Virus record (IMG/VR): IMGVR_UViG_3300001373_000069
DNA from: a virus
Lineage: Duplodnaviria > Heunggongvirae > Uroviricota > Caudoviricetes
Length of the DNA: 64,000 nucleotides
Reading direction: 5' to 3' (one strand)
This document shows, in pieces, positions 1 through 64,000 of the stretch (positions are counted from its first letter, which is position 1; each line of letters begins with the position of its first letter). Made by a program: the position numbers and the translations under genes. The notes under the pieces are model-generated. The model was not told where the DNA came from. It saw nothing but the letters and a program-made list of their open reading frames with translations, and made no database searches.

Positions 1-893
1 TTACCTAGAAATAGCTTACGTTGTGTAGTTGAATTCCAGCTTACCTTAAACTCATCCTGAGGTTGGATTAAAGCCTCACCTATAGCATTATCATCTGTTG
101 ATAGCATGGCTACCAATTTAGGGTCTGCTAATACGGCTTTATTTAATTCTACCAATAAGGCATCTCTATCTTCTTCTAGTGTTTTGGCTACCGACAGCCA
201 TTGTTTTGCATCAAATCGCATTGGAGTTACCTCCATTTCAGCGTACACTTTTACAACTTCACGTTCTACGGTATCGTAAATATACCATAATTCAAATCCC
301 TCAAGTAACCCTTTAAGAGTACTTGCAAGATCCCCGAGAAACATAACATCGATAGAGGCATAAATTATTTGCTTCTTAGTGAATGGTTCTCTGGTAAACG
401 TTTTCTGATCTGCTTTATCCATTGTTATCTTAAAGAATCTTTCAAGACAACCTGCTAAGCTATGATAACCGGCCGGTAATTCCAAACCAGTATTCAATAC
501 CTTACTCATTAAAAACGTATCGTGTACTGAGTTGAGTATAAAACCAAATTTATTTTGAACCACAAGAATATCAAACTTAGCGTTGTGGATATAGAATGTT
601 ATATCGGTACGACGTAGGACTGCTTCTAATACTCGTAACCAATCATCTGCCAAATCAACTATATCAAAGATCCATTGATCTTCTCCATCCATACTTCCAA
701 GCTGACATACTAACATTTCTCGATCCTGATGTTCATTAGGACCTTCATTGATAGTAGTCTCGGTATCCAACTGAGCTTCAGTTAGATGAGCGGCCCAATG
801 AACGAATTCATCTATGGAACCTTCTACTATATCATCAGTTGATAAATCTTTCCAATCATAGTTTTCACTACGACTCGTGATAAAGTAAATCAT
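1..893 (-). CDS. Family A DNA polymerase, N-terminal 3'-5' exonuclease domain (partial; gene continues past left edge of window)
   Basis: Minus-frame translation from ATG at 893..891 gives MIYFITS...; ExoI-like 'AQLDTETT', ExoII-like 'FYIHNAKFDILV', ExoIII-like 'YASIDVMFL' motifs. Frame remains open to coordinate 1, so it is absent from the ORF track. Confidence 0.7.
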   Translation of the reverse strand, partial: MIYFITSRSENYDWKDLSTDDIVEGSIDEFVHWAAHLTEAQLDTETTINEGPNEHQDREMLVCQLGSMDGEDQWIFDIVDLADDWLRVLEAVLRRTDITFYIHNAKFDILVVQNKFGFILNSVHDTFLMSKVLNTGLELPAGYHSLAGCLERFFKITMDKADQKTFTREPFTKKQIIYASIDVMFLGDLASTLKGLLEGFELWYIYDTVEREVVKVYAEMEVTPMRFDAKQWLSVAKTLEEDRDALLVELNKAVLADPKLVAMLSTDDNAIGEALIQPQDEFKVSWNSTTQRKLFLG

Positions 894-1320
894 CGGATAA
901 CTCTGTTTCTGTGTCTAAAAACATTGATTGGTTAAACTGGAAGTTAACCTTGTTAGATAGAGCTAATTTTGCTTCCTCTGAATTAGGAGAAAACTTAATT
1001 GTTTGAAATTTAGGTGGTTTGTTAGTAAGTTTGTAGCCAGCAGTAAGTGCCGCATTCAAAAATGCTTGTTTACTTTCGGTCATTTCCATTTCTTCAGGAA
1101 CTATCACTAAATCGTCAGGTACATGGTACATTCCAAATAATGGAAACTCATATTCTCCTGTCTCTTTGTTAAATAGAGCTGTTATCCCACGGAAGTTAGC
1201 TTTATGTTTTTTGTACAAACCCGACTTTAATAGAGTTATTTTACTTTTAGAAACAAATGGAAACACTGGGTATGTGTCGTCATTGAATCTAGTATTTAAT
1301 TGTTCGAATTCTTTATTCAT
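868..1320 (-). CDS. hypothetical protein (150 aa)
   Basis: ORF track; compact minus-strand gene array. Confidence 0.5.
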   Translation of the reverse strand: MNKEFEQLNTRFNDDTYPVFPFVSKSKITLLKSGLYKKHKANFRGITALFNKETGEYEFPLFGMYHVPDDLVIVPEEMEMTESKQAFLNAALTAGYKLTNKPPKFQTIKFSPNSEEAKLALSNKVNFQFNQSMFLDTETELSDDLLYHES

Positions 1321-1337
1321 ATTAAATGATATGTTAT

Positions 1338-1910
1338 TTATATCTTACCTTGTAATAACAAAGCCATTTTTGCATGAAAGGCCAATAGTTCATCGGCCTT
1401 TACATAATCCAGTTCCTCTCTAGGTAACTGAGACAAGCCATTACAGATAAGTTTACTTGAGGTCTCGTCGTAATCAAACGACGCTAAGATTAGATCTCCC
1501 TTCACAGGAAGGTTATTAAGATCTACGTTTTCTAGAAATATAGCACCAGTCAGAAAACAAGACTTTATAGTGTCAAATGGCACTGTAGGAGTATTATTTA
1601 GAATACCAACAATCTTCTCCAGCCCCTCAGGAGTGGTTACTCGTAGGGGAATCAATATTCTTGGGTATTCATCATCAATCACATTAGCTTCAGTTACAGA
1701 GTAACTAACTCTAACCATATACACACCAGGCTTTGTAACTAATTGGTAGTTACGTAGCAGTTTACTGTGGAAGATTGCACTGCTCATCTTTGTACTTTTT
1801 GGCCCATTCCTGGACAAACCATAACTGACCACATCCACCACCAATATCATCCTGACCAGCAGGGTTGAATACTCGAGTAGAATAACCGGCCGCAGCCATT
1901 TTGGGTGCAA
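1338..1910 (-). CDS. hypothetical protein; true start probably at an internal Met (~1787), because the 5' part overlaps the preceding radical-SAM gene in another frame
   Basis: ORF track; 150-nt overlap with 1762..2691. Confidence 0.4.
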   Translation of the reverse strand: MHPKWLRPVILLEYSTLLVRMILVVDVVSYGLSRNGPKSTKMSSAIFHSKLLRNYQLVTKPGVYMVRVSYSVTEANVIDDEYPRILIPLRVTTPEGLEKIVGILNNTPTVPFDTIKSCFLTGAIFLENVDLNNLPVKGDLILASFDYDETSSKLICNGLSQLPREELDYVKADELLAFHAKMALLLQGKI

Positions 1911-2691
1911 AATCTGTTACCAGAGTCAGCTTATCTTCGATAGCATTCTTCATTGATTGATCTTTCTCACAGATTACCGATAGAGTAACTTCCCAAATAC
2001 TGGGTTTGAAACACGCTAATAATCTGTTAACATCTAGATCGGTATTATTACCATCGTGCACACAGTAGTTAAAAAAAGGACGTCGTTTGGTAATGGAATT
2101 CCATAACTCTCCAACTCTACCTATTGTACACAAAGAATTAGTCCTGCTTGGTATTAGTTTATTACGCGCGATATCATAAGATTCATGGACAGAGAATTGT
2201 ATACCAATGGCTGGAATCAATTCTGATAATTTAATAAATCTACCAAAGATATTAGGACCAATACCGGTATTTATCTTTTCTGTTCCAAACGGTAATGTTG
2301 TACTTACCAGTAACTGAGCATTCTCGTAAAGAAGATTGAGATCCTGAATAGCATTTTCAAGTTCATCATAGTTTAGTAATGGTTCTCCCATTGACATGAA
2401 CATAATCTGAAACTTCTTTACACTACTTACATCTACACCAGTATAATCAACTGCATACTTAACTTGAGCAACAATCTCTTCGGCTGTTAGGTTACGAGTA
2501 AAGAATTTACCTGTACCACAGAATACACAACCAACCGGGCATCCACTCTGGGTGGAACAACAAATTACTGTGCGATCCTCGTATGTTGGATACTTGTACA
2601 AAACTGCTTCTGCAACAGCATCCTTTGATTCGAATACAAACTTAACTACATTCTCGTCACTACTTGGTATTGTTTTAATTGATTCAAACAT
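1762..2691 (-). CDS. RlmN/Cfr-family radical SAM RNA methyltransferase-like protein
   Basis: CxxxCxxC 'CSTQSGCPVGCVFCGTG' followed by 'NLTAEEIVAQV'; 'SMGEPLLN' and C-terminal 'DIGGGCGQL' match the RlmN/Cfr layout (CVSSQVGC..C.FC.TG / GMGEPL / DIDAACGQL). Confidence 0.7.
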   Translation of the reverse strand: MFESIKTIPSSDENVVKFVFESKDAVAEAVLYKYPTYEDRTVICCSTQSGCPVGCVFCGTGKFFTRNLTAEEIVAQVKYAVDYTGVDVSSVKKFQIMFMSMGEPLLNYDELENAIQDLNLLYENAQLLVSTTLPFGTEKINTGIGPNIFGRFIKLSELIPAIGIQFSVHESYDIARNKLIPSRTNSLCTIGRVGELWNSITKRRPFFNYCVHDGNNTDLDVNRLLACFKPSIWEVTLSVICEKDQSMKNAIEDKLTLVTDFAPKMAAAGYSTRVFNPAGQDDIGGGCGQLWFVQEWAKKYKDEQCNLPQ

Positions 2692-2701
2692 TTAATTTAT
2701 T

Positions 2702-3031
2702 TTACGATTCATTAACATTATCGTGTACTTCTACCTCTGTGGTATCAGCTTCATTAAAAAGAAATACTCCATTTTCGTCGAAATGACTTAAAACATATTC
2801 TCTTCGAGAGACGCTTAAACCACATGTTTTAGCCTGAATCTGTTCATACACGTCTCGTAAAGTATATTTACCATTCATGTATTGTAACACCTCTTCCTTC
2901 ATATTCATAATTTGAGTATGTTCTGGGTATGGGTTTGAACTCCATTCCTCTGGGTTCTTCGGATTCTGATAAGCTCCACCAACTTCTTCTGCATCAGATC
3001 CATCGGCAGTCTTACCTCTAAAAATAGGCAT
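2702..3031 (-). CDS. hypothetical protein (109 aa)
   Basis: ORF track; starts directly after the stop of helicase exon 2. Confidence 0.5.
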   Translation of the reverse strand: MPIFRGKTADGSDAEEVGGAYQNPKNPEEWSSNPYPEHTQIMNMKEEVLQYMNGKYTLRDVYEQIQAKTCGLSVSRREYVLSHFDENGVFLFNEADTTEVEVHDNVNES

Positions 3032-3033
3032 AG

Positions 3034-3180
3034 TTATCCATTTTTATTGTAAATAATAAGCTCTTTACGAGCGCGTGTCATAGCAACATATAGAGCTTGA
3101 AACCTTTGTTTCCACTCGATAGGCTTAACATCCATAATCTCACCTTCACAAACATACACGTTGTTTAAGGTCATTCCTTG
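3034..3180 (-). CDS. SF1 Dda/RecD-like helicase, 3' exon (motif V tail + motif VI)
   Basis: Minus frame from 3180: QGMTLNNVYVCEGEIMDVKPIEWKQRFQALYVAMTRARKELIIYNKNG*. Joined to exon 1 it gives ...YAYATSLYKA|QGMTLNNVYV (consensus TIHKAQGSTFDNVYV) and YVAMTRARKEL (motif VI). The base preceding the exon on the minus strand is G (omega-G). Confidence 0.7.
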   Translation of the reverse strand, partial: QGMTLNNVYVCEGEIMDVKPIEWKQRFQALYVAMTRARKELIIYNKNG

Positions 3181-4238
3181 CAGTTACCTTATACCTTTCA
3201 ATATAAGCCGGACTATCCCTTAATCTTTAAATTTCCAAAAATACCCAAATGCCTTAATAGTTTTACCATTACAGCATCTTATTATACCAGATTGTCTATT
3301 ACTAGGTAATCCAAGTTTAATAATTGCTAATGCAACAGTGTCGAAAGCCTCGACAAATCCATTTTCATCAGATTGAATCACTCCAGGATATTTAGACATA
3401 CCTTTATTAAAAGGTATTCTACCCTTAAGTCTACTCTTTTGTTCTTCTGTAAATAGTCTTCCACTACTAGCTTTAGATAATTTTAGTTTTGTATCTTTAC
3501 TATGCTTCTTACCTTTCATAGGATGTATAGCACCTGGTTTATTCAACCAGTGACCATTTAAACCAACAGACTCTCTCCAACTATCAATTTGATGCTCGGT
3601 ACGTTTTCTACCTAAAGCATTATTTGATAATTTTAACCTAACTATTGACTTATTGGATTCTGATAATCCTGAAAAGGTGTCACCGCCATCTCCTCCCATA
3701 GTCATATTAGTTAAAGAAAACCCCCACTGAATCAATTGACTGATCCAATATATTTCTAATTCATAAGCATCTTGTTTAGTTTCACAACTATCAAGTTCTT
3801 TTATTAGAGGTTCTAATCCTTTGCTTCTTAATGACTTAATCCAAGAGAGACGTTTATTCCATTTTCTAGTTTCTTTTTCAGCCTCATCCAAGTTCTTTAG
3901 ATGACCGTAAAGTCTTTTTGATAAAGACTTCTTAGTATACCCTACATATCTAACCTCATTAGATATAGGGTCTTCAAGTGTATAAATGTAATATGTTTCC
4001 ATAGTACTATTATAGTAAAAACTAGTTGCATAATCATAGATATAATAAAGATTCCCCCATTATAGTCTCTGAACCTTGAACTCTTTAAAGTTCCTTGGCT
4101 GCGGATTATCCAATTCAACATCTTGTTACCATACCATAATGATTAGTTATGCCGCGTATAGTTCGCACTATACGTTTGGTAATGTTGACTTAAGGAAGTC
4201 CCCGCAATTTAGAGGGTTTTATAAGGCCCATAGTATTA
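3181..4238 (-). other. Group I intron (approx. 1058 nt) interrupting the helicase gene, carrying a GIY-YIG HEG
   Basis: The 5' exon ends in U (..gct) followed by an in-frame stop. The intron's 3' terminal base is G. The intron contains a free-standing HEG ORF and GC-richer structured-looking flanks (4003..4235). Confidence 0.6.
3220..4002 (-). CDS. GIY-YIG homing endonuclease (intron-encoded)
   Basis: N-terminal 'YYIYTLEDPISNEVRYVGYTKKSLSKRLYGH' GIY-YIG motif. Confidence 0.85.
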   Translation of the reverse strand: METYYIYTLEDPISNEVRYVGYTKKSLSKRLYGHLKNLDEAEKETRKWNKRLSWIKSLRSKGLEPLIKELDSCETKQDAYELEIYWISQLIQWGFSLTNMTMGGDGGDTFSGLSESNKSIVRLKLSNNALGRKRTEHQIDSWRESVGLNGHWLNKPGAIHPMKGKKHSKDTKLKLSKASSGRLFTEEQKSRLKGRIPFNKGMSKYPGVIQSDENGFVEAFDTVALAIIKLGLPSNRQSGIIRCCNGKTIKAFGYFWKFKD

Positions 4239-5375
4239 AGCCTTGTACAGCGATGTAGCATAGGCATAATCAAACACAGCAAACGACTGTAAGAATTGAT
4301 TGTAGCGGCTCCATTGACCATATTCGGCGGCCTCCTTGTAACGTTGTCTACGAACTATCTCGTAAGCAGTCTGAGCTTCCTCTGTGTTCATCACGACTGG
4401 TATTCCGGTAGCTGTAGTTGGTACATTATCCAGGGCTAGATATGCACATGGTATACCAAAGGGACCTAACTGATAAGCTATCCCAGTAACTACCGAAATC
4501 TGACCATTATGGATTATAGGAGATCTGTTAACTGAAAATCCTCCTCGAGATATGATTATCTCATTTCTTTCGAATTGATGGGAGTTCTTTCCGTATATTC
4601 TCTCTCTTACCCCAGTATTTAAAAGCTCAATAGTCGAGTTCTTATAGGCTAGTATACGAGTATGATTCTTATCGTTACGATTACTAATTATATCATTAGC
4701 GGCCCGATCAACAGTACAATGAATATCATTCATAAATCTATAACCGGTATCACCTCTCATACAATCCTGTCTACCATACTCTTCTTCGAGAATATACTTA
4801 TTGAACGGTAGATCTTTATTGATGTTATCGATCTCTTGTCTAATCCTGACAGCTAATTCACCGATCGGTCCTTCGAATCGTTGCGAAGTAGTCAACTCAG
4901 CATCTATTCTATCAAATTCTTGTTTTACTGGAGGTAATTGAAATGGGTCGCCAACCACAATTAAGTGAATATCACGAATACTAACCTCGTGCAGAATTGC
5001 GTCAACCAGCGGATCATCTATCATTGATGCCTCATCTATCAAAAGAATCTCAGTACCATCAATTTTCATGTTACCGTTCTTATTTCTTTTAAATGAGATT
5101 TCTTCCGAGGAGTCGTCCATTTGCATGCCAAGTAGTTGTGCTATTGTAAAACTAGTTCCAATAGACTGCTTCAATACTTCTTTAGCAGAGTGTGCTATGG
5201 TTCCACCAACTACTTTCCTTTTCTCGTGCTGCAAAGCCTCTTTTAACATAAAAGTCTTACCACTACCAGGAGGCCCCGATAATACAAAGAACTCGTTTGC
5301 TTGAGCAGGTTTACTTAAGAAATCACGGATTCCTTCGGCAGCTACTTTCTGTTCCTGAGTTAATGTTGATATCAT
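4239..5375 (-). CDS. SF1 Dda/RecD-like DNA helicase, 5' exon
   Basis: Walker A 'GPPGSGKT', motif II 'LLIDEASMI', motif III 'VVGDPFQLPPV'; ORF stops abruptly inside motif V (..FDYAYATSLYKA*). Confidence 0.8.
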
Positions 5376-6445
5376 ACTAATACCATTTTACCTCCACTAT
5401 TAACACATAATTCATCAAGTTCTTTGTTTCTATTTGTGGAAACAGCAAACAAGCGAATATTAGACGGGAAATTAACTATACTCTCCAATCCATCTGTAAT
5501 AAAGATGACTGAATTACTATCATACTTCTTGATATGGTTGTACACGTTTTTCCACCCTTTAGCACTGAGTACCGGAGAAAATTTATAATTGACATACTCT
5601 TTTAGATCCTGTCTTGTATTTAACACAATCTCTTTAACTGGCATATTATTGAACTCCAATATGGTAACTTCAGTAACATCATCGATAAAAGAATCTAACA
5701 GGCTGAGTAGTACAGCTTTAACAATAGAAAAATACTTGGGATTAGTTGACGTAGACCAGGAAACATCCACCATAACCACAACACTGTTGTTCTGGTTCAT
5801 GATGACCTTAGATTCCCGTATGAAGGGTTTCTTCAAGGCTATGTCGGTCTTAAAGGAAGGTAAAGCAAACCTATACTTCCTAATCTTGTGAATGTCACTT
5901 AGTTTAGATAGTCTAGATACTTGAGATACTCTTGTGGGAAATAATTCACCGGCGACATGCTTCATACCATTGTAAAACTTAATGATATCAAGAAGTTCAT
6001 CGGTTAGAACCAGTTCGTTAGCAGGTATACTGGCATCGATCCCTAATAATTCAAGGTGTTCAGGGTTAATCGTAGATATATCATCTTTATAGTTCATCTG
6101 TCTAGATTCCATATCAATAAGAATGGGATTACCAGAAAGTCTACAATATTCTGCACTACGAAGGTTAACCTTAGGGGATATTAGTTTTAGTACGTTGATA
6201 GCAAACTCAATAGGATTATTGGTTTCTACAGAATCAGCATTAACCATATCCATAAGCTCAATAAGAGTTTCTGTGTACGGAGATGGTCTTCCCGTGGCAC
6301 CATAAGCATTCAACATCTTATAGATTCTTAGATAAGCCATGTCTGAAACAATACTAATCGGAATATATCCTTCATACCCCATTCTCTCTGCACTACGCAT
6401 AATATCATATGCAGTAACTATAAAGTTATGAGGAGCTTTCACCAT
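5372..6445 (-). CDS. von Willebrand factor A (vWA) domain protein, partner of MoxR-like ATPase
   Basis: MIDAS-like 'VVMVDVSWSTS'; overlaps and is co-oriented with the upstream AAA gene. Confidence 0.65.
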   Translation of the reverse strand: MVKAPHNFIVTAYDIMRSAERMGYEGYIPISIVSDMAYLRIYKMLNAYGATGRPSPYTETLIELMDMVNADSVETNNPIEFAINVLKLISPKVNLRSAEYCRLSGNPILIDMESRQMNYKDDISTINPEHLELLGIDASIPANELVLTDELLDIIKFYNGMKHVAGELFPTRVSQVSRLSKLSDIHKIRKYRFALPSFKTDIALKKPFIRESKVIMNQNNSVVVMVDVSWSTSTNPKYFSIVKAVLLSLLDSFIDDVTEVTILEFNNMPVKEIVLNTRQDLKEYVNYKFSPVLSAKGWKNVYNHIKKYDSNSVIFITDGLESIVNFPSNIRLFAVSTNRNKELDELCVNSGGKMVLV

Positions 6446-7547
6446 TGATTATAAAGAATAATTGAGACTCGACCTCACACCCAAGTTCACCTACAATTCT
6501 ATACCTTAGCGAATGTTCAAGTGTAGAACATCGGTTTATAAAGGTTAGTATCTCTGTAGTATTCTCTTGATGTTTAGAAGTAACCTCTGTTAGTTTGCTT
6601 ACAATGAAATTGATTTCAGCTAAGGCACTAGTAATAGCCCTAATGGTTGTAAGAGGTTTACTTTCCAAATTATCGGCCCATTTATTAGCTCGATCTAGTA
6701 CAGCTTTTATCCTGAATCTCTCTGTTACAAAAGAACAATACATTAAGACTTCAGTCATATCAGCAGTATCTAACCCATCAACATATTGAAGAACACGTAT
6801 ATCCTTATGAACATCAAGAAGATCAGAAGCATCCTTGATAACCCTTGGGGATACCAAATCAATAGTCCTGGCTGCAGTTTCTGCTAATACATCATAGAGA
6901 AGGCTCTGAGCATCTACTTGGTCTGGTTTAACCACCTTTAGGAAATCTAAATAAGCTTCATGAGAATAATGATCCCACATTACTTTAATTCTAATAGGGA
7001 ATCTTTCCTTATAAAAAGCAGCACTAGAATCATCAATACTGACATCTTCTGGGCTCTTGTTGGTGCATATAATAACAGAACTTATTAACGATTCGGTGAA
7101 CCTACCATTCTGTCTTAATCCGCCTTCGGTTAAGATATCCTTCAATGCAGCAGCAGTAGATGGTCTGGCATCCAGAAATTCTTCAAGAATCAATACTCCA
7201 GGACTACTAAATACACTACGATCAAACGCTGTTTCATATACAGAGGTTTCAGTCAATTTCTTGATGTTTGGTATACCAAGTAAAGCCTCGACTTCCATAT
7301 CTTCATAACCAACAATTGTTGGGGCTGGTATACTAACATAGTCAAGAAAAGCCTTTACAATTTGTGATTTACCAAATCCTCCTGGTCCATACAGTATAAC
7401 ATTCTTACCAGTTGTAGTACCGAGGTATAATGCCTCTATAACCTTGTTCATATTGTAGAAACGTTTACTAAGTGCTTCTTGAATAGATTGTAGTGAATGA
7501 GATAATATTGTCTCTCTTATCGATGTTACAACTTCTGTCCTGTTCAT
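6426..7547 (-). CDS. MoxR-like AAA+ ATPase
   Basis: Walker A 'LYGPGGFGKSQIV'; paired with downstream vWA gene. Confidence 0.65.
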   Translation of the reverse strand: MNRTEVVTSIRETILSHSLQSIQEALSKRFYNMNKVIEALYLGTTTGKNVILYGPGGFGKSQIVKAFLDYVSIPAPTIVGYEDMEVEALLGIPNIKKLTETSVYETAFDRSVFSSPGVLILEEFLDARPSTAAALKDILTEGGLRQNGRFTESLISSVIICTNKSPEDVSIDDSSAAFYKERFPIRIKVMWDHYSHEAYLDFLKVVKPDQVDAQSLLYDVLAETAARTIDLVSPRVIKDASDLLDVHKDIRVLQYVDGLDTADMTEVLMYCSFVTERFRIKAVLDRANKWADNLESKPLTTIRAITSALAEINFIVSKLTEVTSKHQENTTEILTFINRCSTLEHSLRYRIVGELGCEVESQLFFIINGESSS

Positions 7548-7548
7548 A

Positions 7549-8514
7549 TTAAAGACCTAAGAAATCAACATCAGAATCAGATGGTTGATCGTTTTCATCT
7601 GGTATCTCAAACTCTGTTAACTCTGGAATTTCAAATCCATCAGGGGCCTCATCTAACATACGCAATAATGTGTATTGCTGACGTATATATCCTTTCCACC
7701 CACCATCATTCTTTTCGATCACTTTACGTTTGGTTGCTCCTATTACAAACAATCTCTTTTGGCGCTCTTGCTGCTTAGCGGTCATACTTTCAAGTTCATC
7801 ATTATCGGCAGCAAAAGCCAACCATTCATCCTCAATTTCTTTTTGGATATCTGGTTCAACTATATTTTTATCAAAATGATTTTTATACATTCTGATTATC
7901 ATCCACTTAAGTTGTACAGAATTAGTACAAGTCTCAACTAGGTCAGCAGCTTTCTTTGGACCAATACCAGGTAATCCTTTGATATTATCAGTAGTATCAC
8001 CTTTCAGCATTTGTTCAGCAAAAAACTTATCAGCAGAGAACTTATCCATTACTGTGAACTTGTGTTTGTTCATATCAAAATGTATAGTACCCGCAATTTG
8101 TTTTAGATCTTTATCAGCCGTTATGATAACAATTTCATCAAATTCGTTTTCATATTTAGCTTTTGCAATAGCAACAGCATCATCAGCCTCAATACCAGCT
8201 ACTGACATAAAATTCCACCTGTCAGTCATTTCCTGGTGTATAGTCGGTCTCCACTTTGTAATAAAGTCAGGAGTTTCCGGTCGATTCTTCTTATACTCTG
8301 GATCCACAGCGTATCTAAAGTTTGGTATTCTTGTCTTGTCACTGGAACCATAAAATCCAACATAATGTGTTGCTTTGGCCTCGTGCAGTAATTCACTAAT
8401 AAATTGGTTTAGATTTATCTTAACCATATTAGCGACTTTCTTAGTTCGAAACTTATATGCAACAATGTAGATCATAGAATCAGCATCAATTATCGCTAAT
8501 CTCTTCATCTTCAA
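7549..8514 (-). CDS. Flap endonuclease / 5'-3' exonuclease (RNase H-like, FEN family)
   Basis: N-terminal 'LAIIDADSMIYIVAY' PIN-like start; H3TH 'GLPGIGPKKAADL'. Confidence 0.8.
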   Translation of the reverse strand: MKMKRLAIIDADSMIYIVAYKFRTKKVANMVKINLNQFISELLHEAKATHYVGFYGSSDKTRIPNFRYAVDPEYKKNRPETPDFITKWRPTIHQEMTDRWNFMSVAGIEADDAVAIAKAKYENEFDEIVIITADKDLKQIAGTIHFDMNKHKFTVMDKFSADKFFAEQMLKGDTTDNIKGLPGIGPKKAADLVETCTNSVQLKWMIIRMYKNHFDKNIVEPDIQKEIEDEWLAFAADNDELESMTAKQQERQKRLFVIGATKRKVIEKNDGGWKGYIRQQYTLLRMLDEAPDGFEIPELTEFEIPDENDQPSDSDVDFLGL

Positions 8515-8707
8515 TAATTAAATTTGAATTATCCTCACATAATACTATGGTAAGCGCCTGAATTTTGGTCTTACCTATAGATGTTTGTAGAATTATTTTA
8601 CCGTCTGGTGACATGGCACCAAAAACATCGGCACCATCGTAGGTTTCCTTACCATCGACAGTAATAGACTCGATTTTAATATTTACTTTCTTTAACTTAA
8701 CACTCAT
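8486..8707 (-). CDS. hypothetical protein (73 aa)
   Basis: ORF track. Confidence 0.4.
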   Translation of the reverse strand: MSVKLKKVNIKIESITVDGKETYDGADVFGAMSPDGKIILQTSIGKTKIQALTIVLCEDNSNLIIEDEEISDN

Positions 8708-8712
8708 AGCTA

Positions 8713-8742
8713 TAAATAAAAAAAGACTACAAACTGTAGTCC
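8713..8742 (-). terminator. Rho-independent terminator-like hairpin (GGACTACAGTTTGTAGTCC) followed by a U-run
   Basis: Inverted repeat 8725..8742 plus A-run 8715..8724 on the plus strand (U-run on the minus transcript). Confidence 0.45.
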
Positions 8743-8981
8743 TTACTAATATACATTGAAGCTTTGCGAAAAGCTTTGAAAGTCTTTTCTAGACCTAATG
8801 TTATTTTACGTGCCTCACGAGCAACCTTTTTATTACCTGTTTCTAGAAACTTAACTGAAAGAACAGTAAATTCGCCTGATAAGTTACTAATAATGTCTAC
8901 TAACTCAGTAGATGTTTTTGTTGATAGATCAACTTTTCCTTTGTTGATAGCATCGGATAATACCACTAATTCTCTTGTCAT
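8727..8981 (-). CDS. hypothetical protein (84 aa)
   Basis: ORF track. Confidence 0.45.
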   Translation of the reverse strand: MTRELVVLSDAINKGKVDLSTKTSTELVDIISNLSGEFTVLSVKFLETGNKKVAREARKITLGLEKTFKAFRKASMYISKDYSL

Positions 8982-9013
8982 TTCTTCTTGTTATTAATTT
9001 TATTTGTGTAAGT

Positions 9014-10333
9014 CTAGCGACCAAACCCCATCTTTTTAACAGGTTTTTCTTCGTTCATTTTAGGATCATAATCTATATTGTATAGATTAGCTAGAGTGGT
9101 GGGAACCGTTACTCGATCAGACTTACCTAGAGCCTCTAATAATGCATTGGCTCTTTTAACCTCAAGTGGATTAAATGTATATTCAAGTTTTAACCTACCC
9201 TTCCTAAATAAAGCATCATCAAGAGATTCTTGTTTATTAACAGTAGCTATAACCTTGGTCTTTAAAATCTTACCTAAGATACCATCTGATATATTAAGGA
9301 TATTAGTTACAGCACCACCATTAGAGTGATTTCTGGTAAGTAATGCTTCCTCAGCATCTTCAAGCACAAGTATAGAATCTACTAATTGACTAGCAGCAAA
9401 TGTTAAAAAGGATGGATCAGTTAGTACCGAAGCAAATGCAGAAGGGACAAAAACAATCTTCTTACCTAGTTCCTCAGAAATATTGGTTAGATGAATAAGT
9501 AGTGATGTTTTACCCGTTCCAGGCTCACCTTTCAGTAATACCAAACCACTATCATCATTACCTAAGAAATCTATCAATTTTTCATACACATCTGCAAAGT
9601 CTTCGTTGTAGTTATGCTCAATAATATCCTTACCATAAGAACCGTTGGTTAAATAGTGTTTATTAAGAAATAAACCATTTGACGTGGATCCTAGAGTAAA
9701 TACAGCATCTTTAGTCTTGATTTTGACTTCCGGGTATTTGTATTTATCGTAATGTTTAAAAAACTTTTCAATATAAGGGTCTTCAACTGGGGTATAGATG
9801 TGAGATCCAACAATAATTGAAAACTCAGAACTCTTTGTAAAAGCAGCAATCTTTAATGATTTAGATTTATTTAGTCCTTCTTTAACAAGATCTTTTTCAC
9901 TATCATCGATATCTACTTCTTCAAAATCATCCGCATCTTTTATAACTTGGTATACATCATACTCATCAGGAGATAAATAATCACCACCAATTTTGGATTG
10001 CATAGCCATTTTAACTCTATCTTGGTTGGTATCGCCAGTAGAAACCACCAAATTAATGACCCATTTTACGCTTGGAATCACTACAATAGTATTGTTTCTA
10101 ACACTATCAATACACTCAAATATTACATAATAGGGAGTTTCCTCTTCAAATGTAGCGTCTAGGGCTTTGAAAAAATCATCCTTCTTGATATAATCAGTTG
10201 ACCTATAGTCAACAGAGAAATTAGAGGGATTAAATAAATGAGAGTATAGCAATGAAGGACTTGGTGTCTCCCCTTCTTCGGTTAATACTGAAATGGGTAT
10301 CTTACCCACAGATAATTGTTGGTTTTTCCTCAT
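9014..10333 (-). CDS. AAA+ ATPase
   Basis: Walker A 'LLKGEPGTGKTSLL', Walker B 'ILVLEDAEE', 'LDDALFRKGRL' Arg-finger-like. Confidence 0.7.
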   Translation of the reverse strand: MRKNQQLSVGKIPISVLTEEGETPSPSLLYSHLFNPSNFSVDYRSTDYIKKDDFFKALDATFEEETPYYVIFECIDSVRNNTIVVIPSVKWVINLVVSTGDTNQDRVKMAMQSKIGGDYLSPDEYDVYQVIKDADDFEEVDIDDSEKDLVKEGLNKSKSLKIAAFTKSSEFSIIVGSHIYTPVEDPYIEKFFKHYDKYKYPEVKIKTKDAVFTLGSTSNGLFLNKHYLTNGSYGKDIIEHNYNEDFADVYEKLIDFLGNDDSGLVLLKGEPGTGKTSLLIHLTNISEELGKKIVFVPSAFASVLTDPSFLTFAASQLVDSILVLEDAEEALLTRNHSNGGAVTNILNISDGILGKILKTKVIATVNKQESLDDALFRKGRLKLEYTFNPLEVKRANALLEALGKSDRVTVPTTLANLYNIDYDPKMNEEKPVKKMGFGR

Positions 10334-10336
10334 AGA

Positions 10337-10372
10337 TAAAATAAAAAGGGCTAAGGATTTCTCCCTAGCCCC
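10337..10372 (-). terminator. Rho-independent terminator (GGGCTAGGGAGAAATCCTTAGCCC + U-run)
   Basis: Inverted repeat 10348..10371 with A-run 10337..10346 on the plus strand; lies downstream of minus gene 10384..11580. Confidence 0.55.
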
Positions 10373-10383
10373 TATTTGAAATA

Positions 10384-11580
10384 CTAAAGTCCTAATTCTT
10401 CAGCTTCAGTAGCAACTTGTTTAGCAAGTTTATTACTGTTAGCAACAGCTTCGGCTTTGTACGTAGCCCACTCAGCGTCTTTCATTGCTGCATATTTAGA
10501 TGAGTGATAGATTCCTTTGTTACGGCCTTCAACAGCGCCAAACACGAAATACTCACGAACACGGATTGCTCCATCGCTAGAATCACTAACATCACAAATT
10601 GCACCAATTTCAGCTGGGTCAACGAAACATTCTAATAATTGGCAATTAAGTCCTTTATAAGATGAAACATAACGCCATCCTCCTACGTGTAATCCTTTTA
10701 CACAATTGGTATAGTCATAGGTATTAACCTGAGACCATTTTTCCAATGTATGTTTCTTACCAACCTGGATAACGTGTCCAGCTACAGTACCAGATAAGAA
10801 TTCATCGCCACCGGTTCCCATTACAGGAGGTTGGAAGAATAATTCTTCAGAAAACTCTGGTAAGGTATCTTTACCTTTAGTGATAACTCCGGTCTGGAAA
10901 TTGATGGTATCATCTTCTTTACCATACAAAGGCATACGTTTTGGTTTATTGGTTTCAGCGTCGATAACCCAACCTTCGGTGATCAGTTGAGCATATTTCT
11001 TAGCCACAACAAGACCTTCCTGGGTGATAGCAACGTCATTGTAAGATGCACGTGCCTTTGCACTTTCGTAAGTGAATCCTTCTTCTTTCATTAAACGAGC
11101 AACTTCTTCGTCATCAATAATGATAGAAGTAATATAATCAGCAAATCTTCCTGCTTTATCGGCAGTAAAATTAGGATTACGCAAGAAACGAATCCATGCC
11201 TTCACGATTGGTGTTGGGTCAATTTCTTTCTCAACTGATTCGAGAATAACTGACACCAATTTAACAGGGACCGGGGTTTTAGAGACTTTCTCCACACCAT
11301 TTTCAACTACCTTCACGAAATAATAACCGGTAGTTGCATTTTTGATCAAATCAGGGCAAGCAGTTGTGATCACATCAACTTCTTTTGTTTCCAGAAGAGC
11401 AGTTGTGGCTTCAACCCAAGCTTCGTATGCGACAGTTTCTTCAATGGTTTCCAGCTCAGTTTGTTTAGCTTTCAAAGAAGTTACTAGTTCTGCACTGAAT
11501 GGTACATTGAACTTTTTACCATTTACTGACCCATTGATCAATTTACCATCTGAGTGGCTTACTACATTAAATGTTAACAT
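10384..11580 (-). CDS. hypothetical protein (398 aa)
   Basis: ORF track. Confidence 0.55.
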   Translation of the reverse strand: MLTFNVVSHSDGKLINGSVNGKKFNVPFSAELVTSLKAKQTELETIEETVAYEAWVEATTALLETKEVDVITTACPDLIKNATTGYYFVKVVENGVEKVSKTPVPVKLVSVILESVEKEIDPTPIVKAWIRFLRNPNFTADKAGRFADYITSIIIDDEEVARLMKEEGFTYESAKARASYNDVAITQEGLVVAKKYAQLITEGWVIDAETNKPKRMPLYGKEDDTINFQTGVITKGKDTLPEFSEELFFQPPVMGTGGDEFLSGTVAGHVIQVGKKHTLEKWSQVNTYDYTNCVKGLHVGGWRYVSSYKGLNCQLLECFVDPAEIGAICDVSDSSDGAIRVREYFVFGAVEGRNKGIYHSSKYAAMKDAEWATYKAEAVANSNKLAKQVATEAEELGL

Positions 11581-11635
11581 AATACTTAAATTTGGATTTT
11601 TTTGACATAGTCTATTTAAGTTATTATAGTTTAAT

Positions 11636-12493
11636 TTACAGATATTTGGACAATATTTGACGACTTTTTTCGTCTTTAAGTTTCTGAAGACCAGATAGTT
11701 TTAACTTTCTTACCTGCTCCGGAGTCATGTCCAACGACTCTCCAACTAGTTTAATCGACGACTTCAGATAATCACCTGAAAACCCAAAGAACGCGCGAAT
11801 TACTTTAACTTCATTTTCTGTTAGTCGAGTAAATACTCTAGCTAAATCAGTATTGAAATCAATTTGATCCATAGGTGAATCGGAACCCGACAACAATAAA
11901 GAATTCTCCATTGGATCATCTTCATCCTCTTCACTTCTAGTTGTCAATATTAACTTTGAGAACATTTTTGGGTTCAATACAAATTCATAGTCTACGTCTT
12001 CCACTTCTCCAATAATATCGGGTAATTCTTTACCGTGCAATTGATCATTATGAAGCTTTTCACGCATTTTCATCTGACTGTTCCGTATGTTCTTTGGTAC
12101 TTTAACAGGTCTATTAAACTGATCTAGGGCCTCTTTCATTTGCCTACTTATACTAACATTGCTATAAGTGACAAATTTGGTGGTAGTTTGAGTTGTATCA
12201 AACTGTTCTATTGCAGCTATTAAACCTATCATACCTTCACTAATAAGATCGGATAGAGGCAATCCTTGTTCTTGGTAATTTTTTGCGATTGAAACCACAT
12301 ATCTACCAAAAGACATTATAATTGCATCTCTAGCATCCATATTCCCATCTCTCCGATACTTGTCTACTAACTCTCTTATAGCAGAATCGTTTGGAAATCT
12401 TGTAGGAGTAAGTTTATCTATATCAGCTATATATAACTTATCTGTCGTATCACGAAGAACCGGAATTATTCTACTATTATAGGATTTCATCAT
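11636..12493 (-). CDS. Sigma-70 family RNA polymerase sigma factor-like protein
   Basis: Region 2-like 'LISEGMIGLIAAIEQFD' and region 4-like 'TPEQVRKLKLSGLQKLK'. Confidence 0.6.
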   Translation of the reverse strand: MMKSYNSRIIPVLRDTTDKLYIADIDKLTPTRFPNDSAIRELVDKYRRDGNMDARDAIIMSFGRYVVSIAKNYQEQGLPLSDLISEGMIGLIAAIEQFDTTQTTTKFVTYSNVSISRQMKEALDQFNRPVKVPKNIRNSQMKMREKLHNDQLHGKELPDIIGEVEDVDYEFVLNPKMFSKLILTTRSEEDEDDPMENSLLLSGSDSPMDQIDFNTDLARVFTRLTENEVKVIRAFFGFSGDYLKSSIKLVGESLDMTPEQVRKLKLSGLQKLKDEKSRQILSKYL

Positions 12494-14574
12494 ACTTTTA
12501 AATCAATATATTCCTTAATCTGAGCGCCTAAAATAAGCTCTTCTGTTTTATCGTAAAAATACTTCCTTGAATACAATTCGATTAAAGCAAGATAATCTTT
12601 AGTCTTACCAAAGAAATCTCTCCAGTAGTTGACTTCGTCAATAAGCAAAATATCAACAGAAGAAATATGATCTACCGTATCACATAGGTAGTCAGGCACA
12701 CTAGAATTGATAATTTTGAGGATATCGGTGGGGTCTTCCATTGATAATATACCTTCAGCACCTAATTGTAGTTGAATACAGTCTCCAAAGAAAACAGTAT
12801 CCATAGTACTTGTATTATAGGCATATGACCTATCAAACCACCCTTTAGTTATTTTAACTAGAGCTACATGTTCATCAGGAAAGATATTCTCTACTACTTC
12901 TGGTAATAGTATTGATTGTGCATTGTACTCGGCAAACAACTTATTAATAACCGACGCGGTTGCAGCAGCTTTAATATCATCTCCGAACACTAACTTACCG
13001 GAATTGGAATCATAAGACTTAACAACAAACTCATTAAGTGTTTTATACTTAGGTGAATTCATAAAATACTTCTCATTATCCTTAGCAATCAATACCATCT
13101 CAATGGGTTTAGCATTAGGGTTGAAGCAAGTGTAATTAGGAACACCGTTATCATCCAAACTATCCTTATCTCCTCTCCAATCATTATGACAAGATAGATA
13201 ACCATGCGGAAACTGATTTGCAATATTCTTCATATCAGACCTGTCATTAGATGTACCGTAGATAACTACTTTAGAAGGATCATAGAGGGATGGGATATTA
13301 CTTATATTGGTATCATAAGCACTGAACACATAGTTATTGTATGACTTATTGATCTTATGAACTACAATTTGAGCATTGGCTTTTCTAATAGCACCTCTAT
13401 CGATAATTGTATTAGAACTATCATCAGGGTCTCCTCCCGAATCAAGTTCACCTGCTAAATAAGCTTCCATAGTATCATCCGGAACTTTAACATCCGAATA
13501 CTTAAGAATCTTAGCAGAAGATAGAACTAGTTTCGCGAATAGATCAGCTTTATAGAACTCATCTTTAGGTTGAATCAACACAAAAGCGCCGACAGTATCA
13601 CTTAAGTACCTATCAACGTACATATCTGCTTTACCTTCGGAAAAATATACCGGAAGTGCAAATGCATCTACTCCAGCAATATTACCGCGCTCAATCTTAT
13701 GAGTATACCTATCGTATATAACACGACGGGCCATCAACTTATTTCCAATCATCTCAATAACTTTAGTAGAATACTCTACTTGTGTATTGAGGGGATATCT
13801 AACGTTAGTAATAGCACTGGCATCAATAATTGACGCTAATCTACCAATAACACTCGAGTTATTACCATTCTTCAACGCAGACATAGTTTGAGCGGCCTTA
13901 ACCATCCATTCCATGTAGTCTGTTTCACTAGACAAACTATCATTAACAAACTTTGCAGCTGTTAGCGATACCCGGTCATAAGCTTCCAGTACAGCTTTAC
14001 GAGTCTTTGGAGACCATACAAGAGCTTCTCTTGACGGAGTAACCTCAACATCGTTTACACTTAATATGAAGCCTACAGCGCCTCGTTTGGGTTCTATTTC
14101 AAGTTCATTAAAAGCAATGAAACCATAATTAATCAAGGCTTTACCTGTACCCAATAGAACGTGTGGCTTGTCATATACAGTGGATTCTGAGATAATAATA
14201 TCATCATCTCTGTATAATTCTTTAGCAGCGATATCTACATTGGTATAGGATAAAGCACCTTGAGCTTTAGTGTATACTTTGATATTAGGAAGGTACATTA
14301 ACTGAGACTGTATAGCCTCAAATAACAACTTCTTATTATGCTTTTTAATTTCAACCTGAACCTCTAACCCATTCTTTTCCGAGGTTTCTTCGTAATAAGC
14401 TATACAATCATCTGTTAACTGTAAATACTCATTTACTTTTCCACCACTTATTTTGGGAGTTACAGGGTCCACTTTGTCTAAATAGACGTCGAATTTGAAC
14501 TTTTTACCATTATATCTGTTGATTACCCTAAAAGAGTCAACATTCAATGATAGAGCTACTTTACTACCTAACAC
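12490..14574 (-). CDS. Large ORF (694 aa, GTG start as reported), candidate downstream exon of the split GHKL/Hsp90-like ATPase gene
   Basis: N-terminal '..VLGSKVALSLNVDSFRVINRYN' aligns loosely with Hsp90 'GFYSAFLVADKVTVITKHN'. The in-frame open frame extends only 3 codons upstream to a TAA that lies next to the repeated 14-mer. Confidence 0.5.
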   Translation of the reverse strand: MLGSKVALSLNVDSFRVINRYNGKKFKFDVYLDKVDPVTPKISGGKVNEYLQLTDDCIAYYEETSEKNGLEVQVEIKKHNKKLLFEAIQSQLMYLPNIKVYTKAQGALSYTNVDIAAKELYRDDDIIISESTVYDKPHVLLGTGKALINYGFIAFNELEIEPKRGAVGFILSVNDVEVTPSREALVWSPKTRKAVLEAYDRVSLTAAKFVNDSLSSETDYMEWMVKAAQTMSALKNGNNSSVIGRLASIIDASAITNVRYPLNTQVEYSTKVIEMIGNKLMARRVIYDRYTHKIERGNIAGVDAFALPVYFSEGKADMYVDRYLSDTVGAFVLIQPKDEFYKADLFAKLVLSSAKILKYSDVKVPDDTMEAYLAGELDSGGDPDDSSNTIIDRGAIRKANAQIVVHKINKSYNNYVFSAYDTNISNIPSLYDPSKVVIYGTSNDRSDMKNIANQFPHGYLSCHNDWRGDKDSLDDNGVPNYTCFNPNAKPIEMVLIAKDNEKYFMNSPKYKTLNEFVVKSYDSNSGKLVFGDDIKAAATASVINKLFAEYNAQSILLPEVVENIFPDEHVALVKITKGWFDRSYAYNTSTMDTVFFGDCIQLQLGAEGILSMEDPTDILKIINSSVPDYLCDTVDHISSVDILLIDEVNYWRDFFGKTKDYLALIELYSRKYFYDKTEELILGAQIKEYIDLKV

Positions 14575-14783
14575 TTTGTTATCTTAAAGGCTCTTTATCC
14601 TTTAATTCTCATACTTTACCATAGTATGATGTTCGGACTATGTCATCACCCTAAACCAGGGTGTCGCGCGCTCGTGTCGTTTTACTGTCCGTTCTGGACT
14701 CCATACGTTAGTCTCTGCTCCTTCAATGCATTCCTGCAAAGCTTGGATCACGATTACCCTTCAAGGGAGGGCTTTCCGTGAGT

Positions 14784-15428
14784 TCACGCGATTTTAATGG
14801 GGCTTAGGATTTCATCGACTAAAGCCTTTTTTCTTTTTAAGTACCATGATGAATCAGAGTATAATAGACCAACCAGTAATTCAACATCAGTTTTTCTACG
14901 CACTCTAAGTACATATATTTTCCCCTGTTGTCTAACTGTTGAATGAATACCATAACTGTTAAAAAAGTCTTGTAGTGGTATTATTTCAGGTTCAGTAATA
15001 CACAAAGTCATATTCCAATATGGTTTTCCATCTGTAATTTGCTTTGAATAACAACCATCGCCATCTATATAACCCCTGATATAATGAATAAATAATTCTT
15101 CAGGTAAATCTAATAATACCGATTTTACACCAATATTAACTAAATCAGTATAAAGCTCTTTATTATAAGACCTCAATACTACCTTGTTATTAAATCGTTC
15201 CTCATTATTCCACACATAACTATCCTCGCTATATGATATATTAAAGAATGGAAATTCACTTTCAAATCGTTTAATAATTTCCTCATCTTTAATACTTAGT
15301 TTTAACTTACTACAACTGCTATATGCAATTTTAGAGTAATGCAAACTACCATCAGCATGAAAGAAACCTAGAAAATATGCTTTAGCTTCTGTGTCAATAT
15401 TCTTAAATTCATCATTATAAGATACCAT
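14784..15428 (-). CDS. LAGLIDADG homing endonuclease
   Basis: 'YFLGFFHADGS' and 'YIRGYIDGDGC' LAGLIDADG motifs. Confidence 0.85.
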   Translation of the reverse strand: MVSYNDEFKNIDTEAKAYFLGFFHADGSLHYSKIAYSSCSKLKLSIKDEEIIKRFESEFPFFNISYSEDSYVWNNEERFNNKVVLRSYNKELYTDLVNIGVKSVLLDLPEELFIHYIRGYIDGDGCYSKQITDGKPYWNMTLCITEPEIIPLQDFFNSYGIHSTVRQQGKIYVLRVRRKTDVELLVGLLYSDSSWYLKRKKALVDEILSPIKIA

Positions 15429-15790
15429 AACTATTTATTTGGATTAATTGTAAAATCGTACCAAATATATTATAGTTAGAAAAATTGATTGTGTTTACCC
15501 CATTTCCCCAAAGCATCTTTATTCGCACGCTTTGTAGAATACATTTTATTATTTATATAGGCTCTTTATCCTATACTTTCTACAATTTATCTTGTTATAG
15601 TTGTAGAGTAGACTATATCTTTAACTTGCAAACCGCAAGCAGTGTCCCGCTTTCGTGGAGAACTTTATAGCTTTGGCTTTACCCAGTAAGCGTCATCTCT
15701 AGTCGTTCGGCATTTACAATTATTTCTAACTGATTTAGCACGGGATTGTCCTCTTCAGGAGTTTCCCCGTTTAACGGAATTTATACTCAA

Positions 15791-16429
15791 CTATTCTATT
15801 AAATTACCTTCTTTGTTGTATACTACCCAATGAAATCCTTTACATGTTGTACTGTTGATAGAAGATCTGATAATATGTGATGCATGATTTAGTCCAAGAT
15901 CTCTGAAAGCTTGATATGGATTGTCATATGTATGCACTAAATTCCATTTAGAATCATATTTCTCGCACTTTCCATACTTACCAGTTCCTCTTCTATTTGT
16001 ATTACCAAGTTGTGCAGTTTTAGAAGATTCACTAATCTTTTTCCATACTTCTTGAGTATGTAAATGAGACTGATCTCTTAATTTTGCTTTAGCAGACATT
16101 TTGGCTTTAGTGGATTTACCAAACCTAAACCCAGTAGTTCCCAGACCAGGATAATCAGCATTATAACCATTACTAACGGTATCTAACAAATTAACCCAAT
16201 AGTACTCCATTTGTAAACAATATTCTGGGGGATAAGTCTCGAGAATCTCAAATCTAAATGATTCCTCTCCGTACTTGTTCCAAGAACGTTGTAAATGATC
16301 ATTATAATGAGTATTTGATCGTAATTTACGTCTGTGATCTGACCATCTAGAACTAAAATATCGTTGAGCTGACCCTACGTACATTTTTCCATTAACAGTA
16401 TTTGTGATAGTATATACACCTGATTTCAT
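15791..16429 (-). CDS. GIY-YIG homing endonuclease
   Basis: 'SGVYTITNTVNGKMYVGSAQRYFSSRWSDHRR'. Confidence 0.85.
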   Translation of the reverse strand: MKSGVYTITNTVNGKMYVGSAQRYFSSRWSDHRRKLRSNTHYNDHLQRSWNKYGEESFRFEILETYPPEYCLQMEYYWVNLLDTVSNGYNADYPGLGTTGFRFGKSTKAKMSAKAKLRDQSHLHTQEVWKKISESSKTAQLGNTNRRGTGKYGKCEKYDSKWNLVHTYDNPYQAFRDLGLNHASHIIRSSINSTTCKGFHWVVYNKEGNLIE

Positions 16430-16475
16430 AATATAAGTATTTGTGTACCTATATTATAGTTAATTAATTTGAATT

Positions 16476-16901
16476 TTACATTTTATTGAGTTGAAAATAG
16501 CCTATAAGTCTCTGTTTACCAAGGCCTACACCATTATCAACAATCCTTAATATATCCTTCGATACACCCTCTTCATAATAAATATGAACTAATGGATCAG
16601 TTGATAGCCATGTTGGATCGAAATAACTAGGATCCCACCCCGACGAATGATAGATGCTATCTTGTTTAGTTACATCGAAGTGGTTCTCTACAGCCGAATC
16701 ACCGCGAATAATTGCGAGAGCAACATCCCGTTCCTTGATTGCATCATAGGCATTGGAAGTCAATTCTCTAATAGTTGATTGAATTGGGAATGCATAAAGA
16801 CCACGTTGAAGGATATCCAAGGCTAACGGCATGCTATCCTGATCGATATTCTTACGAATACCACCTTCTGTCTCTATGAACTTTTGTTCTATTACAGCCA
16901 T
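16476..16901 (-). CDS. GHKL (Hsp90/MORC-like) ATPase N-terminal fragment, candidate 5' exon
   Basis: 'RELTSNAYDA' (Hsp90 'RELISNASDA' N-box) and 'LRIVDNGVGLGKQRLIGYF' (G1 box 'IVDTGIGM..'); the ORF stops right where the G2 box would begin. Confidence 0.6.
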   Translation of the reverse strand: MAVIEQKFIETEGGIRKNIDQDSMPLALDILQRGLYAFPIQSTIRELTSNAYDAIKERDVALAIIRGDSAVENHFDVTKQDSIYHSSGWDPSYFDPTWLSTDPLVHIYYEEGVSKDILRIVDNGVGLGKQRLIGYFQLNKM

Positions 16902-16951
16902 ATCAATTTAAAAAATATTGATTAGATACTTTTTAATTTACAGCAATTTAA

Positions 16952-17371
16952 TTACTTATAGATTTGGTGAATCGCATCAACGATATCCTTTGCTGGTTTT
17001 AATCCGATACCCAAGAGCTCTTTAACGTTTTTTACAGCCATTAATTTCGTATCTTTTAGATCTCGTACCATATACACCAGTTCATCATTCTCCAAAGCAT
17101 CATTGATTACCTTGGCATACTCTTTGGTTACATCTCCACCTTCTTTAGTATCTGAGTTCGCTATAAGAGAAGCCATAAAGTCATCATTACACTGATTATG
17201 TGTTGGGTAAGTAGCAAACTCCGGATAGAATGAATGCACAGTATGTGGTTCTCCTTTGGGAATAATACTATTACAGTGAGAACAATATTTATTACTACGA
17301 GCCTTGGTACCAACACTCCGAGACTCGTAGTAATCATCTTTTAATAAATAGGCGTGTTTCTTTACCATCAC
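16952..17371 (-). CDS. hypothetical protein with C-terminal segment resembling ribosomal L7/L12 CTD
   Basis: 'MAVKNVKELLGIGLKPAKDIVDAI' vs L7/L12 'VKEALGLGLKEAKDLVE'; N-terminal Cys/His-rich. Confidence 0.4.
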   Translation of the reverse strand: MMVKKHAYLLKDDYYESRSVGTKARSNKYCSHCNSIIPKGEPHTVHSFYPEFATYPTHNQCNDDFMASLIANSDTKEGGDVTKEYAKVINDALENDELVYMVRDLKDTKLMAVKNVKELLGIGLKPAKDIVDAIHQIYK

Positions 17372-18789
17372 TCAACAGGCCATTCTTTGCCCATAGACAT
17401 AATAACCTTATTACTATTATATTGAAGAATATTAGTAAGGTTTTCTGGGTTAATACCAACAGCATCAAAAATAATACGAATAGCATCAACTACTTTATCT
17501 TTAGGATCATAACTAGAACGAAGAGTTAGTTCCTCTTGATGTTTATATGACTTAACTGTTGTGCTAAATAAATGGGGGGAAATAGTAACATCATTAAATG
17601 AATTAGCTAATGTTTTAGCTTCATCGATAATTTCACGTACAAAAGATGCCGGCATATCTGTAAGTATATCAACACATGATGAATAATCGGCTTTACTATC
17701 ATACATTTTACCCATAAAGCGTTCACAAAAAGGTAAAACATCTATAGCAGGTATTCCGCCTACATGAAGTAATTTAGAAATACGACCAGCACGAATCATA
17801 AACGAAGAAATACGATCGATATAATTGGTTGTCATAACATTGATCAATTTAAGATCTTTGTTGTACCCTGCATCGATTTTATTAAGGATATTTTGTTGCA
17901 TCTCTCCGCGAATTTCTCCATCGAAAGCTTGATCAATATCCTCTACAATTGTGATAACTTTCCACCCACGTTCAGATACTAATACTTCAGCAATGTCAAG
18001 AATCTTTTCGTAGTGTTTTGCATTTTCACAAAAGATAACAGTATACCCATTTTCAATTGCAATAGGACTTACATAGTTAAACATCATAGATGTCTTACCA
18101 GTCCCTCCTTTACCATGCAACAACAAAGAGTATTTATTATTAATACCAAGATTATCAGATTTACCAGTTAATCTGGATACAATAGGAATTAATCCTGTGC
18201 GAATTTCAGAGTAAATAAAAACATCCTGATTTTTAATCTTATTAACAGGGATTATAGAAACAGTTTGTTTTTCATTATCATCAACAATAATTTTCAATAC
18301 TTTATGTTGTAGATAAGATCTGGTTTTAGACATAGTTTTAACCATACCAACCAAAGCATCTGCTTCCTCTTTTCGGGTTTTAGGTGCATCAACCTCAAGA
18401 ATCATTTGAACATTAGCAAAGTCATAGTAACAACTTATATTAATGTTTGTCGCTAATTCTTCATCCTCGTCATCATAGATATTATTACGACGGCGATAAT
18501 CTTTTTTGCGCCGTTCATCATCAGTTAATGGCTTCTTTTTCAAAGTACCATCTATATTGAACTCACCAATACTTAAAGATCCAAGAGGCATTCTAATACT
18601 CTCATCTGTGTCTGGATCAACTATAGTTAAAAACTCAGGATCACTTTCCCCAGACATACCTTCAGTAGGTTCATACACAGATGGTCCAAACATTCCTGTT
18701 ACTGCTAAATGAATAGCATAATACAGTTCTTCTCTAAACCCTTTAATAGAATGATTATCTACCTCGCGGGGAACTTTTACTTTTGACAT
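17368..18789 (-). CDS. AAA+ ATPase
   Basis: Walker A 'LLLHGKGGTGKTSMM', Walker B 'ITIVEDIDQ', 'MIRAGRI'. Confidence 0.65.
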   Translation of the reverse strand: MSKVKVPREVDNHSIKGFREELYYAIHLAVTGMFGPSVYEPTEGMSGESDPEFLTIVDPDTDESIRMPLGSLSIGEFNIDGTLKKKPLTDDERRKKDYRRRNNIYDDEDEELATNINISCYYDFANVQMILEVDAPKTRKEEADALVGMVKTMSKTRSYLQHKVLKIIVDDNEKQTVSIIPVNKIKNQDVFIYSEIRTGLIPIVSRLTGKSDNLGINNKYSLLLHGKGGTGKTSMMFNYVSPIAIENGYTVIFCENAKHYEKILDIAEVLVSERGWKVITIVEDIDQAFDGEIRGEMQQNILNKIDAGYNKDLKLINVMTTNYIDRISSFMIRAGRISKLLHVGGIPAIDVLPFCERFMGKMYDSKADYSSCVDILTDMPASFVREIIDEAKTLANSFNDVTISPHLFSTTVKSYKHQEELTLRSSYDPKDKVVDAIRIIFDAVGINPENLTNILQYNSNKVIMSMGKEWPVE

Positions 18790-19019
18790 TTTTTTGCCTT
18801 TTTAATTAAATTATTAAATACTTCTAAGGTATCAGCTAAGCAATCAATTCTTATCTTGGCACCTGTTATCTCAATACGCTTTGCATTTCCAAGTCTATTA
18901 GCACCTTTTATAGCTAATTCAGCCTGCGATAAAGTAAAGACAACTCCTTTACAAGAAGCTGTTTCCGATAACTCATCGTACTCTACAGGAAACCCATTAA
19001 ATGTACCTATCACCATCAT
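18777..19019 (-). CDS. hypothetical protein (80 aa)
   Basis: ORF track. Confidence 0.4.
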   Translation of the reverse strand: MMVIGTFNGFPVEYDELSETASCKGVVFTLSQAELAIKGANRLGNAKRIEITGAKIRIDCLADTLEVFNNLIKKAKKCQK

Positions 19020-29302: not shown

Positions 29303-29971
29303 TTAGTCCGTTAGAGCACCAATGAACACATCTTCAATTGAACAATTATTCATTGCTGAATAGTCTTTACAGTCGACAATATCGAACTTAGCTCCTTCAG
29401 AAGTTAAGTCATCATCAAGCTTCTGCAGAAACCTGCTAGCGTCTGAATTCTGTCCAACCTGAACAAATGTGATACCGACTTCATCACGACCCTGGATACA
29501 TTCGGTAGTCTTCTTAATTACTTCGATAACACCAAATTTATCATCTGGTTCACCATCAGTCAATACAATGATAATCATTGGTTTAACTTTGATACTGAAA
29601 TCAATAGTAAATGGTCGTTTACCAATACCAAAGAAACCACTAGAAGCTTCTTTACGACGATTTAAGAATGGCTGTAAAGCTTTCTTCAATGCATCTGTAA
29701 GGTTAGTTGTACTGCCTGGCTCCTGTGTACGGAATATCTCATCGACTTTAGCAGAAGTAACATTAGTATAATGAGTAATGGCACTATCAAATAAGATTAC
29801 ATCGATACCATCAGAGTCATATGTTTCACACTTCTGAGCAATTACTTTAGCCCATTCTTTTTCTTGGTTCCATCTAGAAAGTCCTCCTGGACAGTCTGTG
29901 AAGTTAGTACTACCACTCTTATCAATTAAGATAACGTAGTCATACTTCGTAAAATCGATTTTACTTTCCAT
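29303..29971 (-). CDS. vWA domain protein (TerY-like)
   Basis: MIDAS 'ILIDKSGSTNF' near N-terminus. Confidence 0.65.
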   Translation of the reverse strand: MESKIDFTKYDYVILIDKSGSTNFTDCPGGLSRWNQEKEWAKVIAQKCETYDSDGIDVILFDSAITHYTNVTSAKVDEIFRTQEPGSTTNLTDALKKALQPFLNRRKEASSGFFGIGKRPFTIDFSIKVKPMIIIVLTDGEPDDKFGVIEVIKKTTECIQGRDEVGITFVQVGQNSDASRFLQKLDDDLTSEGAKFDIVDCKDYSAMNNCSIEDVFIGALTD

Positions 29972-30008
29972 AATAAAAAGAAAGGCTGTATAGTTACCTA
30001 CACAGCCT
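29971..30008 (-). terminator. Rho-independent terminator (AGGCTGTGTAGGTAACTATACAGCCT + U-run) after terD
   Basis: Inverted repeat 29984..30007 and plus-strand A-run 29971..29983. Confidence 0.55.
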
Positions 30009-30035
30009 TTATTTTACATGTTTGTTAGCCCGGTA

Positions 30036-30635
30036 CTAAATGTACAGAGCAGCAATTTCGTTGATGTTACCATTTTTACCTTCACCGATAGCCTGGAATT
30101 TCCATTCACCATCTTTCAGATACAATTTACCCATAACCATTCCGTTGAATGCGGAGTAGTCTTCAGATAGGTCGAATTTCATGATTTCAGCTTTGGTATC
30201 CCAATCATAAACACGCACGAATGCATTGTTTACCTGACCAAAGTTCTGATTTCCACGATCTTTTGCTTGGTAGATGTTAACACAGATAATGATCTGATCA
30301 ACACCGGCAGCCAATTTTGCAAAGTCAACCAAAATGGTTTCATCATCACCATCCCCTGCTCCAGTGAGGTTATCACCTGAATGAGCAATAGCTCCGGCAA
30401 GGATAGCTGGTTTACCGTCAGTTTTCGGAGATCCGAAGTAACAGATATGTCCAGGAGCATCAACCAGTTTACCACCGGTCAGTCCAAGAGCAAATCCATC
30501 AAGGTCATAGGCACTATCAGCACCACTATTAACATCCCAACCTAAACCAATTGCAGCTATTTTCAAGCCAGGGTTAGATTTTGTTAAATCAACACGTTCA
30601 CCTTTAGTAAGGTTCAAAGAAACATTCACTGTCAT
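30036..30635 (-). CDS. terD: TerD-family stress protein
   Basis: 'GERVDLTK..KIAAIGLGWDVNS..DLDGFALGLTGGKLV..HSGDNLTG' TerD domain hallmarks. Confidence 0.8.
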   Translation of the reverse strand: MTVNVSLNLTKGERVDLTKSNPGLKIAAIGLGWDVNSGADSAYDLDGFALGLTGGKLVDAPGHICYFGSPKTDGKPAILAGAIAHSGDNLTGAGDGDDETILVDFAKLAAGVDQIIICVNIYQAKDRGNQNFGQVNNAFVRVYDWDTKAEIMKFDLSEDYSAFNGMVMGKLYLKDGEWKFQAIGEGKNGNINEIAALYI

Positions 30636-30663
30636 AAGACTTTTGTTTTGTTATTTAATATAC

Positions 30664-30688
30664 TAATAAAAAAGACCACTCTATGGTC
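30664..30688 (-). terminator. Rho-independent terminator (GACCATAGAGTGGTC + UUUUUUAUU)
   Basis: Inverted repeat 30674..30688, A-run 30666..30673. Confidence 0.5.
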
Positions 30689-30691
30689 AAA

Positions 30692-31003
30692 TTAACTCAA
30701 GAACTTAGGCTCTTCTAAGAAGAACTCTTTGTACAGGATACTGGCTTGTTCCAATTCTTTTTTCGTAAGATCCCTTGCTAAGGCAGCTTCTCTTATCGGT
30801 TTCCATTCCTGTGAATCTTTTGATGCTACAATAGCTTTCTCAAGCTTTGTTTCACATTCAATAACTTTGGACTGTAGCGCAAAAAGATCAACTTCTGCTT
30901 TAGCCCTTAGATTAGCTTGTGCACGACTCTGTTTAATAGAATCCCAAGCAGCTTCTGTACGTTCCCATACAGTTTGTAGTAACGATTTCTTTTCTGTGCT
31001 CAT
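30692..31003 (-). CDS. hypothetical protein (103 aa)
   Basis: ORF track. Confidence 0.45.
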   Translation of the reverse strand: MSTEKKSLLQTVWERTEAAWDSIKQSRAQANLRAKAEVDLFALQSKVIECETKLEKAIVASKDSQEWKPIREAALARDLTKKELEQASILYKEFFLEEPKFLS

Positions 31004-31278
31004 AAAAATAGCATTAACATTTTCTTAGCTAACCCATATGTGGGCTCAACGTCAAATGGTGAAGGGATAAAAGCTTTTCGACCTTTATTGTGGTTATATG
31101 ATAATATAAATTCCTTACAGTATCTACGCCCAGTATTCATATCCTGAATCTCAACAGTAATTCTACCTTCATCGGGTTCCTTGATCTCTATAATAGGGTC
31201 TCTACCTATTCCATATGAATCAAAAGGATTATACCCCATCATACGCCGGCGCTCATAATCATCATAACTTAACGGCAT
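31000..31278 (-). CDS. hypothetical protein (92 aa)
   Basis: ORF track. Confidence 0.45.
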   Translation of the reverse strand: MPLSYDDYERRRMMGYNPFDSYGIGRDPIIEIKEPDEGRITVEIQDMNTGRRYCKEFILSYNHNKGRKAFIPSPFDVEPTYGLAKKMLMLFL

Positions 31279-31318
31279 AATACCAACTATTTACTTAATA
31301 CTAGGTTACCCCCTATAG

Positions 31319-31463
31319 ATGTACTAGAGGGACTTGAACCCCCGACCCCGCCCTCCCAGGCACGTATACTGTCAGTCTAGTCTCTTGTACTTCAAGACTT
31401 CAAACAACTTATCGTCGACGGTGGTGTTTTAACCACTACTCTAACCAACTGAGCTATAGTACA
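31319..31463 (-). ncRNA. tRNA-like element (145 nt): tRNA-Ile paralogue with ~65-nt insertion between anticodon arm and T-arm, and a non-canonical (6- or 8-nt) anticodon loop
   Basis: Perfect 7-bp acceptor TGTACTA/TAGTACA. D-arm is TAGCTCAGTTGGTTAGAGT. The 24-nt T-arm segment gagggacttgaacccccgaccccg is identical to tRNA-Ile at 36038..36061. Anticodon region is GTGGT-TAAAAC-ACCAC, followed by CGTCGACGATAAG..GGGAGGGC before the T stem. Confidence 0.55.
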
Positions 31464-31467
31464 TTTG

Positions 31468-31540
31468 ATGTGATGGTGGGATTCGAACCCACGGCATACC
31501 CCGGGTTAGGGAGCTGCTCTACCAACTGAGCTACATCACA
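31468..31540 (-). tRNA. tRNA (73 nt), anticodon loop CUAACCC: formal anticodon AAC (Val) with C37; assignment uncertain
   Basis: Acceptor TGTGATG/CATCACA, D-arm TAGCTCAGTTGGTAGAGC, T-arm GTGGGTTCGAATCCCAC. Confidence 0.65.
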
Positions 31541-31550
31541 AACATTATTT

Positions 31551-32429
31551 TTACTTCAAATTGATCATTGGAATACTGCTACCAGTAACCTGAGGTAGAT
31601 GACCATCCCATTGTAGAATTTTCTGATACTCAATAAGAGCAGGAGTAATAGCAGCAGCCTTCAACCTATTAGCTTTAGATTCAGCAGTAGCAGCAATGGT
31701 AAGAGCATCGGCTTCTCCCTGAGCAACAGCAACTTTCTTAGCAGCTTCGGCTTCGGTGGCTCTCAACTCATTCTCACGTTGTTGGGCAATTTGTGTAGCT
31801 TCGATCTTAGAATTAATAGCTTTCTTAACCGATTCCGGTACTTTGATACGACCGATCCAGTAGATTTCTTCAATAATAATTCCAAGAGGCTCACATTGTG
31901 CAATCACATTCTTTTTAATAGTAGACATTAACCCTGTTTTACCTGCTCCATAAATATCAGCTACATCCATAGTGGAAGACGCATTCACAAGAGCATTTCT
32001 AACCATATTCCGCAAATAGATATGAGTAACTTCATCTAATCCTTTCTGATATTTCTGAAAGATTACATCTGCTTTATCCGGTTGTATATGATATGTAATA
32101 CCAAGATCAGCATTTAACTCCAAACCCTGAATATCCTGAAAATTAAAGGACTCATCATTAGGACTACCTTCAGTTGAATCTGATGTCCATACATAGTTCT
32201 GTGTAAACGTTGGAAACGCATATAAAGTGGTATTAATACCAACAGTATAACGCCCTGGAGTCAACTCAACAGTATTAACACCTTTGTTCGAACCGAATTT
32301 GGTTACTTTGACGGCAACCGTACCCGGCTCAACGTCTTTAATTTTACATGACGAAAACATAATTGCCCCAAGTAGGACAAACAAGATAACATTTAATTTA
32401 CTTCTCATTTTAGTACAACTGTTTAACAA
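31551..32429 (-). CDS. SPFH/band-7 (prohibitin/HflK-like) domain lipoprotein
   Basis: Lipobox-like 'MFSSC'; SPFH core and C-terminal coiled region 'AQQRENELRATEAEAAKKVAVAQGEADA'. Confidence 0.65.
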   Translation of the reverse strand: MLNSCTKMRSKLNVILFVLLGAIMFSSCKIKDVEPGTVAVKVTKFGSNKGVNTVELTPGRYTVGINTTLYAFPTFTQNYVWTSDSTEGSPNDESFNFQDIQGLELNADLGITYHIQPDKADVIFQKYQKGLDEVTHIYLRNMVRNALVNASSTMDVADIYGAGKTGLMSTIKKNVIAQCEPLGIIIEEIYWIGRIKVPESVKKAINSKIEATQIAQQRENELRATEAEAAKKVAVAQGEADALTIAATAESKANRLKAAAITPALIEYQKILQWDGHLPQVTGSSIPMINLK

Positions 32430-32607
32430 GTTTGATAATATAACGAATCACAAGAAAAATGATGACTGGCATCACAAATAATGAACCAAGGCCCAGGAAG
32501 ACTACAGTATCTGAATTTGTGCTCATAACAGCAGGAAAAAAGATACCAACATAGAGAAACAAAATGACTATTAATAGACATATTGCTAAATACAATTTTA
32601 ACTTCAT
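32410..32607 (-). CDS. small membrane protein (65 aa)
   Basis: ORF track; two hydrophobic helices. Confidence 0.4.
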   Translation of the reverse strand: MKLKLYLAICLLIVILFLYVGIFFPAVMSTNSDTVVFLGLGSLFVMPVIIFLVIRYIIKLVKQLY

Positions 32608-32709
32608 TTTATATTTGTATTAAATGGTTTCAAGGGAGAAAGGTATCGAGACTCATTTCCGCGACGGTCTCTGTTGGATATCTCCGCTTTCGTATAATAC
32701 CTTTCTTTG

Positions 32710-32781
32710 TGGGGATGATGGGATTCGAACCCAAGCCTCCGAGCTTTTAGACCCGGTATTCAACCGCCGAACTGCGCCCCC
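32710..32781 (-). tRNA. tRNA-like gene (72 nt) with apparent 8-nt anticodon loop UCUAAAAG (contains CUA/UAA triplets); anticodon undetermined
   Basis: Acceptor GGGGGCG/CATCCCC (one mismatch), D-arm GTTC-GGCGGTT-GAAT, anticodon stem CCGGG/CTCGG, T-arm TGGGTTCGAATCCCA. Confidence 0.5.
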
Positions 32782-32786
32782 AACTA

Positions 32787-33380
32787 TTACTCTCCTTGGA
32801 GAATGTTAATTATATCCCAATACGGAACATCCTTTTCCTTACATGCTTGTATTATCTGCTCAGTAGAGTATATTGGTTTATGAGCTCTTACATATGTATC
32901 GCGTGACTCTTTATACCGGAAATACTTCCAGTTAGCAGTATTTCTACCCATTCTAAGACGTATCCATAATTCAAGACTAGTGGTTTCTTTTTCATTCCAC
33001 CCTTCTTTAGGCAATAAAGAATAAATAGGAACATTACAACCAAGAAGATGACAGTCTTCTAAGCGTATATTAATCTCATCGATAAGATGCTTTTCAGCTG
33101 CTTCACGCGAACTAAATACTTCTTTCTCCATACCATCTAAGTCGTATTTACTAACAATGAAATTAGATACTTTACACATAGTATTATATACCCAACAGGT
33201 CTCCCCTTCATGGATATCTACACCATCCACTGATCGTATAGCTACTCTAGAAGCAACTTTTTCCCAAAACTCAGGATATTTCTCTGGTTGTATAGTAAAC
33301 CATTCATTAGTTGTACTGACAATCACCTTACCAAGTTGAGGAGAGCCTGGATACTCTTTCTTTAATTTATAAGATTTCAT
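32787..33380 (-). CDS. hypothetical protein (197 aa)
   Basis: ORF track. Confidence 0.5.
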   Translation of the reverse strand: MKSYKLKKEYPGSPQLGKVIVSTTNEWFTIQPEKYPEFWEKVASRVAIRSVDGVDIHEGETCWVYNTMCKVSNFIVSKYDLDGMEKEVFSSREAAEKHLIDEINIRLEDCHLLGCNVPIYSLLPKEGWNEKETTSLELWIRLRMGRNTANWKYFRYKESRDTYVRAHKPIYSTEQIIQACKEKDVPYWDIINILQGE

Positions 33381-34456
33381 AAACGTCTGATTATTAATTA
33401 CTTAGTGGAGATGGCGGGAATCGCCTTAAAAAATAATTTCGCACAGTTCCATATTTATTATTATAATGCTATTATACATTATAAAACATAAAGATATGAA
33501 AACAATTAATTGTACATGTAACTACTGTAATAAATCTGATGAAGAACACATTAACACATAACCAAACAGTAGAATTTTTACAAGAAATAGCAAAATTAAT
33601 AAATACTTAACTTTCGTTAAGGGTTGGACTATATCATCACCCGTTCTGGGTGTCGGATGCTCTAGGCTCACCTTAGTGTCCTTAGTCTCTGAACCTTCCT
33701 CATTCTTCCATGAGGCTCGGCTGCTGATTGACATGTAAATTAAATAGCGTTCAGTATGTACTGCTTCACTTTAATGGGCTCTACATAGTCCCAACTATTT
33801 AATTTATTTAGCTTTCCAGCAATTCTTCCAATTATTTAACTGAGTATTCCTACTCAGTGGGTCCGATTCCTTTTAAACCCGCGTCCAAACATCCGGTAAT
33901 ATTAGTGCTACTTACGTGCGTAGCTGGAATGACGTCCAGCACCTAGGACCAACTGTTTACAGCTGGAGCTCCACCACCTTATTTTGAGAAAACAAGGAAA
34001 ACAACTTGCTGATTTTCTGTTTCTAGGATCACAGCTACCCAATCGCCATATTAAGCTGCAAGAGCCGTAGCGAAAGACATTACGCGAACGTTGTCCTCTA
34101 TAGTTCGATGGACTACCATCATCTTGCACGGACTAATACCCACTGACAATGCTGTCAAAACCAGTCATCCCCGATTATTATTTCATTCGATATAATCCAT
34201 AACAGAGCCACATAATAACTGAAAATTCAACATCTTTTGTTGTAATTAATTCAACGATAGTTATTAGTGTAATACAGAACATAGCAGGATGTTTTATGAA
34301 TACTTCTTTCATTCGATATCAATTTGAATAAACGACATTGTTAGAAAAGATACACCAGTACAAAATGCAATGACTTTGATTGGTTCAGTAGAGGGATATA
34401 GATCAGGGTGCATAATAGAGAATGCTATGAAAAGCATACCCACAACAATACCCCAT

Positions 34457-34864
34457 CTAACTTTTGTTTTCTTTCGCATTATCTTCGTAGTATTTAATAT
34501 AAAGTGCTTGTTGTCTAATTCCTTCAACAAACCCAGCCATTCTAGCTGCTTTAAAGGATCTCTTTCTGCCTTGGATCATACCATTGGCATCAGCGAGTAA
34601 AAGTACAGCAGCTTTTAATTGTTTAGCGTCTTCACACTGGTTAACAGTTTCATAACCACACATTGATTTGAATCCTTCCACAGCATTAAATCCGTATATA
34701 AGCTCTTCAGCATTACTTACCAAATCTCTACCCCAATTATTTAAAGTATCTTCTGGTTTGGGACTACCATAATCTCTAAGATACTCACCTACATGTTTAA
34801 CAAATGATAACAATGTCACATACCAATGGTGACTACCGATTGGTGAATTAGTACTACTTTCCAT
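34457..34864 (-). CDS. hypothetical protein (135 aa)
   Basis: ORF track. Confidence 0.45.
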   Translation of the reverse strand: MESSTNSPIGSHHWYVTLLSFVKHVGEYLRDYGSPKPEDTLNNWGRDLVSNAEELIYGFNAVEGFKSMCGYETVNQCEDAKQLKAAVLLLADANGMIQGRKRSFKAARMAGFVEGIRQQALYIKYYEDNAKENKS

Positions 34865-34965
34865 ATAATGAATAGTTTAGATTATTAGTAAACAGCCCAC
34901 TTAACACTCGGTATAGATGTATAGGGCTGTAGGCACTGGGATACTATCCCGGTGGGGGATACCGA

Positions 34966-35292
34966 TCATCTCTTTCGAAAGCGATCTTTACGTATAAAGT
35001 CAAAGTGTAGTGTATCACCCACCTTGTACTTAAAATCAATAAACCCGGGAAGATTAATACTATTAAGAGTAGTAATCATACTAGTATCCTGTAGACACTG
35101 AACAATAACAAACGATTCAGGAACAACAAAGTTGTTGACGGGCTTATAATGACCATCTGATACAACAATGCATTTAACATTGTAGTACTTAGGTATACGT
35201 AAGTCTTCTCTTATCTTTAGACCATAGAAAGCAGCTATAAACAAAGCCATAGCAACAAAACACATAGTCATCAGATCATCTAGTTGTCTCAT
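34966..35292 (-). CDS. hypothetical membrane protein (108 aa)
   Basis: N-terminal TM helix 'MTMCFVAMALFIAAFYGL'. Confidence 0.45.
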   Translation of the reverse strand: MRQLDDLMTMCFVAMALFIAAFYGLKIREDLRIPKYYNVKCIVVSDGHYKPVNNFVVPESFVIVQCLQDTSMITTLNSINLPGFIDFKYKVGDTLHFDFIRKDRFRKR

Positions 35293-35312
35293 GAATTTAA
35301 TTTAGAGTTAGA

Positions 35313-35386
35313 GGACACGGAGGGATTCGAACCCACGGTTGTACGGATTTGCAGTCCGTTCCCTTGAGCCGCTCGGGCACATGTCC
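35313..35386 (-). tRNA. tRNA-Cys (GCA)
   Basis: Acceptor GGACATG/CGTGTCC, anticodon stem ACGGA/TCCGT, loop CUGCAAA, T-loop TTCGAAT. Confidence 0.8.
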
Positions 35387-35469
35387 ATTTGTGGCTGGAA
35401 TCAGTTGTACACCCTGTCCAGCGAGACTGTCTATGTGCCTTTCGGCAGAGATTACGACAACACCATTTG

Positions 35470-35543
35470 TAGCGGGAACAGGACTCGAACCTGTGACCTC
35501 CGGGTTATGGGCCCGGCGAGCTGACCAACTGCTCCACCCCGCT
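35470..35543 (-). tRNA. tRNA-Met (CAT), initiator-like (three G-C pairs closing the anticodon stem; close to E. coli tRNA-fMet)
   Basis: AGCGGGGTGGAGCAGTTGGTCAGCTCGCCGGGCCCATAACCCGGAGGTCACAGGTTCGAGTCCTGTTCCCGCTA. Confidence 0.75.
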
Positions 35544-35713
35544 ATTTATCTTTCTGCAACATGATGACATGGTTTCTTATACTTGTACGAATCAAAGATC
35601 TCTTCTTTAAGCTTGTCTGCTTTAATGACATCACCCTTAGACTTTAACTCATTATAAGCTGTCCATCTTTCATCGTCGCTAATGTTTGGTTTCTTTTCTC
35701 TTTTCATTGTATT

Positions 35714-35789
35714 ATTACTAGTAGTGGCAAACGGATTTGAACCGCTGACCTCCGATCACCTCCTGACCGACGCTCTAACCGTTGAGCTA
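35714..35789 (-). tRNA. tRNA-like gene (76 nt) with non-canonical anticodon arm; loop region reads CAGGAGGUGAUC (11-nt perfect Shine-Dalgarno / complement of 16S 3' end GAUCACCUCCU)
   Basis: Acceptor TGTGGTG/TGCCACT (1:72 mismatch), canonical D-arm TAGCTCAACGGTTAGAGC, T-arm AGCGGTTCAAATCCGTT. Only 9-nt-loop (TCGGT/ATCGG) or U33-less 7-nt-loop pairings are possible. Confidence 0.5.
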
Positions 35790-36029
35790 CACCACAATAT
35801 GTCTTTACCTATACAGTTCTAAGCCTGTAATATTAAACCTCAAGGGAACACTGGAATTGACACCAGTTACGCAGATTCCTCCACGATGGACTACCTTAAG
35901 CCTTTTTGATCTAACAACCTCAACAAACAGCGTTCCCTTAGAAGAACTACAAGTTGCGTTTGTAAGTGCTCCGCCGTATGGGTGTCAATCCACCGATCTT
36001 CCTTGTTGCTTGTTTATGGTAGGTAAAAG

Positions 36030-36103
36030 TTGAGAGTGAGGGACTTGAACCCCCGACCCCGAAAGTATCAGTTTCGTGCTCTAACCAACTGAGCTAACTC
36101 TCA
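36030..36103 (-). tRNA. tRNA-Ile (GAT)
   Basis: Acceptor TGAGAGT/ACTCTCA, anticodon stem CGAAA/TTTCG, loop CUGAUAC. Confidence 0.85.
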
Positions 36104-36239
36104 ATACAAACAGGAGACACTTGTTTTTCTCACCTTAGAAGTTTGAATTGCTGTATGTCTCCTTAGTAACAGGGGTCTGTTAACGTGTCAAATTAAAAGT
36201 TTGATGTTTGTTTGCTTGCTGCAAGACCCCTTATTATTT

Positions 36240-36461
36240 TTACATAGCTGGATTTTCTACCCAGCCAGGTTTCAGCTTATCCATTTTGGTTAGCTGACCT
36301 GTGTAATCTTCGTATTTATCCCATTCCCCGGCACAGTGAAACACCACAAAACAATACCCACCCATTACATCAGGTGGCACTGTCTTAACTTTACCATTCT
36401 CGTACTTTTCGGGAGGACAATTAGGATAAGGTTCATAATGAACTAAATCTCCTTTTTTCAT
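36240..36461 (-). CDS. hypothetical protein (73 aa), paralogue of 39597..39857
   Basis: Shared 'GD(L/K)VHY.PY..C...E..NG.VK' and C-terminal 'W(V/E)' motifs. Confidence 0.5.
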   Translation of the reverse strand: MKKGDLVHYEPYPNCPPEKYENGKVKTVPPDVMGGYCFVVFHCAGEWDKYEDYTGQLTKMDKLKPGWVENPAM

Positions 36462-37171
36462 TATCTAAAAGTATTGTTGGGGAACATTTTTGGTAAATCG
36501 CTGTAAGCCATTAGTATGGCACCCTCTGGTAAATCAGTATTACCCTTACCATCATACTCAATTCCTGCTTGAAGTATATGTGGAACACCATCTTTCATAA
36601 AGAAACCATCGATATATGCATAGTAAACCTTGCCTTTAATGTAATGACTACCAAATAGTACATTATCATCCGCATCATAAATCTTCTTAAGAAATTGTTC
36701 CGGAAGTTCTTTGAATGGATAAGGACCAGATACCGAATATCTACCCTTATGAAACTCTTTGAGGGCATTGAATTCCTTATCAGCAAATTGCTCTGGAGTT
36801 AAATATGACAGACCCTCGATACCAATTTGTACATAGCAACGATTCCACTCTTGGTCAGTGTGGGTAGATGCTATTAAACAAATAGTTGTGTCAGGGTACG
36901 ATGGATGTTGTTTTATCTCTATGATCTCATACTTATACTCTTTATAAATAGGAGTCTTACTTTTTAACTTCTTAGGTTCACGTTTGTTAACAGTACCCTT
37001 AAGAGTTAAGTTGGGTTCATATTCATATTTCCAATGAAAATCAATATCACAATAATCAGGTAATTTAGTTTCCCAATTAAACACAGACTTATGTTCTCCA
37101 TTCTCCCATGTCCACATAGTAGAATAGATCTTATTCCAATTTACTACAAATACCTTATCTCCTACTTGCAT
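36461..37171 (-). CDS. hypothetical protein (236 aa)
   Basis: ORF track. Confidence 0.5.
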   Translation of the reverse strand: MQVGDKVFVVNWNKIYSTMWTWENGEHKSVFNWETKLPDYCDIDFHWKYEYEPNLTLKGTVNKREPKKLKSKTPIYKEYKYEIIEIKQHPSYPDTTICLIASTHTDQEWNRCYVQIGIEGLSYLTPEQFADKEFNALKEFHKGRYSVSGPYPFKELPEQFLKKIYDADDNVLFGSHYIKGKVYYAYIDGFFMKDGVPHILQAGIEYDGKGNTDLPEGAILMAYSDLPKMFPNNTFR

Positions 37172-37409
37172 ACAATTCCTCCCATTTAAGACTAGCTATA
37201 AGCCAGAAGTTTAATTTCTCAGGAGATGAATCCCATTTAAACCCATTAGCAAGTAATTCACTAGCATGGGTAATATCCATTTCATTACGTATAAGACAGT
37301 TTGCTTCAAACTTATCAAACAAGTCGTTTTCACGTAAGAATAGTTCAAACATTGCTAAGTCAGCCTTATTAACAAACTTAAGCATTCTAGCTCTATACTC
37401 TTCAAACAT
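37155..37409 (-). CDS. hypothetical protein (84 aa)
   Basis: ORF track. Confidence 0.45.
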   Translation of the reverse strand: MFEEYRARMLKFVNKADLAMFELFLRENDLFDKFEANCLIRNEMDITHASELLANGFKWDSSPEKLNFWLIASLKWEELYASRR

Positions 37410-37430
37410 ATGATTTAATTTATTAATTAG

Positions 37431-37502
37431 TAAGCAGGGAAGGATTCGAACCTTCGCTATTCATTCCACAGCCATGCGTGTCTACCACTGCACCACCTGC
37501 TC
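37431..37502 (-). tRNA. tRNA-like gene or pseudogene (72 nt): good acceptor, D- and T-arms but no base-paired anticodon stem
   Basis: Acceptor GAGCAGG/CCTGCTT, T-arm GAAGGTTCGAATCCTTC. Positions 27-43 (CATGGCTGTGGAATGAA) have no complementary 5-mers. Confidence 0.4.
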
Positions 37503-37593
37503 ATGTACCCCACCGAGTCAGTATCCTTCTAAGGGTGGGGTCTCTTGTGTAATTGCGTATTCAGATGTATTTATCTTAAGGCTATCATTTCTT

Positions 37594-37686
37594 AGGTAGT
37601 TGCTCTATCACTGAGCTACACGGCCATTTGTGTATTATATTTAGAGGCCGTGACGGGACTCAAACCCGCGACCGACTACTTAAAAA
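37594..37686 (-). ncRNA. Permuted or split tRNA-Lys(UUU)-like locus: 3' half (loop UUUUUAA, anticodon 3' stem, T-arm, acceptor 3' strand) lies upstream of a 20-nt spacer and the 5' half (acceptor 5' strand, D-arm, anticodon 5' stem)
   Basis: Minus strand 5'->3': ..TTTTTAA-GTAGT-CGGTC-GCGGGTTTGAGTCCCGT-CACGGCC-[TCTAAATATAATACACAAAT]-GGCCGTG-TA-GCTCAGTGATAGAGC-A-ACTAC-C.. Acceptor halves are perfectly complementary (GGCCGTG/CACGGCC) and anticodon stem halves ACTAC/GTAGT are perfectly complementary, but they are in the reverse gene order. Confidence 0.5.
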
Positions 37687-37840
37687 CATACTTATGTATA
37701 TTTTTGTAGTTAGACACCTGACGCTTTATTACCGATAAAGGTCAAGCTAAGTCTTTTGGATCAACACTAAGTCTAATTTGCTGCTGTGGAGCGTCAATTA
37801 AGGCTAAGGTTAAGACTAAAGCTCGAACCAATAATATCGT

Positions 37841-38647
37841 TTAACCTTTTAGGATGAACCCAAAGATTTTATCTGCAGTTAACGTTGATTTAACCACTTC
37901 ACACTCGTTGCACTCTTTCAAGGCTTGAGTTACAGCAATGATCAAATCCGAACGGCGTTTCATTGCAGCTGCACGCTGGCGGTGAGACCATTGACCAGAA
38001 AACTTCTGAATAGTATAATCACCAATTTCGCGAACAACAGTTTTGAAAGCTGTTTTTGGTTGATATCCGGCGGGTAAAGTTTTCCCAACTAAGTTAGGAT
38101 CTTCTAGGATATATTCATTCTTATCAGTTGTGCGTGATATACCTGCAACCATTGGAGTTTCCCATACCTTTCGATCGGCGTACTCATCAAAGGCAGTTTC
38201 AGCCCATACTTCAGAATCAGAACGAACTGGGATTACAGAAAGCATTGCTTCCATATCACCCATATCTTTGGATTCCAATAATGATTTCAACCGTAACAAT
38301 TCCAATGAAGTGAATTCGCCCCAAGAATCGCCACCGACAACCAATTCAGCTTTCGCTAAACCCATTGCGTTAGTCTTTTCTTGTGAGAACAATGCCTCAA
38401 TAAACTGTCCCGACTCTTTAATGAAGTAGTCGACCTTCTCATCAACAGTAGTAATTACTTTCACAAAACTACGTTTGCTTGGCTCATCAGCAGTACCTTC
38501 CTTTGCAGTATAGGTATTCTTTTCACCAAGGAATGCACCTTGTGATTTGTTGTAAAACACTGTATGGTCAGTGACCATATGTTTGAATTTTGCCCTTAAT
38601 GCATCTGTTAGGGCTAACAGTACGTTTAGTTTAGTACCGATTTTCAT
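37841..38647 (-). CDS. hypothetical protein (268 aa)
   Basis: ORF track. Confidence 0.5.
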   Translation of the reverse strand: MKIGTKLNVLLALTDALRAKFKHMVTDHTVFYNKSQGAFLGEKNTYTAKEGTADEPSKRSFVKVITTVDEKVDYFIKESGQFIEALFSQEKTNAMGLAKAELVVGGDSWGEFTSLELLRLKSLLESKDMGDMEAMLSVIPVRSDSEVWAETAFDEYADRKVWETPMVAGISRTTDKNEYILEDPNLVGKTLPAGYQPKTAFKTVVREIGDYTIQKFSGQWSHRQRAAAMKRRSDLIIAVTQALKECNECEVVKSTLTADKIFGFILKG

Positions 38648-38665
38648 GTTTATGAAATTTTAATG

Positions 38666-38884
38666 TTAAGACTCTTTTTCTTCGAAAGTAGAACATTCCT
38701 TGGCCATCCATATAGGATCAAAATTGAATGGATAAAAGAACCATCCATGAGATATACCATGTGAATTACCAATCATATTCAAATCCGGTTTTACACAACT
38801 AATATGACAATCACCCGGAATAGATCGTCTATGTTTGCATTTAATACAGTTAGCACGAGCTTTTACCGCAATATCTTTATCCAT
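38666..38884 (-). CDS. Cys-rich hypothetical protein (72 aa)
   Basis: 'CIKCKHRRSIPGDCHISC'. Confidence 0.4.
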   Translation of the reverse strand: MDKDIAVKARANCIKCKHRRSIPGDCHISCVKPDLNMIGNSHGISHGWFFYPFNFDPIWMAKECSTFEEKES

Positions 38885-38993
38885 TACTAAATTTTATTAA
38901 TACAACCATCACATCCAAGTGATTTAGCTCGACTACACTCATCAGAATCTATTCGCTCCTTTACAATTTCCACAAGGATATTTCTAGGCAAAC

Positions 38994-39302
38994 TCATAAA
39001 TCAAAGTTTTGTGCTGCTTCTATAGCTAATGAATCGTTGATATCTTTTGTTTCCCAGATGAATAATGTATCCATACGAGTAATGGTTGAATCAGCTACAA
39101 GCATCAATGCCTGGGATCGATAAACACTAGCACCCATGATATAAGCATCATTGATTAACTGTTGTGTCTTTTTAGTAGTTTCAACTTCTTTTGCTTTTGC
39201 ATCGGTAACTGCTTGTTCTGTAGTGATATACAATAGAAATACAGCAACCATAGTTGCAACGATACCTAATACCGTAAAAAATCTACCCATACTATTTACC
39301 AA
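38994..39302 (-). CDS. hypothetical membrane-anchored protein (102 aa)
   Basis: N-terminal TM helix. Confidence 0.45.
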   Translation of the reverse strand: MVNSMGRFFTVLGIVATMVAVFLLYITTEQAVTDAKAKEVETTKKTQQLINDAYIMGASVYRSQALMLVADSTITRMDTLFIWETKDINDSLAIEAAQNFDL

Positions 39303-39579
39303 TTAAGTCTTTAGCTTGTTTATATAACCCTGGGTTAACCTTATTAAGGTTATGAAGGTAATACAAGTCAACACCATTAATAATAATCAAAGGTTCCCCT
39401 AACACAGAATTTCTGTAGTCAATCATACCCATCAAATAGTAATTGTCCAATACTTGTTGTACAATAATTTTATGGGCCTTCATTGTTTTAGGGATATCAT
39501 CAACATCGTATGGTAAATACTCCAATGACGAACAGCCAGTTAATAATGCCAATAAGAAAACAATAGCAATGTGTTTCAT
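39292..39579 (-). CDS. putative lipoprotein (95 aa)
   Basis: Signal/lipobox 'FLLALLTGCSS'. Confidence 0.45.
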   Translation of the reverse strand: MKHIAIVFLLALLTGCSSLEYLPYDVDDIPKTMKAHKIIVQQVLDNYYLMGMIDYRNSVLGEPLIIINGVDLYYLHNLNKVNPGLYKQAKDLIGK

Positions 39580-39596
39580 TCTGTTTAATTTAAGTA

Positions 39597-39857
39597 TTAC
39601 AATTCATCTTCTTCACTCTCTTCTGGTTCCGGAAAATGTTGTTCAACCCAGTCGAGTTCGAGCATATTATCCGGCACCAATTCGCCCTTATACTTCATAA
39701 AGTTATCAGGTTCATTTTCACATCCAAATGACACATTAGTATGATCATCATACCCATTAAAGGCACTCTTTACCACACCATTACGACATTCTTCATTGGT
39801 ACATCCATCGTAGGGTACATAATGTACTTTATCCCCTCGCTTGAACTTATCGCTCAT
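39597..39857 (-). CDS. hypothetical protein (86 aa), paralogue of 36240..36461
   Basis: See paralogue. Confidence 0.5.
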   Translation of the reverse strand: MSDKFKRGDKVHYVPYDGCTNEECRNGVVKSAFNGYDDHTNVSFGCENEPDNFMKYKGELVPDNMLELDWVEQHFPEPEESEEDEL

Positions 39858-40039
39858 AGAATACGTAATATATGATGGCTAAAAAACCCTACTATTAGTA
39901 ATAATAATAGCAGTGTTCTTAACCAGAAATATAATACAAATCCAGGGTAATAGGATCTTTTTCTAGCCATAGCTACATCGATCGTATGATTGATGCCCAT
40001 AGCAATTAAGACAACAAATATTAATATCCAAAAAATCAT
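39854..40039 (-). CDS. small membrane protein (61 aa)
   Basis: ORF track. Confidence 0.35.
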   Translation of the reverse strand: MIFWILIFVVLIAMGINHTIDVAMARKRSYYPGFVLYFWLRTLLLLLLIVGFFSHHILRIL

Positions 40040-40139
40040 GTTAATAGAATTAAAATGTTAATAACTGGCAAGTGGATTTAATACCACTATTACCCCCTAG
40101 AAATAAGAGGCGTCCTTAAGCTTAGACTATACCAGTAAG

Positions 40140-40214
40140 TGGACCCAGTGAGTCTCGAACTCACGCATCTCCGAGTTATGAGCCCGGTGCCTTTACCAGC
40201 TTGGCTACAGGTCC
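40140..40214 (-). tRNA. tRNA-Met (CAT), elongator-type (or tRNA-Ile2 if lysidinylated)
   Basis: Acceptor GGACCTG/TGGGTCC, anticodon stem CCGGG/CTCGG, loop CUCAUAA, T-arm GTGAGTTCGAGACTCAC. Confidence 0.75.
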
Positions 40215-40220
40215 CAGGAA

Positions 40221-40580
40221 TTACTCCTTAATTTCGTCGACTAAGGACATCATATCCATAAGGCCTTTCATACCAGCCTTTTCATCACCATCTATACCAG
40301 CTAACAAATTGGATTTGATACCAATCAGTTTACTTATAGTAGCAGATGGGTCTGATGAATGTTTAGCTACCTCAGCTAATTTAACTGCCTCAGTAATAAG
40401 AGGCGCAATGGTTTTTCCTTCTTCGCTGACTAATAAGTTTGCAATAGTTGCAATAACGAATATTGGCGAGCAATCCATACTAAGCGTTGTAGAGCATTTA
40501 CCTGATTCTTTATCAATAATCTTAGCTCCAATTTTAAACTTCATTTTACCGTTCTTTTCCGACATATTATTTTCCTCCAT
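40221..40580 (-). CDS. hypothetical protein (119 aa)
   Basis: ORF track. Confidence 0.45.
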   Translation of the reverse strand: MEENNMSEKNGKMKFKIGAKIIDKESGKCSTTLSMDCSPIFVIATIANLLVSEEGKTIAPLITEAVKLAEVAKHSSDPSATISKLIGIKSNLLAGIDGDEKAGMKGLMDMMSLVDEIKE

Positions 40581-40992
40581 TTAAGATGTTTTTCATTTCG
40601 TCAATAAGAGCCTGATCTTTAGGCTCGATAAGTTCCTTTTCAGAAACTGGTTGCTGCGTGAGTTTTTCGCTATCAAAACTATCAGCATCAGAATAACCAG
40701 GAATAACTTTAACTCTTTCTATCAGCTCTTTATCTGTAATACCCAACTCAGCAGCTTTCTCTTTTACAAACAAAGCAGCTCCCGCAGCAGTAGTAAGCAG
40801 TTCATACAGTAGTTCATGACTCAGCATCGTATCTATTATATTCCGAAGAATATAGTTACGATCAGCATTAGCACTGACTACGACTCCCGAACCTCCGTCT
40901 TCTTCCTCAATTATAAATTTGAAGTAACGTTTATTGTTGCTCATATTAATAGTTTTTAAAATAAATGATTTCAGGTATGTAATCAAACACAA
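40567..40992 (-). CDS. hypothetical protein (141 aa)
   Basis: ORF track. Confidence 0.45.
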   Translation of the reverse strand: MCLITYLKSFILKTINMSNNKRYFKFIIEEEDGGSGVVVSANADRNYILRNIIDTMLSHELLYELLTTAAGAALFVKEKAAELGITDKELIERVKVIPGYSDADSFDSEKLTQQPVSEKELIEPKDQALIDEMKNILNGGK

Positions 40993-41272
40993 ATTTAGTT
41001 ACCGGACAAAGCCAAATATCCATATCTATGTTTAGTTCATTGAAACTATAGGTTCCACTCTCACCATCGGTGTTTGTTAACGTTAACTTCATACTACCTT
41101 CAAATTCCTCAGTGCTTAACACTAAGTTAACAATTCCATAACCTTCATCAAAAATATTGAGTAGGTCATCGGCTCCACAAACCATTTCAAGGTCTGCTCT
41201 GCTTTCGGGCCATTCGGGTAACACGATGTACCAACGTCCATCAGTATCCTTTGTGAATGTATACTTCTTCAT
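40946..41272 (-). CDS. hypothetical protein (108 aa)
   Basis: ORF track. Confidence 0.45.
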   Translation of the reverse strand: MKKYTFTKDTDGRWYIVLPEWPESRADLEMVCGADDLLNIFDEGYGIVNLVLSTEEFEGSMKLTLTNTDGESGTYSFNELNIDMDIWLCPVTKFVFDYIPEIIYFKNY

Positions 41273-41280
41273 AATATGGG

Positions 41281-41363
41281 TACCCTCAGTCGGACTCGAA
41301 CCGACACACCATTACGGCACCAGATCCTAAGTCTAGCGCGTCTACCAATTCCGCCATGAGGGC
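41281..41363 (-). tRNA. tRNA-Leu (TAG), type II
   Basis: Acceptor GCCCTCA/TGAGGGT, anticodon stem CTAGA/TCTGG, loop CUUAGGA, long variable arm, T-arm GTCGGTTCGAGTCCGAC. Confidence 0.8.
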
Positions 41364-41370
41364 ATATTAT

Positions 41371-41985
41371 TTAATCAGTTGTACCATCAGTTTCTAAAGA
41401 GGCAGTAGCCTCTTTATATGCTTCAATAGTTCTTTCCAGGAAACCAATATAATTTGAAGGTTCACCATTACAGGTATTCAATCTCAATTCGCCATTGGGT
41501 TGCATAGATACAGCTCTTGTCATCAAGTGTGTCAAACGATTACCTGTAATCTTTAAACTCTCAGGGATAACCGAATATAACTCTTTAGCGGCTACAGCAG
41601 CAGGTATTACGAATTGTTCTCCATCAGCAGTTACCACTTCAATGTCTTTTATAACACTAATAGCAGTAGTAAACTTCATATGAGGATGAGCAGATAATGC
41701 TTCAACCACTTCATCACTAACAACAGAAGATGTAGCTAATGCTTTAATACAGGTTAAGAAGGCTTCTAATTCTTCAAGAGAATTGATCTTCATATCACCT
41801 ACACCAGAAAACCGGATAACACATTTCACATACTTAACGATAGTGATATGGTCAATGGGGAATCCGAACGATTCGGCTTCTTTAGCAGACATATAGGAGA
41901 TTTCTTTATCCCCATTGAATGCTTTTCTGTCATAGCTAATATTAACTCGACAGCCAAATTTATCACTAGATACTTGTTTGTGCAC
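41371..41985 (-). CDS. hypothetical protein (204 aa)
   Basis: ORF track. Confidence 0.5.
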   Translation of the reverse strand: MHKQVSSDKFGCRVNISYDRKAFNGDKEISYMSAKEAESFGFPIDHITIVKYVKCVIRFSGVGDMKINSLEELEAFLTCIKALATSSVVSDEVVEALSAHPHMKFTTAISVIKDIEVVTADGEQFVIPAAVAAKELYSVIPESLKITGNRLTHLMTRAVSMQPNGELRLNTCNGEPSNYIGFLERTIEAYKEATASLETDGTTD

Positions 41986-42598
41986 CTACAGGTTCCTCCA
42001 TGAATGAAATTACTTCGTTGAAATGGGCCATCATTCTATTGTAGTTGTGGTAATGACAACCAACTTTGATGTCAGAACCATACGTTTGCAAGCTGTAACC
42101 ACAGATACTATTTAGGTTAATAACCACGCTTTTATACTTACTTGGAAGTTTATCAGCAAAGTAGTAAGCCTCATTTTTGTCTAAATTGATTACTTCACCG
42201 CCTTCAAGAGTAATCTTAAAAGGTTTGCATGTCACTGATTTGGTAACACGAATTTGTTCATGAAGATCAGTGATATCATCTTCAGTAATAGTTATACCAT
42301 TGTAGAATTTCTCGATAATAGTTTTGATGCATTTAACACCATCTATCGATAGATTCTTTAATGCATAACCACTACCAACATCGATAGCACATACCAAACT
42401 CTCTGTTTCGGTAATGCCGTCTACACGCAGACCAAGGTTTTTAGCAGCAAGGATTTGTTTCTCTGATATGGGTTTACCATTAGGAGCAAACTTATTAATC
42501 TTTGTGATTATCCTTGAGGACCAGCCCAAATTAGATTCTTTAATAACTTTTAAAGTCATTGTTTTTAATTTACGGTTAAAACTAGTGAACTCAATCAC
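41966..42598 (-). CDS. hypothetical protein (210 aa)
   Basis: ORF track. Confidence 0.5.
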   Translation of the reverse strand: MIEFTSFNRKLKTMTLKVIKESNLGWSSRIITKINKFAPNGKPISEKQILAAKNLGLRVDGITETESLVCAIDVGSGYALKNLSIDGVKCIKTIIEKFYNGITITEDDITDLHEQIRVTKSVTCKPFKITLEGGEVINLDKNEAYYFADKLPSKYKSVVINLNSICGYSLQTYGSDIKVGCHYHNYNRMMAHFNEVISFMEEPVGAQTSI

Positions 42599-42604
42599 AA
42601 TTTG

Positions 42605-42676
42605 TAGAGCCTACGAGATTCGAACTCGTGTTACCGGACTGAAAACCCAGTGTCCTGACCCCTAGACGAAGGCTCC
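42605..42676 (-). tRNA. tRNA-Glu (TTC)
   Basis: GGAGCCTTCGTCTAGGGGTCAGGACACTGGGTTTTCAGTCCGGTAACACGAGTTCGAATCTCGTAGGCTCTA; close to E. coli tRNA-Glu. Confidence 0.85.
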
Positions 42677-42934
42677 ATTTTTATTCACCAGTATCGTTTA
42701 CTGATGTAGGAAGGTCTTATAATTTCATTGTATTGGTAAAAACAGGGGCCCATCCTTTGTTTAATCAGCGGATGAAGCAGATGGTTTTAAGCACGTTGCT
42801 GTTGAGCCCCTTAGATATTGTCAATAAAGCATTTTACTGCTTTGAATAATAACCAACCAATAAAGCAGCACATTACTGCTGCACATACACTAGCTAAAAG
42901 TGTGTTCATATATGTTAGTATTAATATTTACGTG

Positions 42935-43021
42935 CGGAGACGGAGAGATTCGAACTCCCGGACCCTGTTACGGGCCTCCGGTTTAGCATACCGGTGGTTT
43001 AAGCCACTCACCCACATCTCC
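42935..43021 (-). tRNA. tRNA-Ser (GCT), type II
   Basis: Acceptor GGAGATG/CGTCTCC, anticodon stem CCGGT/ACCGG, loop AUGCUAA, long variable arm. Confidence 0.8.
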
Positions 43022-43026
43022 ATTAG

Positions 43027-43098
43027 AGGGCCCGGCTGGATTTGAACCAGCGACATCCACTTTAACAGAGTGGCGCTCTACCGCTGAGCTACAAGCCC
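43027..43098 (-). tRNA. tRNA-Asn (GTT)
   Basis: Acceptor GGGCTTG/CGGGCCC, anticodon stem CCACT/AGTGG, loop CUGUUAA. Confidence 0.85.
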
Positions 43099-43107
43099 CT
43101 ACAACTA

Positions 43108-43338
43108 TTATTTGTTGCATGGACGGATCTTAGTTACCTGTGCAGGCTTAAGACCGTCGAACTTTATGGTATATTCATACATACCTGGATTATTATCCAA
43201 TATTTCTTTGGTTAAATCTTCCTGTTTAAAACAGATACCCCAGATCAATGATTCGTTCAGGTGTTTCGCGATATCCGCGTCATGAACAGTAGAGTAAACC
43301 TTCTCCTCAATCAATTTAACTTCTGCAGCTTTAGCCAT
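43108..43338 (-). CDS. hypothetical protein (76 aa)
   Basis: ORF track. Confidence 0.45.
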   Translation of the reverse strand: MAKAAEVKLIEEKVYSTVHDADIAKHLNESLIWGICFKQEDLTKEILDNNPGMYEYTIKFDGLKPAQVTKIRPCNK

Positions 43339-43340
43339 TA

Positions 43341-43871
43341 TTATTTTATTTGTTTGATGAAACTCTTTATTACTTTTTGCTGTGGAACAGTAAACTCTTC
43401 AACCGGAATTATTCCTAGCTTATCGGATATACCACTAAGAACTATTGGTTTAGCACCTTTAGCTTTAATTAATGCTCTATTCAAAGAATCATTAGCCTTT
43501 CTAAGATCAGATATTCGTCTATCTTCGGCTTTATCTTCAACCCTAAATTTCTGGGAAACAATGATAAGCCAATGGTCAATGAATTTCTTCAACTCACCTA
43601 GTTTAACGAATGTAAATATCTTGCCGAATACAGCTACAGTGTAAATAACACTTGAATTACCACTAACAAGGATATACAAATCCTCAGGTCTTTGTATGGG
43701 AGGTAAATGATCACTAACTCTAATAAGCCTATGACCAAACCCAAAGTAAGATGACCCACTTGGATTGTATTTTACATCTCTGGTCTTAGACTCAAGATAC
43801 TTAGTTAATTTACTCATTTGCGATATGTTAAAGGGAAGGGCGCCATCCTGTATGGATTTAACCCAACCCAA
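43341..43871 (-). CDS. hypothetical protein (176 aa)
   Basis: ORF track. Confidence 0.5.
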   Translation of the reverse strand: MGWVKSIQDGALPFNISQMSKLTKYLESKTRDVKYNPSGSSYFGFGHRLIRVSDHLPPIQRPEDLYILVSGNSSVIYTVAVFGKIFTFVKLGELKKFIDHWLIIVSQKFRVEDKAEDRRISDLRKANDSLNRALIKAKGAKPIVLSGISDKLGIIPVEEFTVPQQKVIKSFIKQIK

Positions 43872-44039
43872 TAATTACAGGGTGCTGGTTTTGGAAAATG
43901 AAGCTTTCTTTTTTTGGAGATTGCTGTACACACCCTTAATATTATAAAAAAGAGGGATACACTATTTAACTAGCTTACCCTCATACAATCAGTTATCACA
44001 ACTATCACACCATTTAAGTTACTTTTAAGTTACCAGTTG

Positions 44040-44231
44040 CTATTCACTGAATAGTTCGTTAAGATCAACATTAAGACCAATTTTAAGATCATCATCTGTC
44101 AACCAATCAAGATCATCTTCATCACCTCGAAAGTCTTTAAGAGCTTTTTCAAATCTTTCATCTTCACGCTCCTTCTGTATCATCTTCTTAAAAGTTGTAT
44201 CAGACATGGAGTTTGTGTTTGAAATTCTCAT
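44040..44231 (-). CDS. hypothetical acidic protein (63 aa)
   Basis: ORF track. Confidence 0.35.
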   Translation of the reverse strand: MRISNTNSMSDTTFKKMIQKEREDERFEKALKDFRGDEDDLDWLTDDDLKIGLNVDLNELFSE

Positions 44232-44457
44232 ATAAAAGGATAAGAACTACTATGATTACTAGGTATAAACTAAATGTAGTATCTGACATACCGTTAGAAA
44301 TCTCTTTGTATGATATCCATAGAAATCCCATAAATAAAAAGAATGCACTGATTGACACATCACATAGATAACCAATAGTTCTATAGCGAATACCCTCGAA
44401 TAGGTCATAAAATAAACAAAAGGATATAAATCCTAATAAAACAATAATAACTCCCAT
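44200..44457 (-). CDS. small membrane protein (85 aa)
   Basis: Two TM helices. Confidence 0.4.
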   Translation of the reverse strand: MGVIIVLLGFISFCLFYDLFEGIRYRTIGYLCDVSISAFFLFMGFLWISYKEISNGMSDTTFSLYLVIIVVLILLYENFKHKLHV

Positions 44458-44477
44458 ACTCGTAGGGTTTAAATTAG

Positions 44478-45020
44478 TTAAATAGAATCTTTAAGCTTAT
44501 CGATAATATACTCCTCAACAGACTTTTCGATACTTACCATACCACTTTCCTCAATAGTATAACCAGGAATATAAATTCGAGATGCTATTATTACAGGAAA
44601 TGTGTTAACGTCAAGTTCCATTTTATGACCCCATAAAGAGCCGCCAAGACATAAACAATCAGGTTTGAATCCGTCAGCTTGTACAGCCTTTAGCACTCTT
44701 TGTATGGTACTGAATGATCTAGTAAAATCGTCAACAATAATATTAAGACTGTCTTTAATTGGTTGTGGATGTTCATCAATGTGATGATTATCTTCCTTAG
44801 GTTTCTTAACATAGATTATCTTGGTATTGCACCGTAATTTAGAGCAAATAATTGCTGCTATTATAGATCCAGAAGAACCAGTAACCCAGAATGTCATATC
44901 TCTAGCTGGGTAGCATTCTACCAAAGCTTTAGCCATCTTATCTATCTCGATTACGTTTTTTACTATATGTTCACCTACAGGGTAATCAATATCAACATCA
45001 ATTTGTATAAACTGTGTCAT
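44478..45020 (-). CDS. hypothetical protein (180 aa)
   Basis: ORF track. Confidence 0.5.
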   Translation of the reverse strand: MTQFIQIDVDIDYPVGEHIVKNVIEIDKMAKALVECYPARDMTFWVTGSSGSIIAAIICSKLRCNTKIIYVKKPKEDNHHIDEHPQPIKDSLNIIVDDFTRSFSTIQRVLKAVQADGFKPDCLCLGGSLWGHKMELDVNTFPVIIASRIYIPGYTIEESGMVSIEKSVEEYIIDKLKDSI

Positions 45021-45039
45021 TTAATTTACGTGTTAGTTA

Positions 45040-45327
45040 CTACTCAAATTCAAGCCATTGAGAATTGATGTATTCCCAATTATCATCAGGATTAAGAGTC
45101 CAATCTACCATACAACTACACAGACAATTACGTCCTACTAGTGTAATCTCATAGTTAAACATCTCTTCCGAACTATCCAAACTGTTATAACTCTTATTCA
45201 CTGCATTGATATAACGAGTCTTAAGTCTATTCTTTTGTAAGAATCTCTCAAAATCGTTAATATCTTTGGTTACTAGATTATGTGAACTCTCCAATTTCTC
45301 AAGGAATTCTTTGATAGTTATTTTCAT
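45040..45327 (-). CDS. hypothetical protein (95 aa)
   Basis: ORF track. Confidence 0.45.
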   Translation of the reverse strand: MKITIKEFLEKLESSHNLVTKDINDFERFLQKNRLKTRYINAVNKSYNSLDSSEEMFNYEITLVGRNCLCSCMVDWTLNPDDNWEYINSQWLEFE

Positions 45328-45563
45328 AATCCTAAGTAATCAGGTATTAAACCAGCATTTGCTAGTCGTTCATATTCCGAATTAATAATCCTTAGCGCAA
45401 ATGAGCTGGGTTCTCTGTTAAAAGCAGTTCTTGATGTACATTTCATCCAAATAAATTTAGGATTAGCAACATCGAGAATAGCTTGACAAGCAGATTTACT
45501 AAGATTACTTATATCCACTAATGTTGGGTGGATCTTTTCTGCGATTGGGTTTCCTTTTTTCAT
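45324..45563 (-). CDS. hypothetical protein (79 aa)
   Basis: ORF track. Confidence 0.45.
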   Translation of the reverse strand: MKKGNPIAEKIHPTLVDISNLSKSACQAILDVANPKFIWMKCTSRTAFNREPSSFALRIINSEYERLANAGLIPDYLGL

Positions 45564-46237
45564 AATGTGTTAGTTTTAAATTATTTTTAGCACCCTCTTG
45601 TCTAGTTAAATGGTAGGCGACACGAATATCGCGATCATTGTATAGAGTAGGGTCACTGGTTGACAGTATGGGCGAGACTGTCTGCTATTTAACCATTGCT
45701 GAGAACTTTTCGTGTTGTGTGTTTTAGAACCTAAGGAACCGCACACATACCATCCTTTCTCAAGGGAACAACACGCATAGGGTTACCTAGTAACTGTGTG
45801 GGATTGCAGAGTGTAAGATTCCACACTATCCATCTGCATTTTAAGTTACGTACCTTGTTAGGCCTATGATCTTCGTAGTCCGCGCCGTCAGCCTCCTGGC
45901 TGCCTCACATATACCGGTTCACTTCTAGCCGTTGTCATATACACTTATTCTTCGTAGCTGGCCTACGTGTCGCTATCATAGATACCAAGTCTATAAGAGC
46001 TATTCTTCATGTACTGACCAATTAACATACAGATCTATATACTAGCTACGCCCTGGTCGATACTCAGGCTTATCAAGGATCACTTGACTGTACTATTAGT
46101 ATGTTATGTTTTAATAGAGCCGAGAGAAGGATTCACACCTTCGCGGTGGGTCATCGGACATATGCACAAGTCCTCATGTACTCTTGATGGGCATTTCTCA
46201 CTACATCATTCCTATTACGTAGCATCTCGGCATTGTT

Positions 46238-46546
46238 TTATTCAATAATACATACTGGAATAGTATTCACATATATACCAATAAGCTCGCATGGTTTATA
46301 TTGATTACCATTTTCTTCCACCATTATTAACCATTCGTAACCACGACTTGTGCTATAATCTTTAATAATCTCTTTAATGGTTTGTATACCAAATGGAGTA
46401 ACAATCTTCTGCCCTTCTTCGTATAAATACCTTTTAGAAGTATCTATAAGATCCTCGTAGGATTCCAACGGTCGGTTAGGATTCTTAGCTATTATAAACC
46501 TATCCTCCATTTTACTTAAGAAATAATCTTTATGTAATGTAGTCAT
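46238..46546 (-). CDS. hypothetical protein (102 aa)
   Basis: ORF track. Confidence 0.45.
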   Translation of the reverse strand: MTTLHKDYFLSKMEDRFIIAKNPNRPLESYEDLIDTSKRYLYEEGQKIVTPFGIQTIKEIIKDYSTSRGYEWLIMVEENGNQYKPCELIGIYVNTIPVCIIE

Positions 46547-46765
46547 AAGTAATGTTTAATAGTTAATAATAAAATGTACTCACGGCATAGGCACCCGGGT
46601 CCGCAATTGCTTGCGCGACTATTTACCGCCCGGGTCTACCCTTAACCGCTTTACTCGATAAACGAGATTCTAGTAGGGTCTCTCACCCTTTAACACTGCC
46701 TTATCGGTAGTGATCACATCGTCTTCTGACCTAGGCCCCGGATGTGGAGCTGTTCATAAACTAGC

Positions 46766-47134
46766 TTAAGTAGTATTTTTCAGTTCAGCTTCAATTTCTC
46801 GTATCTTAGCTAAACTAGCTTTCAATCCTAATCCAGGATGATATTCAGTCCAAGTCTTTACAGCCCTAAGCTTATGTCCCTCTCCAAGCATGATAATTAT
46901 CATCTCTTTGAGTTTCTCATCATCACCCGGCGTCGGTAGTGGAGTAATATCATGTTCTCCACAAATAGCAGAATACTTCCTACGATAAAACTCTTCAGTC
47001 TCTGGAGCCATTGCACCTGCTACGAATGCATCATATACCTTACACTCCTGTGATTGGTAATACGTTGTATCATAGTCATTTCGCGGACCCTTAAGTCCGG
47101 CATGCTCGTAAGCAGCTTGTTCAATCTTATTCAT
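46766..47134 (-). CDS. hypothetical protein (122 aa)
   Basis: ORF track. Confidence 0.45.
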   Translation of the reverse strand: MNKIEQAAYEHAGLKGPRNDYDTTYYQSQECKVYDAFVAGAMAPETEEFYRRKYSAICGEHDITPLPTPGDDEKLKEMIIIMLGEGHKLRAVKTWTEYHPGLGLKASLAKIREIEAELKNTT

Positions 47135-47494
47135 TTATATCACTTCATCTTTATAATGCTCTAAAGCAAACTCGATTGAATCACCAGATGTTTTACCACT
47201 CTCAGCGGCTTCTTTGAACTTAGTCCAAAATTGTTTTAACGCTGGATAATTATTTTTATGTTGGTAATTCAGTTTAGGATATTTACTCCCTCTATTTACA
47301 CAACCAAGTAATTCTCCTTCAAAATACAAATTAGGACATTCTTTACACCACACAGAATTGCTATTTGTATTACCACTAGCTATACAAAGAGGGCATGCAA
47401 ATATACCAAAATCTTCTATTATCTTATCGGATGTATCAGAATACTTCTCTATTAAGTCATCAACGGCTTTTAATGTCTTCTTCGTTACTTTCAT
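47135..47494 (-). CDS. Cys-rich hypothetical protein (119 aa)
   Basis: ORF track. Confidence 0.45.
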   Translation of the reverse strand: MKVTKKTLKAVDDLIEKYSDTSDKIIEDFGIFACPLCIASGNTNSNSVWCKECPNLYFEGELLGCVNRGSKYPKLNYQHKNNYPALKQFWTKFKEAAESGKTSGDSIEFALEHYKDEVI

Positions 47495-47497
47495 ACT

Positions 47498-48328
47498 TTA
47501 GTTATTAATCATGTTAACTACTTCAGGATCAGATGCTTCATCACCCCATGCTGATATGATTAAATAGAATACTTTACGTTGAAATATTACAGGCATCATT
47601 ACAATTGGATCAAGCGGAGCTGGTCTCTCAGTAATCTCATTACCTTCTACCTGTGCACTAGCTCTAAAGTCTTTTCTTGGAGCAGCAATGATAAATCCCA
47701 GAGTACCCCAACCATAGTACGATAAAAATCTATTATCAGAGTCTCTGTAATCACCACTCTCTTTTTTACTCATAAAAACTTTAGCACTAGAAAACTCGCT
47801 ACGGGCTGAGTATACTCTATCGTTTTCATCAATCTTAGCATTCTCAATCTCAGCTAGATTCTTATCCGGTACTTCACCTTCATATAGGTAAATCTCACCA
47901 TGCTTCAACCCATACTTATCACAGATTCTATTAATAGAATCCATAGTAATGAATCGATACAATGGATACTTATTAGTAAAGTATTCAATAGCATCAACTA
48001 GTAGTTGTTTAGCTTTATTCTCGGCTTCCAAACCATCAAGTCTCTTCTGTTCCTTATTTGAATCAGCTACTGTTTTAGCATTAGTAAACCCTAGCGCTTC
48101 TAGTCTTTTACCTTTCTCATAGGTAGTAGGGTTTTTAATTTCTACTTCTCTGAATATGCGTGCGTTTTCTAGTAACCTATCAACCTCAGAAAAGAAAGTC
48201 TCATGAATCTCAGCCACTGTGGGTATAGACTCTTTCTCGGGTAATTCCATCACATCTATAGCTACATCCACATCGAGATCAGCACCCTTAGTGAATATCA
48301 CCGGTTTCTTTCTAGACCATATTCCCAT
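47498..48328 (-). CDS. hypothetical protein (276 aa)
   Basis: ORF track. Confidence 0.5.
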   Translation of the reverse strand: MGIWSRKKPVIFTKGADLDVDVAIDVMELPEKESIPTVAEIHETFFSEVDRLLENARIFREVEIKNPTTYEKGKRLEALGFTNAKTVADSNKEQKRLDGLEAENKAKQLLVDAIEYFTNKYPLYRFITMDSINRICDKYGLKHGEIYLYEGEVPDKNLAEIENAKIDENDRVYSARSEFSSAKVFMSKKESGDYRDSDNRFLSYYGWGTLGFIIAAPRKDFRASAQVEGNEITERPAPLDPIVMMPVIFQRKVFYLIISAWGDEASDPEVVNMINN

Positions 48329-48430
48329 AGTTTATTTATTTTAAAGATTCAGGTTCACTTATCACAACAGATCCACAATTAGGACATCTAATGCCCTCAT
48401 AGATAGTACCACAAGTAATACATCTTTTCT

Positions 48431-48667
48431 TCATTTGATACTGTCTGCTTTCATTACTGTAAGATGAGACTTAATCATAGCAATGGCAAGCTTGTTTTCT
48501 TCCTTGGAATGAATCACTGTATCAATACAAAGTGATGTTGAAGTACCCAAGCCCACCATTACAAAATCGTTTGGGTCCAAGCCTACCATCTTAATAGTAG
48601 ACTCGATAATTTCTTTATGGGTTCTTACCTCACCTATACCAGAAATTAGTATTAAATATTGTTTCAT
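48431..48667 (-). CDS. hypothetical protein (78 aa)
   Basis: ORF track. Confidence 0.4.
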   Translation of the reverse strand: MKQYLILISGIGEVRTHKEIIESTIKMVGLDPNDFVMVGLGTSTSLCIDTVIHSKEENKLAIAMIKSHLTVMKADSIK

Positions 48668-48669
48668 TC

Positions 48670-48942
48670 TTAACGTGTTAGATTGTTAATACAGTTCTTT
48701 GTTTTCTTACCACATCCACAAGGACATGGAGTATTCCTCTGCACCTTAGTACTCACTCTAGGTAAACATTTAGGGTGCATACCTACCATTACTGGGTGAT
48801 TATACAGTCTGTATGGTATAGGTTCATTGAAATCAATTATTCTTGGAGTCATATAATATGGTTTAAATAAATTACATACCCTAATAGTTATTCTCTTGTG
48901 TCTATGACTTACCATGGATATATTGCTACGTAAGCATATCAT
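48670..48942 (-). CDS. hypothetical protein with C-terminal SEC-C-like zinc motif (90 aa)
   Basis: 'CPCGCGKKTKNC' at C-terminus. Confidence 0.45.
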   Translation of the reverse strand: MICLRSNISMVSHRHKRITIRVCNLFKPYYMTPRIIDFNEPIPYRLYNHPVMVGMHPKCLPRVSTKVQRNTPCPCGCGKKTKNCINNLTR

Positions 48943-50238
48943 AGGCGCACTTCAACAAGTAACTATTAGGTCGACACGAAAAAAGCAAATCCCAAAAGGA
49001 CCAACTAACCAACGCAACTCACTCATCATACCAATACTAACCTTAAGGTGATTGATACAGACAGCAAGTAAATGTTTTACACCCTCACCCATAACCATAC
49101 TTAGTGCTCTGAGCATCCCTAAGGACTCTAAACTAAGTGATCCATACTCACAATGGTATGATTAATTATGGTATTACTCCCGGTTCTTTAACCCTAAGGC
49201 CCGATTTGTAATAATCATTTACATGAGTTCAGGTGATCTGTGCTGGTACTAGGAGACGACTCCCCATACAGACAGCAATCAAATATCGTAGACTCTCGTA
49301 GCGAGAGAATAATGTGTGTAGTCATTGGCACTCACTAGTACGTCGACCCAACAGCATCAGAGAATCACTCCTCTAACACCGTGTGGATCAACTACTAACA
49401 CATCGCATCGGATGCATTAATACTATAACATTTAAAAGTATGAGCCCAAATAAAAAAGCCAACCACCCAATTGCGCGAGGGTAGCTGGCTCAAAAACAAT
49501 TAATCAATTAACCAAAAATCACACTATGAAGACTCCAACTCTTGACAAAGCTGTACCGTTTGATTCACTCCGGACCGGTTGTCCGTGTCATGGTTAGTTT
49601 TATATTATCCTTACCAATGATGTCGTCACACACCATTACTCCTGCTCAAGAGTATTCAAAGAATAATACGCCGTGGTATACGCTACCGATCTAATCCCAC
49701 TAACTCTATTAATAGAGAAGGAGATATGTCGTGTGCTTGTATTTCGGTCATGTCAATGGTATTCCTGCCCATTAAGCATATGTTACAACGTTGGAATGTC
49801 TTATTAGGACTCGTTGTTGGTTATGGCATGTCGTAGTCTACCATACTACCACACGTTTACCTGATTTTATAGTCTGCACTAACTTGTTCTTATCCAAGCG
49901 ATTAGGATTCCATAATGATAGTATTGATCGCATTTACTAACTATCATAAGAACACAGTAGCCCCACAGGTTTGTCACGGTTTATGATCCGTAAAGTTGAG
50001 GTTCCGCCACCTCCGTCCTACCATTAAGTTATATCTAACGGTAGCAAACTTATCTCGACGTTTTATTTGTGTATCCGAGAATGCTTGAACTGGGTCATCT
50101 AGTTAGGATACCCGTTGTTCAGTAATCTTTATATGATAGCAATAGCCTCATTACAATGATTAGTAATTAATAAAATTAGAACTCAAGAAAGGGGACTACA
50201 CGAATGCAATCCCCTATCAAAGTCTTTGTGCCCGGATC

Positions 50239-50883
50239 TTATTGATTCCAAGCAATGGCGAACACCGGAGTGCTGCTGAAATACTTACGATCAGCTTCAA
50301 CTGCCCATGATTTGGTAGCGAAGTCAGGTTTCACACCAGAAGCATGTAACCTAGTACGAGCTGCATTCCAATCCACGTTACTCTCGCGAGTTTCAGCAAG
50401 ATAGTCATCAAACTTCTTGTAGCAAGAAGGAAGAAGAGCTGGTCTGGCTTGGTCGTTGGCATCTGATTGAGCTAATTTGGCAACACATTTGAATTTCACA
50501 GCGGTGATGTCCAACTCTTTGCCTTCATCAAGACCTTCAAGGGCCTGTTTGAAGAACATCAAATCTGGGTTTGTACGAGCTGCAGCAAGGGTCATTTCAG
50601 CACCAAGTACTGAAGCATCTTTACCTTCTGATAATACGCGCATGGTTGGAATACCCTGCCCAGATACCTGGAATTTACGACGAGACGCTCCTTCGAATTG
50701 ATACGATGGATTCTCTGGGCTAACATTTGCCCGTGGGTTTGATGACTCAGTTTTGAAATCAACAATGCTGATCTCATCACCAATTTCTACACTACCCAAT
50801 GCCTGCATTCCAGCAGATGATTTTGCTAATGATTCTTTTAAAGCTACTAGCAATATAGCTTTTTGTTCTTTGTTCAAACTCAT
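50239..50883 (-). CDS. hypothetical protein (214 aa), GC-enriched (~48%) relative to the genome
   Basis: ORF track; strong compositional contrast with flanks. Confidence 0.5.
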   Translation of the reverse strand: MSLNKEQKAILLVALKESLAKSSAGMQALGSVEIGDEISIVDFKTESSNPRANVSPENPSYQFEGASRRKFQVSGQGIPTMRVLSEGKDASVLGAEMTLAAARTNPDLMFFKQALEGLDEGKELDITAVKFKCVAKLAQSDANDQARPALLPSCYKKFDDYLAETRESNVDWNAARTRLHASGVKPDFATKSWAVEADRKYFSSTPVFAIAWNQ

Positions 50884-51093
50884 GACGAATTTATTTAAGT
50901 GTTAATAATTAGAACGCGACGTGCACCATAAGTTTTACATACTAGCGGTTACTAGCAAAACCCATACGTTGGAGACTGGGTAAGAAGAAGCAGGAGTCTG
51001 GATAGATGTCGTGTTTATGGATGTCGTTATTGGATGTCGTGGGGTTAAAAAAGAATAGCCCTCCTAAGAGAGCCATCCTTATATTATTTAATC

Positions 51094-51423
51094 CTATTGG
51101 TTTAGTTGTTTAAGATAATCAGTGTGATGGAGTCTAGTGAATGGTTTGCTAGTATCCACAGCTAGATTATGTATTACATGACCTTCCGCCGACTTCTCCC
51201 AGTAATACCTCTTCATCTTCGTACTTAATAAAGCCGTTCCGTATACCCTGAACCACTGAATAGTTTCTGTATCATCTGATTCGAGAGTTGCTGTTCTAGC
51301 TAGCACATCATACGTGATTAAGAGGCCACGCTTTCCAATAACAAATCCTAAGGAAATCATGATCATTACGATTACCTGTGCAGCTCCGTCAGCTGTTCTT
51401 GATTGTACTGTGATAATTTTCAT
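51094..51423 (-). CDS. hypothetical protein (109 aa)
   Basis: ORF track. Confidence 0.4.
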   Translation of the reverse strand: MKIITVQSRTADGAAQVIVMIMISLGFVIGKRGLLITYDVLARTATLESDDTETIQWFRVYGTALLSTKMKRYYWEKSAEGHVIHNLAVDTSKPFTRLHHTDYLKQLNQ

Positions 51424-51586
51424 TGTGTTTAATTTACTTGATTAATAACTAATAACTAAGAAAAGATTTTAACTTTTCCCAAGTGATTTAAGAACTATAT
51501 AAACAGATCGGGCGATAGCTTTGGAATGCCATACTTAACCAGGTGCACTTATCCTGGCCCTCACTGTTCATTAGATCATTAAATCA

Positions 51587-52261
51587 CTAGTCGAGTTCTA
51601 CAACCTCAGCGACGCGCAGTTTGATAGTACCGAGACGGTAAATATCCTCTGCTTGCTTGTTAAGCTTTCCATCGGTGCATAGATCATCGCGGAATAAAGT
51701 AGAGTAGTTAGCTCGTACTAAATTCGTCGCTTCAATCTTCAGGTCGCTGTACTCCCGAGAGAGCCAAGCTTCCAGCATCTCACCTCTTAAGAGCTTACGC
51801 ACCTTAAGTTCGGAAATGGCCTGCTTCGAATAGAATGCATTACCAAGTTGGTCGACTGATGGTTCAAATCCCTCAACTGTGAAGCGTGTTGCAAACTTGC
51901 CCTTACGACGAAGTTCAATCAACGACACATTCAACGGACAATCAACGCCATTCTCAGCACTAACAACAGTTGCATTCTTGAGGAATGAGCCCAAAAACCA
52001 AGTGTTGCTTCTATGCTTGCCCTGATACTTAACCTGTGGTATTTCCTTTGCAGGATCTACTTTAGATTTGAGTACTGGAACATCAACGAGTTCGAAGGAC
52101 TTGCCTACTAATGCGTTGCAGAATAACTCTGAAGCCTCGATTGAGGAAAGGAAATCGACTGTTACCACTGCTTTAAGCAAGTTGATAACTGAATCTTTTG
52201 TGCTCATAGTATGAGTTTTAAAGATTGGAAAAAGAAGCGAAAACCACGTACAGTCGCGCAC
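51587..52261 (-). CDS. hypothetical protein (224 aa), GC-enriched
   Basis: ORF track. Confidence 0.5.
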   Translation of the reverse strand: MRDCTWFSLLFPIFKTHTMSTKDSVINLLKAVVTVDFLSSIEASELFCNALVGKSFELVDVPVLKSKVDPAKEIPQVKYQGKHRSNTWFLGSFLKNATVVSAENGVDCPLNVSLIELRRKGKFATRFTVEGFEPSVDQLGNAFYSKQAISELKVRKLLRGEMLEAWLSREYSDLKIEATNLVRANYSTLFRDDLCTDGKLNKQAEDIYRLGTIKLRVAEVVELD

Positions 52262-52357
52262 TGCCGATCGCTCGCTAATGGTTGGGCTGGTGTCTAGTTA
52301 GATGTCGTATTCGTTAAAAAATAATCCCCTATTACTAGAGGATTACTTCACGAGAGA

Positions 52358-52609
52358 TTAGGAAGGCATGCGGTGGTTCCACCATTTAGATACGAAGTAA
52401 GCGCCGGTAACAAAGCGTTTCTTACTTATTGTCTTTGGGCCTGTTATTGTACATACAGTGGCTTCTTCTTTGTAACACACACCATCATCGTTAACAAACA
52501 CAATGGTAATAGTCCACAACATACCATGATGAGGCGCATTGAATACCTCATTCACTATCCTCATCACTGGGTTGTTCATGTACGTCATGTTAATTTGGTA
52601 TTGTTTCAT
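52358..52609 (-). CDS. hypothetical protein (83 aa)
   Basis: ORF track. Confidence 0.35.
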   Translation of the reverse strand: MKQYQINMTYMNNPVMRIVNEVFNAPHHGMLWTITIVFVNDDGVCYKEEATVCTITGPKTISKKRFVTGAYFVSKWWNHRMPS

Positions 52610-52827
52610 GATTCTAATTTGTTAGAGTGTTTAATAATTTCAATATACTGTTTACTACCGTTATTATGTTTTAATCGAAGGATATTCCTGCCTTTATTAT
52701 TGAATGGTAAAACATCAGCAACATCCTCTGTCTTAATAATATTTACTAGAAAATTATATGCCTCATCAGCATCAAACCGACCTTCTACTGGAGAGCTGGG
52801 TAACTTTATAATTGTGTAATATGTCAT
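52606..52827 (-). CDS. hypothetical protein (73 aa)
   Basis: ORF track. Confidence 0.35.
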   Translation of the reverse strand: MTYYTIIKLPSSPVEGRFDADEAYNFLVNIIKTEDVADVLPFNNKGRNILRLKHNNGSKQYIEIIKHSNKLES

Positions 52828-52999
52828 TTGAGTATACGATTGACCTATACATCGCGAGGTTGTTAAGATTAATAATTAAGAACGAATTCAATGTGACTCA
52901 TCTGTGCTGCATATTCAACTCTGATATCATTGCTAAACATCATATCAACAAAATAGTTAATAATCAGTATGTATTGTGCGTCGTTTATCTTCTTCATGG

Positions 53000-53221
53000 C
53001 TAGTTATTAGGATATTTGATTGATCTAACAACTTTGATAATAAACACAATAGCCGCTACATAGAAGATAAAGATACCAAGGCTTAAGGTGCCTAGGAATT
53101 CAATGTCCTTAGGGTTGACACTGATAGCATATTTCCTTATACACATGAAGAGTGCTATAAATAATAAACTCACAACGATGATCAGTAGGTCTCTGCCTTG
53201 ATCTGCATTAAATCTTTTCAT
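53000..53221 (-). CDS. small membrane protein (73 aa)
   Basis: Two TM helices. Confidence 0.4.
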   Translation of the reverse strand: MKRFNADQGRDLLIIVVSLLFIALFMCIRKYAISVNPKDIEFLGTLSLGIFIFYVAAIVFIIKVVRSIKYPNN

Positions 53222-53677
53222 AGTATGTAAAATTAAACCTACGAAGTTTATTCCTCGTCAGGTAAGTTAATGCTGGTGTAGTGGAAATATCGCTTTTGTT
53301 TGATGGGGTACCCCGGTGACCAAACTAGAATTTCATTTCCCCTGGGAAACCTGACGGGGCTCAAAGTATATGACCTATACACTATCATGTACACAAAGTA
53401 ATTTTATATAGAATACAATAGTACCATACTAAGCTAGGTGTACCCGGATAGTAGAATGAATATCCATACCCAACTACAAATAGACCGGGGGTAGTTTATA
53501 TGAGGTACCTATATTTACAGATACTACAACATGCATACCACGAGTATTTTAACTATAATAAGAATATACAAAACTTCTAGAACGTAGGAGTAGTAAGGGA
53601 ACTGAAACTTTTGGTCGATTACACATGTTATATGTTAAGCGAGTTCGACCATTTTTTAAAGTTTATAGTAAAGACGC
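53222..53677. promoter_or_regulatory. Divergent intergenic region between the minus-strand block and the plus-strand block; likely carries promoters for both
   Basis: 456-nt ORF-free AT-rich spacer with the flanking genes diverging from it; no specific promoter motif could be verified. Confidence 0.3.
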
Positions 53678-54478
53678 ATGATTGAGATAGTTGTTAGAGA
53701 GAAGAAGACTAAGATAGTACCACAGATTGTTGACCCAGTTAGTGTACTGGATATGCTTGGATCTATTAAATGGTCTAATGCCAATGACTGCCCTAATGGG
53801 TATGATTGGAATGAAGAGGGTTGGGTTATTACTGATGAATACCATATGAGAATAACATTTAATATGTTACCATTCATGCTTCCTTTATTAGGAGAGTATC
53901 AATTAATATTCCAGAATGCACTAGCCTTAAGGTGTTTGAATGCTAAACAGGTAGATGTAATTGCTATATTGATAAAGTTTAGGTTTAGAAATTCATATGC
54001 ATATAATGTTAGTGATGATATTCTACATAAGGCGGTGGAAGATGCCTATGCGTTAGAAGATATCACTTCAATACTACCTACATTAAGTGATAAGATATTT
54101 GCTTATAGAGATGTGTGGATTAGTAAGGATTGTACTAATGATGTTAGAAGAAAAGCCGGTAGAATCATTAGAGGTAGATACCTGGATGAGATGAGATCAT
54201 TCATGACTATCGATACTAAGTATAAGACTAAGGAAGTAGCTGAGTTTACTGAAGAGTCTATATATGCTGTTAAGAGTTACTGGGAGGATACCGGGTTGAC
54301 TAAGAAGTTAAGAACGGTGCATTCAATATTAGAGGCTATAGAATTGTTGGTACAGGAAGGTGTTGTTATTACCCAGGCTGCGATAGCAGAAGTTGCTGGA
54401 ATTTCTATACCCACGGCTAGTAAGATAATTGATAGGACCTATATAAAGAAACTAAATATATCTGTGAATGAGGGGTAA
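53678..54478 (+). CDS. hypothetical protein with C-terminal HTH-like segment (266 aa)
   Basis: 'ITQAAIAEVAGISIPTASKIIDR' helix-turn-helix-like. Confidence 0.5.
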   Translation: MIEIVVREKKTKIVPQIVDPVSVLDMLGSIKWSNANDCPNGYDWNEEGWVITDEYHMRITFNMLPFMLPLLGEYQLIFQNALALRCLNAKQVDVIAILIKFRFRNSYAYNVSDDILHKAVEDAYALEDITSILPTLSDKIFAYRDVWISKDCTNDVRRKAGRIIRGRYLDEMRSFMTIDTKYKTKEVAEFTEESIYAVKSYWEDTGLTKKLRTVHSILEAIELLVQEGVVITQAAIAEVAGISIPTASKIIDRTYIKKLNISVNEG

Positions 54479-54971
54479 ATACTATGTGTATGCTCTGTTC
54501 GAAGAGACTAAGGATAATATCAAGTACATAGGGTATACTGCTAAGACTCCTATCATTAGGTTTGGTCAGCATATATCTGATTGTGCTAGGAGTAAGACTG
54601 CTAAAGAGAAGTGGTTATATGGATTGGTTAATGCTGGGAAGCATGTGGGTGTGATTACACTAGGAGTTTATGCTAGTATGGATGCAGCACTTGCGGCGGA
54701 GGAGGCCTTTATCGATAAATATGGGCAAGTACATATGCTTACTAATTCTACTAAGGGTGGAGAAGCTGGAGTACATGGAAGGAGTAAGAATAGTAGAAGT
54801 ACTCATGCTAAGACAGTTAGAGAGGCTATTGGAGTTTTGTTTAAGATGGGAATTACGATTCCTACTGATGAACAGATAGCAATGGTTTCTGGTATAAGTA
54901 GTTCTATCGTTAATAAGTATAATAAGAAGTATGAGAGAAAAGCTAGAAGTAAACGGAAGATTACTGGATAA
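54468..54971 (+). CDS. GIY-YIG homing endonuclease (free-standing)
   Basis: 'KYYVYALFEETKDNIKYIGYTAKTPIIRFGQH'. Confidence 0.8.
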   Translation: MRGKYYVYALFEETKDNIKYIGYTAKTPIIRFGQHISDCARSKTAKEKWLYGLVNAGKHVGVITLGVYASMDAALAAEEAFIDKYGQVHMLTNSTKGGEAGVHGRSKNSRSTHAKTVREAIGVLFKMGITIPTDEQIAMVSGISSSIVNKYNKKYERKARSKRKITG

Positions 54972-55803
54972 CATTTCTATGGATAAGAAGGTAGGGTTTA
55001 TCGAAGATACCCATACCTATATTATGTTGGATGATGAGAATTTTGAGTTCAATAGTGTGACTACTTTAATAAAGGAGTTCGAGTATGAGGAATTTATACA
55101 GGAGGATGTTGCTAGGAGAGTTACTAAAGATAAGAAGTCACAGTACTACGGACGTGATTATAAAGAAGTAATGGAGGAATGGGTTGAGGCCAGTAGGATG
55201 GGTACTAGACTTCATGAATATGGAGAGAAGTTACTTAATGGTGAGACCGTTGATGAGAAGGATATACCTAATAGTCCTAAGGCTAAGTGGGTTCCTACAT
55301 TGATTCAAGAAATTAAGAACAAAGGATACGAATTAGCTAGGACTGAGTTACTTGTGTATTCAGAAGAACTTAGATTAGCTGGTCAGAGTGATATAATATT
55401 GAAGAGGAAGAGACCGGGTACTGATGAGTATGATTATATGATATACGATTTTAAGTTCCTAAAGGATCCTCTTAAGAAAAAAAGTTACTATAATCCGATA
55501 AGTCGTAGATATAAAAATATGTCCGGACCATTCAGGTATTTGCAGGATTGTAATTGGATGCATTATTCAATACAGTTAGCTATATACCAGACACTTACAG
55601 GGGACCCTTCTAGGATAATAGAGAAGGTACTTGTGGTTGTTAATGAGAGTGGGTATGAGTTTCATCCTTGTTATCCTATGAGAGTTTTCTGGGATGAGAA
55701 CTTGGAATTGCAGGCAGTGTATGAAACTTGGGATGGAATGTACTATGATAGTAGAATGGATTGTAAGTATAAACAGAAGCCTACTGATATAGTGGGGTAT
55801 TAA
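54931..55803 (+). CDS. PD-(D/E)xK family exonuclease (YqaJ/lambda-exo-like)
   Basis: 'GQSDIILKRKR..DYMIYDFKF' D..(D/E)xK arrangement. Confidence 0.55.
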   Translation: MREKLEVNGRLLDNISMDKKVGFIEDTHTYIMLDDENFEFNSVTTLIKEFEYEEFIQEDVARRVTKDKKSQYYGRDYKEVMEEWVEASRMGTRLHEYGEKLLNGETVDEKDIPNSPKAKWVPTLIQEIKNKGYELARTELLVYSEELRLAGQSDIILKRKRPGTDEYDYMIYDFKFLKDPLKKKSYYNPISRRYKNMSGPFRYLQDCNWMHYSIQLAIYQTLTGDPSRIIEKVLVVVNESGYEFHPCYPMRVFWDENLELQAVYETWDGMYYDSRMDCKYKQKPTDIVGY

Positions 55804-55843
55804 AAATCAACATAATAATGTTTAAATATAAACTCTAATAATT

Positions 55844-57223
55844 ATGGATAACAACCAATTAGGTATACGCCCACTGGGTGATATAAAGTATAAAAGAGAA
55901 TCTTGGGATTTACCTGGTAGGGCATCTGATGCTGTAGATACTGGAGCCGAATACCTATATAATAACTACATACCAAAGACTGCTCGCGATTTCATCAGTG
56001 CTATTACTGGTAGGGTTGGTCAATATGCTAAGGCAGTTGATAAATTTGCAGATAACCCATTCAATGTACTAACTCCAGAAGAAGAAGCTAGGCACTCTGC
56101 TATAAGACACCAACCGCTTATCACTGGTATTGCTCCTATACCAGGAAGATATGTTGGTGGAGTAAAATATGGTAAGTATGCTACTCAGTATGCAGCTAGA
56201 GAAGGTAAACAATTTGCTGCTAAAGAGGGACAACAGTTTATTAAATCTCAAGCACAAAATATAGTACGGAATCCGGGTAAACCTGGAACCGGTACACCGC
56301 ATGCACCATTCTCATTTACAACTCAAGCAACAGCACAGCCTAGTGCAGCGCATGCATTTACTGAACTAAGTAAAGCTGAGGCTGGATCATTTATGGGCGG
56401 TCTTAAACCGGGCTCTGTTGAACCAGTTATACCATGGACTACTAAGGTACACGTTGCAGGTATTGATGCTAAAAATGCTATCAAGGGAATCCCTAGTAAA
56501 ATAGCAAGTGGAACCAAGAGCGCAGTATCTTCAGGTGTTAAAGCAATTACTCCAAGAGGATCTACCGCTAAGAAGATAGGTTATGGAGTTGCGGGGATTG
56601 GGGTTGCCGGAACGCTTGCCGACTTTATTGGATCTCATTCAGAGAAACCAAAGAGGTCAGAGTATGTTACAAGGGTAGCAAACCCAGGCAAGACTAATGG
56701 TCCCACTAAAGTCAGTGATACTAAAGTAGTTACACCAGGTGGAACCAAGAGTGGTGATATAACTCCACCTAAACAGAATCCACCAGTTACTCCTAAGGTA
56801 GATCAAAAAGCAAAAGCTAGTTCTCCTATAGTACCTAAATCGCTACAGCCAGCTGCTTCGACAAAAAGTGATACTGGTACTGCTAACCATACTACTGCTA
56901 TGAACAGTACAAGATCTGAGCAACCAGTCTCTAGAATACAACCACTGTCTGGTATAATACGTACACCAAGAGAAGATGTTCGTTTAGTTAGATCTTATCC
57001 AACAGATTTCGATACTCAAGCACTTCACCAAATACAACCTATACCTGCTAAACTAGCAGCACCAAGGGAAGAGATTCAGTTAGCTACATCTCATCCAAGA
57101 GTACTATCACAGCAAGTTACAGAGAATACTCCAAGAGCTTTTGATAATCAGCCTCTCTCTAGGTTACGACCTATACCTGCTAGAGCTATAGCATCAAAAA
57201 AAGATATTCAATTAGCTAAATAG
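55844..57223 (+). CDS. Low-complexity Pro/Thr/Ala-rich protein with C-terminal ~37-aa tandem repeats (possible virion/internal protein)
   Basis: Three repeats of Q[PI]..R..P..E[DE][VI][RQ]L[VA].S[YH]P in the last ~100 aa. Confidence 0.5.
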   Translation: MDNNQLGIRPLGDIKYKRESWDLPGRASDAVDTGAEYLYNNYIPKTARDFISAITGRVGQYAKAVDKFADNPFNVLTPEEEARHSAIRHQPLITGIAPIPGRYVGGVKYGKYATQYAAREGKQFAAKEGQQFIKSQAQNIVRNPGKPGTGTPHAPFSFTTQATAQPSAAHAFTELSKAEAGSFMGGLKPGSVEPVIPWTTKVHVAGIDAKNAIKGIPSKIASGTKSAVSSGVKAITPRGSTAKKIGYGVAGIGVAGTLADFIGSHSEKPKRSEYVTRVANPGKTNGPTKVSDTKVVTPGGTKSGDITPPKQNPPVTPKVDQKAKASSPIVPKSLQPAASTKSDTGTANHTTAMNSTRSEQPVSRIQPLSGIIRTPREDVRLVRSYPTDFDTQALHQIQPIPAKLAAPREEIQLATSHPRVLSQQVTENTPRAFDNQPLSRLRPIPARAIASKKDIQLAK

Positions 57224-58303
57224 TTGACAATGACTAAGTTACTAGCTGGAAGAAGGAGTGGTATCGTAAGGATGTTTCCAGAAACGGATAAGTCCACGAT
57301 GCTACCCAACACTACTCCCAAAGTTAATCGAGGGAGAGCAGAGGTTGGAAAGAAAGTCAATACAATGACTGAACGAAATAAGGTAGCCTCCCCGACATCA
57401 AACCCGGGGAGTGATACTTCACCACGAAATAAGAACCCGAGATGGCCTGCTAAGAGGAAGTTTCAACAAGGAGGTTTACTAAGAACGAAACCAATCATAC
57501 CAGAACAGGATCCAGAGTTTATGTTCAAGAGTAAGTATAATACAGAACTAACGCCTGAAGAGAAACCTAATTTTGATGCCTGGGTTAAAGCAGAATCTGC
57601 TAAACAAGGTAGAGATATTATGATGGATCAGGGAGCTTATGATGTGCAGGGATTCTGGAAATCAGGTGATTATGCTAAGAGAGATTCAGATGGACATGGT
57701 ACAGATACTTGGAAGAAACCTAATCACCCAACATTCAGTAATGAATCTAAGTACCATGGTGCAGATGGATTCTACGCCGGAGAATGGGGAAAGGATGGAA
57801 GTTATTTTCCATCTAGACAGACTAGGGAATTGTATAGTCCTGATTACTACAAAAGATTGTTTGGTGCAGAACCTAACCGGCCGGAACATTTAAACCTATC
57901 CAAGTCAACTAATTTCACACCTAGTATATATCAAGAAGGTGGTAAGTTAATTCCCCGGAAAGAATTATCACCGGCCCAACTTGACTCTACTGTTCAAGCA
58001 TGGAGGAAATCTCCTGAATGGTATAACCAGGCATCAGGTAGAGCAGAGATAACTGACTCACCTATCGATATGGTATTATTAGGTGGGGCTGCCATCTATG
58101 CTGGTAAAGCTTCTGGATTCTTATCGAGATACATAACAAAGAAAGCTGATCAAGAGTTAGGTAAAGTACTGGCTGGTCAAGCTACTAAACTGGGATGGAG
58201 TGAAACAGAACCAATACTAGGTTCATTAGCAAAAACTGCAGAGCGTGGTATACCAGGAACTTATTGGGTTAAACAAGGTGTGGATCTTTTAAATAATAAA
58301 TAA
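57224..58303 (+). CDS. hypothetical protein (359 aa)
   Basis: ORF track. Confidence 0.5.
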   Translation: MTMTKLLAGRRSGIVRMFPETDKSTMLPNTTPKVNRGRAEVGKKVNTMTERNKVASPTSNPGSDTSPRNKNPRWPAKRKFQQGGLLRTKPIIPEQDPEFMFKSKYNTELTPEEKPNFDAWVKAESAKQGRDIMMDQGAYDVQGFWKSGDYAKRDSDGHGTDTWKKPNHPTFSNESKYHGADGFYAGEWGKDGSYFPSRQTRELYSPDYYKRLFGAEPNRPEHLNLSKSTNFTPSIYQEGGKLIPRKELSPAQLDSTVQAWRKSPEWYNQASGRAEITDSPIDMVLLGGAAIYAGKASGFLSRYITKKADQELGKVLAGQATKLGWSETEPILGSLAKTAERGIPGTYWVKQGVDLLNNK

Positions 58304-58521
58304 TGTCAACAATACATATCAAACCAGAGAACAAAGGAAAGTTCACAGCAACTAAAAAGGCTACAGGTAAGAGCACAGAGGAACTTACTCATAGTAAGAA
58401 CCCAGTAACTAAGAAGCGCGCGATCTTTGCACAGAATGCTGCGAAGTGGAAACATAAAGAAGGTGGAATACTAGGATTAAAAATAGGTGGTATTCTTAAG
58501 TCAACGAAGACTGCTAAGTAA
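58303..58521 (+). CDS. hypothetical basic protein (72 aa)
   Basis: ORF track. Confidence 0.4.
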   Translation: MSTIHIKPENKGKFTATKKATGKSTEELTHSKNPVTKKRAIFAQNAAKWKHKEGGILGLKIGGILKSTKTAK

Positions 58522-58563
58522 TTAAACTATATGATGTATATTAAATAGCAAATGTAATAGATA

Positions 58564-58803
58564 ATGGAAGAAAAAGTATTTTTCACACCGGGGGACTTGG
58601 TAACACTTAAACAAGATTTACCATGCAAACCAATTATGATGGTCAAGTCAATTGATAAGACTTCGTTTAGAGACGACAAGAGTTCATTTAAAGATAGCAA
58701 ACCAGTGCTATTCGGAATCACATGTATTTGGTTTACAACTACATTTGAGGCCCAGGAGAAACGGTTCAATACCAAGGACTTAGTGCATTATGAGTCGAAG
58801 TAA
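58564..58803 (+). CDS. hypothetical protein (79 aa)
   Basis: ORF track. Confidence 0.4.
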   Translation: MEEKVFFTPGDLVTLKQDLPCKPIMMVKSIDKTSFRDDKSSFKDSKPVLFGITCIWFTTTFEAQEKRFNTKDLVHYESK

Positions 58804-58996
58804 TTTCGAAGATAATCAAGAGAGTTTAGTAGAGGGGATCTTGCAAATTTTAGGCCGGTCCCCTCTACCACCTCCAACTAAATCTGGTGAGCCATGTAGA
58901 CACGAGTCGGATGGATTCGTATACGATGATGCAACTATGTATGTATTGTTAACCTGCTCTAAATGTGGCGAACAATATGAACAACCAACAATATAA
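58790..58996 (+). CDS. hypothetical protein (68 aa)
   Basis: ORF track. Confidence 0.35.
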   Translation: MSRSNFEDNQESLVEGILQILGRSPLPPPTKSGEPCRHESDGFVYDDATMYVLLTCSKCGEQYEQPTI

Positions 58997-59612
58997 TATG
59001 GCAATACGATTTAAGTTTAGAAAGGAACGCATAATAACAGATGAAATATTCTTTATGTTCAAACCCTTCCGTGATCTATGGAACTGGGATACAGCAGAAG
59101 ATAAAGAAAAAGCACATAAGTTATTCTACTTCATATTTCTCTTATGTGATTTAACAGAAGAGAACCAACTGCGCGATGTGCCTTCGGCTAAGAAAGAAGA
59201 GGAAGCTAAGTTCCATGCCTTTGGAAATAAATCCAGGGTATTCACCAAAGCAGAATTAAAAGTACTAGAGCCGGCCATTGCTTGCTTTATTAAGTACAAC
59301 ACAATACCAGAAGAAAGAATATTGGAAGCCTTTGATATTAAAGCAGATGAGTTAAGGAATGTACTTGAAGAAACTAAACCGGAAACGGTAGAGAACTTTA
59401 AGAATGGTGTAACAACCTTTGTTTCAAACTCAGCAATCATAACCAAGGGCCTGAAGAAACTAGACGCTGTAAAGAAATCAAAGATCAATGTAATAGCAGC
59501 AGTGCGTAGAGAAGCTATGACACAGCGAGTTAGGGGTGGTACTACGTTATCACCGTTAAGTAGGGGTAATATAGCATTACCTTCATTGGCAGATAGGGAG
59601 GATGGATTATGA
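58965..59612 (+). CDS. hypothetical protein (215 aa), paralogue of the next gene
   Basis: Shared 'L(F/L)Y(F/V)(I/F)FL.CD.......(L/I)RDVP' and C-terminal 'RGG..LSPL..G(N/D)I' motifs. Confidence 0.5.
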   Translation: MANNMNNQQYNMAIRFKFRKERIITDEIFFMFKPFRDLWNWDTAEDKEKAHKLFYFIFLLCDLTEENQLRDVPSAKKEEEAKFHAFGNKSRVFTKAELKVLEPAIACFIKYNTIPEERILEAFDIKADELRNVLEETKPETVENFKNGVTTFVSNSAIITKGLKKLDAVKKSKINVIAAVRREAMTQRVRGGTTLSPLSRGNIALPSLADREDGL

Positions 59613-60262
59613 AATTCATGTTAGATAAATCCAGAACAATAGTGGATAAGAATTCACTAACCAGCGAGATATTCAACAAGATTATAAATAAGGACCTGGA
59701 AATAGGAAATCAGATATTATTGTATGTATTCTTAGTATGCGATATATCCTATGATAATCCTATACGCGATGTACCTTATGTAGATAAACAAAGAGAAGCA
59801 GCCATGGTTGCATTTAATGATGAGGACTATTCCATTTATAATACTCTAGGTAAGGAATGGCATGAGCTAACGATTGAGGCAATCAAATGTTATGACAAGG
59901 AAATTGTACAAGATGAGGATAAAGATGTCTATGCTTATGATAAAAAGATGGATCAGTTTCGCGAGATGTTAATGGAAACTACTCCTCGCATCGAAAAGAA
60001 CTTCGGTCCGGATACTATATCGTATAGTACTAACATAGATATCATTAACAATGTATTAGAAGATATCGTAACACTAATCCAGACCAAAGCTTCTATGGTA
60101 TCAATGATTGTCCAGGGTACTGTACCAAAACATTTACGCGGCGGGCTATCCCCACTAACCAAAGGCGACATCAACACTAAACCAAATAAACATGATTCTA
60201 AAGAAACCGGTAACACCACCAACAAACAAAGTACCAAACTGTCCAACATGCGACCAAAGTAA
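59609..60262 (+). CDS. hypothetical protein (217 aa), paralogue of the previous gene
   Basis: See paralogue. Confidence 0.5.
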   Translation: MKFMLDKSRTIVDKNSLTSEIFNKIINKDLEIGNQILLYVFLVCDISYDNPIRDVPYVDKQREAAMVAFNDEDYSIYNTLGKEWHELTIEAIKCYDKEIVQDEDKDVYAYDKKMDQFREMLMETTPRIEKNFGPDTISYSTNIDIINNVLEDIVTLIQTKASMVSMIVQGTVPKHLRGGLSPLTKGDINTKPNKHDSKETGNTTNKQSTKLSNMRPK

Positions 60263-60365
60263 GAATGGATGGAGTACTCGCAGGAGAGGGATCCTAGTTA
60301 AGTCTAATAAGTTAGAAAAGACACCTACTCAGAAGAAGTAAAGTGTTGTAATTCAATATGTTGAT

Positions 60366-62576
60366 ATGAAAGAAAATGTAGATAATATCTCACAAATATG
60401 GACCCCTGACCGAGAACTATGTGCGCAGGCCGATGCTTGGAGACAAGAGAAAGAGTGGTTGCGTAAGAAGACAGGTTACAGTGGTCTAAAGCCATCAGAG
60501 CTGGGGATTGACGCTTATATGTACGGTAGTAAACTGCCCGAGAAGTTTTTCGAGGGCAGAATGCCGCCACCAGTACCATTAGATTCGTTAGAGAATATAG
60601 AGTGGTATGAGGAACAACTAAAGCGCGCAGTGTACGGTTTTGAATGGAAAGGGTATAGGGTAACCGGCGATCATTATTGGTTATTGAACTTCACTCCGTT
60701 CCTTGTAGCAAAGAAGAACAAGAGAGGTAAAATCACCAATGAATTTGATGTGCAGTTCCCCTATTTCTCTTATATGCATGATTACATATTTAAGTTGATG
60801 GAAGAAGCCCATTACAATAACCAGGCGTTCACATGGATGTCAGGTCGTGGTAGTGGTAAAACTTACTCGATCTTATCTGTAATAGCAAAGACTTATCATC
60901 TTAAACCTAAGAGTCACGGTATTGTATCGGCATCCAATGCAACACATGCGGAAGAGGCCTTTAACAAACTAAGACTTATGCTTGACTCCATAGCTGAGGT
61001 ACATCCAACATTAGCATTAGCTAGGTTACAGGATACCAAAGGTATGATAGAGTCTGGACAAGAGGTAGTTAGAGATGGTGTTAAATATAAAGAAGGACCA
61101 CGTTCGCGTGTACAACGTATTGTATATGGTGACAATCCCGGGGTAACCAGGGGATCTCGTCCGGATATTCAGTTGCTTGAGGAAATCGGTGACTGGAGTA
61201 GCGGCGTAGGTGATTTAAAATCTTGTATCGGTGCATCTATCGGATCATGGCGCGTAGGATCAATCCAGAAGTGTCGTGTGTTTATGATTGGTACCGGTGG
61301 ATCAGTTAAGTCGGATCAAGCGAAGGATGTGTTTACTAAACCTAAGTCGTATCACATCCTACCGTTAACAGACTTCGGTAAAGAACATGGTTTCTTTTTA
61401 CCGGCTCATTATTTGTTAGGGGGTCAAGGATGGGAAGAAACTGGTGTGAATAATGTTGAAGCATCGAAAGCATATCTGGATGAAGAGCGCGAGCGTACTC
61501 GCGATGATATGGAAATCCATTCAAAAGTAACTCAGGAGTACCCTTACACTATTGAAGAGGTATTTCGTAAGATGGGTACTAACAACTTCAACCAGAGGAA
61601 GATAGCCGAGCAGTGGGGAAGAATCAATTTCGAACCTGATATTAAGAAACCAGAACGCGGGTATCTGGAATGGATCAAGACTCCTAATGGAACTATTAAA
61701 GGAGTTAAGTGGTCTCCAAACACAGAGGGTGATATAGAGATAATCGAACACCCGTATAGAGGGCCAAATGGTGATATGACTTATAAGGGTCTTTATGTTG
61801 CAGGACTAGATGGGATTGATCAAGGACAACTTGATTCAACTTCTACAAAGAATAGATCTTCTCTGGCTATGTTGGTTAAGAAGAGAATTGTTGACGGCCA
61901 ATACTTTAAACAAACATCTAACTTATATGTAGCCAAGTACATAGGCAGGAGTCTCGACGTTCGTTGGGATTATGAGAATGCTCTAAAACTAGCTATGTAT
62001 TATGATGCAGAGGTAAATATCGAGTACACAAAGATTGGTATAGTTGGTTACTTTAGAGATTGTAAGCAATATCACAGATTAATGAAACGTCCTATGATAG
62101 CTACAGCTTCGGCCGGAGATGGTACAGATGTTTTATTTGGTGTTAAGAGAACAAATCTAATAGGTACCACAGCTACTCCTGCAGTTATAGATCACCAGGA
62201 CGGAAAAGTAAAGGAGTACATCGAGGATTATTACCAGAACATATTGTTCATAGATCTACTTGAGCAGTTAAGAGATTACCAGAGAGAGGATAGAACTAAG
62301 TTTGACTTGGTGATCGCCATGGGTCTATGTGAATTAGCAGATGAAGACATGCTTGGCGAACCATCTAAAGAAGCTGGTAATGAAACTGCTGGGTTTAATA
62401 TGTTTGGTTGGCATGTAGACGAGTACGGCTATAGACACTTTGGAGAACTTCCAAGTGGTACAGGTTCTATATTTACTGAAACTTCCGGTATAGGTTCTAG
62501 TCCTGTACGTTGGGTAGATGCTTCAGGTAAACCTAGATTTGATGACGACTACAATATATTAAATAAAGACGAGTAA
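60366..62576 (+). CDS. terL: Terminase large subunit
   Basis: 736 aa; Walker A 'WMSGRGSGKTYS' ~165 aa from the N-terminus, size and position typical of TerL ATPase-nuclease. Confidence 0.7.
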   Translation: MKENVDNISQIWTPDRELCAQADAWRQEKEWLRKKTGYSGLKPSELGIDAYMYGSKLPEKFFEGRMPPPVPLDSLENIEWYEEQLKRAVYGFEWKGYRVTGDHYWLLNFTPFLVAKKNKRGKITNEFDVQFPYFSYMHDYIFKLMEEAHYNNQAFTWMSGRGSGKTYSILSVIAKTYHLKPKSHGIVSASNATHAEEAFNKLRLMLDSIAEVHPTLALARLQDTKGMIESGQEVVRDGVKYKEGPRSRVQRIVYGDNPGVTRGSRPDIQLLEEIGDWSSGVGDLKSCIGASIGSWRVGSIQKCRVFMIGTGGSVKSDQAKDVFTKPKSYHILPLTDFGKEHGFFLPAHYLLGGQGWEETGVNNVEASKAYLDEERERTRDDMEIHSKVTQEYPYTIEEVFRKMGTNNFNQRKIAEQWGRINFEPDIKKPERGYLEWIKTPNGTIKGVKWSPNTEGDIEIIEHPYRGPNGDMTYKGLYVAGLDGIDQGQLDSTSTKNRSSLAMLVKKRIVDGQYFKQTSNLYVAKYIGRSLDVRWDYENALKLAMYYDAEVNIEYTKIGIVGYFRDCKQYHRLMKRPMIATASAGDGTDVLFGVKRTNLIGTTATPAVIDHQDGKVKEYIEDYYQNILFIDLLEQLRDYQREDRTKFDLVIAMGLCELADEDMLGEPSKEAGNETAGFNMFGWHVDEYGYRHFGELPSGTGSIFTETSGIGSSPVRWVDASGKPRFDDDYNILNKDE

Positions 62577-62616
62577 TACTCAGAAAAATTTCCTATAATA
62601 GTCTTGTTAGACCAAT

Positions 62617-62697
62617 GGAGAGGATGGTAAGTGGGTGAAATCATGGGTCTGTAAAACCCTCGCTTCGGCTATGGCGGTTCAAATCCGTCCCGCTCCA
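62617..62697 (+). tRNA. tRNA-Tyr (GTA), type II
   Basis: Acceptor GGAGAGG/CCGCTCC (one mismatch), anticodon loop CUGUAAA, long variable arm CGCTTCGGCTAT, T-arm GGCGGTTCAAATCCGTC. Confidence 0.65.
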
Positions 62698-62980
62698 CAT
62701 GATATAATGGGTAAGTATTTGAATAATGACACGCACGGCAGCCGAAATGTATAAGCGCTCAATGATTAGGCAATGCGAGTAAGAAATCCGGATACCTCAC
62801 TGTGCGTAGGTAAGATCTAAAGCCGGTACTGATACTTATCCATTATACATAGTTGGATGAATAAAGATATAAATAATGAACCTGTACTTACTTTGTGTAC
62901 AGATTGTGCACTTCTAGAAGTATGTTATGATATCTGCGTATACTTATCTTAAATAGGACGTTGGCTCAGTTGGTTAAAAT

Positions 62981-63496
62981 ATGGAAGAAAAGAGATGCTT
63001 ACATTGCAATAATGTACTTACAATAAAAGAAGGTATTCCACCATACGAACTTAAACGTAAGAAGTTTTGTTCTAGGAGTTGTGCGGCTTCTTTTAATAAT
63101 AAAAGAAGGGAAATGCCGAAGGTAATACACTTGTGTATAAACTGTGGTGAGAAGGTAAGTAGAAGTTCAGACTTATGTGTTGACTGTTATAGAGATTCAG
63201 TATCCACAGCAAATAAAAGTTTAGGATTCTATACCAAAGACAAAACATATCTATCTTCTAAGTGTCAGCAGATTAGATATCACTCTAGAAAAGTAATGGC
63301 TGACTCTGGTATTGAACGAGTGTGTAGTTACTGCAAAGACCATACCTATGATTCTATATTACAAGTACATCATATTAAAAGTATACTACAATTTGATCAT
63401 GATACATTAGTAGAAGAAATAAATGACACTAGTAACTTAGTTTGGTTATGCCCAAATCATCATGCTATGTTAGAACAAGGATTAATATCATTATAA
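62981..63496 (+). CDS. HNH homing endonuclease
   Basis: Zn-ribbon CxxC pairs plus 'HHIKSILQFDHDTLVEEINDTSNLVWLCPNHHAMLEQG' HNH motif. Confidence 0.8.
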   Translation: MEEKRCLHCNNVLTIKEGIPPYELKRKKFCSRSCAASFNNKRREMPKVIHLCINCGEKVSRSSDLCVDCYRDSVSTANKSLGFYTKDKTYLSSKCQQIRYHSRKVMADSGIERVCSYCKDHTYDSILQVHHIKSILQFDHDTLVEEINDTSNLVWLCPNHHAMLEQGLISL

Positions 63497-63499
63497 TAA

Positions 63500-63573
63500 G
63501 GGGCCGCATGTACCAAGGCTGGCGATGAACTTTTGCAAAGTTTGTGAGGTGAGTTCGATTCTCATCAGCTCCA
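63500..63573 (+). tRNA. tRNA-Ala (TGC)-like gene, possibly a pseudogene (D-stem does not pair)
   Basis: Acceptor GGGGCCG/CAGCTCC with G3:U70, anticodon stem GAACT/AGTTT, loop UUUGCAA, T-arm GTGAGTTCGATTCTCAT; D-arm region TGTACCAAGGCTGGCGAT lacks complementarity. Confidence 0.45.
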
Positions 63574-63575
63574 CT

Positions 63576-63649
63576 GTGTTGTTAGCTTAGTTGGGCAAAG
63601 CACCTGATTGTGGTTCAGGAGATCATCGGGTCGTAGCCGATACAACACC
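63576..63649 (+). tRNA. tRNA-His (GTG)
   Basis: Acceptor GTGTTGT/ACAACAC, D-arm GCTTAGTTGGGCAAAGC, anticodon stem CCTGA/TCAGG, loop UUGUGGU, T-stem ATCGG/CCGAT. Confidence 0.7.
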
Positions 63650-63654
63650 CACCC

Positions 63655-63727
63655 GGAGGGGTAGCTCAGTTGGTAGAGCACCAGATTGAAGATCTGGGTG
63701 TCGATGGTTCGAATCCACCTCTCTCCA
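63655..63727 (+). tRNA. tRNA-Phe (GAA)
   Basis: Acceptor GGAGGGG/TCTCTCC, D-arm GCTCAGTTGGTAGAGC, anticodon stem CCAGA/TCTGG, loop UUGAAGA. Confidence 0.8.
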
Positions 63728-64000
63728 CAAATTTTAAACCGATCATCATGGTTACATTAGTTGACGAAGAAGTACATGAGGAAGTAGATTACATCGTGTA
63801 TGCTCCCACAGAAGGAGAAGAAGATTTTAATTAGTAATAGATATGGAAATTCATGGTTACTCATCAATCAGGTTAACACCAGAAGATTTGATGAATGAAA
63901 ATATTAATGTTGTTCTATTGGCTATCGATGAGGATAGTAAGAATTACCCATTGGATAAGCACTTTGTTAACCAGTTAGAACAACAGGGTATAGCATTTGT

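Follow-up and report, generated by a model that had tools for sequence, protein, structure and literature searches.

A short RlmN/Cfr-like radical SAM protein of phages and the recurrence of its gene near NAD+ salvage genes

A 64,000-nucleotide stretch of phage DNA (the window) encodes a protein that, as judged from its sequence, is most likely the stand-alone catalytic core of an RlmN/Cfr-type radical SAM methyl synthase, with C-methylation of an adenine as its most likely activity. The protein belongs to a clade that is very probably distinct from both RlmN and Cfr, referred to here as mini-RlmN, and genes of this clade recur close to NAD+ salvage genes across unrelated backbones. The explanation that we favor as a whole, and hold tentatively, is that of a core RlmN/Cfr-type enzyme with a non-canonical substrate which serves as an accessory to NAD+ modules. 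Such an NAD+/ADP-ribose-linked role is a new lead that can be tested. The features of the gene are listed below; its strand, which had been left unstated in the preliminary description of this DNA, is the minus strand.

1762..2691, minus strand: mini-RlmN gene, an open reading frame (ORF) with an ATG start encoding 309 aa, an RlmN/Cfr-like radical SAM protein without the N-terminal domain
2518..2562, minus strand: codons C44 to C58, with C44 as the equivalent of E. coli RlmN C118 and C51/C55/C58 as the CX3CX2C [4Fe-4S] motif
2380..2391, minus strand: codons M101-G-E-P104, the GEP motif common to RlmN/Cfr, aligned with E. coli G179-E180
2062..2064, minus strand: codon C210 ('NYCVH'), a family-specific cysteine found in 88/88 lineages, with no counterpart in the aligned RlmN/Cfr sequences
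1969..1971, minus strand: codon C241 ('SVICE'), the second family-specific invariant cysteine (88/88 lineages)
1819..1869, minus strand: codons F275-W291, 'FNPAGQDDIGGGCGQLW', including C287, the equivalent of RlmN C355 and putative methyl-carrying cysteine

Placement of the protein and its conserved residues

The motifs quoted in the preliminary description (ICCSTQSGCPVGCVFCGTGKFF, MGEPLLN, and DIGGGCGQL) were all found in the translation. The first holds the CX3CX2C cysteines C51, C55, and C58, with additional cysteines at positions 44 and 45; the second lies within residues 98-107 ('FMSMGEPLLN') and the third within 'DIGGGCGQLW', which includes C287. [quoted passage not shown] The Pfam Radical SAM model (PF04055) scored 29.0 bits against a gathering score of 29.5 bits (E = 1.4e-6), and most homologues carry a precomputed PF04055 match.

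Among NCBIfam models, the best match was TIGR00048 (RlmN, E = 3e-25), followed by Cfr (E = 3.5e-20). A sequence search of the PDB returned RlmN (6fz6, E = 5e-18), and the family profile searched against the PDB matched RlmN at 1e-29 and Cfr at 7e-27 (structure 9p0p). The AlphaFold2 model (pLDDT 86, pTM 0.87), in which strands alternate with helices, was compared with the PDB using Foldseek; eight RlmN chains were the best matches (E = 1e-13 to 1e-14, TM 0.66-0.70), and the next radical SAM fold was reached only at 1.6e-4. Other radical SAM folds were rejected, with matches 10 orders of magnitude weaker than RlmN, as were other radical SAM families (QueE, the PflA/NrdG activases, KamA, and SPASM maturases), which gave marginal profile matches (E of at least 1e-4). 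Assignment to QueE, PflA, or NrdG by profile search had been named beforehand as the contrary outcome, and the search instead gave RlmN/Cfr as the nearest family. The proposed second catalytic cysteine was also borne out, both extra cysteines being aligned with those of E. coli RlmN (C44 with C118 and C287 with C355). With these two cysteines and an RlmN-type closest fold, the protein is a member of the RlmN/Cfr superfamily (COG0820).

The original assignment to the RlmN/Cfr family stands as to the nearest family by profile, PDB sequence, and predicted fold, but the protein does not appear to be RlmN or Cfr proper. TIGR00048 scored 88.9 bits against a curated cut-off of 290 bits and PRK11194 (RlmN) 60 bits against 633, while the Cfr models TIGR04432, NF000424, and PRK14453 scored 72.6 against 530, 66.7 against 550, and 68.4 against 468 bits; these scores are about one third of the curated cut-offs, or lower. 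The TIGR00048 alignment begins at model position 74 of 355. The N-terminal domain, a helical segment of about 60 residues in E. coli RlmN, is absent from the clade, with 0-21 residues in the alignment versus 41-77 in RlmN/Cfr, and 2-3 residues here versus 51-77 in RlmN precede the equivalent of E. coli residue 63. Identity of the clade to RlmN or Cfr is 25-26%, and that of RlmN to Cfr is 37%. In the phylogenetic tree, RlmN and Cfr group together at 100% bootstrap with the mini-RlmN clade outside, and the smallest clade with the whole core family leaves out all canonical RlmN/Cfr sequences in 100/100 bootstraps, a support obtained by explicit split counting over the replicates. Clade members are acidic (median pI 5.8, net charge -4, compared with pI 6.3-8.9 for full-length RlmN/Cfr), a contrast that is suggestive at most, E. 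coli RlmN itself having a pI of 6.6.

Conservation was counted over 88 lineages defined by 80% identity, which are not fully independent evolutionary events. C44, C51, C55, and C58 align with E. coli RlmN C118, C125, C129, and C132; C44 was kept in 86/88 lineages and the cluster cysteines in 86-87/88. The G, E, and P of the GEP motif were each kept in 86-87/88 lineages, and by analogy with the family this motif may take part in SAM binding. C287 was kept in 88/88 lineages within an almost invariant segment (F275-W291), and E28 aligns with E. coli RlmN E105. Across the catalytic set (E28, C44, C51/55/58, GEP, C287), each residue was kept in 86-88 of the 88 lineages. In the profile alignment, E. 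coli RlmN reads 'EYVM' at the place of C210, and the 'SVICE' motif occupies the place of 'LIPWNP'. The insert at residues 133-160 is variable and not conserved.

Distribution of the clade and NAD+ salvage neighborhoods

The phage origin of the window is borne out by its genes for a Dda-like helicase, an exonuclease, rIIA/rIIB, a sigma factor, and the terminase large subunit. Near-identical DNA was sought among sequenced phages and none was found; isolates are only distant relatives of this phage, which is most closely related to an IMG/VR contig of 175 kb. In a large protein database, one identical protein and more than 7,400 homologues (E <= 1e-5) were recovered. The closest homologues all have this short architecture; their sources are phages, prophages (temperate ones among them), and Saccharibacteria chromosomes, and identity stays high (45-63%) over elements of many phyla. 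Phages and prophages are the main carriers of the clade, with further copies on Saccharibacteria chromosomes. Many relatives are named '23S rRNA (adenine2503-C2)-methyltransferase' in databases, and one name in use is even 'prohibitin family protein'; the evidence says that proteins auto-annotated in this way are neither RlmN nor Cfr.

Homologues were found in early or accessory regions beside RNA ligase and phosphoesterase genes and, in gut prophages, in a replication/ParB-like region that immediately precedes the packaging genes. A search for an obligate partner gene yielded none, five phage backbones sharing nothing but the radical SAM (rSAM) gene. The top 'neighbors' of a first clustering were rejected as antisense ORFs within the rSAM gene itself. 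In gut prophages, the rSAM gene is fused or adjacent to that of a 153-aa protein with weak ASCH/PUA-like similarity, which, if real, would indicate a nucleic-acid substrate. Assignment of this partner as an ASCH/PUA domain was not retained, given that the matches, at E = 0.059 and 0.007 for single members, fell short of the threshold and no PDB sequence match was obtained.

NAD+ genes were present in the 6-10 kb flanks of 24/88 lineages, 15 of which had one within 300 bp. These genes encode NAMPT, Prs-like, PncA, PncB, NadE, NMNAT, and Nudix proteins (identities confirmed by Pfam and NCBIfam), of which those classed as Prs-like or NAMPT-like may be ordinary Prs/NadV or Adps/Namat. Between them, the 24 lineages cover 19 backbones, and they are scattered over the rSAM tree. 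At one locus (L071), the rSAM gene is flanked by a Prs-like gene and a NAMPT-like gene, with 4 nt of overlap. Another lineage (L188) has an rSAM-NUDIX fusion (P0128), found on 2 contigs, directly upstream of NAPRTase and NMNAT genes (a NAMPT-NMNAT operon), and at cellular Saccharibacteria loci the rSAM gene is placed between pncA and an NrtR-like/nadE pair. At locus L106, the rSAM gene is on the strand opposite to its NAD+ neighbors, so there is no co-transcription with them there. Both the linkage to and the fusion with NAD+ salvage genes had been missed in the preliminary description.

The close linkage recurs across unrelated backbones when set against a rough baseline, in which 4.0% of phage records (2,009 records) have NAMPT-like genes; enrichment was tested by rough binomial tests. 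NARP1 and NARP2 together are reported from 5.4% of sequenced phages. Control neighborhoods were drawn from two other window genes, for which single-protein locus searches gave 0 and 8 loci, too few for this use. Against a link to NAD+, 64/88 lineages are without an NAD+ gene in the fetched flanks, and accessory and counter-defense genes cluster in phage genomes for reasons besides a shared pathway. We regard the case for a real functional link to NAD+/ADP-ribose metabolism as about evenly balanced.

The same phage carries an NAD+ salvage module of its own, with the following features.

18997..22447, minus strand: NAD+ salvage module, on the same strand as the rSAM gene (tblastn, Pfam)
21719..22447 and 21045..21674, minus strand: NAMPT, split into two ORFs (tblastn, Pfam)
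19945..21048, minus strand: NMNAT-domain protein (tblastn, Pfam)
19524..19970, minus strand: 148-aa ORF in the NAD+ module
18997..19527, minus strand: NUDIX hydrolase (tblastn, Pfam)

This module is 16-19 kb from the rSAM gene and is not adjacent to it. From the neighborhoods and the fusion at related loci, it is a possible functional partner of the rSAM gene.

Proposed chemistry and candidate substrates

Because the catalytic set is completely conserved, RlmN/Cfr-type C-methylation chemistry is probable for the gene product. C287 would be methylated by one SAM, and a second SAM would be cleaved at the C51/C55/C58 [4Fe-4S] cluster to yield a 5'-deoxyadenosyl radical, which would take a hydrogen from the S-methyl group. 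The methylene radical would then add to an sp2 carbon of the adenine ring (C2 or C8), and the covalent enzyme-substrate adduct would be resolved by C44, leaving a C-methyl group.

We judge 23S rRNA A2503 and tRNA A37 to be less likely as substrates than a non-canonical one tied to NAD+/ADP-ribose. Candidates would be NAD+ or ADP-ribose themselves, an immune signal that contains adenine or derives from ADP-ribose, and the end of an NAD-linked nucleic acid; on this view, the enzyme would be an accessory of the phage modules for NAD+ salvage/reconstitution. Should the NAD+ link prove functional, a radical SAM step would join the phage NAD+ reconstitution pathways and a new substrate class would be added to RlmN/Cfr chemistry. 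A small-molecule substrate in particular seems doubtful. In its most specific form, this reading has RlmN/Cfr chemistry shifted off RNA to an adenine-containing nucleotide from NAD+/ADP-ribose metabolism, be it NAD+, ADP-ribose, or an immune signal of oligoadenylate type or derived from ADP-ribose. The enzyme would then be a so far unrecognized third component both of phage NAD+ reconstitution/counter-defense modules and of the locus for NAD+ salvage that NrtR controls in Saccharibacteria; we consider this reading possible, on the unlikely side. If true, this would be the first small-molecule substrate for the enzyme class and a new move in the phage-bacteria NAD+ arms race. To our knowledge, the superfamily members characterized so far all act on RNA and none on a nucleotide cofactor. 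Turnover by RlmN-type enzymes is slow and costs two SAM each time, a trait more in keeping with a scarce target than with a bulk metabolite.

Alternatively, the protein could be a functional equivalent of RlmN that, without the N-terminal domain, introduces m2A at 23S A2503, at A37 of tRNAs from host or phage, or at both, and that during infection or lysogeny supplements host RlmN or takes its place. In its favor, the family and fold searches both score RlmN highest, the catalytic residues are all kept, the identity level over many phyla fits a universally conserved target (rRNA, tRNA), and relatives already bear the RlmN-type database name. The Stenotrophomonas phage ANB28 copy, moreover, lies among tRNA genes. 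With a ribosome or tRNA target, phages and prophages over many phyla would reprogram a conserved translation site. We nevertheless consider this equivalence unlikely in view of the sub-cut-off TIGR00048 score, the missing N-terminal domain, the position of the clade outside RlmN + Cfr, and the acidic protein. RlmN requires contacts beyond the anticodon stem-loop, and the Cfr N-terminal-domain mutants R25A and Q28A show reduced activity or Cfr-mediated resistance (PMC2836569). The function would also be redundant in the host because RlmN is widespread in bacteria, and the NAD+-gene linkage and Nudix fusion would be left unexplained.

Nor is there support for the phage's own tRNAs as substrates, a suggestion made earlier with reference to about 17 tRNA genes. 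Such genes are present, but they number 15 by ARAGORN and 16 by Rfam, and all are located at 31-43 kb and 62-64 kb, at least 29 kb from the rSAM gene. The family is usually not near tRNA genes: none was found within about 10 kb at 73/84 loci, and linkage to tRNA genes as a family property was rejected with 11/84 loci only. The presence of the gene in temperate prophages and Saccharibacteria chromosomes likewise speaks against this suggestion. E. coli RlmN recognizes the whole tRNA shape and requires A37 with a position-38 pyrimidine signature (U38); A37 followed by a pyrimidine at 38 was sought in the 15 predicted tRNAs of the window, and an anticodon loop of this RlmN type was found in 0/15.

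A different nucleic-acid target (another RNA site, the 5' end of NAD-capped RNA, or an ADP-ribosylated nucleic acid) is improbable, though the superfamily works on RNA; the NAD+ neighbors would then reflect shared accessory/counter-defense islands or an RNA-borne link. The Nudix partners include generic types and show weak RNA-pyrophosphohydrolase and Nudt16-like similarity, which together with the ASCH/PUA-like fusion partner of gut prophages and the RNA ligase and phosphoesterase genes beside homologues would suit such a target. However, the ASCH and decapping-type similarities are all sub-threshold, the lost N-terminal domain has not been replaced by an RNA-binding domain, and the protein is acidic with a non-conserved insert at 133-160.

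Adenine-carbon methylation of phage DNA, as a new protection against restriction, appears very improbable. The gene is stand-alone and horizontally mobile, and the region near the replication and packaging genes, where the gut-prophage copies lie, is a frequent site of orphan DNA methyltransferases. On the other hand, we know of no C2- or C8-methyladenine in DNA, the protein has no DNA-binding domain, no DNA-modification genes recur among the neighbors, and the copies that Saccharibacteria carry on their chromosomes within an NAD+ locus are at odds with this role.

Least probable of all is a Cfr-like m8A modification at 23S A2503 that shields the ribosomes of an infected cell or lysogen from peptidyl-transferase-centre antibiotics, given that, for all the closeness of the Cfr model scores to those of RlmN, the profile match to Cfr 9p0p, and a mobility like that of cfr, the scores of 66.7-72.6 bits are far from the cut-offs of 468-550, the protein is outside the Cfr clade, and the domain whose mutation lowers Cfr-mediated resistance is missing. 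Nothing was found to tell C8 from C2 regiochemistry, a literature search for discriminating residues having returned no usable source. A Cfr-like outcome would bear on antibiotic resistance carried by gut prophages.

Comparison with known systems

Literature on viral rlmN, RlmN in phage, and radical SAM enzymes in NAD+ counter-defense was searched and gave no account of the clade's function or its NAD+ linkage; a 2010 study refers to members in viruses and to a small third subfamily without known function. The two NARP papers examined make no mention of an rSAM protein. Phage NAD+ modules (NARP1 = Adps + Namat; NARP2 = NAMPT + NMNAT/Nudix; Preiss-Handler sets PncA, PncB, NadE) share a neighborhood with mini-RlmN in the 24/88 lineages, and none of the NARP enzymes is homologous to the rSAM protein. 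Most phage NAD+ modules are without an rSAM gene, 13 phage records carrying the rSAM protein (at least 47% identity) versus the 2,009 with NAMPT-like genes.

Other short phage-encoded RlmN-like folds resemble mini-RlmN in structure (Foldseek E = 6e-18 and 5e-14). In the RlmN-like clades of Arno162, Kehishuvirus, Moorella phage, Versailles, and Pseudomonas phage D6, C118 and/or C355 have been lost, so the chemistry proposed for mini-RlmN would be impossible there, whereas the clade of the window keeps both. In a sister clade that likewise lacks the N-terminal domain, the fusion partner is an HD phosphohydrolase.

Cfr (TIGR04432, NF000424; PDB 9P0P; 23S m8A2503, PhLOPSA resistance) is similar to mini-RlmN in its catalytic set, fold family, and spread on mobile elements, and differs in having the N-terminal domain, in an identity of only about 26%, and in grouping with RlmN to the exclusion of mini-RlmN. 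RlmN (TIGR00048; PDB 3RFA, 5HR7, 6FZ6), the dual 23S rRNA m2A2503 / tRNA m2A37 enzyme, has in common with mini-RlmN the fold, CX3CX2C, GEP, and the equivalents of E105, C118, and C355. Unlike mini-RlmN, it has the N-terminal domain, 'LIPWNP' rather than 'SVICE', no C210 or C241, and a different gene neighborhood, and it is inherited vertically, whereas mini-RlmN is mobile and sporadic (79 of 185,579 species genomes).

The rSAM gene and its phage

The window genome is that of a large tailed phage encoding a Dda-like helicase, an exonuclease, rIIA/rIIB, a sigma factor and the terminase large subunit, with a GC content of 34-42%. Its tRNA genes, 15 by ARAGORN and 16 by Rfam, are placed at 31-43 kb and 62-64 kb. 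None of the sequenced phages was close to it in a DNA-level search, and its closest relative was a 175-kb IMG/VR contig (84% identity for the terminase, 64% for the rSAM protein). The radical-SAM (rSAM) gene, the helicase gene and the group I introns were located as follows.

1762..2691, minus strand: rSAM gene (sole ORF there, ATG start, 309 aa)
3034..3174, minus strand: C-terminal piece (46 aa) of the Dda-like helicase
3220..4002, minus strand: GIY-YIG homing-endonuclease ORF in the helicase intron
4022-4248, minus strand: group I intron in the helicase gene (Rfam RF00028, 52 bits)
4236..5375, minus strand: N-terminal part of the Dda-like helicase
14608-14867, minus strand: group I intron (above Rfam gathering score, 56 bits)
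15580-15842, minus strand: group I intron (above Rfam gathering score, 54 bits)
33605-33884, minus strand: group I intron (above Rfam gathering score, 76 bits)

The reading frame and all motif strings quoted in the preliminary description were confirmed by translation, which includes ICCSTQSGCPVGCVFCGTG (CX3CX2C at C51/C55/C58, with C44 and C45 ahead), FMSMGEPLLN and DIGGGCGQLW (C287).

The helicase gene (3034-5375, minus strand) is split by its intron, and the introns at 14608-14867 and 15580-15842 adjoin a LAGLIDADG ORF (14784..15428) and a GIY-YIG ORF (15791..16429); both introns and homing endonucleases are unusually abundant in this phage. Directly upstream of the helicase gene, a vWA-domain protein (5372..6445, minus strand; just below Pfam cut-offs) overlaps an ATPase-like protein (6426..7547, minus strand), and these genes (5372-7547) look like a paired module. 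Also on the minus strand were a full-length Hatchet self-cleaving ribozyme match (49859-49997; RF02678, E = 3.5e-14, 77 bits where the gathering score is 51) and a 139-aa ORF (16952-17371) that marginally matches the C-terminal domain of ribosomal protein L7/L12 (25.6 bits, cut-off 25.9, E = 1.6e-5).

Fold and catalytic residues

In the Pfam search the window protein matched generic Radical_SAM alone (29.0 bits against a 29.5-bit threshold). NCBIfam ranked TIGR00048 RlmN first (3e-25) and Cfr models next (3.5e-20 to 2e-18), all below curated cut-offs (88.9 against 290 bits for RlmN, 66.7-72.6 against 468-550 for Cfr), and the TIGR00048 alignment spanned only model positions 74-342 of 355. PDB sequence searches using the protein or its family profile returned RlmN and Cfr chains and nothing else. 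An AlphaFold2 model built with 35 homologues as input was confident (pLDDT 86, pTM 0.87) and was matched by Foldseek to eight RlmN chains (E = 1e-13 to 1e-14, TM 0.66-0.70), the best other radical-SAM protein following at 1.6e-4. These searches exclude QueE, PflA and NrdG, the competing placements named in the preliminary description.

Alignment with E. coli RlmN (MG1655), three Cfr variants and other RlmN sequences equated E28, C44, C51/C55/C58, G102-E103 and C287 of the window protein with E105, C118, C125/C129/C132, G179-E180 and C355, respectively, of the E. coli enzyme. Each was conserved in 86-88 of 88 lineages (groups at 80% rSAM identity). In the RlmN/Cfr mechanism, a methyl group is first loaded onto C355, a 5'-deoxyadenosyl radical activates this methyl for addition to an adenine ring carbon, and C118 resolves the enzyme-substrate adduct. 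Conservation of the catalytic set strongly implies that the window protein uses the same methyl-cysteine mechanism, by which it would C-methylate an adenine. The protein combines an RlmN/Cfr-type fold and the full catalytic set with the absence of the N-terminal domain.

Several other RlmN-like clades without this domain (L095-L099, P0144, P0153, P0164, P0168, P0173, P0206, P0223) no longer have C118 and/or C355, among them those of Pectobacterium phage Arno162, crAss-like Kehishuvirus, Moorella phage MTATph1, Bacteroides phage Versailles and Pseudomonas phage D6. Such losses imply a different chemistry there, leaving the window protein's clade as the one that would retain the RlmN/Cfr chemistry. 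Two further cysteines, C210 (NYCVH) and C241 (SVICE), are invariant in this clade of short RlmN-like proteins (the rSAM family) and lack counterparts in the RlmN/Cfr sequences aligned; SVICE stands where RlmN has LIPWNP.

Distribution and NAD+ gene neighbourhoods

More than 7,400 homologues were matched in a large protein database, and the best 120 of these were mostly 291-340 aa, with a few longer fusions or extensions, at 57-100% identity. The 50%-identity representative set yielded 74 clusters at E ≤ 1e-30 and 1,420 at E ≤ 1e-10, by which point RlmN/Cfr had been reached. Relatives were encoded on 288 IMG/VR contigs and in 13 deposited phage records (47-53% identity), among them Salmonella phage Arash, Stenotrophomonas phages ANB28 and BUCTxx99, Xanthomonas phage JGB6, Aeromonas phage Ahp1, seven Vibrio phages and uncultured phage LR756500 (462 kb). 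A common variant occupies a temperate gut prophage (RecT, ParB, Terminase_3, SPP1 portal) within a 420-kb scaffold. Only 79 of 185,579 species-representative genomes carried the gene, scattered across Bacteroidales, Clostridia, Bacilli, Actinomycetes, Proteobacteria, Saccharibacteria, Planctomycetes and archaeal bins, which is a mobile-element pattern; the gene is stand-alone and mobile. Many family members carry an RlmN label in databases. Homologues in OR529408.1 (BUCTxx99) and OQ436456.1 (JGB6) are labelled 'prohibitin family protein', apparently in error, and those in other records hypothetical, 'radical SAM protein, partial' or 'ribosomal RNA large subunit methyltransferase N'.

In order to analyze neighbours, all ORFs of 156 loci (88 lineages) were clustered. 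No universal partner gene was found among these loci. The most recurrent neighbours, with identities backed by Pfam and NCBIfam, were all NAD+ genes: nicotinamidase-type isochorismatase, NUDIX, NAMPT, ribose-phosphate pyrophosphokinase-like, NMNAT-type cytidylyltransferase, NAD synthase and NAPRTase. At least one was present in the flank (6-10 kb) in 24 of the 88 lineages, and within 300 bp of the rSAM gene in 15. The 24 lineages are interspersed across the rSAM tree and stand for 19 different local backbones.

At one locus (L071) Prs-like, rSAM and NAMPT-like genes follow on one strand, the first two overlapping by 4 nt; in Vibrio phage 496E54-1 the rSAM gene comes last, after a Prs-like and then a NAMPT-family gene. 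One protein (P0128, on two contigs) is an rSAM domain fused to a C-terminal NUDIX domain, its gene lying downstream of a YffH/AdpP-type ADP-ribose diphosphatase gene; a NAPRTase-family gene begins 2 nt after it, with an NMNAT gene next in line. Linkage of the rSAM gene to genes for NAD+/ADP-ribose enzymes is recurrent, and in one case extends to a fusion. The family is also chromosomal in two cellular Saccharibacteria lineages (MAG contigs L106 and L111, flanked by FtsX, FKBP, methionyl-tRNA synthetase, TatD and inositol monophosphatase), with a conserved metG - Nudix - pncB - pncA order beside rSAM; in L106, rSAM has pncA on one side and an NrtR-like (2e-36)/nadE pair on the other, and is encoded on the strand opposite to these NAD+ neighbours.

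A second nucleotide-related fusion was seen in the wider group: P0221 (759 aa), a single sister-clade sequence from a JGI/Logan contig of 8,950 bp, joins an RlmN-like part that lacks the N-terminal domain and has both catalytic cysteines to an HD/HD_assoc phosphohydrolase (dGTPase/SAMHD1-like). In gut prophages, a conserved 153-aa gene with sub-threshold ASCH/PUA-like similarity follows the rSAM gene (L005, 10885-11343), and the two proteins are fused in at least six distinct sequences of 438-439 aa (including P0013, P0276 and P0281-P0283).

The window itself carries NAD+ genes.

18,997-22,447, minus strand: NAMPT (split), NMNAT-domain protein and NUDIX, 16-19 kb from the rSAM gene and on the same strand
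21719..22447, minus strand: first NAMPT ORF (NAMPT_N and start of NAPRTase)
21045..21674, minus strand: second NAMPT ORF (rest of NAPRTase)

The NAMPT ORFs (21045-22447, minus strand) lie 44 nt apart and differ in frame; no intron was detected between them, and the split could be a frameshift, pseudogene or sequencing error. Adjoining this module, upstream of the tRNA region, is a 528-aa protein (23297-24883, minus strand) with DUF2828 and DUF7788, matching phrog_850 'RNA-binding protein' (E = 8.5e-60).

By a rough binomial comparison, which ignores relatedness and NAD+ gene enrichment in large phages, the share of lineages with an NAD+ gene within 6-10 kb (24 of 88) far exceeds whole-genome baselines of 4.0% of phage records for NAMPT-like genes and 5.4% of sequenced phages for the NAD+ reconstitution modules NARP1 and NARP2 (bioRxiv 10.1101/2024.02.11.579819), and so does the number with one at 300 bp or less. 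The NARP papers searched made no mention of radical SAM or RlmN, a search for a link between them returned nothing, and the linkage is, as far as found, undescribed.

Candidate substrates and comparison with RlmN and Cfr

The combined explanation that we tentatively prefer, at somewhat less than even confidence, is adenine C-methylation of a substrate unlike the canonical RlmN/Cfr sites, in a function with the NAD+ modules. The difference in substrate is suggested; a function with NAD+ modules is the weakest step, since most lineages had no NAD+ neighbour in retrieved flanks, clustering of accessory genes in phages has many causes, RNA is the substrate of every known relative, the gut-prophage fusion is instead with the 153-aa protein, and the baselines were whole-genome rates rather than matched control genes. 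The linkage makes the substrate question directly testable by a C44A cross-link trap.

A canonical RlmN-like function is unlikely. The preliminary description had proposed action on the phage's own tRNAs, a link left unsupported because few loci lie near tRNA genes (11 of 84 with any in retrieved flanks) and none of the 15 tRNAs predicted in the window has A37 followed by pyrimidine 38. Its tRNA-Glu has A37-G38, its tRNA-His G37, and its remaining A37 tRNAs read ANN or UNN codons; tRNAs of this kind normally carry t6A or i6A derivatives. RlmN reads the tRNA D-arm backbone and 3' end; an isolated anticodon stem-loop is no substrate, and U38 is critical (Fitzsimmons and Fujimori, PMC5130265). 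Two unusual tRNA predictions were also recorded in the window: a 145-nt tRNA (31319-31463, minus strand; Rfam, 37.6 bits) not reported by ARAGORN, perhaps because an insertion or intron interrupts the gene, and an odd ARAGORN tRNA with a two-base anticodon (32709-32781).

Another nucleic-acid target, with which the RNA substrates of all known relatives would agree, is improbable, and DNA as the substrate somewhat more so. A Cfr-like function is the least probable.

The rSAM family forms a clade separate from RlmN and Cfr. The RlmN/Cfr assignment in the preliminary description holds at the superfamily level but not as membership of either, given the cut-offs, the missing N-terminal domain and the separate clade. 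The window protein shares 25-26% identity with RlmN or Cfr, against 37% between those two, which grouped together with 100% bootstrap in a neighbour-joining tree with its clade outside; in a 55-sequence tree, the smallest clade holding the core family left out every canonical sequence in 100 of 100 replicates. As early as 2010, Kaminska et al. (PMC2836569) described viral members as well as a third, small subfamily whose function was unknown, and two structural relatives from viruses, both uncharacterised, are present in BFVD. The rSAM family is a distinct, widespread, functionally uncharacterised branch of the superfamily. It has 0-21 N-terminal residues (the upper values probably being over-extended ORF starts), in contrast to the 41-77-residue domain of RlmN and Cfr, where the Cfr mutations R25A and Q28A lower resistance (Kaminska et al., PMC2836569), and it is acidic (median pI 5.8, net charge -4; window protein pI 5.1, net charge -7), whereas full-length RlmN/Cfr have a pI of 6.3-8.9.

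Follow-up and report, generated by a model that had tools for sequence, protein, structure and literature searches.

A predicted mobile group I intron with a GIY-YIG endonuclease gene interrupts motif V of a Dda-like helicase gene in an uncultured phage

Results

Structure of the split helicase gene

Examination of a 64,000-nucleotide stretch of viral DNA (hereafter the window) revealed a Dda-like helicase gene that is very probably split within motif V by a mobile group I intron carrying a gene for a GIY-YIG endonuclease with a possible NUMOD3 module, in the genome of an uncultured large lytic phage. All features described below lie on the minus strand and are given in window coordinates.

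Exon 1 (4239..5375) has 379 codons and encodes motifs I, II and III and motif V up to its midpoint (..YKA). The ORF ends ...FDYAYATSLYKA, with ...YATSLYKA as the last residues of the exon-1 protein, followed by a TAA stop codon at 4238..4236; its last base (4239) is T in the DNA and U in the RNA. Exon 2 (3034..3180; coding part 3180..3037, stop codon 3036..3034) contributes 48 codons (QGMTLNN...) that complete motif V and supply motif VI, YVAMTRAR. Read from 3180, this frame starts with QGMTLNNVYV and translates as QGMTLNNVYVCEGEIMDVKPIEWKQRFQALYVAMTRARKELIIYNKNG up to the stop. The 379-aa ORF stopping in the middle of motif V is present as described in a first-pass annotation of this DNA, which had also placed the downstream frame and its motifs correctly. 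Its length of 46 residues for that frame has to be corrected to 48 from position 3180, since it had been counted from an internal ATG at 3174.

When joined (1137 + 147 nt), the two exons are in frame and encode an SF1B helicase of 427 aa. The predicted ligated junction is ...CTGTACAAGGCT joined to CAAGGAATGACC, and the intron is inserted in motif V after the Ala codon and before the Gln codon (..YKA/QG..). Only the spliced product would contain the full set of helicase motifs: GPPGSGKT (I), DEASM (II), GDPFQLPPV (III), YKA/QGMT (V) and YVAMTRAR (VI). Residues 4-425 of the joined protein matched PHROG 325 'Dda-like helicase' (E = 2e-72) and residues 27-420 matched T4 Dda (3UPU; E = 5.5e-10), in the latter case with no gap at KA/QG; 9KWF was likewise aligned gap-free over this point. 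Exon 2 alone matched Pfam UvrD_C_2 (E = 5.3e-06) with 26.6 bits, slightly below the cut-off of 27.4. In nine intronless homologues, 48-73% identical, the protein is continuous over the junction (...YATSLYKAQGM(T/S)LN.VYVCEGEIM...), so that these proteins and T4 Dda both bear out the earlier proposal that joining the exons restores motif V; the fit goes well beyond chance. By its sequence the host gene is that of a Dda/RecD-like SF1B helicase, for which 5'-3' unwinding is predicted. The window protein is without five residues, HQSKF, which follow motif III in every homologue, and their loss might impair the helicase, spliced or not.

A megablast search with positions 2700..5700 against 50,697 deposited phage genomes found no nucleotide-level relative, and the best helicase match among deposited phage genomes, in crAss-like phages, was about 27% identical. 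Gene callers give a truncated 379-aa helicase for this locus, where the true product would be the complete 427-aa enzyme; at least seven such truncated helicase clusters, ending in ..YKA or ..YRG, are present in public protein collections.

Anatomy of the group I intron

The intron (3181..4238, 1058 nt) begins with a UAA codon in frame with exon 1 and ends with a terminal G (omega-G, 3181). This G and the U preceding the intron are the splice-site bases that the first-pass annotation had read as suited to group I splicing, and all six introns found at the helicase motif V site end in G. The Rfam model RF00028 (Intron_gpI) gave two matches: 52.2 bits for the 5' core (4248..4022), against a gathering cut-off of 50 bits, and 26 bits for a 3' segment (3295..3189). 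The score barely exceeds the cut-off because an 809-nt ORF insertion splits the match. Four introns of related contigs (L003, L007, L009, L012) scored 39-47 bits, under the cut-off. An intein or a group II intron was also considered and ruled out by the stop at the first intron codon and by the Rfam match to group I.

A P1-P9 model could be built for the intron, with a P3/P7 pseudoknot, no P2 and a P5abc-like three-way extension. P1 (4223..4244) pairs exon bases AAGGCU (4244..4239) and intron bases UA with UGGGCCUU (4230..4223); the pairing AAGGCU/GGGCCUU places a wobble, U4239.G4228, at the splice site. The 5' part of the ribozyme core (4042..4238), to which the 52.2-bit match and the covariation described below apply, comprises the P3 strands (5' strand 4216..4212, 3' strand 4058..4054), P4 (4206..4201 / 4105..4100), P5 with its three-way P5a/b/c extension (4196..4109), P6/P6a (4099..4073) and the 5' strands of P7 (4069..4062) and P8 (4053..4046). 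The 3' part (3181..3232) holds the 3' strands of P8 (3229..3222) and P7 (AUAGUCC, 3216..3210), P9 (3207..3188), whose loop is GAAA, and the terminal G. The folding proposed earlier extended to P10, for which a search by eye gave no convincing pairing.

Covariation and folding of the ribozyme

The model, which has 76 pairs, was tested on five related introns. Standard pairs occupied 94.9% of the pair cells, compared with 33-45% when partners were slid, and 25 of the 76 pairs, located in P3, P5a-c, P6a, P8 and P9, showed compensatory changes. For four of the five measures, the real values were reached by none of 500 shuffles. P1 pairs completely (100%) in all five aligned introns, and in L012 the exon (AGGGGU) and the guide (GGCUCCU) co-vary. 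No variation was seen among the five sequences in P4, P5 or the outer stem of P6, and almost the whole of P7 was invariant too, so that the catalytic centre is backed by conservation and not by covariation. Folded without constraints to minimum free energy, the ORF-deleted intron again formed P1, P5b, P6, P8 and P9 (z = -3.3). A scan of viral contigs with the P4'-P6-P7 core pattern gave more than 120 matches, including giant-virus contigs, which indicates a pattern generic for group I introns and no marker of this family.

These results bear on the possibility that the ribozyme is dead, in which case the helicase would be a pseudogene cut short at residue 379, with exon 2 as a remnant. Splicing is deduced here from sequence, the Rfam score is 2 bits over the cut-off and the window allele has the deletion of five residues after motif III, all of which would fit such decay. 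Against it, 75 of the 76 model pairs are formed in the window intron, and every stem difference from the ORF-less intron of a relative (L001) keeps pairing, being compensatory or G.U-neutral. The core is also 92.8% identical to that ORF-less, 84-bit intron, the split arrangement is kept in six lineages, and exon 2 is in frame and identical at 47 of 48 residues to the intronless homologue P0002. We therefore consider a dead ribozyme very unlikely and a functional group I intron the better account of the locus.

The GIY-YIG endonuclease ORF

The ORF inside the intron (3220..4002, stop included; 260 aa + stop) lies exactly where it had first been placed, in a loop of P8, whose 3' strand is formed by the final codons of the ORF (..K F K D and the stop). 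Its product matched Pfam GIY-YIG (PF01541) over residues 4-90 with 33.6 bits (cut-off 22.6), NUMOD3 with 20.4 bits, exactly the cut-off (20.4), and PHROG 314 'homing endonuclease' (E = 2.8e-19). In five orthologues, whose ORFs are intact, I6-Y7-T8, Y19-x-G21, R30, H34, E83 and N99 are invariant, and we presume for these motif residues the catalytic roles of their counterparts in I-TevI. Their invariance at an overall identity of only 35-72% points to purifying selection. No model matched a conserved C-terminal block (..RQS.I.RCC.GKT.KA.G..WKF).

Searches of the PDB with the single sequence and with a five-sequence profile did not find I-TevI, I-BmoI or any solved homing endonuclease at E <= 1. 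As it has no detectable sequence similarity to I-TevI, the window endonuclease was filed as a member of the GIY-YIG family and not as an I-TevI orthologue. The closest deposited relatives of the ORF are very distant: a homing endonuclease of Bacillus phage PBC2 (full-length match, 26% identity) and GIY-YIG proteins of Flavobacterium phages (N-terminal GIY-YIG domain only, 35-40% identity), all of them assigned to PHROG 314 like the window ORF.

A candidate -10-type promoter, TTACTATAATA (4008..4018, with TATAAT at 4014..4009), is located 5 nt before the endonuclease ATG, which is preceded by no Shine-Dalgarno sequence. L003, L007 and L009 share the arrangement TACTATAATA-N5-ATG, and a similar motif lies ahead of both remaining intron ORFs in the window. 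Window-wide, promoter-like motifs were found 10 times against 5.6 expected, which is not significant, and a scan of 2600..5600 for sigma-70 promoters and terminators gave no enrichment over shuffles. Judging from its position, the candidate promoter would yield a leaderless or nearly leaderless endonuclease mRNA.

Occupancy of the site among related phages

Introns fill the motif V site in at least six lineages, with helicases 37-81% identical to that of the window, and the site is empty in six relatives (L006, L014, L337, L338, L094, L095). Position -1 is T in 6/6 occupied sites but only 2/6 empty ones. L001, with an exon-1 protein 80% identical to that of the window, carries the same intron without the ORF (4426..4676 of that contig, 251 nt; Rfam 84.4 bits, E = 4e-22). 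L012 carries at the same site a structurally different intron with an endonuclease of the same family. The ORF-less intron of L001 and the endonuclease-bearing one of L003 come from one metagenome sample, 3300033562. L094 and L095 have a second insertion site, in motif III, where the intron nature was read by eye; Rfam returned nothing for these two inserts at E <= 0.01. Comparison of the ORF-less intron with phages by blastn gave two weak partial matches only. A metagenome scan with the junction TAYAAGGCTCARGGNMWRAC, which would represent a spliced transcript or a T(-1) empty allele, gave no close relative among the at least 120 matches listed.

Discussion

The observations are best accounted for by a mobile group I intron acting as follows. 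The helicase gene would be transcribed into a single pre-mRNA, and a ribosome translating exon 1 would halt at the UAA with which the intron begins, leaving the ribozyme free to fold. In-frame stops at the start of phage introns have been described as a way for the ribozyme to fold (PMC3984707). The intron RNA would adopt the P1-P9 core, with the endonuclease ORF looped out of P8; external guanosine would attack after U4239 in the P1 U.G wobble, and the freed 3'-OH of exon 1 would then attack after the terminal G at 3181. The ligated exons would constitute the mRNA of the complete 427-aa helicase, and the endonuclease would probably be expressed from its own promoter-like element. In a mixed infection, the endonuclease may cut the helicase genes of related phages near the motif V site where these have no intron; repair with the intron-bearing copy as template would then insert the intron (homing).

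The intron may instead be real and no longer mobile, its endonuclease being inactive, retargeted or decaying and the element inherited only vertically. L001 shows that ORF loss has occurred in this intron family, the endonuclease has no detectable similarity to characterised homing endonucleases and NUMOD3 is only at its cut-off, which would all agree with lost mobility. The ORF is nevertheless of full length, its GIY-YIG residues are invariant in orthologues of only 35-72% identity, and occupancy of the site is patchy, with a different intron and the same endonuclease family in L012, which makes a purely vertical element rather improbable. Least credible of all is a helicase made without RNA splicing as two reassembling polypeptides of 379 and 46 aa, split by a free-standing endonuclease gene: T4-like phages do have genes split by endonuclease insertions and the ATG at 3174 has AAGGA ahead of it, but its AGGA is just 1-2 nt from the ATG, L003, L007, L009 and L012 have Q and not M at that position and so no start codon there, the 251-nt insert of L001 keeps a full ribozyme without any endonuclease, and a mere spacer would not keep structural covariation.

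The mobile intron proposed here resembles the T4 td intron with I-TevI, as well as the nrdB and sunY introns of T-even phages, in being a group I intron in a DNA-metabolism gene of a phage. It also shares with td a GIY-YIG ORF looped out of the ribozyme and an insertion in highly conserved, functionally critical codons, and the same homing mechanism would be expected. It differs from td in its host gene, a Dda-like helicase gene, and in the location of the ORF, which is in P8 here, whereas the td intron has it in P6. The P2 and P7.1/P7.2 elements typical of subgroup IA2 are absent from the window core, which has the long three-way P5 extension instead. An in-frame stop at the intron start is likewise found in td (PMC3984707).

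Several endonuclease-bearing group I introns per genome, in core replication or structural genes, are known from Twort-like phages of Staphylococcus, from the Bacillus phages SPO1 and Moonbeam and from crAss-like phages of the Delta and Zeta groups (PMC5618024, PMC4299906, PMC7886860). The window, in whose 64 kb Rfam identified four group I introns, is similar to these intron-rich phages, for which helicase motif V has not been reported as an intron site in the same studies.

In jumbo phages, the intron-encoded endonuclease gp210 of PhiPA3 mediates interference competition between co-infecting phages (PMC11620839). As in that system, an intron endonuclease lies here inside an essential phage gene, and relatives carrying and lacking the element are found together (L001 and L003 in one sample). 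Unlike PhiPA3, the window involves another host gene and another phage lineage, and a competitive role would be hypothetical. On a more speculative reading, to which we give low odds, the intron and its endonuclease would be more than a passive parasite: a weapon, expressed as a leaderless or nearly leaderless mRNA from the conserved promoter-like motif inside the intron, cutting the intron-less or differently occupied motif V alleles of co-infecting relatives, with helicase motifs III and V as recurrent battlegrounds. This reading is suggested by the two intron architectures, the two insertion sites and the ORF-bearing, ORF-less and empty alleles, two of them from one sample.

Conceptually, the locus agrees with known biology without extending it: it adds one clear case to a familiar kind of selfish element, with no close match in deposited phage genomes. 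The GIY-YIG lineage is new and far from I-TevI, and its conserved predicted target region, SF1 motif V, may be of interest to enzyme engineers. The related loci offer a natural series for the study of intron gain and loss, comprising a site occupied with the endonuclease, an ORF-less intron, an empty site, a different intron and a second site in motif III.

Anatomy of the split helicase gene

Re-reading of the sequence bore out the first-pass description of the 379-aa exon-1 ORF, the in-frame exon 2, the splice-site bases and the ORF within the intervening DNA. On the minus strand, helicase exon 1 (5375..4239, 379 codons, C-terminal end ...FDYAYATSLYKA) is followed immediately by a TAA stop codon (4238..4236), and exon 2 runs in the same frame from 3180, reading QGMTLNNVYVCEGEIMDVKPIEWKQRFQALYVAMTRARKELIIYNKNG*, to a stop at 3036..3034. 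The insert between them measures 1058 nt and the joined product 427 aa; T is the last base of exon 1 (4239) and G the last base of the insert (3181). The length of 46 aa first assigned to exon 2 counts only from an internal ATG at 3174, the frame comprising 48 codons from 3180.

A search with the joined protein returned about 100 relatives at 35-80% identity, every one metagenomic. The joined helicase aligns without a gap at KA|QG, the intron site within helicase motif V, to intronless homologues and to T4 Dda (PDB 3UPU, E = 5.5e-10), and the same holds for 9KWF (E = 7.5e-13). The nine full-length homologues concerned (P0002, P0004-8, P0010, P0012 and P0015; 48-73% identical) read ...YATSLYKAQGM(T/S)LN.VYVCEGEIMDVKPIEW.QRFQALYVAMTRA... 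across the junction, and 47 of the 48 exon 2 residues agree with P0002. Residues 4-425 match PHROG 325 "Dda-like helicase" (E = 2e-72), and exon 2 by itself scores 26.6 bits (cut-off 27.4; E = 5.3e-06) against the UvrD_C_2 C-terminal helicase domain. Further homologues (P0003, P0009, P0072, P0090 and P0093, 37-81% identical, and P0121) end exactly at ..YKA or ..YRG, like the window ORF.

Exon 1 also carries a 15-nt in-frame deletion between 4917 and 4916 (minus strand), leaving the helicase without the five residues HQSKF directly after motif III (PPVKQE^FDRIDAEL). These residues are kept in 14/14 aligned homologues and in P0121, from which the exon-1 product differs in this respect only.

A predicted group I intron

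Judged from its sequence, the insert (4238..3181) came out as a group I intron in every computational membership test. The Rfam Intron_gpI search recommended in the first-pass annotation gave 52.2 bits at 4248..4022 (gathering score 50) and a second match of 26 bits at 3295..3189; interruption of the model by the ORF at P8 is what divides the match. The metagenome loci L001/L002, whose exon-1 protein is 80% identical to that of the window, hold a 251-nt insert without an ORF at the same site (L001:4426..4676), which gives one full-length match of 84.4 bits (E = 4e-22). This insert and the window intron minus its 809-nt P8 loop share 92.8% identity, against only 75.7% for the exon 1 nucleotides. 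The stop codon directly after exon 1 and the Rfam family rule out both an intein and a group II intron.

A P1-P9 structure was drawn on the ORF-less L001 intron and pairs were counted over five aligned introns (window, L001, L003, L007 and L009). Standard pairs occupy 94.9% of 374 pair cells, versus 33-45% in controls with the 3' partners displaced by 1-3 columns, and both-sided changes affect 25/76 pairs, within P3, P5a, P5b, P5c, P6a, P8 and P9; for 4/5 measures the observed value was reached by 0/500 shuffles. P1, P4, P5, outer P6 and P7 hardly vary and are hence conserved but uninformative for covariation. Of the P1-P10 folding envisaged at first, the P1-P9 core forms in the window intron with 75/76 model pairs, and no convincing P10 could be seen there by eye. 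Where its stems differ from those of L001, three pairs show compensatory changes and the remainder G.U changes. Folding the window intron minus its ORF without constraints again gave P1, P5b, P6, P8 and P9 (z = -3.3).

On the minus strand, the model places P1 at 4244..4237 with 4230..4223 (splice-site pair U4239.G4228), P3 at 4216..4212 with 4058..4054, P4 at 4206..4201 with 4105..4100, P7 at 4069..4062 with 3216..3210, P8 at 4053..4046 with 3229..3222, P9, closed by a GAAA loop, at 3207..3200 with 3195..3188, and the terminal G at 3181. P2 and P7.1/P7.2 are absent; P5 has a three-way extension with a GCGA loop at the end of one arm.

The intron-borne endonuclease and its upstream motif

The GIY-YIG ORF reported inside the intron was located at 4002..3220 (minus strand, 260 codons) and classed by computational membership tests as a putative GIY-YIG protein, with matches to Pfam GIY-YIG (33.6 bits, cut-off 22.6) and PHROG 314 "homing endonuclease" (E = 2.8e-19); for NUMOD3 the score of 20.4 bits lies exactly at the cut-off. 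Orthologous ORFs at 35-72% identity to it lie inside the introns of L003, L007, L009 and L012, and residues I6-Y7-T8, Y19-x-G21, R30, H34, E83 and N99, together with a C-terminal ...G..WKF block, are invariant in all five ORFs. The codons at the 3' end of the ORF (K-F-K-D-stop) double as the 3' strand of P8; ribozyme and coding sequence therefore overlap. Sequence and profile searches with the ORF detected neither I-TevI, of which it is no orthologue, nor any solved homing endonuclease, and among deposited phages the nearest proteins, from Bacillus phage PBC2, Flavobacterium phages and uncultured jumbo phages, share 26-40% identity with it.

The ATG of this ORF has no Shine-Dalgarno sequence ahead of it. 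The 5 nt directly before it are instead preceded by TTACTATAATA; L003, L007 and L009 conserve TACTATAATA-N5-ATG amid variable flanks, and TAACTATAATA stands upstream of the two other intron ORFs of the window. From this we infer a candidate -10-type promoter that would yield a near-leaderless endonuclease mRNA, the motif being possibly a phage promoter element; it shows no window-wide enrichment (10 matches vs 5.6 expected). The form (T/A)ACTATAATA occurs upstream of all three window intron ORFs (4018..4008, 15478..15468 and 16462..16452, minus strand). CTATAATA alone occurs at 12482..12475 (minus strand), just past the end of the rIIA-like ORF at 12490, at 11629..11622 (minus strand), 41 nt ahead of an ORF starting at 11580, and at 62593..62600 (plus strand), 17 nt ahead of tRNA-Tyr.

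Genome context

The helicase gene neighbours genes for a FEN-type exonuclease, a bpMoxR ATPase, a radical-SAM protein, a sigma factor, rIIA- and rIIB-like proteins and the large terminase subunit, as well as about 15 tRNA genes, and the contigs that carry syntenic relatives are 147-178 kb long; both observations suggest a large lytic phage from an uncultured lineage. The best cultured matches of the helicase are crAss-like phages (~27% identity).

The rIIA-like gene (12490..16901, minus strand; GHKL-type N-terminus, PHROG 612/3661) apparently consists of three exons split by two further group I introns (Rfam matches 15580..15842, 53.9 bits, and 14608..14867, 56 bits), one with an I-TevI-like GIY-YIG ORF (15791..16429) and the other with a LAGLIDADG ORF (14784..15428). 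The top group I match of the window (33605..33884, minus strand, 76.3 bits) has no internal ORF and adjoins a tRNA cluster; the stretch in which it lies shows no convincing reading frame. A Hatchet self-cleaving ribozyme (RF02678) matches 49859..49997 (minus strand; 77.2 bits, cut-off 51). The tRNA genes cluster at 31319..43098 (minus strand) and 62617..63728 (plus strand); ARAGORN assigned an abnormal two-base anticodon to the tRNA at 32709..32781 and made no call at a 145-nt tRNA-like Rfam match (31319..31463).

Occupied and empty sites among relatives

The motif V site is occupied in the window, L003/4, L007/8 and L009-11 by introns of 1048-1065 nt with a GIY-YIG ORF, in L001/2 by the ORF-less intron, and in L012/13 by a 998-nt intron of different architecture (L012:5237..6234, Rfam score 45.8 bits); it is empty in L006, L014, L337, L338, L094 and L095. 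The L012 intron has a short P5 and an insertion of ~60 nt between P7 and P3', and its P8 holds a homologue of the window endonuclease family, which suggests heavy remodelling or endonuclease transfer between introns; its exon end (AGGGGU) and guide sequence (GGCUCCU) change together. T precedes the splice site in 6/6 occupied vs 2/6 empty sites (hypergeometric probability ~0.03, for non-independent lineages), which fits the U requirement of the P1 wobble pair. The first codon is an in-frame TAA or TAG in 6/6 introns, a feature read as a ribosome stop that lets the ribozyme fold (PMC3984707). One sample, 3300033562, is the source of both L001 and L003. Combined, these patterns are those of the classic homing-endonuclease intron cycle: gain, ORF loss and absence.

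A putative second intron site was seen inside motif III of the helicase (..LIVVG|D.NQLPPV) in L094 (~3661..3981, ~320 nt, no ORF) and L095 (~2875..3925, with a 248-aa ORF). P1 (AGUCGGU/GCUGACU, U.G pair), P4, P6, P7 and a terminal G can be picked out by eye, and Rfam gave no match for these inserts at E <= 0.01.

Proposed mechanism and significance

We consider it very probable that this is a functional self-splicing intron, and are less confident that its endonuclease is still active. Two-step transesterification started by guanosine would remove 4238..3181 from the pre-mRNA; before exon joining, translation of exon 1 would stop at the first intron codon, and the spliced mRNA would encode the entire SF1B helicase, motifs I, II, III, V and VI included. 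The endonuclease looped out of P8 would cleave intron-less alleles close to motif V in co-infecting relatives, and recombinational repair of the cut allele would copy the intron in.

That the intron is immobile and its endonuclease decaying would be compatible with splicing, but is rather unlikely given the conservation of the endonuclease ORF. A dead ribozyme in a helicase pseudogene is much harder to reconcile with an exon 2 that is conserved almost perfectly, with pairing that is intact and with a split that has persisted in several lineages. Two separately translated helicase polypeptides are scarcely credible, since the ORF-less intron retains a full ribozyme, the stems covary and four orthologues lack a start codon at that position.

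As a predicted self-splicing, mobile intron, the element would function in the manner of phage group I introns such as T4 td/I-TevI. Intron-dense genomes are described for Twort-like phages (PMC5618024), Moonbeam and SPO1 (PMC4299906) and the crAss-like Delta and Zeta groups (PMC7886860), and a competitive role of an intron endonuclease has been demonstrated in PhiPA3 (PMC11620839). In the literature searched, motif V of a Dda-like helicase was nowhere reported to hold a group I intron, and deposited phage genomes include no close nucleotide relative. The intron will not surprise a specialist; it is a solid finding and helpful for annotation.

Follow-up and report, generated by a model that had tools for sequence, protein, structure and literature searches.

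The window, a 64,000-nt stretch of viral DNA (Caudoviricetes; IMG/VR record IMGVR_UViG_3300001373_000069), carries four consecutive minus-strand ORFs: a 141-aa ORF (16476..16901) containing RELTSNAYDA and IVDNGVGL, a 212-aa GIY-YIG ORF (15791..16429), a 214-aa LAGLIDADG ORF (14784..15428) and a 694-aa ORF with a GTG start (12490..14574). Upstream of this GTG, an in-frame TAA is followed by only three sense codons (GAT AAC AAA). The non-coding sequence after each endonuclease ORF had a G+C content of 0.41-0.47 versus about 0.33 nearby. Both non-coding stretches contained the 14-mer AGGATAAAGAGCCT (minus strand; 15572..15559 and 14601..14588), which falls within 43 nt that are 72% similar. The chance expectation of an exact 14-mer common to two ~250-nt stretches is an estimated 2e-4. 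Every feature described in the first-pass annotation is present as it placed it.

These pieces form a single minus-strand gene in three exons (16901..16485, 15541..15497 and 14571..12490), with predicted splice junctions at 16485|16484, 15542|15541, 15497|15496 and 14572|14571. Exon 1 (16485..16901; 139 codons) carries the N box (RELTSNAYDA) and G1 box (DNGVGLG) and finishes with CAA CTC AAT. Its end was set by the P1 pairing ACUCAAU/GUUGAGU and by homologue continuity (...GYFQLN|YS...), and the tblastn HSPs of relatives break off at residue 139. Exon 2 (15497..15541; 45 nt) lacks a start codon of its own and encodes YSTKRANKDALGKWG, the ATP-lid stretch plus the first half of the G2 box, whose counterpart in uninterrupted homologues is YSSKRANKDALGKWG. 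The invariant residues S141, K143, R144, G151 and G154 all fall within it. This short exon had been missed by the first-pass annotation. Exon 3 (12490..14571; 693 codons plus stop) opens with TTA GGT AGT AAA (LGSK), which supplies the remaining half of the G2 box, and the GTG 'start' of the 694-aa ORF (14574..14572) corresponds to the final three bases of intron 2. The ATP lid and G2 box are bracketed by the two introns, and the G2 box (GKWG|LGSK) is divided by intron 2 instead of starting immediately where the 141-aa ORF stops, as had been supposed. Joining the exons in silico restored the frame and yielded one 847-aa ORF, the product of which (...GYFQLN|YSTKRANKDALGKWG|LGSKVALSL...) aligned gap-free to >40 uninterrupted homologues (~850 aa), such as P0002 (80% identity; ...GYFQLNYSSKRANKDALGKWGLGSKVALSL...). 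None of the three exons is disrupted or out of frame, and every invariant residue is kept.

By sequence family, the interrupted gene is rIIA and not an Hsp90 chaperone. The product matched PHROG 612 RIIA (E 1.8e-21) and, in tblastn searches, annotated rIIA genes (24% identity over 43% of length), and Pfam placed in it a HATPase_c_3 domain, in which the N, G1 and G2 boxes are invariant. The fold of its N-terminal and middle domains is of the GHKL, Hsp90/MORC-like type; the ATPase part of the original Hsp90/GHKL-like assignment stood, whereas the phage Hsp90 part did not. A Pfam search of the product gave no HSP90 match, PDB sequence profiles matched weakly (E 5e-4 to 0.04) over residues 25-176 only, and identity to other GHKL ATPases with a middle domain (Hsp90/GRP94/TRAP1, MORC and SMCHD1) was 11-13%; nothing here points to a chaperone function. 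A sigma-70-like gene and then a rIIB-like gene lie downstream, a synteny kept in L002, L003 and L204-L207. An earlier description of rIIA (PMC7824862) gives it a GHKL ATPase at the N-terminus and a variable part at the C-terminus, and the architecture found here agrees with that description. The gene shares PHROG 612, HATPase_c_3 and a rIIB-like neighbour with rIIA of T4-like and Felixounavirus phages, which likewise combine a GHKL ATPase, a variable C-terminal region and the partner rIIB, but differs from them in its very divergent sequence, the sigma-70-like gene before the rIIB-like gene and its interruption by introns. None of the annotated rIIA genes retrieved, T4 included, contained an intron.

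Intron 1 (15542..16484, minus strand; 943 nt) starts with AAAAUGUAA and ends in ...AAUAAAAUG, with its terminal G at 15542 and an in-frame stop two codons past the 5' splice site. Its P1 loop houses the GIY-YIG homing endonuclease ORF, the last codons and stop of which overlap the internal guide sequence. This ORF matched Pfam GIY-YIG (E 1.7e-10) and PHROG 314 homing endonuclease (E 2e-30), whilst residues 1-91 matched the I-TevI catalytic domain (1mk0; E 1.9e-16). The guide (15785..15798) consists of UAGAAUA (P10, with exon 2 UAUUCUA) followed by GUUGAGU (P1, with exon 1 ACUCAAU), placing a G·U at the splice site. Guides at this site co-vary with the exon in L003 (AUUGAAU/GUUCAAU), L006 (ACUUGAAU/GUUCAAGU) and L224 (ACUCGCU/GGUGAGU). 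The ribozyme core (15556..15779), placed by helix coordinates and family covariation, comprises P3 (15779-74/15650-45), P4 (15770-65/15745-40), P5 (15760-57/15752-49), P6a (15732-27/15722-17), P7 (15704-00/15615-11), a P7.1-7.2 insert (15699-15651), P8 (15639-35/15629-25), P9 (15606-01/15585-80) and P9.1 (15575-70/15561-56), which holds the 14-mer. Ahead of the endonuclease ORF, a hairpin (16427..16458; MFE -10.5 kcal/mol, z -3.87) has the ACUAUAAUAUA motif (16461..16450) as its 5' arm and the ORF's AUG in its 3' arm; a compensatory change from A-U to G-C was seen in this hairpin in L256. The same motif occurs in intron 2 and in a third endonuclease gene of the window.

Intron 2 (14572..15496, minus strand; 925 nt) has a similar layout, starting AAACAC... 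and ending ...AACAAAGUG, with its terminal G at 14572 and an in-frame UAA six codons in (15478..15476). The P1 loop contains the LAGLIDADG homing endonuclease ORF (motifs YFLGFFHADGS and IRGYIDGDG), which extends at its 3' end over both the guide sequence and the 5' strand of P3. It matched Pfam LAGLIDADG_3 (E 9e-8), PHROG 4645 (E 1.8e-31) and, weakly, the I-DmoI/I-CreI chimera 1mow (E 0.0012). The guide (14796..14808) comprises CCUAA (P10, with exon 3 UUAGG) and then GCCCCAUU (P1, with exon 2 AAUGGGGU), again with a G·U at the splice site; it is unchanged in L001 and L002, and the guides of L205, L206 and L207 co-vary with their exons. The core (14585..14791) comprises P3 (14791-85/14670-64), P4 (about 14780-76/14753-49), P5, P6/P6a, P7 (14713-09/14640-36), a P7.1-7.2 insert, P8 (14663-57/14653-47), P9 and P9.1 (14604-599/14590-85, holding the 14-mer), with compensatory changes relative to L002 in P6a, P8, P9 and P9.1. 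Here too, a hairpin (15424..15476; MFE -10.6 kcal/mol, z -2.40) includes the shared motif (15477..15466) in its 5' arm and reaches the endonuclease AUG with its 3' arm, and the same fold was found in L001 (z -1.27).

Both regions matched the Rfam group I model RF00028, intron 1 at 53.9 bits (15580..15842) and intron 2 at 56 bits (14608..14867), scores that barely exceed the gathering cut-off of 50 bits and for which the P1/P2 part of the model was forced onto ORF sequence. Related cores in L003 and L205-L207 were missed by Rfam at the gathering threshold and detected by nhmmer. Covariation among 37 family members lends the group I core strong support: 89.3% of cells were paired, whereas shuffles gave 66.6% and slid controls 30-42%, and double changes occurred in 42 of the 52 pairs, with none of 500 shuffles reaching the observed values. 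RNAalifold independently found P3, P4, P5, P6, P6a, P8 and P9.1. Both introns retain all core helices, the guide sequence and the terminal G, and both carry the P7.1/P7.2 insert typical of subgroup IA. P2 was sought in both cores and none was found; given this and the short P5, efficient splicing might need a protein cofactor. The 14-mer corresponds to P9.1, a conserved hairpin of this widespread phage intron family, which led us to reject it as a splice-site or target duplication. At least four introns were detected by Rfam in the 64 kb of the window.

We further investigated the occurrence of both introns among related loci. Neither was present in L204, L005 or any other screened IMG/VR or metagenome locus apart from those named below. 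Introns homologous to intron 1 occupied the same site in L003/L004, L224, L006 and L256: L003/L004 and L224 (both without an ORF) and L006 (with a GIY-YIG ORF 49% identical to that of the window) had site 1 only, and the GIY-YIG-bearing contig of L256 ends short of site 2. L205-L207, L214 and L216 have introns related to intron 2, placed at its codon boundary or shifted 1 nt downstream; together with L001 and L002, these loci were occupied at site 2 only. Both introns occurred together in the window alone, among the loci screened. ORF-less insertions at the same sites were seen in L003, L206 and L224. The upstream exon ends in T in all intron-bearing alleles, whereas intron-free L204 and L005 have AAC at site 1. 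Intron 2 was 94.2% identical to its L001 copy, which shows no sign of decay, compared with 83.3% and 74.8% for the flanking exons; the corresponding values for L002 were 80.1% versus 74.2% and 62.6%. The LAGLIDADG ORFs of these two loci were 96% and 79% identical, respectively, to that of the window. The greater conservation of intron 2 than of its flanking exons indicates mobility, although ribozyme or ORF constraint, as opposed to recent transfer, could partly account for it.

The locus is thus very probably one minus-strand rIIA gene broken by two mobile group I introns that are independent of each other and belong to one widespread phage intron family. We infer splicing from the Rfam cores, the P1/P10 pairings and terminal G, the covariation and the gap-free homologue match across both junctions. 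The first-pass proposal of one GHKL-type ATPase gene with two endonuclease-bearing group I introns was borne out by above-threshold Rfam matches at both regions, the P1/P10 pairings and continuity with homologues, and the insertion-free relatives it called for exist (L204, L005 and others, besides the uninterrupted proteins). Its 'twin introns' are indeed two introns, but no twintron, as the 45-nt exon separates them.

Other readings of the locus were weighed. Some phage genes split by mob/seg-type endonucleases have been reported to yield separate subunits that assemble. A truly split rIIA, with free-standing endonuclease genes and pieces translated separately and assembled without RNA splicing, would fit the protein database gene calls, which list separate products (141/170-aa and 694/696-aa), and the GTG at the 5' end of the large fragment. 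We consider this scarcely credible: that GTG supplies the final three bases of a sequence showing all group I hallmarks, the start-less 15-aa exon 2 carries five invariant ATP-binding-site residues, a covarying ribozyme core follows each endonuclease ORF, and the guides match and co-vary with the exon ends. The ORF-less insertions in L003, L206 and L224, moreover, cannot be free-standing endonuclease genes. T4 rIIA is dispensable in many conditions, and with the marginal Rfam scores, the failure to find P2 and the doubly occupied allele being the sole one found, one or both introns could be splicing-defective relics in a pseudogene en route to loss. The intact exons and endonuclease ORFs, the preserved core helices, guides and terminal G of both introns and the near-identity of intron 2 to the undecayed L001 copy make such decay very unlikely.

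Dependence on protein help, from the LAGLIDADG protein as a maturase or from an RNA chaperone of host or phage, so that the introns are not truly self-splicing, is unlikely but deserves more weight. In its favour are the compact core, for which no P2 was found, and the very large P1 loop. Maturases of the LAGLIDADG class exist, one bacterial case being cited in PMC3984707, and of eight Bastillevirinae introns found to splice, four did so only in infected cells (PMC11878797). However, family members without an ORF occupy these same sites, and many more ORF-less copies reside in other genes. Intron 1, in addition, encodes a GIY-YIG enzyme, a class not known to include maturases.

Under the preferred reading of a rIIA gene with two mobile introns, the whole locus would be transcribed and each ribozyme would fold. 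As each endonuclease ORF occupies the P1 loop, some 700-880 nt separate the 5' splice site from the guide downstream, which falls at the ORF's very end. From there the guide would pair with the upstream exon end (P1, including a U·G wobble) and the downstream exon start (P10), next to the compact P3-P9.1 core. Free guanosine would attack after the exon's terminal U, and the terminal G (15542; 14572) would dock as the exons are ligated, with CUCAAU^UAUUCU and GGGGU^UUAGGU as the resulting junctions and an 847-aa rIIA whose ATP lid and G2 box are intact. Ribosomes coming from the exon should go no further than the in-frame stops, two codons into intron 1 and six into intron 2, whilst the hairpins would hide each endonuclease AUG in the precursor. 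A ACTATAATA element upstream of each endonuclease ORF may serve as its own promoter, a role for which site count alone gives no statistical support (5 sites versus 2.1 expected; 9 of 100 shuffles reached 5). A generic sigma-70 scan showed no enrichment, and no terminator-like sites were found on the minus strand inside either intron. During co-infection, the I-TevI-like GIY-YIG and the LAGLIDADG enzymes would cut intron-free rIIA at conserved ATP-lid/G2-box codons, and repair would copy the intron in (homing).

Mobile introns of T4 (td/I-TevI, nrdD/sunY/I-TevII and nrdB; subgroup IA2) share with this pair a self-splicing group I core with the P7.1/P7.2 extension, a conserved phage protein gene as host, a GIY-YIG endonuclease with an I-TevI-type catalytic domain and an in-frame stop soon after the 5' splice site. 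By analogy, the window introns may also resemble I-TevI in regulation, where the start codon is buried in a hairpin and an internal promoter is possible. They differ in their host gene (rIIA is intron-less in T4), in being two introns 45 nt apart, in that no P2 was found and in an ORF that occupies the P1 loop and overlaps the guide; in T4 introns the ORF lies in the P6 or P9 loops. Related group I introns separated by short exons within one conserved gene are also known from Staphylococcus phage Twort (three in orf142; two in nrdE, as cited in PMC3984707), Bastillevirinae (45 introns in 37 genes; PMC11878797) and Zeta/Delta crAss-like phages of 145-192 kb (up to 14 introns per genome and a capsid gene in five fragments; PMC7886860). 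The terminase of the window is itself distantly crAss-like (24-28% identity). The arrangement, initially called unusual, is less so given that intron-dense genes are on record in large Bacteroidota phages (PMC7886860) and recur among the loci retrieved here. Yet rIIA is absent from the host genes listed for those phages (capsid protein, PolB, primase, terminase, nrd and DNA polymerase), and here two sibling introns carry endonucleases of two unrelated families. Intron 2 resembles the I-DmoI-like (monomeric, two-motif) LAGLIDADG group I introns of organelles, archaea and bacteria in its two motifs within a ~210-aa LAGLIDADG_3 chain, in an intron-borne ORF targeting a conserved site and in the weak match to the I-DmoI/I-CreI chimera, but differs in its phage host and low similarity to solved enzymes. 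Among phage group I introns, the most frequent endonucleases named in the review PMC3984707 are GIY-YIG, HNH, PD-(D/E)xK and EDxHD, not LAGLIDADG. Finally, rather than a new kind of system, the rIIA intron pair clearly adds one more example to a well-known kind of selfish genetic element.

The rIIA gene of this phage (12490-16901, minus strand) is split at its ATP lid by two separate mobile group I introns, which are related in sequence and carry different endonuclease ORFs. As the first-pass annotation had described, the region comprises four minus-strand ORFs: a 141-aa ORF (16476..16901), a 212-aa ORF assigned to GIY-YIG by Pfam (15791..16429), a 214-aa ORF assigned to LAGLIDADG_3 by Pfam (14784..15428) and a 694-aa ORF with a GTG start (12490..14574). 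The GC-richer stretches it had noticed after the endonuclease ORFs were also recovered (G+C 0.41-0.47 vs ~0.33 nearby). Exon/intron boundaries were defined by the P1 and P10 guide pairings with the upstream and downstream exons, giving (all minus strand) exon 1 at 16901..16485, intron 1 at 16484..15542 (943 nt), exon 2 at 15541..15497 (45 nt), intron 2 at 15496..14572 (925 nt) and exon 3 at 14571..12490. Reading the minus strand, the guide sequence lay at the end of each endonuclease ORF. The intron 1 guide, UAGAAUA-GUUGAGU (15798..15785), provided both pairings: GUUGAGU paired with the ACUCAAU ending exon 1 (P1, with U·G at the splice site) and UAGAAUA with the UAUUCUA directly after the terminal G15542 (P10). 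Likewise, in the intron 2 guide, CCUAA-GCCCCAUU (14808..14796), GCCCCAUU paired with the exon 2 end AAUGGGGU (P1, with a U·G wobble) and CCUAA with the UUAGG directly after the terminal G14572 (P10).

Joining the three exons in silico produced a continuous 847-codon frame. Exon 2 is a micro-exon that was missed in the first-pass annotation, and the GTG 'start' of the 694-aa ORF belongs to intron 2, whose final three bases it forms. In-frame stops occurred two codons past the 5' splice site in intron 1 and six codons past it in intron 2; early stops of this kind are described as common in such introns in the review PMC3984707. The data establish the anatomy of the locus, family membership, covariation, exon continuity and polymorphism; splicing, endonuclease cleavage and regulation are inferred.

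A search of 5.8 billion proteins returned 75 relatives, more than 40 of which were uninterrupted (~850 aa), thereby supplying the insertion-free homologues that had been proposed as a check. The closest homologue, P0002 (80% identity, 848 aa), reads GKQRLVGYFQLNYSSKRANKDALGKWGLGSKVALSLNVDSF across the region and the predicted spliced product reads GKQRLIGYFQLN/YSTKRANKDALGKWG/LGSKVALSLNVDSF (slashes mark the junctions), with a gapless alignment at both junctions. The invariant residues S141, K143, R144, G151 and G154 are encoded by exon 2. Public protein collections also contain rIIA fragments (P0001, P0004, P0011, P0029, P0053, P0054 and P0059), and those beginning VLGSK (P0004 and P0011), MYSSKR (P0029) and MGSKV (P0053) are artefacts of the same interruptions. 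P0054 and P0059 were considered as additional insertion sites and rejected, as tblastn revealed site-2 interruptions for which the gene caller had picked a late start codon. Megablast of positions 9000-21000 of the window against 50,697 phage records gave no match, so no close sequenced relative exists among these records.

A search for group I introns returned matches to Rfam RF00028 above the gathering cut-off of 50 bits just downstream of each endonuclease ORF (intron 1, 15580..15842 (-), 53.9 bits; intron 2, 14608..14867 (-), 56.0 bits). The identical 14-mer recorded in the first-pass annotation, AGGATAAAGAGCCT, was present at 15572..15559 and 14601..14588 within a 43-nt stretch of 72% similarity. 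Alignment of 37 family members identified it as the loop and closing pairs of P9.1, a hairpin following P9 whose stem varies with compensation and which precedes a conserved GAUAACA...G tail. The guanosine-binding P7 helix (GACUA/UAGUC) was invariant in 37/37 members. RNAalifold recovered P3, P4, P5, P6, P6a, P8 and P9.1, with compensatory double changes in 32/36 pairs. A hand-built structure, adding the P7 pseudoknot, P7.2 and P9, was tested on the 37-member alignment against 500 shuffles and slid controls. It paired 89.3% of cells (66.6% in shuffles and 30-42% in slid controls), had a covariation score of 0.558 (vs 0.171 and 0.07-0.13, respectively) and contained double changes in 42/52 pairs; none of the 500 shuffles attained any of these observed values.

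Both introns carry a structured insert (P7.1/P7.2, 38-49 nt) between the P7 5' strand and the P3 3' strand. P7.2 was paired in 55% of cells in the MAFFT alignment, which offsets P7.1 by one column between subtypes. Such an insert is a hallmark of subgroup IA, and P2 is present in IA2. P2 was sought in both introns and not found, the distance from the guide to P3 being only 5 nt. The P1 loop is taken up by the endonuclease ORF, which shares sequence with the guide and, in intron 2, with the P3 5' strand as well. This layout occurred in ~10 of 45 distinct full-length family cores; the remainder had no ORF and lay in psbA, DNA polymerase and capsid genes, among others.

Exact scans of IMG/VR with two core segments gave no match; a looser P7...P9.1 signature (ATAGTC-N25-55-GGATAAAGAGCC) matched more than 119 IMG/VR contigs, and a profile built from the cores of six rIIA introns gave 186 matches in the fetched loci. 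Introns with the P9.1 GGAUAAAGAGCC signature were located in a psbA (D1) gene (L111, 10193..10399) and a DNA polymerase gene (L193, 3460..3704) on other viral contigs, demonstrating that the family spans very different phages and host genes. In three further contigs (L178, 3089..4979; L088, 148..1763; L099, 1319..2337), three or four ORF-less family introns lay consecutively in one gene, capsid-like in L178, with Rfam scores of 62-92 bits each and intervening exons of ~100-300 nt. At the gathering threshold, Rfam called no intron in the rIIA loci L003 or L205-L207. The possibility that these hold a different element was rejected, as the nhmmer profile of rIIA intron cores detected all of them (L207, E 6e-40). 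We attribute the misses to low sensitivity of the Rfam model or its filters for these introns, and screens using Rfam only will undercount the family.

On sequence grounds, the host gene is identified as rIIA by its family membership, its N-terminal GHKL domain followed by a long C-terminal region, and a nearby rIIB partner. The spliced product matched PHROGs 612, 3661, 2979 and 38678, all RIIA (best E 1.8e-21), and tblastn found annotated rIIA genes in 97 phage records at ~24% identity. The gene at 10384..11580 was assigned to RIIB by PHROGs through a C-terminal match (E 7.9e-7). The only Pfam match to the spliced product was HATPase_c_3 (31 bits vs a cut-off of 25), and the protein has the N box (E..N..D), G1 (DxGxG) and G2 (GxxGxG) motifs and Bergerat fold of a GHKL ATPase. 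A GHKL ATPase whose C-terminal part is variable is how rIIA had already been described (PMC7824862). The first-pass annotation was thus right in its core idea, a GHKL ATPase gene split by two endonuclease-bearing introns, and mistaken in suggesting an Hsp90-like chaperone: no HSP90 family appeared in the Pfam scan at E <= 0.1, and profile matches to Hsp90 chains (E 0.015-0.04) covered the N-domain only. The Hsp90/MORC resemblance it had proposed holds at the level of fold, where it extends into a middle domain at 11-13% identity, but not of sequence family. The gene was therefore not placed in the Hsp90/HtpG chaperone family, for which Pfam HSP90 membership together with the Hsp90 middle and C-terminal dimerisation domains would be expected.

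Site 1 falls between N139 and Y140 and site 2 between G154 and L155, both in phase 0. Together they bracket a low-confidence loop (residues 136-158) that connects the G1 helix to the G2 box and constitutes the ATP lid, the most conserved part of the rIIA protein. As the two ribozymes bracket 15 codons of this lid, active rIIA would need two separate splicing reactions. It is conceivable, and in our view highly improbable, that two-step splicing acts as a timing or conditional switch, and that joining exon 1 directly to exon 3 would keep the frame and give an ATPase-dead rIIA that lacks the lid and has a role of its own; the milder variant of this idea, a portable cassette, is judged no more probable.

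Several other genes accompany rIIA. A sigma-70-like gene with regions 2 and 4 (11636..12493 (-)) lies between the rIIA and rIIB-like genes and overlaps the rIIA stop by 4 nt, and this synteny is conserved clade-wide (L002, L003, L204-L207). Just upstream of rIIA, a 139-aa ORF (16952..17371 (-)) matches the ribosomal protein L7/L12 C-terminal domain at its own C-terminus, slightly below the cut-off (25.6 vs 25.9 bits), and this match is conserved in L204. A NAD-salvage cluster (NAMPT/NAPRTase, a cytidylyltransferase-like NMNAT candidate and NUDIX) occurs a few kb upstream of rIIA in the relatives L003 (1550..4968), L204 (1..2769) and L002 (626..4115).

The occurrence of the two introns differed among relatives. 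Only site 1 was occupied in L003/L004 (329 nt, ORF-less), L224 (~254 nt, ORF-less) and L006, whose rIIA is only 35% identical to that of the window, whose GIY-YIG ORF is 49% identical and whose intron scores 81.9 bits with Rfam. L256 also has a GIY-YIG intron at site 1, and its contig ends before site 2. Only site 2 was occupied in L001, L002 and L216 (with the LAGLIDADG ORF), L205 and L207 (with homologous LAGLIDADG ORFs), L206 (ORF-less) and L214. Among the loci examined, the window alone carried both introns, and neither was present in L204, L005 or any other screened IMG/VR or metagenome rIIA locus. The upstream exon ended in T in every intron-bearing allele, and the intron-free L204 and L005 have AAC at site 1. 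Exon and guide co-varied at site 1 (L003, AUUGAAU/GUUCAAU; L006, ACUUGAAU/GUUCAAGT; L224, ACUCGCU/GGUGAGU). In L205-L207 the insertion was shifted downstream by one nucleotide (to after GGT-T, phase 1) and each intron had its own matching guide; L205 (UUUGGUU/GACCAAA) and L206 (UUUGGAU/GUCCAAA) form a compensatory pair.

Intron 2 of the window was 94.2% identical to that of L001 (flanking exons, 83.3% and 74.8%) and 80.1% identical to that of L002 (flanking exons, 74.2% and 62.6%). Greater identity in the intron than in the exons is what lateral spread by homing predicts, and constraint on the intron could contribute. With intron-plus and intron-minus alleles at the same sites and intact, putative GIY-YIG and LAGLIDADG endonuclease ORFs, both elements have the attributes of mobile introns. 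The two sites are separated by 45 nt, and insertion points at site 2 differ by 1 nt between phages. The ATP-lid/G2-box codons of this GHKL ATPase are a homing hot spot for two endonuclease families and at least two ribozyme lineages, in line with the known preference of homing endonucleases for the most highly conserved codons.

Other explanations for the interruptions were weighed against these data. An intein was rejected, since all reading frames between the exons contain stops and each endonuclease is encoded by an ORF of its own. Nor do the two insertions form a twintron, in which introns are nested, as a 45-nt exon with conserved residues lies between them and each intron is found alone in relatives. 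A 10-nt direct repeat, AATAAAATGT, spans the 5' and 3' junctions of intron 1 with a 6-nt offset (16487..16468 and 15550..15531 (-)) and could in principle mark alternative splice sites or a target duplication. Both readings were rejected, as there is no terminal G at the alternative 3' site and L003, L006 and L256 do not have the repeat; it is probably coincidental.

Two further alternatives, a genuinely split gene that functions without splicing and a pseudogene in decay, are given low weight. Splicing of the two group I introns might depend on a protein cofactor, which we regard as unlikely.

The GIY-YIG ORF matched PF01541 (41.5 bits vs a cut-off of 22.6) and its residues 1-91 matched the I-TevI catalytic domain (1mk0/1ln0, E 1.9e-16). 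The LAGLIDADG ORF matched PF14528 (32.7 bits vs 22.5), with a weak I-DmoI-type PDB match (E 0.0012), and its translation shows two motifs, YFLGFFHADGS and IRGYIDGDG. Two such motifs are typical of monomeric enzymes. LAGLIDADG is not among the endonuclease classes given as usual in phage introns in PMC3984707.

A short element, ACTATAATA, preceded every endonuclease ORF in this phage clade (three in the window, and those of L001, L002, L205 and L207), at 12-45 nt from the ATG. Endonuclease ORFs that belong to the same intron family but come from unrelated phages lacked it. The window holds five copies, all in sense orientation and 12-120 nt upstream of an ORF start: three precede endonuclease genes (16460..16452, 15476..15468 and 4016..4008, all (-)), one the rIIB-like gene (11630..11622 (-)) and one ORF 53678 (53552..53560 (+)). 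The number of copies in the window (5 vs 2.1 expected) was not significant by count alone. ACTATAATA may be a clade-specific promoter element. AACTATAATATA was rejected as a general promoter: the 12-mer was limited to the two introns, the 9-mer count was not significant and a generic sigma-70 scan gave no enrichment. In each intron, the minimum-energy fold paired ACTATAATA with the AUG-containing region (z -3.9, -2.4, -4.5 and -1.3), and in L256 this AUG-burying stem shows a compensatory replacement of A-U by G-C. T4 I-TevI is regulated by repression in the precursor combined with its own promoter. By analogy, we hypothesise that endonuclease translation would be repressed in the read-through precursor and that each endonuclease ORF may have its own promoter. 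It is conceivable, and again highly improbable in our view, that ACTATAATA and the hairpin together form a portable expression cassette, with unrelated endonuclease genes (GIY-YIG and LAGLIDADG) swapping into the same P1 loop of sibling introns in this phage clade.

Further RNA elements were identified in the window. A third group I intron (4022..4248 (-), Rfam 52.2 bits) interrupts a Dda-like helicase gene, lying at the end of its ORF (4236..5375; PHROG 325, E 1e-56); the 3' exon of the helicase was not located. It is followed by a GIY-YIG homing endonuclease ORF (3220..4002, 260 aa) positioned downstream of the core and not in the P1 loop. A fourth intron (33605..33884 (-)) had the best group I Rfam score in the window (76.3 bits); the region around it has no long ORF, and it adjoins a tRNA array. 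tRNA genes (15 by ARAGORN, ~17 by Rfam) occupy 31319..43098 (-) and 62617..63728 (+). One Rfam match (31319..31463) is 145 nt long, which suggests an insertion or intron, and ARAGORN predicted a tRNA with a 2-nt anticodon at 32709..32781. A Hatchet ribozyme (RF02678) matched at full length at 49859..49997 (-) (77.2 bits vs a cut-off of 51). In L206, another LAGLIDADG ORF (323 aa) followed by a partial family core (9407..9543) occurs within 8445..9543; the gene that holds them is a different one, located downstream of the rIIB-like gene.

The window terminase shares 24-28% identity with crAss-like phage terminases, and the contigs that carry relatives measure 160-180 kb, including a circular one of 167 kb. 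The tentative idea of a Bacteroidota host draws only on this distant terminase similarity and on the absence of Shine-Dalgarno sequences as read. Intron-dense genes have been reported in large crAss-like phages (PMC7886860), in Twort (PMC3984707) and in Bastillevirinae (PMC11878797).

The split gene leaves the understanding of how group I introns or rIIA work unchanged. No report of an intron in rIIA was found in the searchable literature, which is incomplete, and rIIA is a new addition to the phage genes colonised by mobile group I introns. Once characterised, the endonuclease pair, with its defined conserved target, may provide site-specific nuclease reagents. Gene callers have rendered this gene as two 'proteins' of 141 aa and 694 aa; annotation that allows for introns would restore rIIA, along with other genes, in this uncultivated large-phage lineage.

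What the first reader, a model, noticed from the sequence alone, without database searches (positions are those of the whole stretch)
31319..31463. tRNA-Ile paralogue with a ~65-nt insertion and a deformed anticodon loop: candidate Y-RNA-like or regulatory tRNA-like RNA
The element has a perfect 7-bp acceptor stem, a canonical D-arm, and a T-arm whose 24 nt (gagggacttgaacccccgaccccg) are identical to the bona fide tRNA-Ile at 36030..36103. The anticodon loop is 6 or 8 nt (GTGGT-TAAAAC-ACCAC). About 65 nt (CGTCGACGATAAG..GACTAGACTGACAG..GGGAGGGC) with internal hairpins are inserted between the anticodon arm and the T-arm. It is too long for a variable arm and too short for a group I intron. It looks like a duplicated tRNA exapted into a different RNA, and it lies 6.4 kb from the Ro60 gene.
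Basis: seen in the sequence. Interest (0 to 1): 0.7.

Follow-up and report, generated by a model that had tools for sequence, protein, structure and literature searches.

The report
Phage tRNA-shaped RNA with insert
A phage gene folds like a tRNA but has about 77 extra bases where the anticodon arm should be; related phages carry similar genes whose inserts share a hairpin-ACAGCA motif that also sits next to Ro-like RNA-binding protein genes in many unrelated phages, so it may be a new kind of Y-RNA-like partner RNA rather than a decoder.

Summary
Positions 31319..31463 (-) form a 145-nt tRNA-shaped gene with a perfect acceptor stem, D-arm and T-arm, a 5-bp hairpin with a 6-nt loop, 61 further bases, and then a relic anticodon loop (CUGGGAG). 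It cannot decode: no splicing register restores an anticodon stem.

It is not a YrlA, group I intron or tmRNA. It is also not unique. L040:347-467 has a homologous insert at the same tRNA position, with four compensatory stem changes. Seven more insert-bearing tRNA-shaped genes occur in related uncultured phages (L087, L088, L093). Their inserts share an A-rich start, a variable-sequence hairpin, and then (A/U)CAGCA(A/U). In L093 and L087 they lie 0.2-0.5 kb upstream of the DUF2828 "Ro-like" gene, on the same strand.

The same ACAGCAA motif is repeated beside DUF2828 genes in Mycobacterium, Leptolyngbya, Campylobacter and Bacillus phages (15 observed, 3.1 expected, P about 1e-6).

The window copy has only a degenerate motif (ACAGUAU) and no thermodynamic signal, and its closest relatives lack the insert. 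It may therefore be a diverged or decaying member. The Y-RNA-like reading is partly supported, through the family rather than through this copy.

The parts
31319..31463 (-). The whole 145-nt tRNA-shaped gene.
   Evidence: Rfam tRNA 37.6 bits, model positions 1-71. ARAGORN finds it only in intron mode.
31457..31463 (-). Acceptor stem 5' strand, UGUACUA.
   Evidence: Pairs 7/7 with 31320..31326. Three of the pairs differ on both sides from L040:347-467.
31438..31454 (-). D-arm GCUC-AGUUGGUUA-GAGU, with A14, G18, G19 and A21.
   Evidence: 18 nt are identical to tRNA-Ile 36079..36096.
31421..31436 (-). Hairpin GUGGU-UAAAAC-ACCAC, which Infernal takes as the anticodon arm (6-nt loop).
   Evidence: It is absent from the homologue L040:347-467. 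It resembles the Phe(GAA) arm GUGGC-UUGAAAC-ACCAC of a Pseudomonas phage tRNA, which may be chance.
31360..31420 (-). 61-nt core of the insert.
   Evidence: MFE is no better than shuffles. Positions 75-101 of the RNA align with the L040:347-467 insert (p about 0.004).
31398..31413 (-). 16-nt stretch GAUAAGUUGUUUGAAG, identical to 21410..21425 inside the NAMPT-like ORF on the same strand.
   Evidence: BLAST. Sequence read.
31383..31397 (-). Hairpin UCUUG-AAGUA-CAAGA inside the insert. It is the candidate counterpart of the family hairpin.
   Evidence: MFE structure. Its architecture matches L093:741-861.
31366..31379 (-). UAGACUG + ACAGUAU: a degenerate form of the family motif (A/U)CAGCA(A/U).
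   Evidence: L093:741-861 has hairpin + UAGACUG + CAACAUA (p = 0.08). In the alternative alignment to L040:347-467 the CAGCAAU segment is simply missing here.
31348..31359 (-). Relic anticodon loop CUGGGAG (Pro-GGG-like) and 3' stem strand GGCGG.
   Evidence: ARAGORN -i. L040:347-467 has CUGUCAC + GCCGG at the same place. L065's uninterrupted gene at the same locus has CGUGGAG + UCCGG.
31327..31343 (-). T-arm GGGGG-UUCAAGU-CCCUC. With the preceding variable loop it is 24 nt identical to tRNA-Ile.
31320..31326 (-). Acceptor stem 3' strand, UAGUACA. The discriminator U is at 31319. No CCA is encoded.
31467..31540 (-). Upstream partner in a tandem pair (3-4 nt spacer): tRNA-Val(AAC) with C37.
   Evidence: Its orthologues keep all stems but have anticodon loops of 6-14 nt.
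23297..24883 (-). DUF2828/DUF7788 'Ro-like' RNA-binding protein gene, 6.4 kb downstream in the direction of transcription.

Best explanation
The element is a tRNA-derived, non-decoding, tRNA-shaped RNA. It belongs to a lineage of phage genes in which a tRNA frame (acceptor stem, D-arm, T-arm) carries an inserted module in or beside the anticodon loop.

In the better-preserved members the module has three parts: an A-rich stretch, a 5-8 bp hairpin of variable sequence, and the single-stranded motif (A/U)CAGCA(A/U).

Inferred mechanism. The RNA is co-transcribed with the SPFH gene and tRNA-Val. It is cut out by RNase P and the tRNA 3'-end enzymes, because its acceptor/T-arm/elbow is intact. The displayed module then serves as the binding site for the phage's DUF2828 Ro-like protein. 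This would make it a functional analogue of bacterial Ro60-YrlA, built in the opposite topology.

The window copy is a diverged member: the motif is degenerate, a hairpin has been added, and filler sequence is present. It may be losing that function.

Shown: the anatomy, the homology to L040:347-467, the existence of the family, and the association of the motif with DUF2828 genes.

Inferred: processing, protein binding, and any activity of this particular copy.
For: 1. The tRNA frame is intact. Rfam scores 37.6 bits and all 16 acceptor, D and T pairs form.

2. L040:347-467 has an insert at the same tRNA position. Part of it is homologous to the window insert (p about 0.004). Four pairs are changed on both sides and none is broken.

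3. Seven more insert-bearing tRNA-shaped genes exist: L087:2291-2424, L087:5272-5389, L088:599-741, L088:3687-3807, L093:518-642, about 646-738, and 741-861.

4. Most of their inserts share hairpin + CAGCA (L093:741-861 has the variant CAACA). Across 640 kb scanned, the combination of a hairpin of at least 6 bp, CAGCA, and a T-loop within 130 nt occurs only in these genes (L093 was fetched afterwards and not rescanned). The hairpin sequences differ while pairing is kept. Examples with the same GUAA loop are AAUCUU/AGGAUU, GUUUCU/AGAAAC and CUAUCU/AGAUAG.

5. The L093 trio lies 185-530 nt upstream of the DUF2828 gene, and L087:5272 lies 455 nt upstream. Both are on the gene's strand. L093's 14 canonical tRNAs are on the other strand.

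6. ACAGCA[AT] on the gene strand within 800 nt of nine DUF2828 genes: 15 observed against 3.1 expected, P about 9e-7. Repeats of helix + ACAGCAA flank the gene in Mycobacterium phage Whirlwind, Leptolyngbya phage Lbo-JY46, Campylobacter phage CP30A and Bacillus phage PJN02. In Whirlwind the repeats accompany a YrlA-type T-arm / acceptor hairpin / D-arm.

7. In the window copy, hairpin + UAGACUG + ACAGUAU parallels L093:741-861. GUCGACG is one mismatch from the YrlA motif GNCGAAG.
Against: - The window copy lacks the exact motif. In the best sequence alignment (to L040:347-467) the CAGCAAU segment is absent.
- The similarity to L093:741-861 is weak (p = 0.08).
- The insert shows no thermodynamic signal.
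- It contains a 16-nt exact copy of a coding sequence from the same genome, which suggests recent filler DNA.
- The element is 6.4 kb from the Ro-like gene, and there is no ACAGCAA near that gene in the window or in L065.
- L065 keeps the Ro-like gene but has an uninterrupted tRNA at this locus. L066 has no second gene there.
- DUF2828 genes sit next to ordinary tRNA clusters in every phage examined, so proximity to tRNA-like genes may be generic.
- No binding, processing or expression data exist.
- The motif could instead act at the DNA level, for example as a promoter.
Confidence: 0.4

Rival explanations
1. It is an inactive gene: a tRNA (or a former member of the insert-bearing family) whose anticodon stem was destroyed by insertions, now drifting. 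It would still be transcribed as part of the operon but would have no function.
For: - No register gives a usable anticodon stem. The best is U.G, G/G mismatch, G-C, U.G, U.G.
- The insert is no more structured than shuffled sequence.
- It contains a 16-nt exact copy of a coding segment.
- The family motif is degenerate or deleted.
- The closest relatives lack the insert (L065) or the gene (L066).
- Turnover of tRNA-like genes is high in this clade. About 6 of 17 tRNA-like genes in the window have non-canonical anticodon loops, and some have decaying stems.
Against: - All 16 acceptor, D and T pairs are intact.
- The homologue L040:347-467 differs at four pairs, all compensated.
- All insert-bearing relatives tested by the stem scan also have perfect acceptor and T stems.
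- The hairpin + UAGACUG + CA..AUA arrangement is shared with L093:741-861.
Confidence: 0.3
2. It is a t-element-like processing signal. The tRNA-shaped body is kept only because RNase P and 3' processing enzymes cut there. This would release tRNA-Val with a short trailer and define the 5' end of the downstream mRNA. The anticodon region is unconstrained and accumulates insertions.
For: - It sits 3-4 nt after tRNA-Val and 40 nt before the next ORF. No promoter or terminator was predicted nearby.
- The T-arm fits GGTTCRANYCC, as in plant mitochondrial t-elements that direct RNase P/Z cuts (PMC1920247).
- The neighbouring tRNA family keeps all stems by compensatory change while its loops vary from 6 to 14 nt.
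Against: - It does not explain a conserved hairpin-CAGCA module in the inserts of relatives.
- It does not explain that motif's link to DUF2828 genes.
- It does not explain why the anticodon stem is conserved in the neighbouring family.
Confidence: 0.12
3. It is a functional tRNA-Pro(GGG) interrupted by a 71-nt intron of a new, small, possibly mobile type. The intron would be removed by an unknown enzyme or ribozyme.
For: - ARAGORN in intron mode calls tRNA-Pro(GGG) here and tRNA-Asp(GUC) in L040.
- Both introns are at the same position. Both start A[A/C]AAC and end GC. Both leave canonical-looking loops.
- Similar inserts occur in different tRNA frames, as a mobile intron would.
Against: - The spliced anticodon stems are defective in nearly all members.
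- The implied anticodons do not fit the tRNA bodies: class II bodies carry GCA or AAA.
- There is no Rfam ribozyme or intron hit in the region at E <= 10.
- 71 nt is far below group I size.
- Reported phage group I introns are all in protein genes (PMC3984707).
- No RtcB, ligase or splicing endonuclease was found among the window ORFs of at least 130 aa scanned with Pfam, about 40 of 53.
Confidence: 0.05
4. It is a member of the described YrlA / Y RNA family.
For: It has a tRNA-like domain, lies on the same strand as a Ro-like gene, and contains GUCGACG, which resembles GNCGAAG.
Against: - The only YrlA hit scores 19.9 bits against a cut-off of 69. It spans the T-arm of tRNA-Val and the D-arm of the element, the tandem-tRNA false positive described by the family's authors (PMC4201824).
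- The topology is not permuted.
- It lies 6.4 kb from the protein gene, beyond the 4-kb criterion.
- There is no YrlA or Y_RNA hit within 4 kb either side of the Ro-like gene.
Confidence: 0.02

Closest known systems
YrlA / bacterial Y RNAs with Ro60 (Rsr) (Chen et al. 2014, PMC4201824)
   Same: Both are tRNA-mimicking non-coding RNAs encoded near, and on the same strand as, a Ro-type RNA-binding protein, in phages as well. Both combine a conserved short motif next to a helix with a tRNA-like domain recognised by tRNA enzymes.
   Different: In YrlA the 5'/3' ends form the Ro-binding stem where the anticodon stem would be, and the acceptor is a closed hairpin. Here the ends are the acceptor stem and the extra module sits in the anticodon region. 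The motif is ACAGCA, not GNCGAAN0-1G. The protein is DUF2828/DUF7788, with no TROVE hit. The Rfam YrlA model does not match.
tmRNA
   Same: A tRNA frame (acceptor, T-arm) whose anticodon arm is replaced by a large functional insert. A phage-encoded tmRNA lies next to one family member (L087:4273-4612).
   Different: There is no G3.U70, no tag ORF and no pseudoknots. ARAGORN tmRNA mode finds nothing. The D-arm is complete, and the RNA is far shorter.
t-elements of plant mitochondria (PMC1920247)
   Same: Non-canonical tRNA-like structures between genes that keep the T-arm motif and are cut by RNase P/Z.
   Different: t-elements have no conserved cargo motif and no linked RNA-binding protein. 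They occur in a different system.
Phage T4 RNAC/RNAD stable RNAs in the tRNA gene cluster
   Same: Small stable RNAs of unknown function encoded by a phage (PMC9697503). That they lie among the T4 tRNA genes and are processed with them rests on my own knowledge.
   Different: No link to a Ro-like protein is known.
Engineered tRNA scaffolds (recombinant RNA inserted in place of the anticodon arm; from my own knowledge)
   Same: The same architecture: a tRNA body gives processing and stability, and the anticodon arm is replaced by cargo.
   Different: Artificial. No natural phage counterpart is described in the papers searched.

Membership tests
tRNA (RF00005), canonical decoder | Cloverleaf with a 7-bp acceptor stem, D- and T-arms with conserved nucleotides, and a score above the Rfam gathering cut-off. 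| tested here: met
   37.6 bits against a cut-off of 29. All acceptor, D and T pairs form.
tRNA (RF00005), canonical decoder | A 5-bp anticodon stem closing a 7-nt loop with U33 and a purine at 37; total length about 70-95 nt. | tested here: not met
   The hairpin loop is 6 nt (UAAAAC). The alternative loop CUGGGAG has no usable 5' stem strand. The length is 145 nt.
YrlA / Y RNA | Match to the Rfam YrlA or Y_RNA covariance model. | tested here: not met
   The best hit is 19.9 bits against a cut-off of 69, and it spans two adjacent tRNA-like genes. Nothing is found near the Ro-like gene.
YrlA / Y RNA | The 5' and 3' ends pair into a long stem carrying the Ro-binding motif GNCGAAN0-1G, and the tRNA-like domain is permuted (T-arm, acceptor hairpin, D-arm). 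| tested here: not met
   The ends form a normal acceptor stem. Only GUCGACG is present, one mismatch from the motif.
YrlA / Y RNA | Encoded within 4 kb of a TROVE-domain Ro60 orthologue on the same strand. | tested here: not met
   It is on the same strand but 6.4 kb away. The protein matches DUF2828/DUF7788, not TROVE. Whether DUF2828 has the Ro60 fold was not tested.
Group I intron in a tRNA gene | Match to Intron_gpI, size of about 200 nt or more, location in the anticodon loop, and exons that restore the anticodon stem. | tested here: not met
   There is no hit at E <= 10 in 31200..31600, although four group I introns elsewhere in the window are found. The insert is 71 nt. The exons give a defective stem.
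Archaeal/eukaryal protein-spliced tRNA intron | A bulge-helix-bulge motif at the junctions, with a splicing endonuclease and ligase available. | tested here: inconclusive
   No BHB was seen by inspection. No RtcB, ligase or EndA domain was found among the window ORFs of at least 130 aa scanned, about 40 of 53. The rest of the phage genome and the host are unknown. The phage looks bacterial (tmRNA in relative L087).
tmRNA | G3.U70, a tag-peptide reading frame, and detection by ARAGORN or Rfam. | tested here: not met
   Position 3-70 is U-A. ARAGORN -m finds nothing. The only tmRNA-clan hit is tmRNA_permuted at 9.4 bits (cut-off 47).
Class II tRNA (long variable arm) | A variable arm of about 13-21 nt forming its own stem-loop between positions 44 and 48. 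| tested here: not met
   There are about 72 nt between the hairpin and the variable loop GGUC, with no closing helix.
Insert-bearing tRNA-shaped genes with a hairpin-CAGCA module (family defined here) | An intact acceptor stem and T-arm, with an insert of more than 30 nt in or beside the anticodon loop. | tested here: met
   The same holds in L040, L087, L088 and L093.
Insert-bearing tRNA-shaped genes with a hairpin-CAGCA module (family defined here) | The insert contains a hairpin followed within 0-4 nt by (A/U)CAGCA(A/U). | tested here: inconclusive
   The window has a hairpin, then UAGACUG, then ACAGUAU: one mismatch and a longer spacer. L093:741-861 shows the same variant layout. In the alignment to L040:347-467 the motif segment is missing.
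t-element-like processing signal | A tRNA-like fold with the GGTTCRANYCC T-arm lying at transcript ends generated by RNase P/Z. | not testable with these tools
   The T-arm motif is present (GGUUCAAGUCC). Cleavage cannot be tested in silico.

The most novel reading that the evidence does not exclude
Phage DUF2828 'Ro-like' proteins have a dedicated and so far undescribed class of partner RNAs, defined by a helix followed by ACAGCAA. The class is found beside the gene in phages of Actinobacteria, Cyanobacteria, Campylobacter and Bacillus. In one uncultured phage clade the module has been grafted into the anticodon region of complete tRNA frames, a natural 'tRNA scaffold'. The element at 31319..31463 would be a diverged member of that clade-specific form.
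Probability: 0.3. Interest if true: 0.8.

Novelty: new variant of a known kind. Interest (0 to 1): 0.6.

Why it matters
Ro60-Y RNA particles are conserved from bacteria to humans, yet their RNA partners are known for only some lineages. The very common phage 'Ro-like' DUF2828 family (661 phage records) has no defined RNA partner in the papers I could search.

A conserved helix-ACAGCAA unit beside these genes, sometimes embedded in a tRNA frame, gives a concrete and testable candidate. It would also show a second, independent way of combining tRNA mimicry with a Ro-type protein. Finally, it would explain some of the 'pseudo-tRNAs' and 'tRNAs with introns' that annotation pipelines report in phage genomes.

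If instead the window copy is only a decaying gene, the finding itself is ordinary, but the family it led to remains of interest.

Tried and rejected
- **Exact and gapped DNA pattern scans of IMG/VR.** I tried the hairpin, a D-arm + T-arm pattern with a long gap, the 5' junction, and an insert motif. They returned only chance matches or ordinary tRNAs. The genome collection gave nothing.
- **The source contig** is not retrievable.
- **SPFH-based searches** gave the closest relatives, but none had the window-type insert. The genome-contig search with SPFH gave only cellular homologues.
- **Known families.** YrlA/Y RNA, tmRNA, group I intron and small ribozymes in the insert were all rejected.
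- **Promoter or terminator in or next to the element:** none found.
- **Antisense targets of the insert within the window:** none of at least 11-12 nt.
- **'Decayed head-to-tail tRNA dimer' model.** The inner 61 nt is collinear with T-loop / 3' acceptor / 5' acceptor / D-arm, but not significantly so (p about 0.1-0.26).
- **Hairpin derived from a tRNA-Phe anticodon arm:** possible, but the match may be chance.
- **L066 'tRNA-Glu with 435-nt intron':** a poor model, dismissed.
- **RNAalifold on MAFFT-aligned modules failed** because the hairpins differ in sequence and length. A small alignment of three GUAA hairpins was mis-registered by my coordinates. The covariation in the hairpins is therefore stated from direct reading only.
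- **L040:1744-1947** (204 nt, perfect acceptor and T-arm) has an unrelated insert and no Rfam support. I kept it as a possible further case only.
Full report
**1. The observation**

The minus strand of 31319..31463 reads as follows:
- acceptor 5' strand UGUACUA
- UA
- D-arm GCUC-AGUUGGUUA-GAGU
- A
- hairpin GUGGU-UAAAAC-ACCAC
- 61 nt
- CUGGGAG GGCGG GGUC
- T-arm GGGGG-UUCAAGU-CCCUC
- acceptor 3' strand UAGUACA
- discriminator U

Rfam's tRNA model matches it end to end at 37.6 bits (cut-off 29), with the extra sequence treated as an insertion after the hairpin. Default ARAGORN misses it.

The 24-nt identity with tRNA-Ile and an 18-nt D-arm identity are confirmed.

Neither the whole RNA (z = -0.58) nor the insert (z = +0.18) folds better than shuffled sequence. 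The 'internal hairpins' therefore carry no thermodynamic weight on their own.

In intron mode ARAGORN calls tRNA-Pro(GGG) with a 71-nt intron after ..UGGUU. The resulting anticodon stem is U.G, G/G, G-C, U.G, U.G, which is not credible. No other segment of the RNA can supply a complement to GGCGG. As it stands, or after any splicing, the RNA cannot be a normal decoder.

**2. Genomic setting**

The window is an uncultured phage with no close relative among deposited phages. All genes around the element are on the minus strand. It carries at least 17 tRNA-like genes, four group I introns and a Hatchet ribozyme. It also carries homing endonuclease ORFs, its own sigma factor, and a Ter-type cluster of TerD, VWA, HAD, PRTase and TerC.

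The element lies 3-4 nt after tRNA-Val(AAC), which itself starts about 10 nt after the stop codon of an SPFH lipoprotein gene. It lies 40 nt before a 92-aa ORF. No promoter or terminator is predicted beside it.

The 'Ro60' gene (23297..24883) matches DUF2828 + DUF7788 and phrog_850 'RNA-binding protein'. It has no PDB sequence match. Its homologues occur in 661 deposited phages, some annotated 'Ro-like RNA binding protein'. None of the 120 listed homologues carries a TROVE annotation.

**3. Tests of known families**

- **YrlA.** The only hit is 19.9 bits against a cut-off of 69. It spans the T-arm of tRNA-Val and the D-arm of the element. This is exactly the tandem-tRNA false positive that the YrlA authors filtered out (PMC4201824). 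There is no YrlA or Y RNA hit within 4 kb either side of the Ro-like gene. The exact GNCGAAN0-1G motif is absent; GUCGACG is one mismatch from it.
- **Other families.** tmRNA, group I intron and small ribozymes are all negative.

**4. The same locus in close relatives**

Using the SPFH protein I fetched relatives at 85% (L035/L066), 81% (L038/L065), 75% (L039), 65% (L040), 63% (L041) and 62% (L001/L068) identity.
- L065 has one uninterrupted Pro-like tRNA at this locus (CCGGG-CGUGGAG-UCCGG). Its 3' half and downstream flank match the element.
- L066 has only the Val-like gene.

The window-type insert is therefore absent from the nearest genomes.

The gene directly after SPFH forms an orthologous series: window Val, L066, L039, L041 and L001. 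The series keeps all four stems. 96% of cells are paired and 8 pairs show changes on both sides. Its anticodon loop, however, is 7 nt with C37, 7 nt with C33, 6, 8 or 14 nt.

About 6 of the 17 tRNA-like genes in the window have non-canonical anticodon loops. tRNA-shaped genes that are not ordinary decoders are a feature of this clade.

**5. A homologue with an insert**

L040:347-467 (121 nt; Rfam tRNA 42.9 bits) shares the sequence UAGCUCAGUUGGUUAGAGUA. ARAGORN calls an 'intron' in it at the same tRNA position. That intron begins A[A/C]AAC and ends GC, and it is followed by a canonical-looking loop (CUGUCAC) and the strand GCCGG.

Part of its insert aligns with the window insert:
- window: UACAA-GAGACUAGACUGAC-AGUAUACG
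- L040: UACAACGAG--UAUACUGCCAAGUAUACG

The score is 29 against 15.8 +/- 3.2 for shuffles, p about 0.004.

Between the two genes, three acceptor pairs and one T-stem pair are changed on both sides and none is broken.

One caveat applies. The insert could have moved between tRNA backbones by recombination through the conserved D- and T-arm flanks, so these changes do not strictly prove selection after the insertion.

The hairpin GUGGU-UAAAAC-ACCAC is not present in L040. Part of the window-specific 5' extension of the insert is a 16-nt exact copy of a stretch of the NAMPT-like ORF, which suggests recently captured filler.

**6. The family**

Homologues of the DUF2828 protein led to three more related phage contigs: L087 (53%), L088 (50%) and L093 (49%). 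They carry further insert-bearing tRNA-shaped genes built on different tRNA bodies (class II Leu-like, Glu-like, Ile/Phe-like):
- L087:2291-2424
- L087:5272-5389
- L088:599-741
- L088:3687-3807 (Rfam tRNA 41.8 bits)
- L093:518-642
- L093: about 646-738
- L093:741-861

Their inserts have a common plan:
- an A-rich start
- a hairpin of 5-8 bp whose sequence differs from gene to gene; for example AAUCUU-GUAA-AGGAUU, GUUUCU-GUAA-AGAAAC, CUAUCU-GUAA-AGAUAG and AUAUACCU-GCUAAUU-AGGUAUAU
- then, 0-4 nt later, (A/U)CAGCA(A/U)

L040:347-467 fits this plan (GAGUAUAC-UGCCAA-GUAUACGCUC|AGCAAU).

In 640 kb of both strands, the combination of a hairpin of at least 6 bp, CAGCA, and a T-loop within 130 nt occurs only in these genes.

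Splicing the inserts out gives mostly defective anticodon stems, and anticodons that do not fit the tRNA bodies. The intron reading is therefore weak.

**7. Link to the Ro-like gene**

- In L093 three such genes stand in tandem 185-530 nt upstream of the DUF2828 gene on its strand. The phage's 14 canonical tRNAs are on the opposite strand.
- In L087 one lies 455 nt upstream, next to a phage tmRNA.
- In four cultured, unrelated phages the non-coding DNA beside the DUF2828 gene holds repeats of a helix strand followed by ACAGCAA(A/U)U. Whirlwind has three, with a YrlA-type T-arm / acceptor hairpin / D-arm and GUCGAAG. Lbo-JY46 has five. CP30A has two. PJN02 has at least one.
- Counting ACAGCA[AT] on the gene strand within 800 nt of nine DUF2828 genes gives 15 against 3.1 expected (P about 9e-7).
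- None of these regions matches an Rfam family other than tRNA and tmRNA.
- I found no paper linking DUF2828 to an RNA partner.

There is a confounder. DUF2828 genes sit beside tRNA clusters in every phage examined.

**8. Where the window copy stands**

It has a hairpin (UCUUG-AAGUA-CAAGA), then UAGACUG, then ACAGUAU. This is one mismatch from the motif, with a longer spacer. L093:741-861 has hairpin, UAGACUG, CAACAUA (p = 0.08).

In the better-supported alignment to L040:347-467, however, the CAGCAAU segment is simply missing in the window.

Neither the window nor L065 has ACAGCAA near its DUF2828 gene.

The element is therefore either a diverged, relocated member of the family or a decaying one.

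**9. Verdict**

Membership of YrlA is refuted. The broader idea, a tRNA-derived RNA recruited as a Y-like partner of the Ro-like protein, gains indirect support from the family and the motif, but not from this copy alone.

My estimates:
- about 0.4: the element is, or recently was, such an RNA
- about 0.3: it is an inactive relic
- about 0.12: it is kept only as a processing signal
- about 0.05: it is an intron-bearing tRNA

No expression, processing or binding evidence is available.

Noticed in passing
L089:6441-6820; L090:6916-7308; L092:7780-7960; L091:7792-7961; L093:400-1040: Repeated units of a helix strand followed by ACAGCAA(A/U)U lie beside DUF2828 'Ro-like' genes in Mycobacterium phage Whirlwind, Leptolyngbya phage Lbo-JY46, Campylobacter phage CP30A, Bacillus phage PJN02 and an uncultured phage. 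Counts are 15 observed against 3.1 expected (P about 9e-7). No Rfam family matches them.
   Followed up: partly
L091:5519-7791; L092:6880-7304; L089:3744-3827; L093:3009-4807: The DUF2828 Ro-like gene lies directly beside the phage's tRNA gene cluster in every phage looked at. In Whirlwind an SPFH (band-7) gene followed by a tRNA lies just upstream, as in the window.
   Followed up: partly
window 31467..31540 (-), with L066:10397-10469, L039:993-1064, L041:3827-3902, L001:4884-4966: The orthologous tRNA-shaped gene right after the SPFH stop codon keeps all four stems by compensatory change, but its anticodon loop is 6, 7 (C33 or C37), 8 or 14 nt long.
   Followed up: yes
window 32709..32781 (-): A tRNA-like gene with a 6- or 8-nt anticodon loop (UCUAAAAG) and mismatches in the acceptor and T stems. 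Its orthologues in L066, L001 and L041 have loops of 7, 8 and 15 nt.
   Followed up: partly
window 35469..35543, 35721..35796, 37430..37502 (-): Further tRNA genes with non-canonical anticodon loops: Met(CAU) with C33; a 'Leu(GAG)' with G33 and no long variable arm; and a 'Thr(UGU)' with a poor anticodon stem.
   Followed up: no
window 49859..49997 (-): A Hatchet ribozyme match: 77.2 bits against a gathering score of 51, full length.
   Followed up: no
window 4022..4248, 14608..14867, 15580..15842, 33605..33884 (-): Four group I introns. GIY-YIG (3220..4002, 15791..16429) and LAGLIDADG (14784..15428) ORFs lie beside three of them.
   Followed up: no
window 26895..30635 (-): A Ter-type cluster in a phage: TerC, ComF-like PRTase, HAD phosphatase, VWA and TerD. 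It is conserved in L065, L066 and L088.
   Followed up: no
window 21045..22447 (-): The NAMPT-like gene appears as two ORFs (242 and 209 aa) in the window and as three in L066, but as a single gene of about 472 aa in L065, L087 and L088. The lower ORF (not itself scanned) holds the 16-nt stretch copied in the element's insert.
   Followed up: no
L040:1744-1947: A possible 204-nt tRNA-shaped gene. It has a 7/7 acceptor stem (GGUGGUA/UACCACC), a D-like arm, a near-intact anticodon arm (GUGU-CUGAUCA-ACAC) and a T-arm, with an unrelated insert of about 115 nt after the D-arm. Rfam does not detect it.
   Followed up: partly
L087:4273-4612; L006:2323-2535: Phage-encoded tmRNAs in relatives: a standard tmRNA (65.4 bits) next to an insert-bearing tRNA-like gene and the DUF2828 gene, and a permuted tmRNA (63.1 bits) near an SPFH gene.
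   Followed up: no
L068:6734-6806, 9828-9902, 10319-10394: The related 175-kb IMG/VR phage has a CUA-anticodon (amber-suppressor-like) tRNA and two tRNA-like genes with 8-nt anticodon loops.
   Followed up: no
L066:1499-2131: A 210-aa protein with class II aminoacyl-tRNA synthetase (HisRS-like) domains is encoded near the tRNA-like genes of the 85% relative.
   Followed up: no
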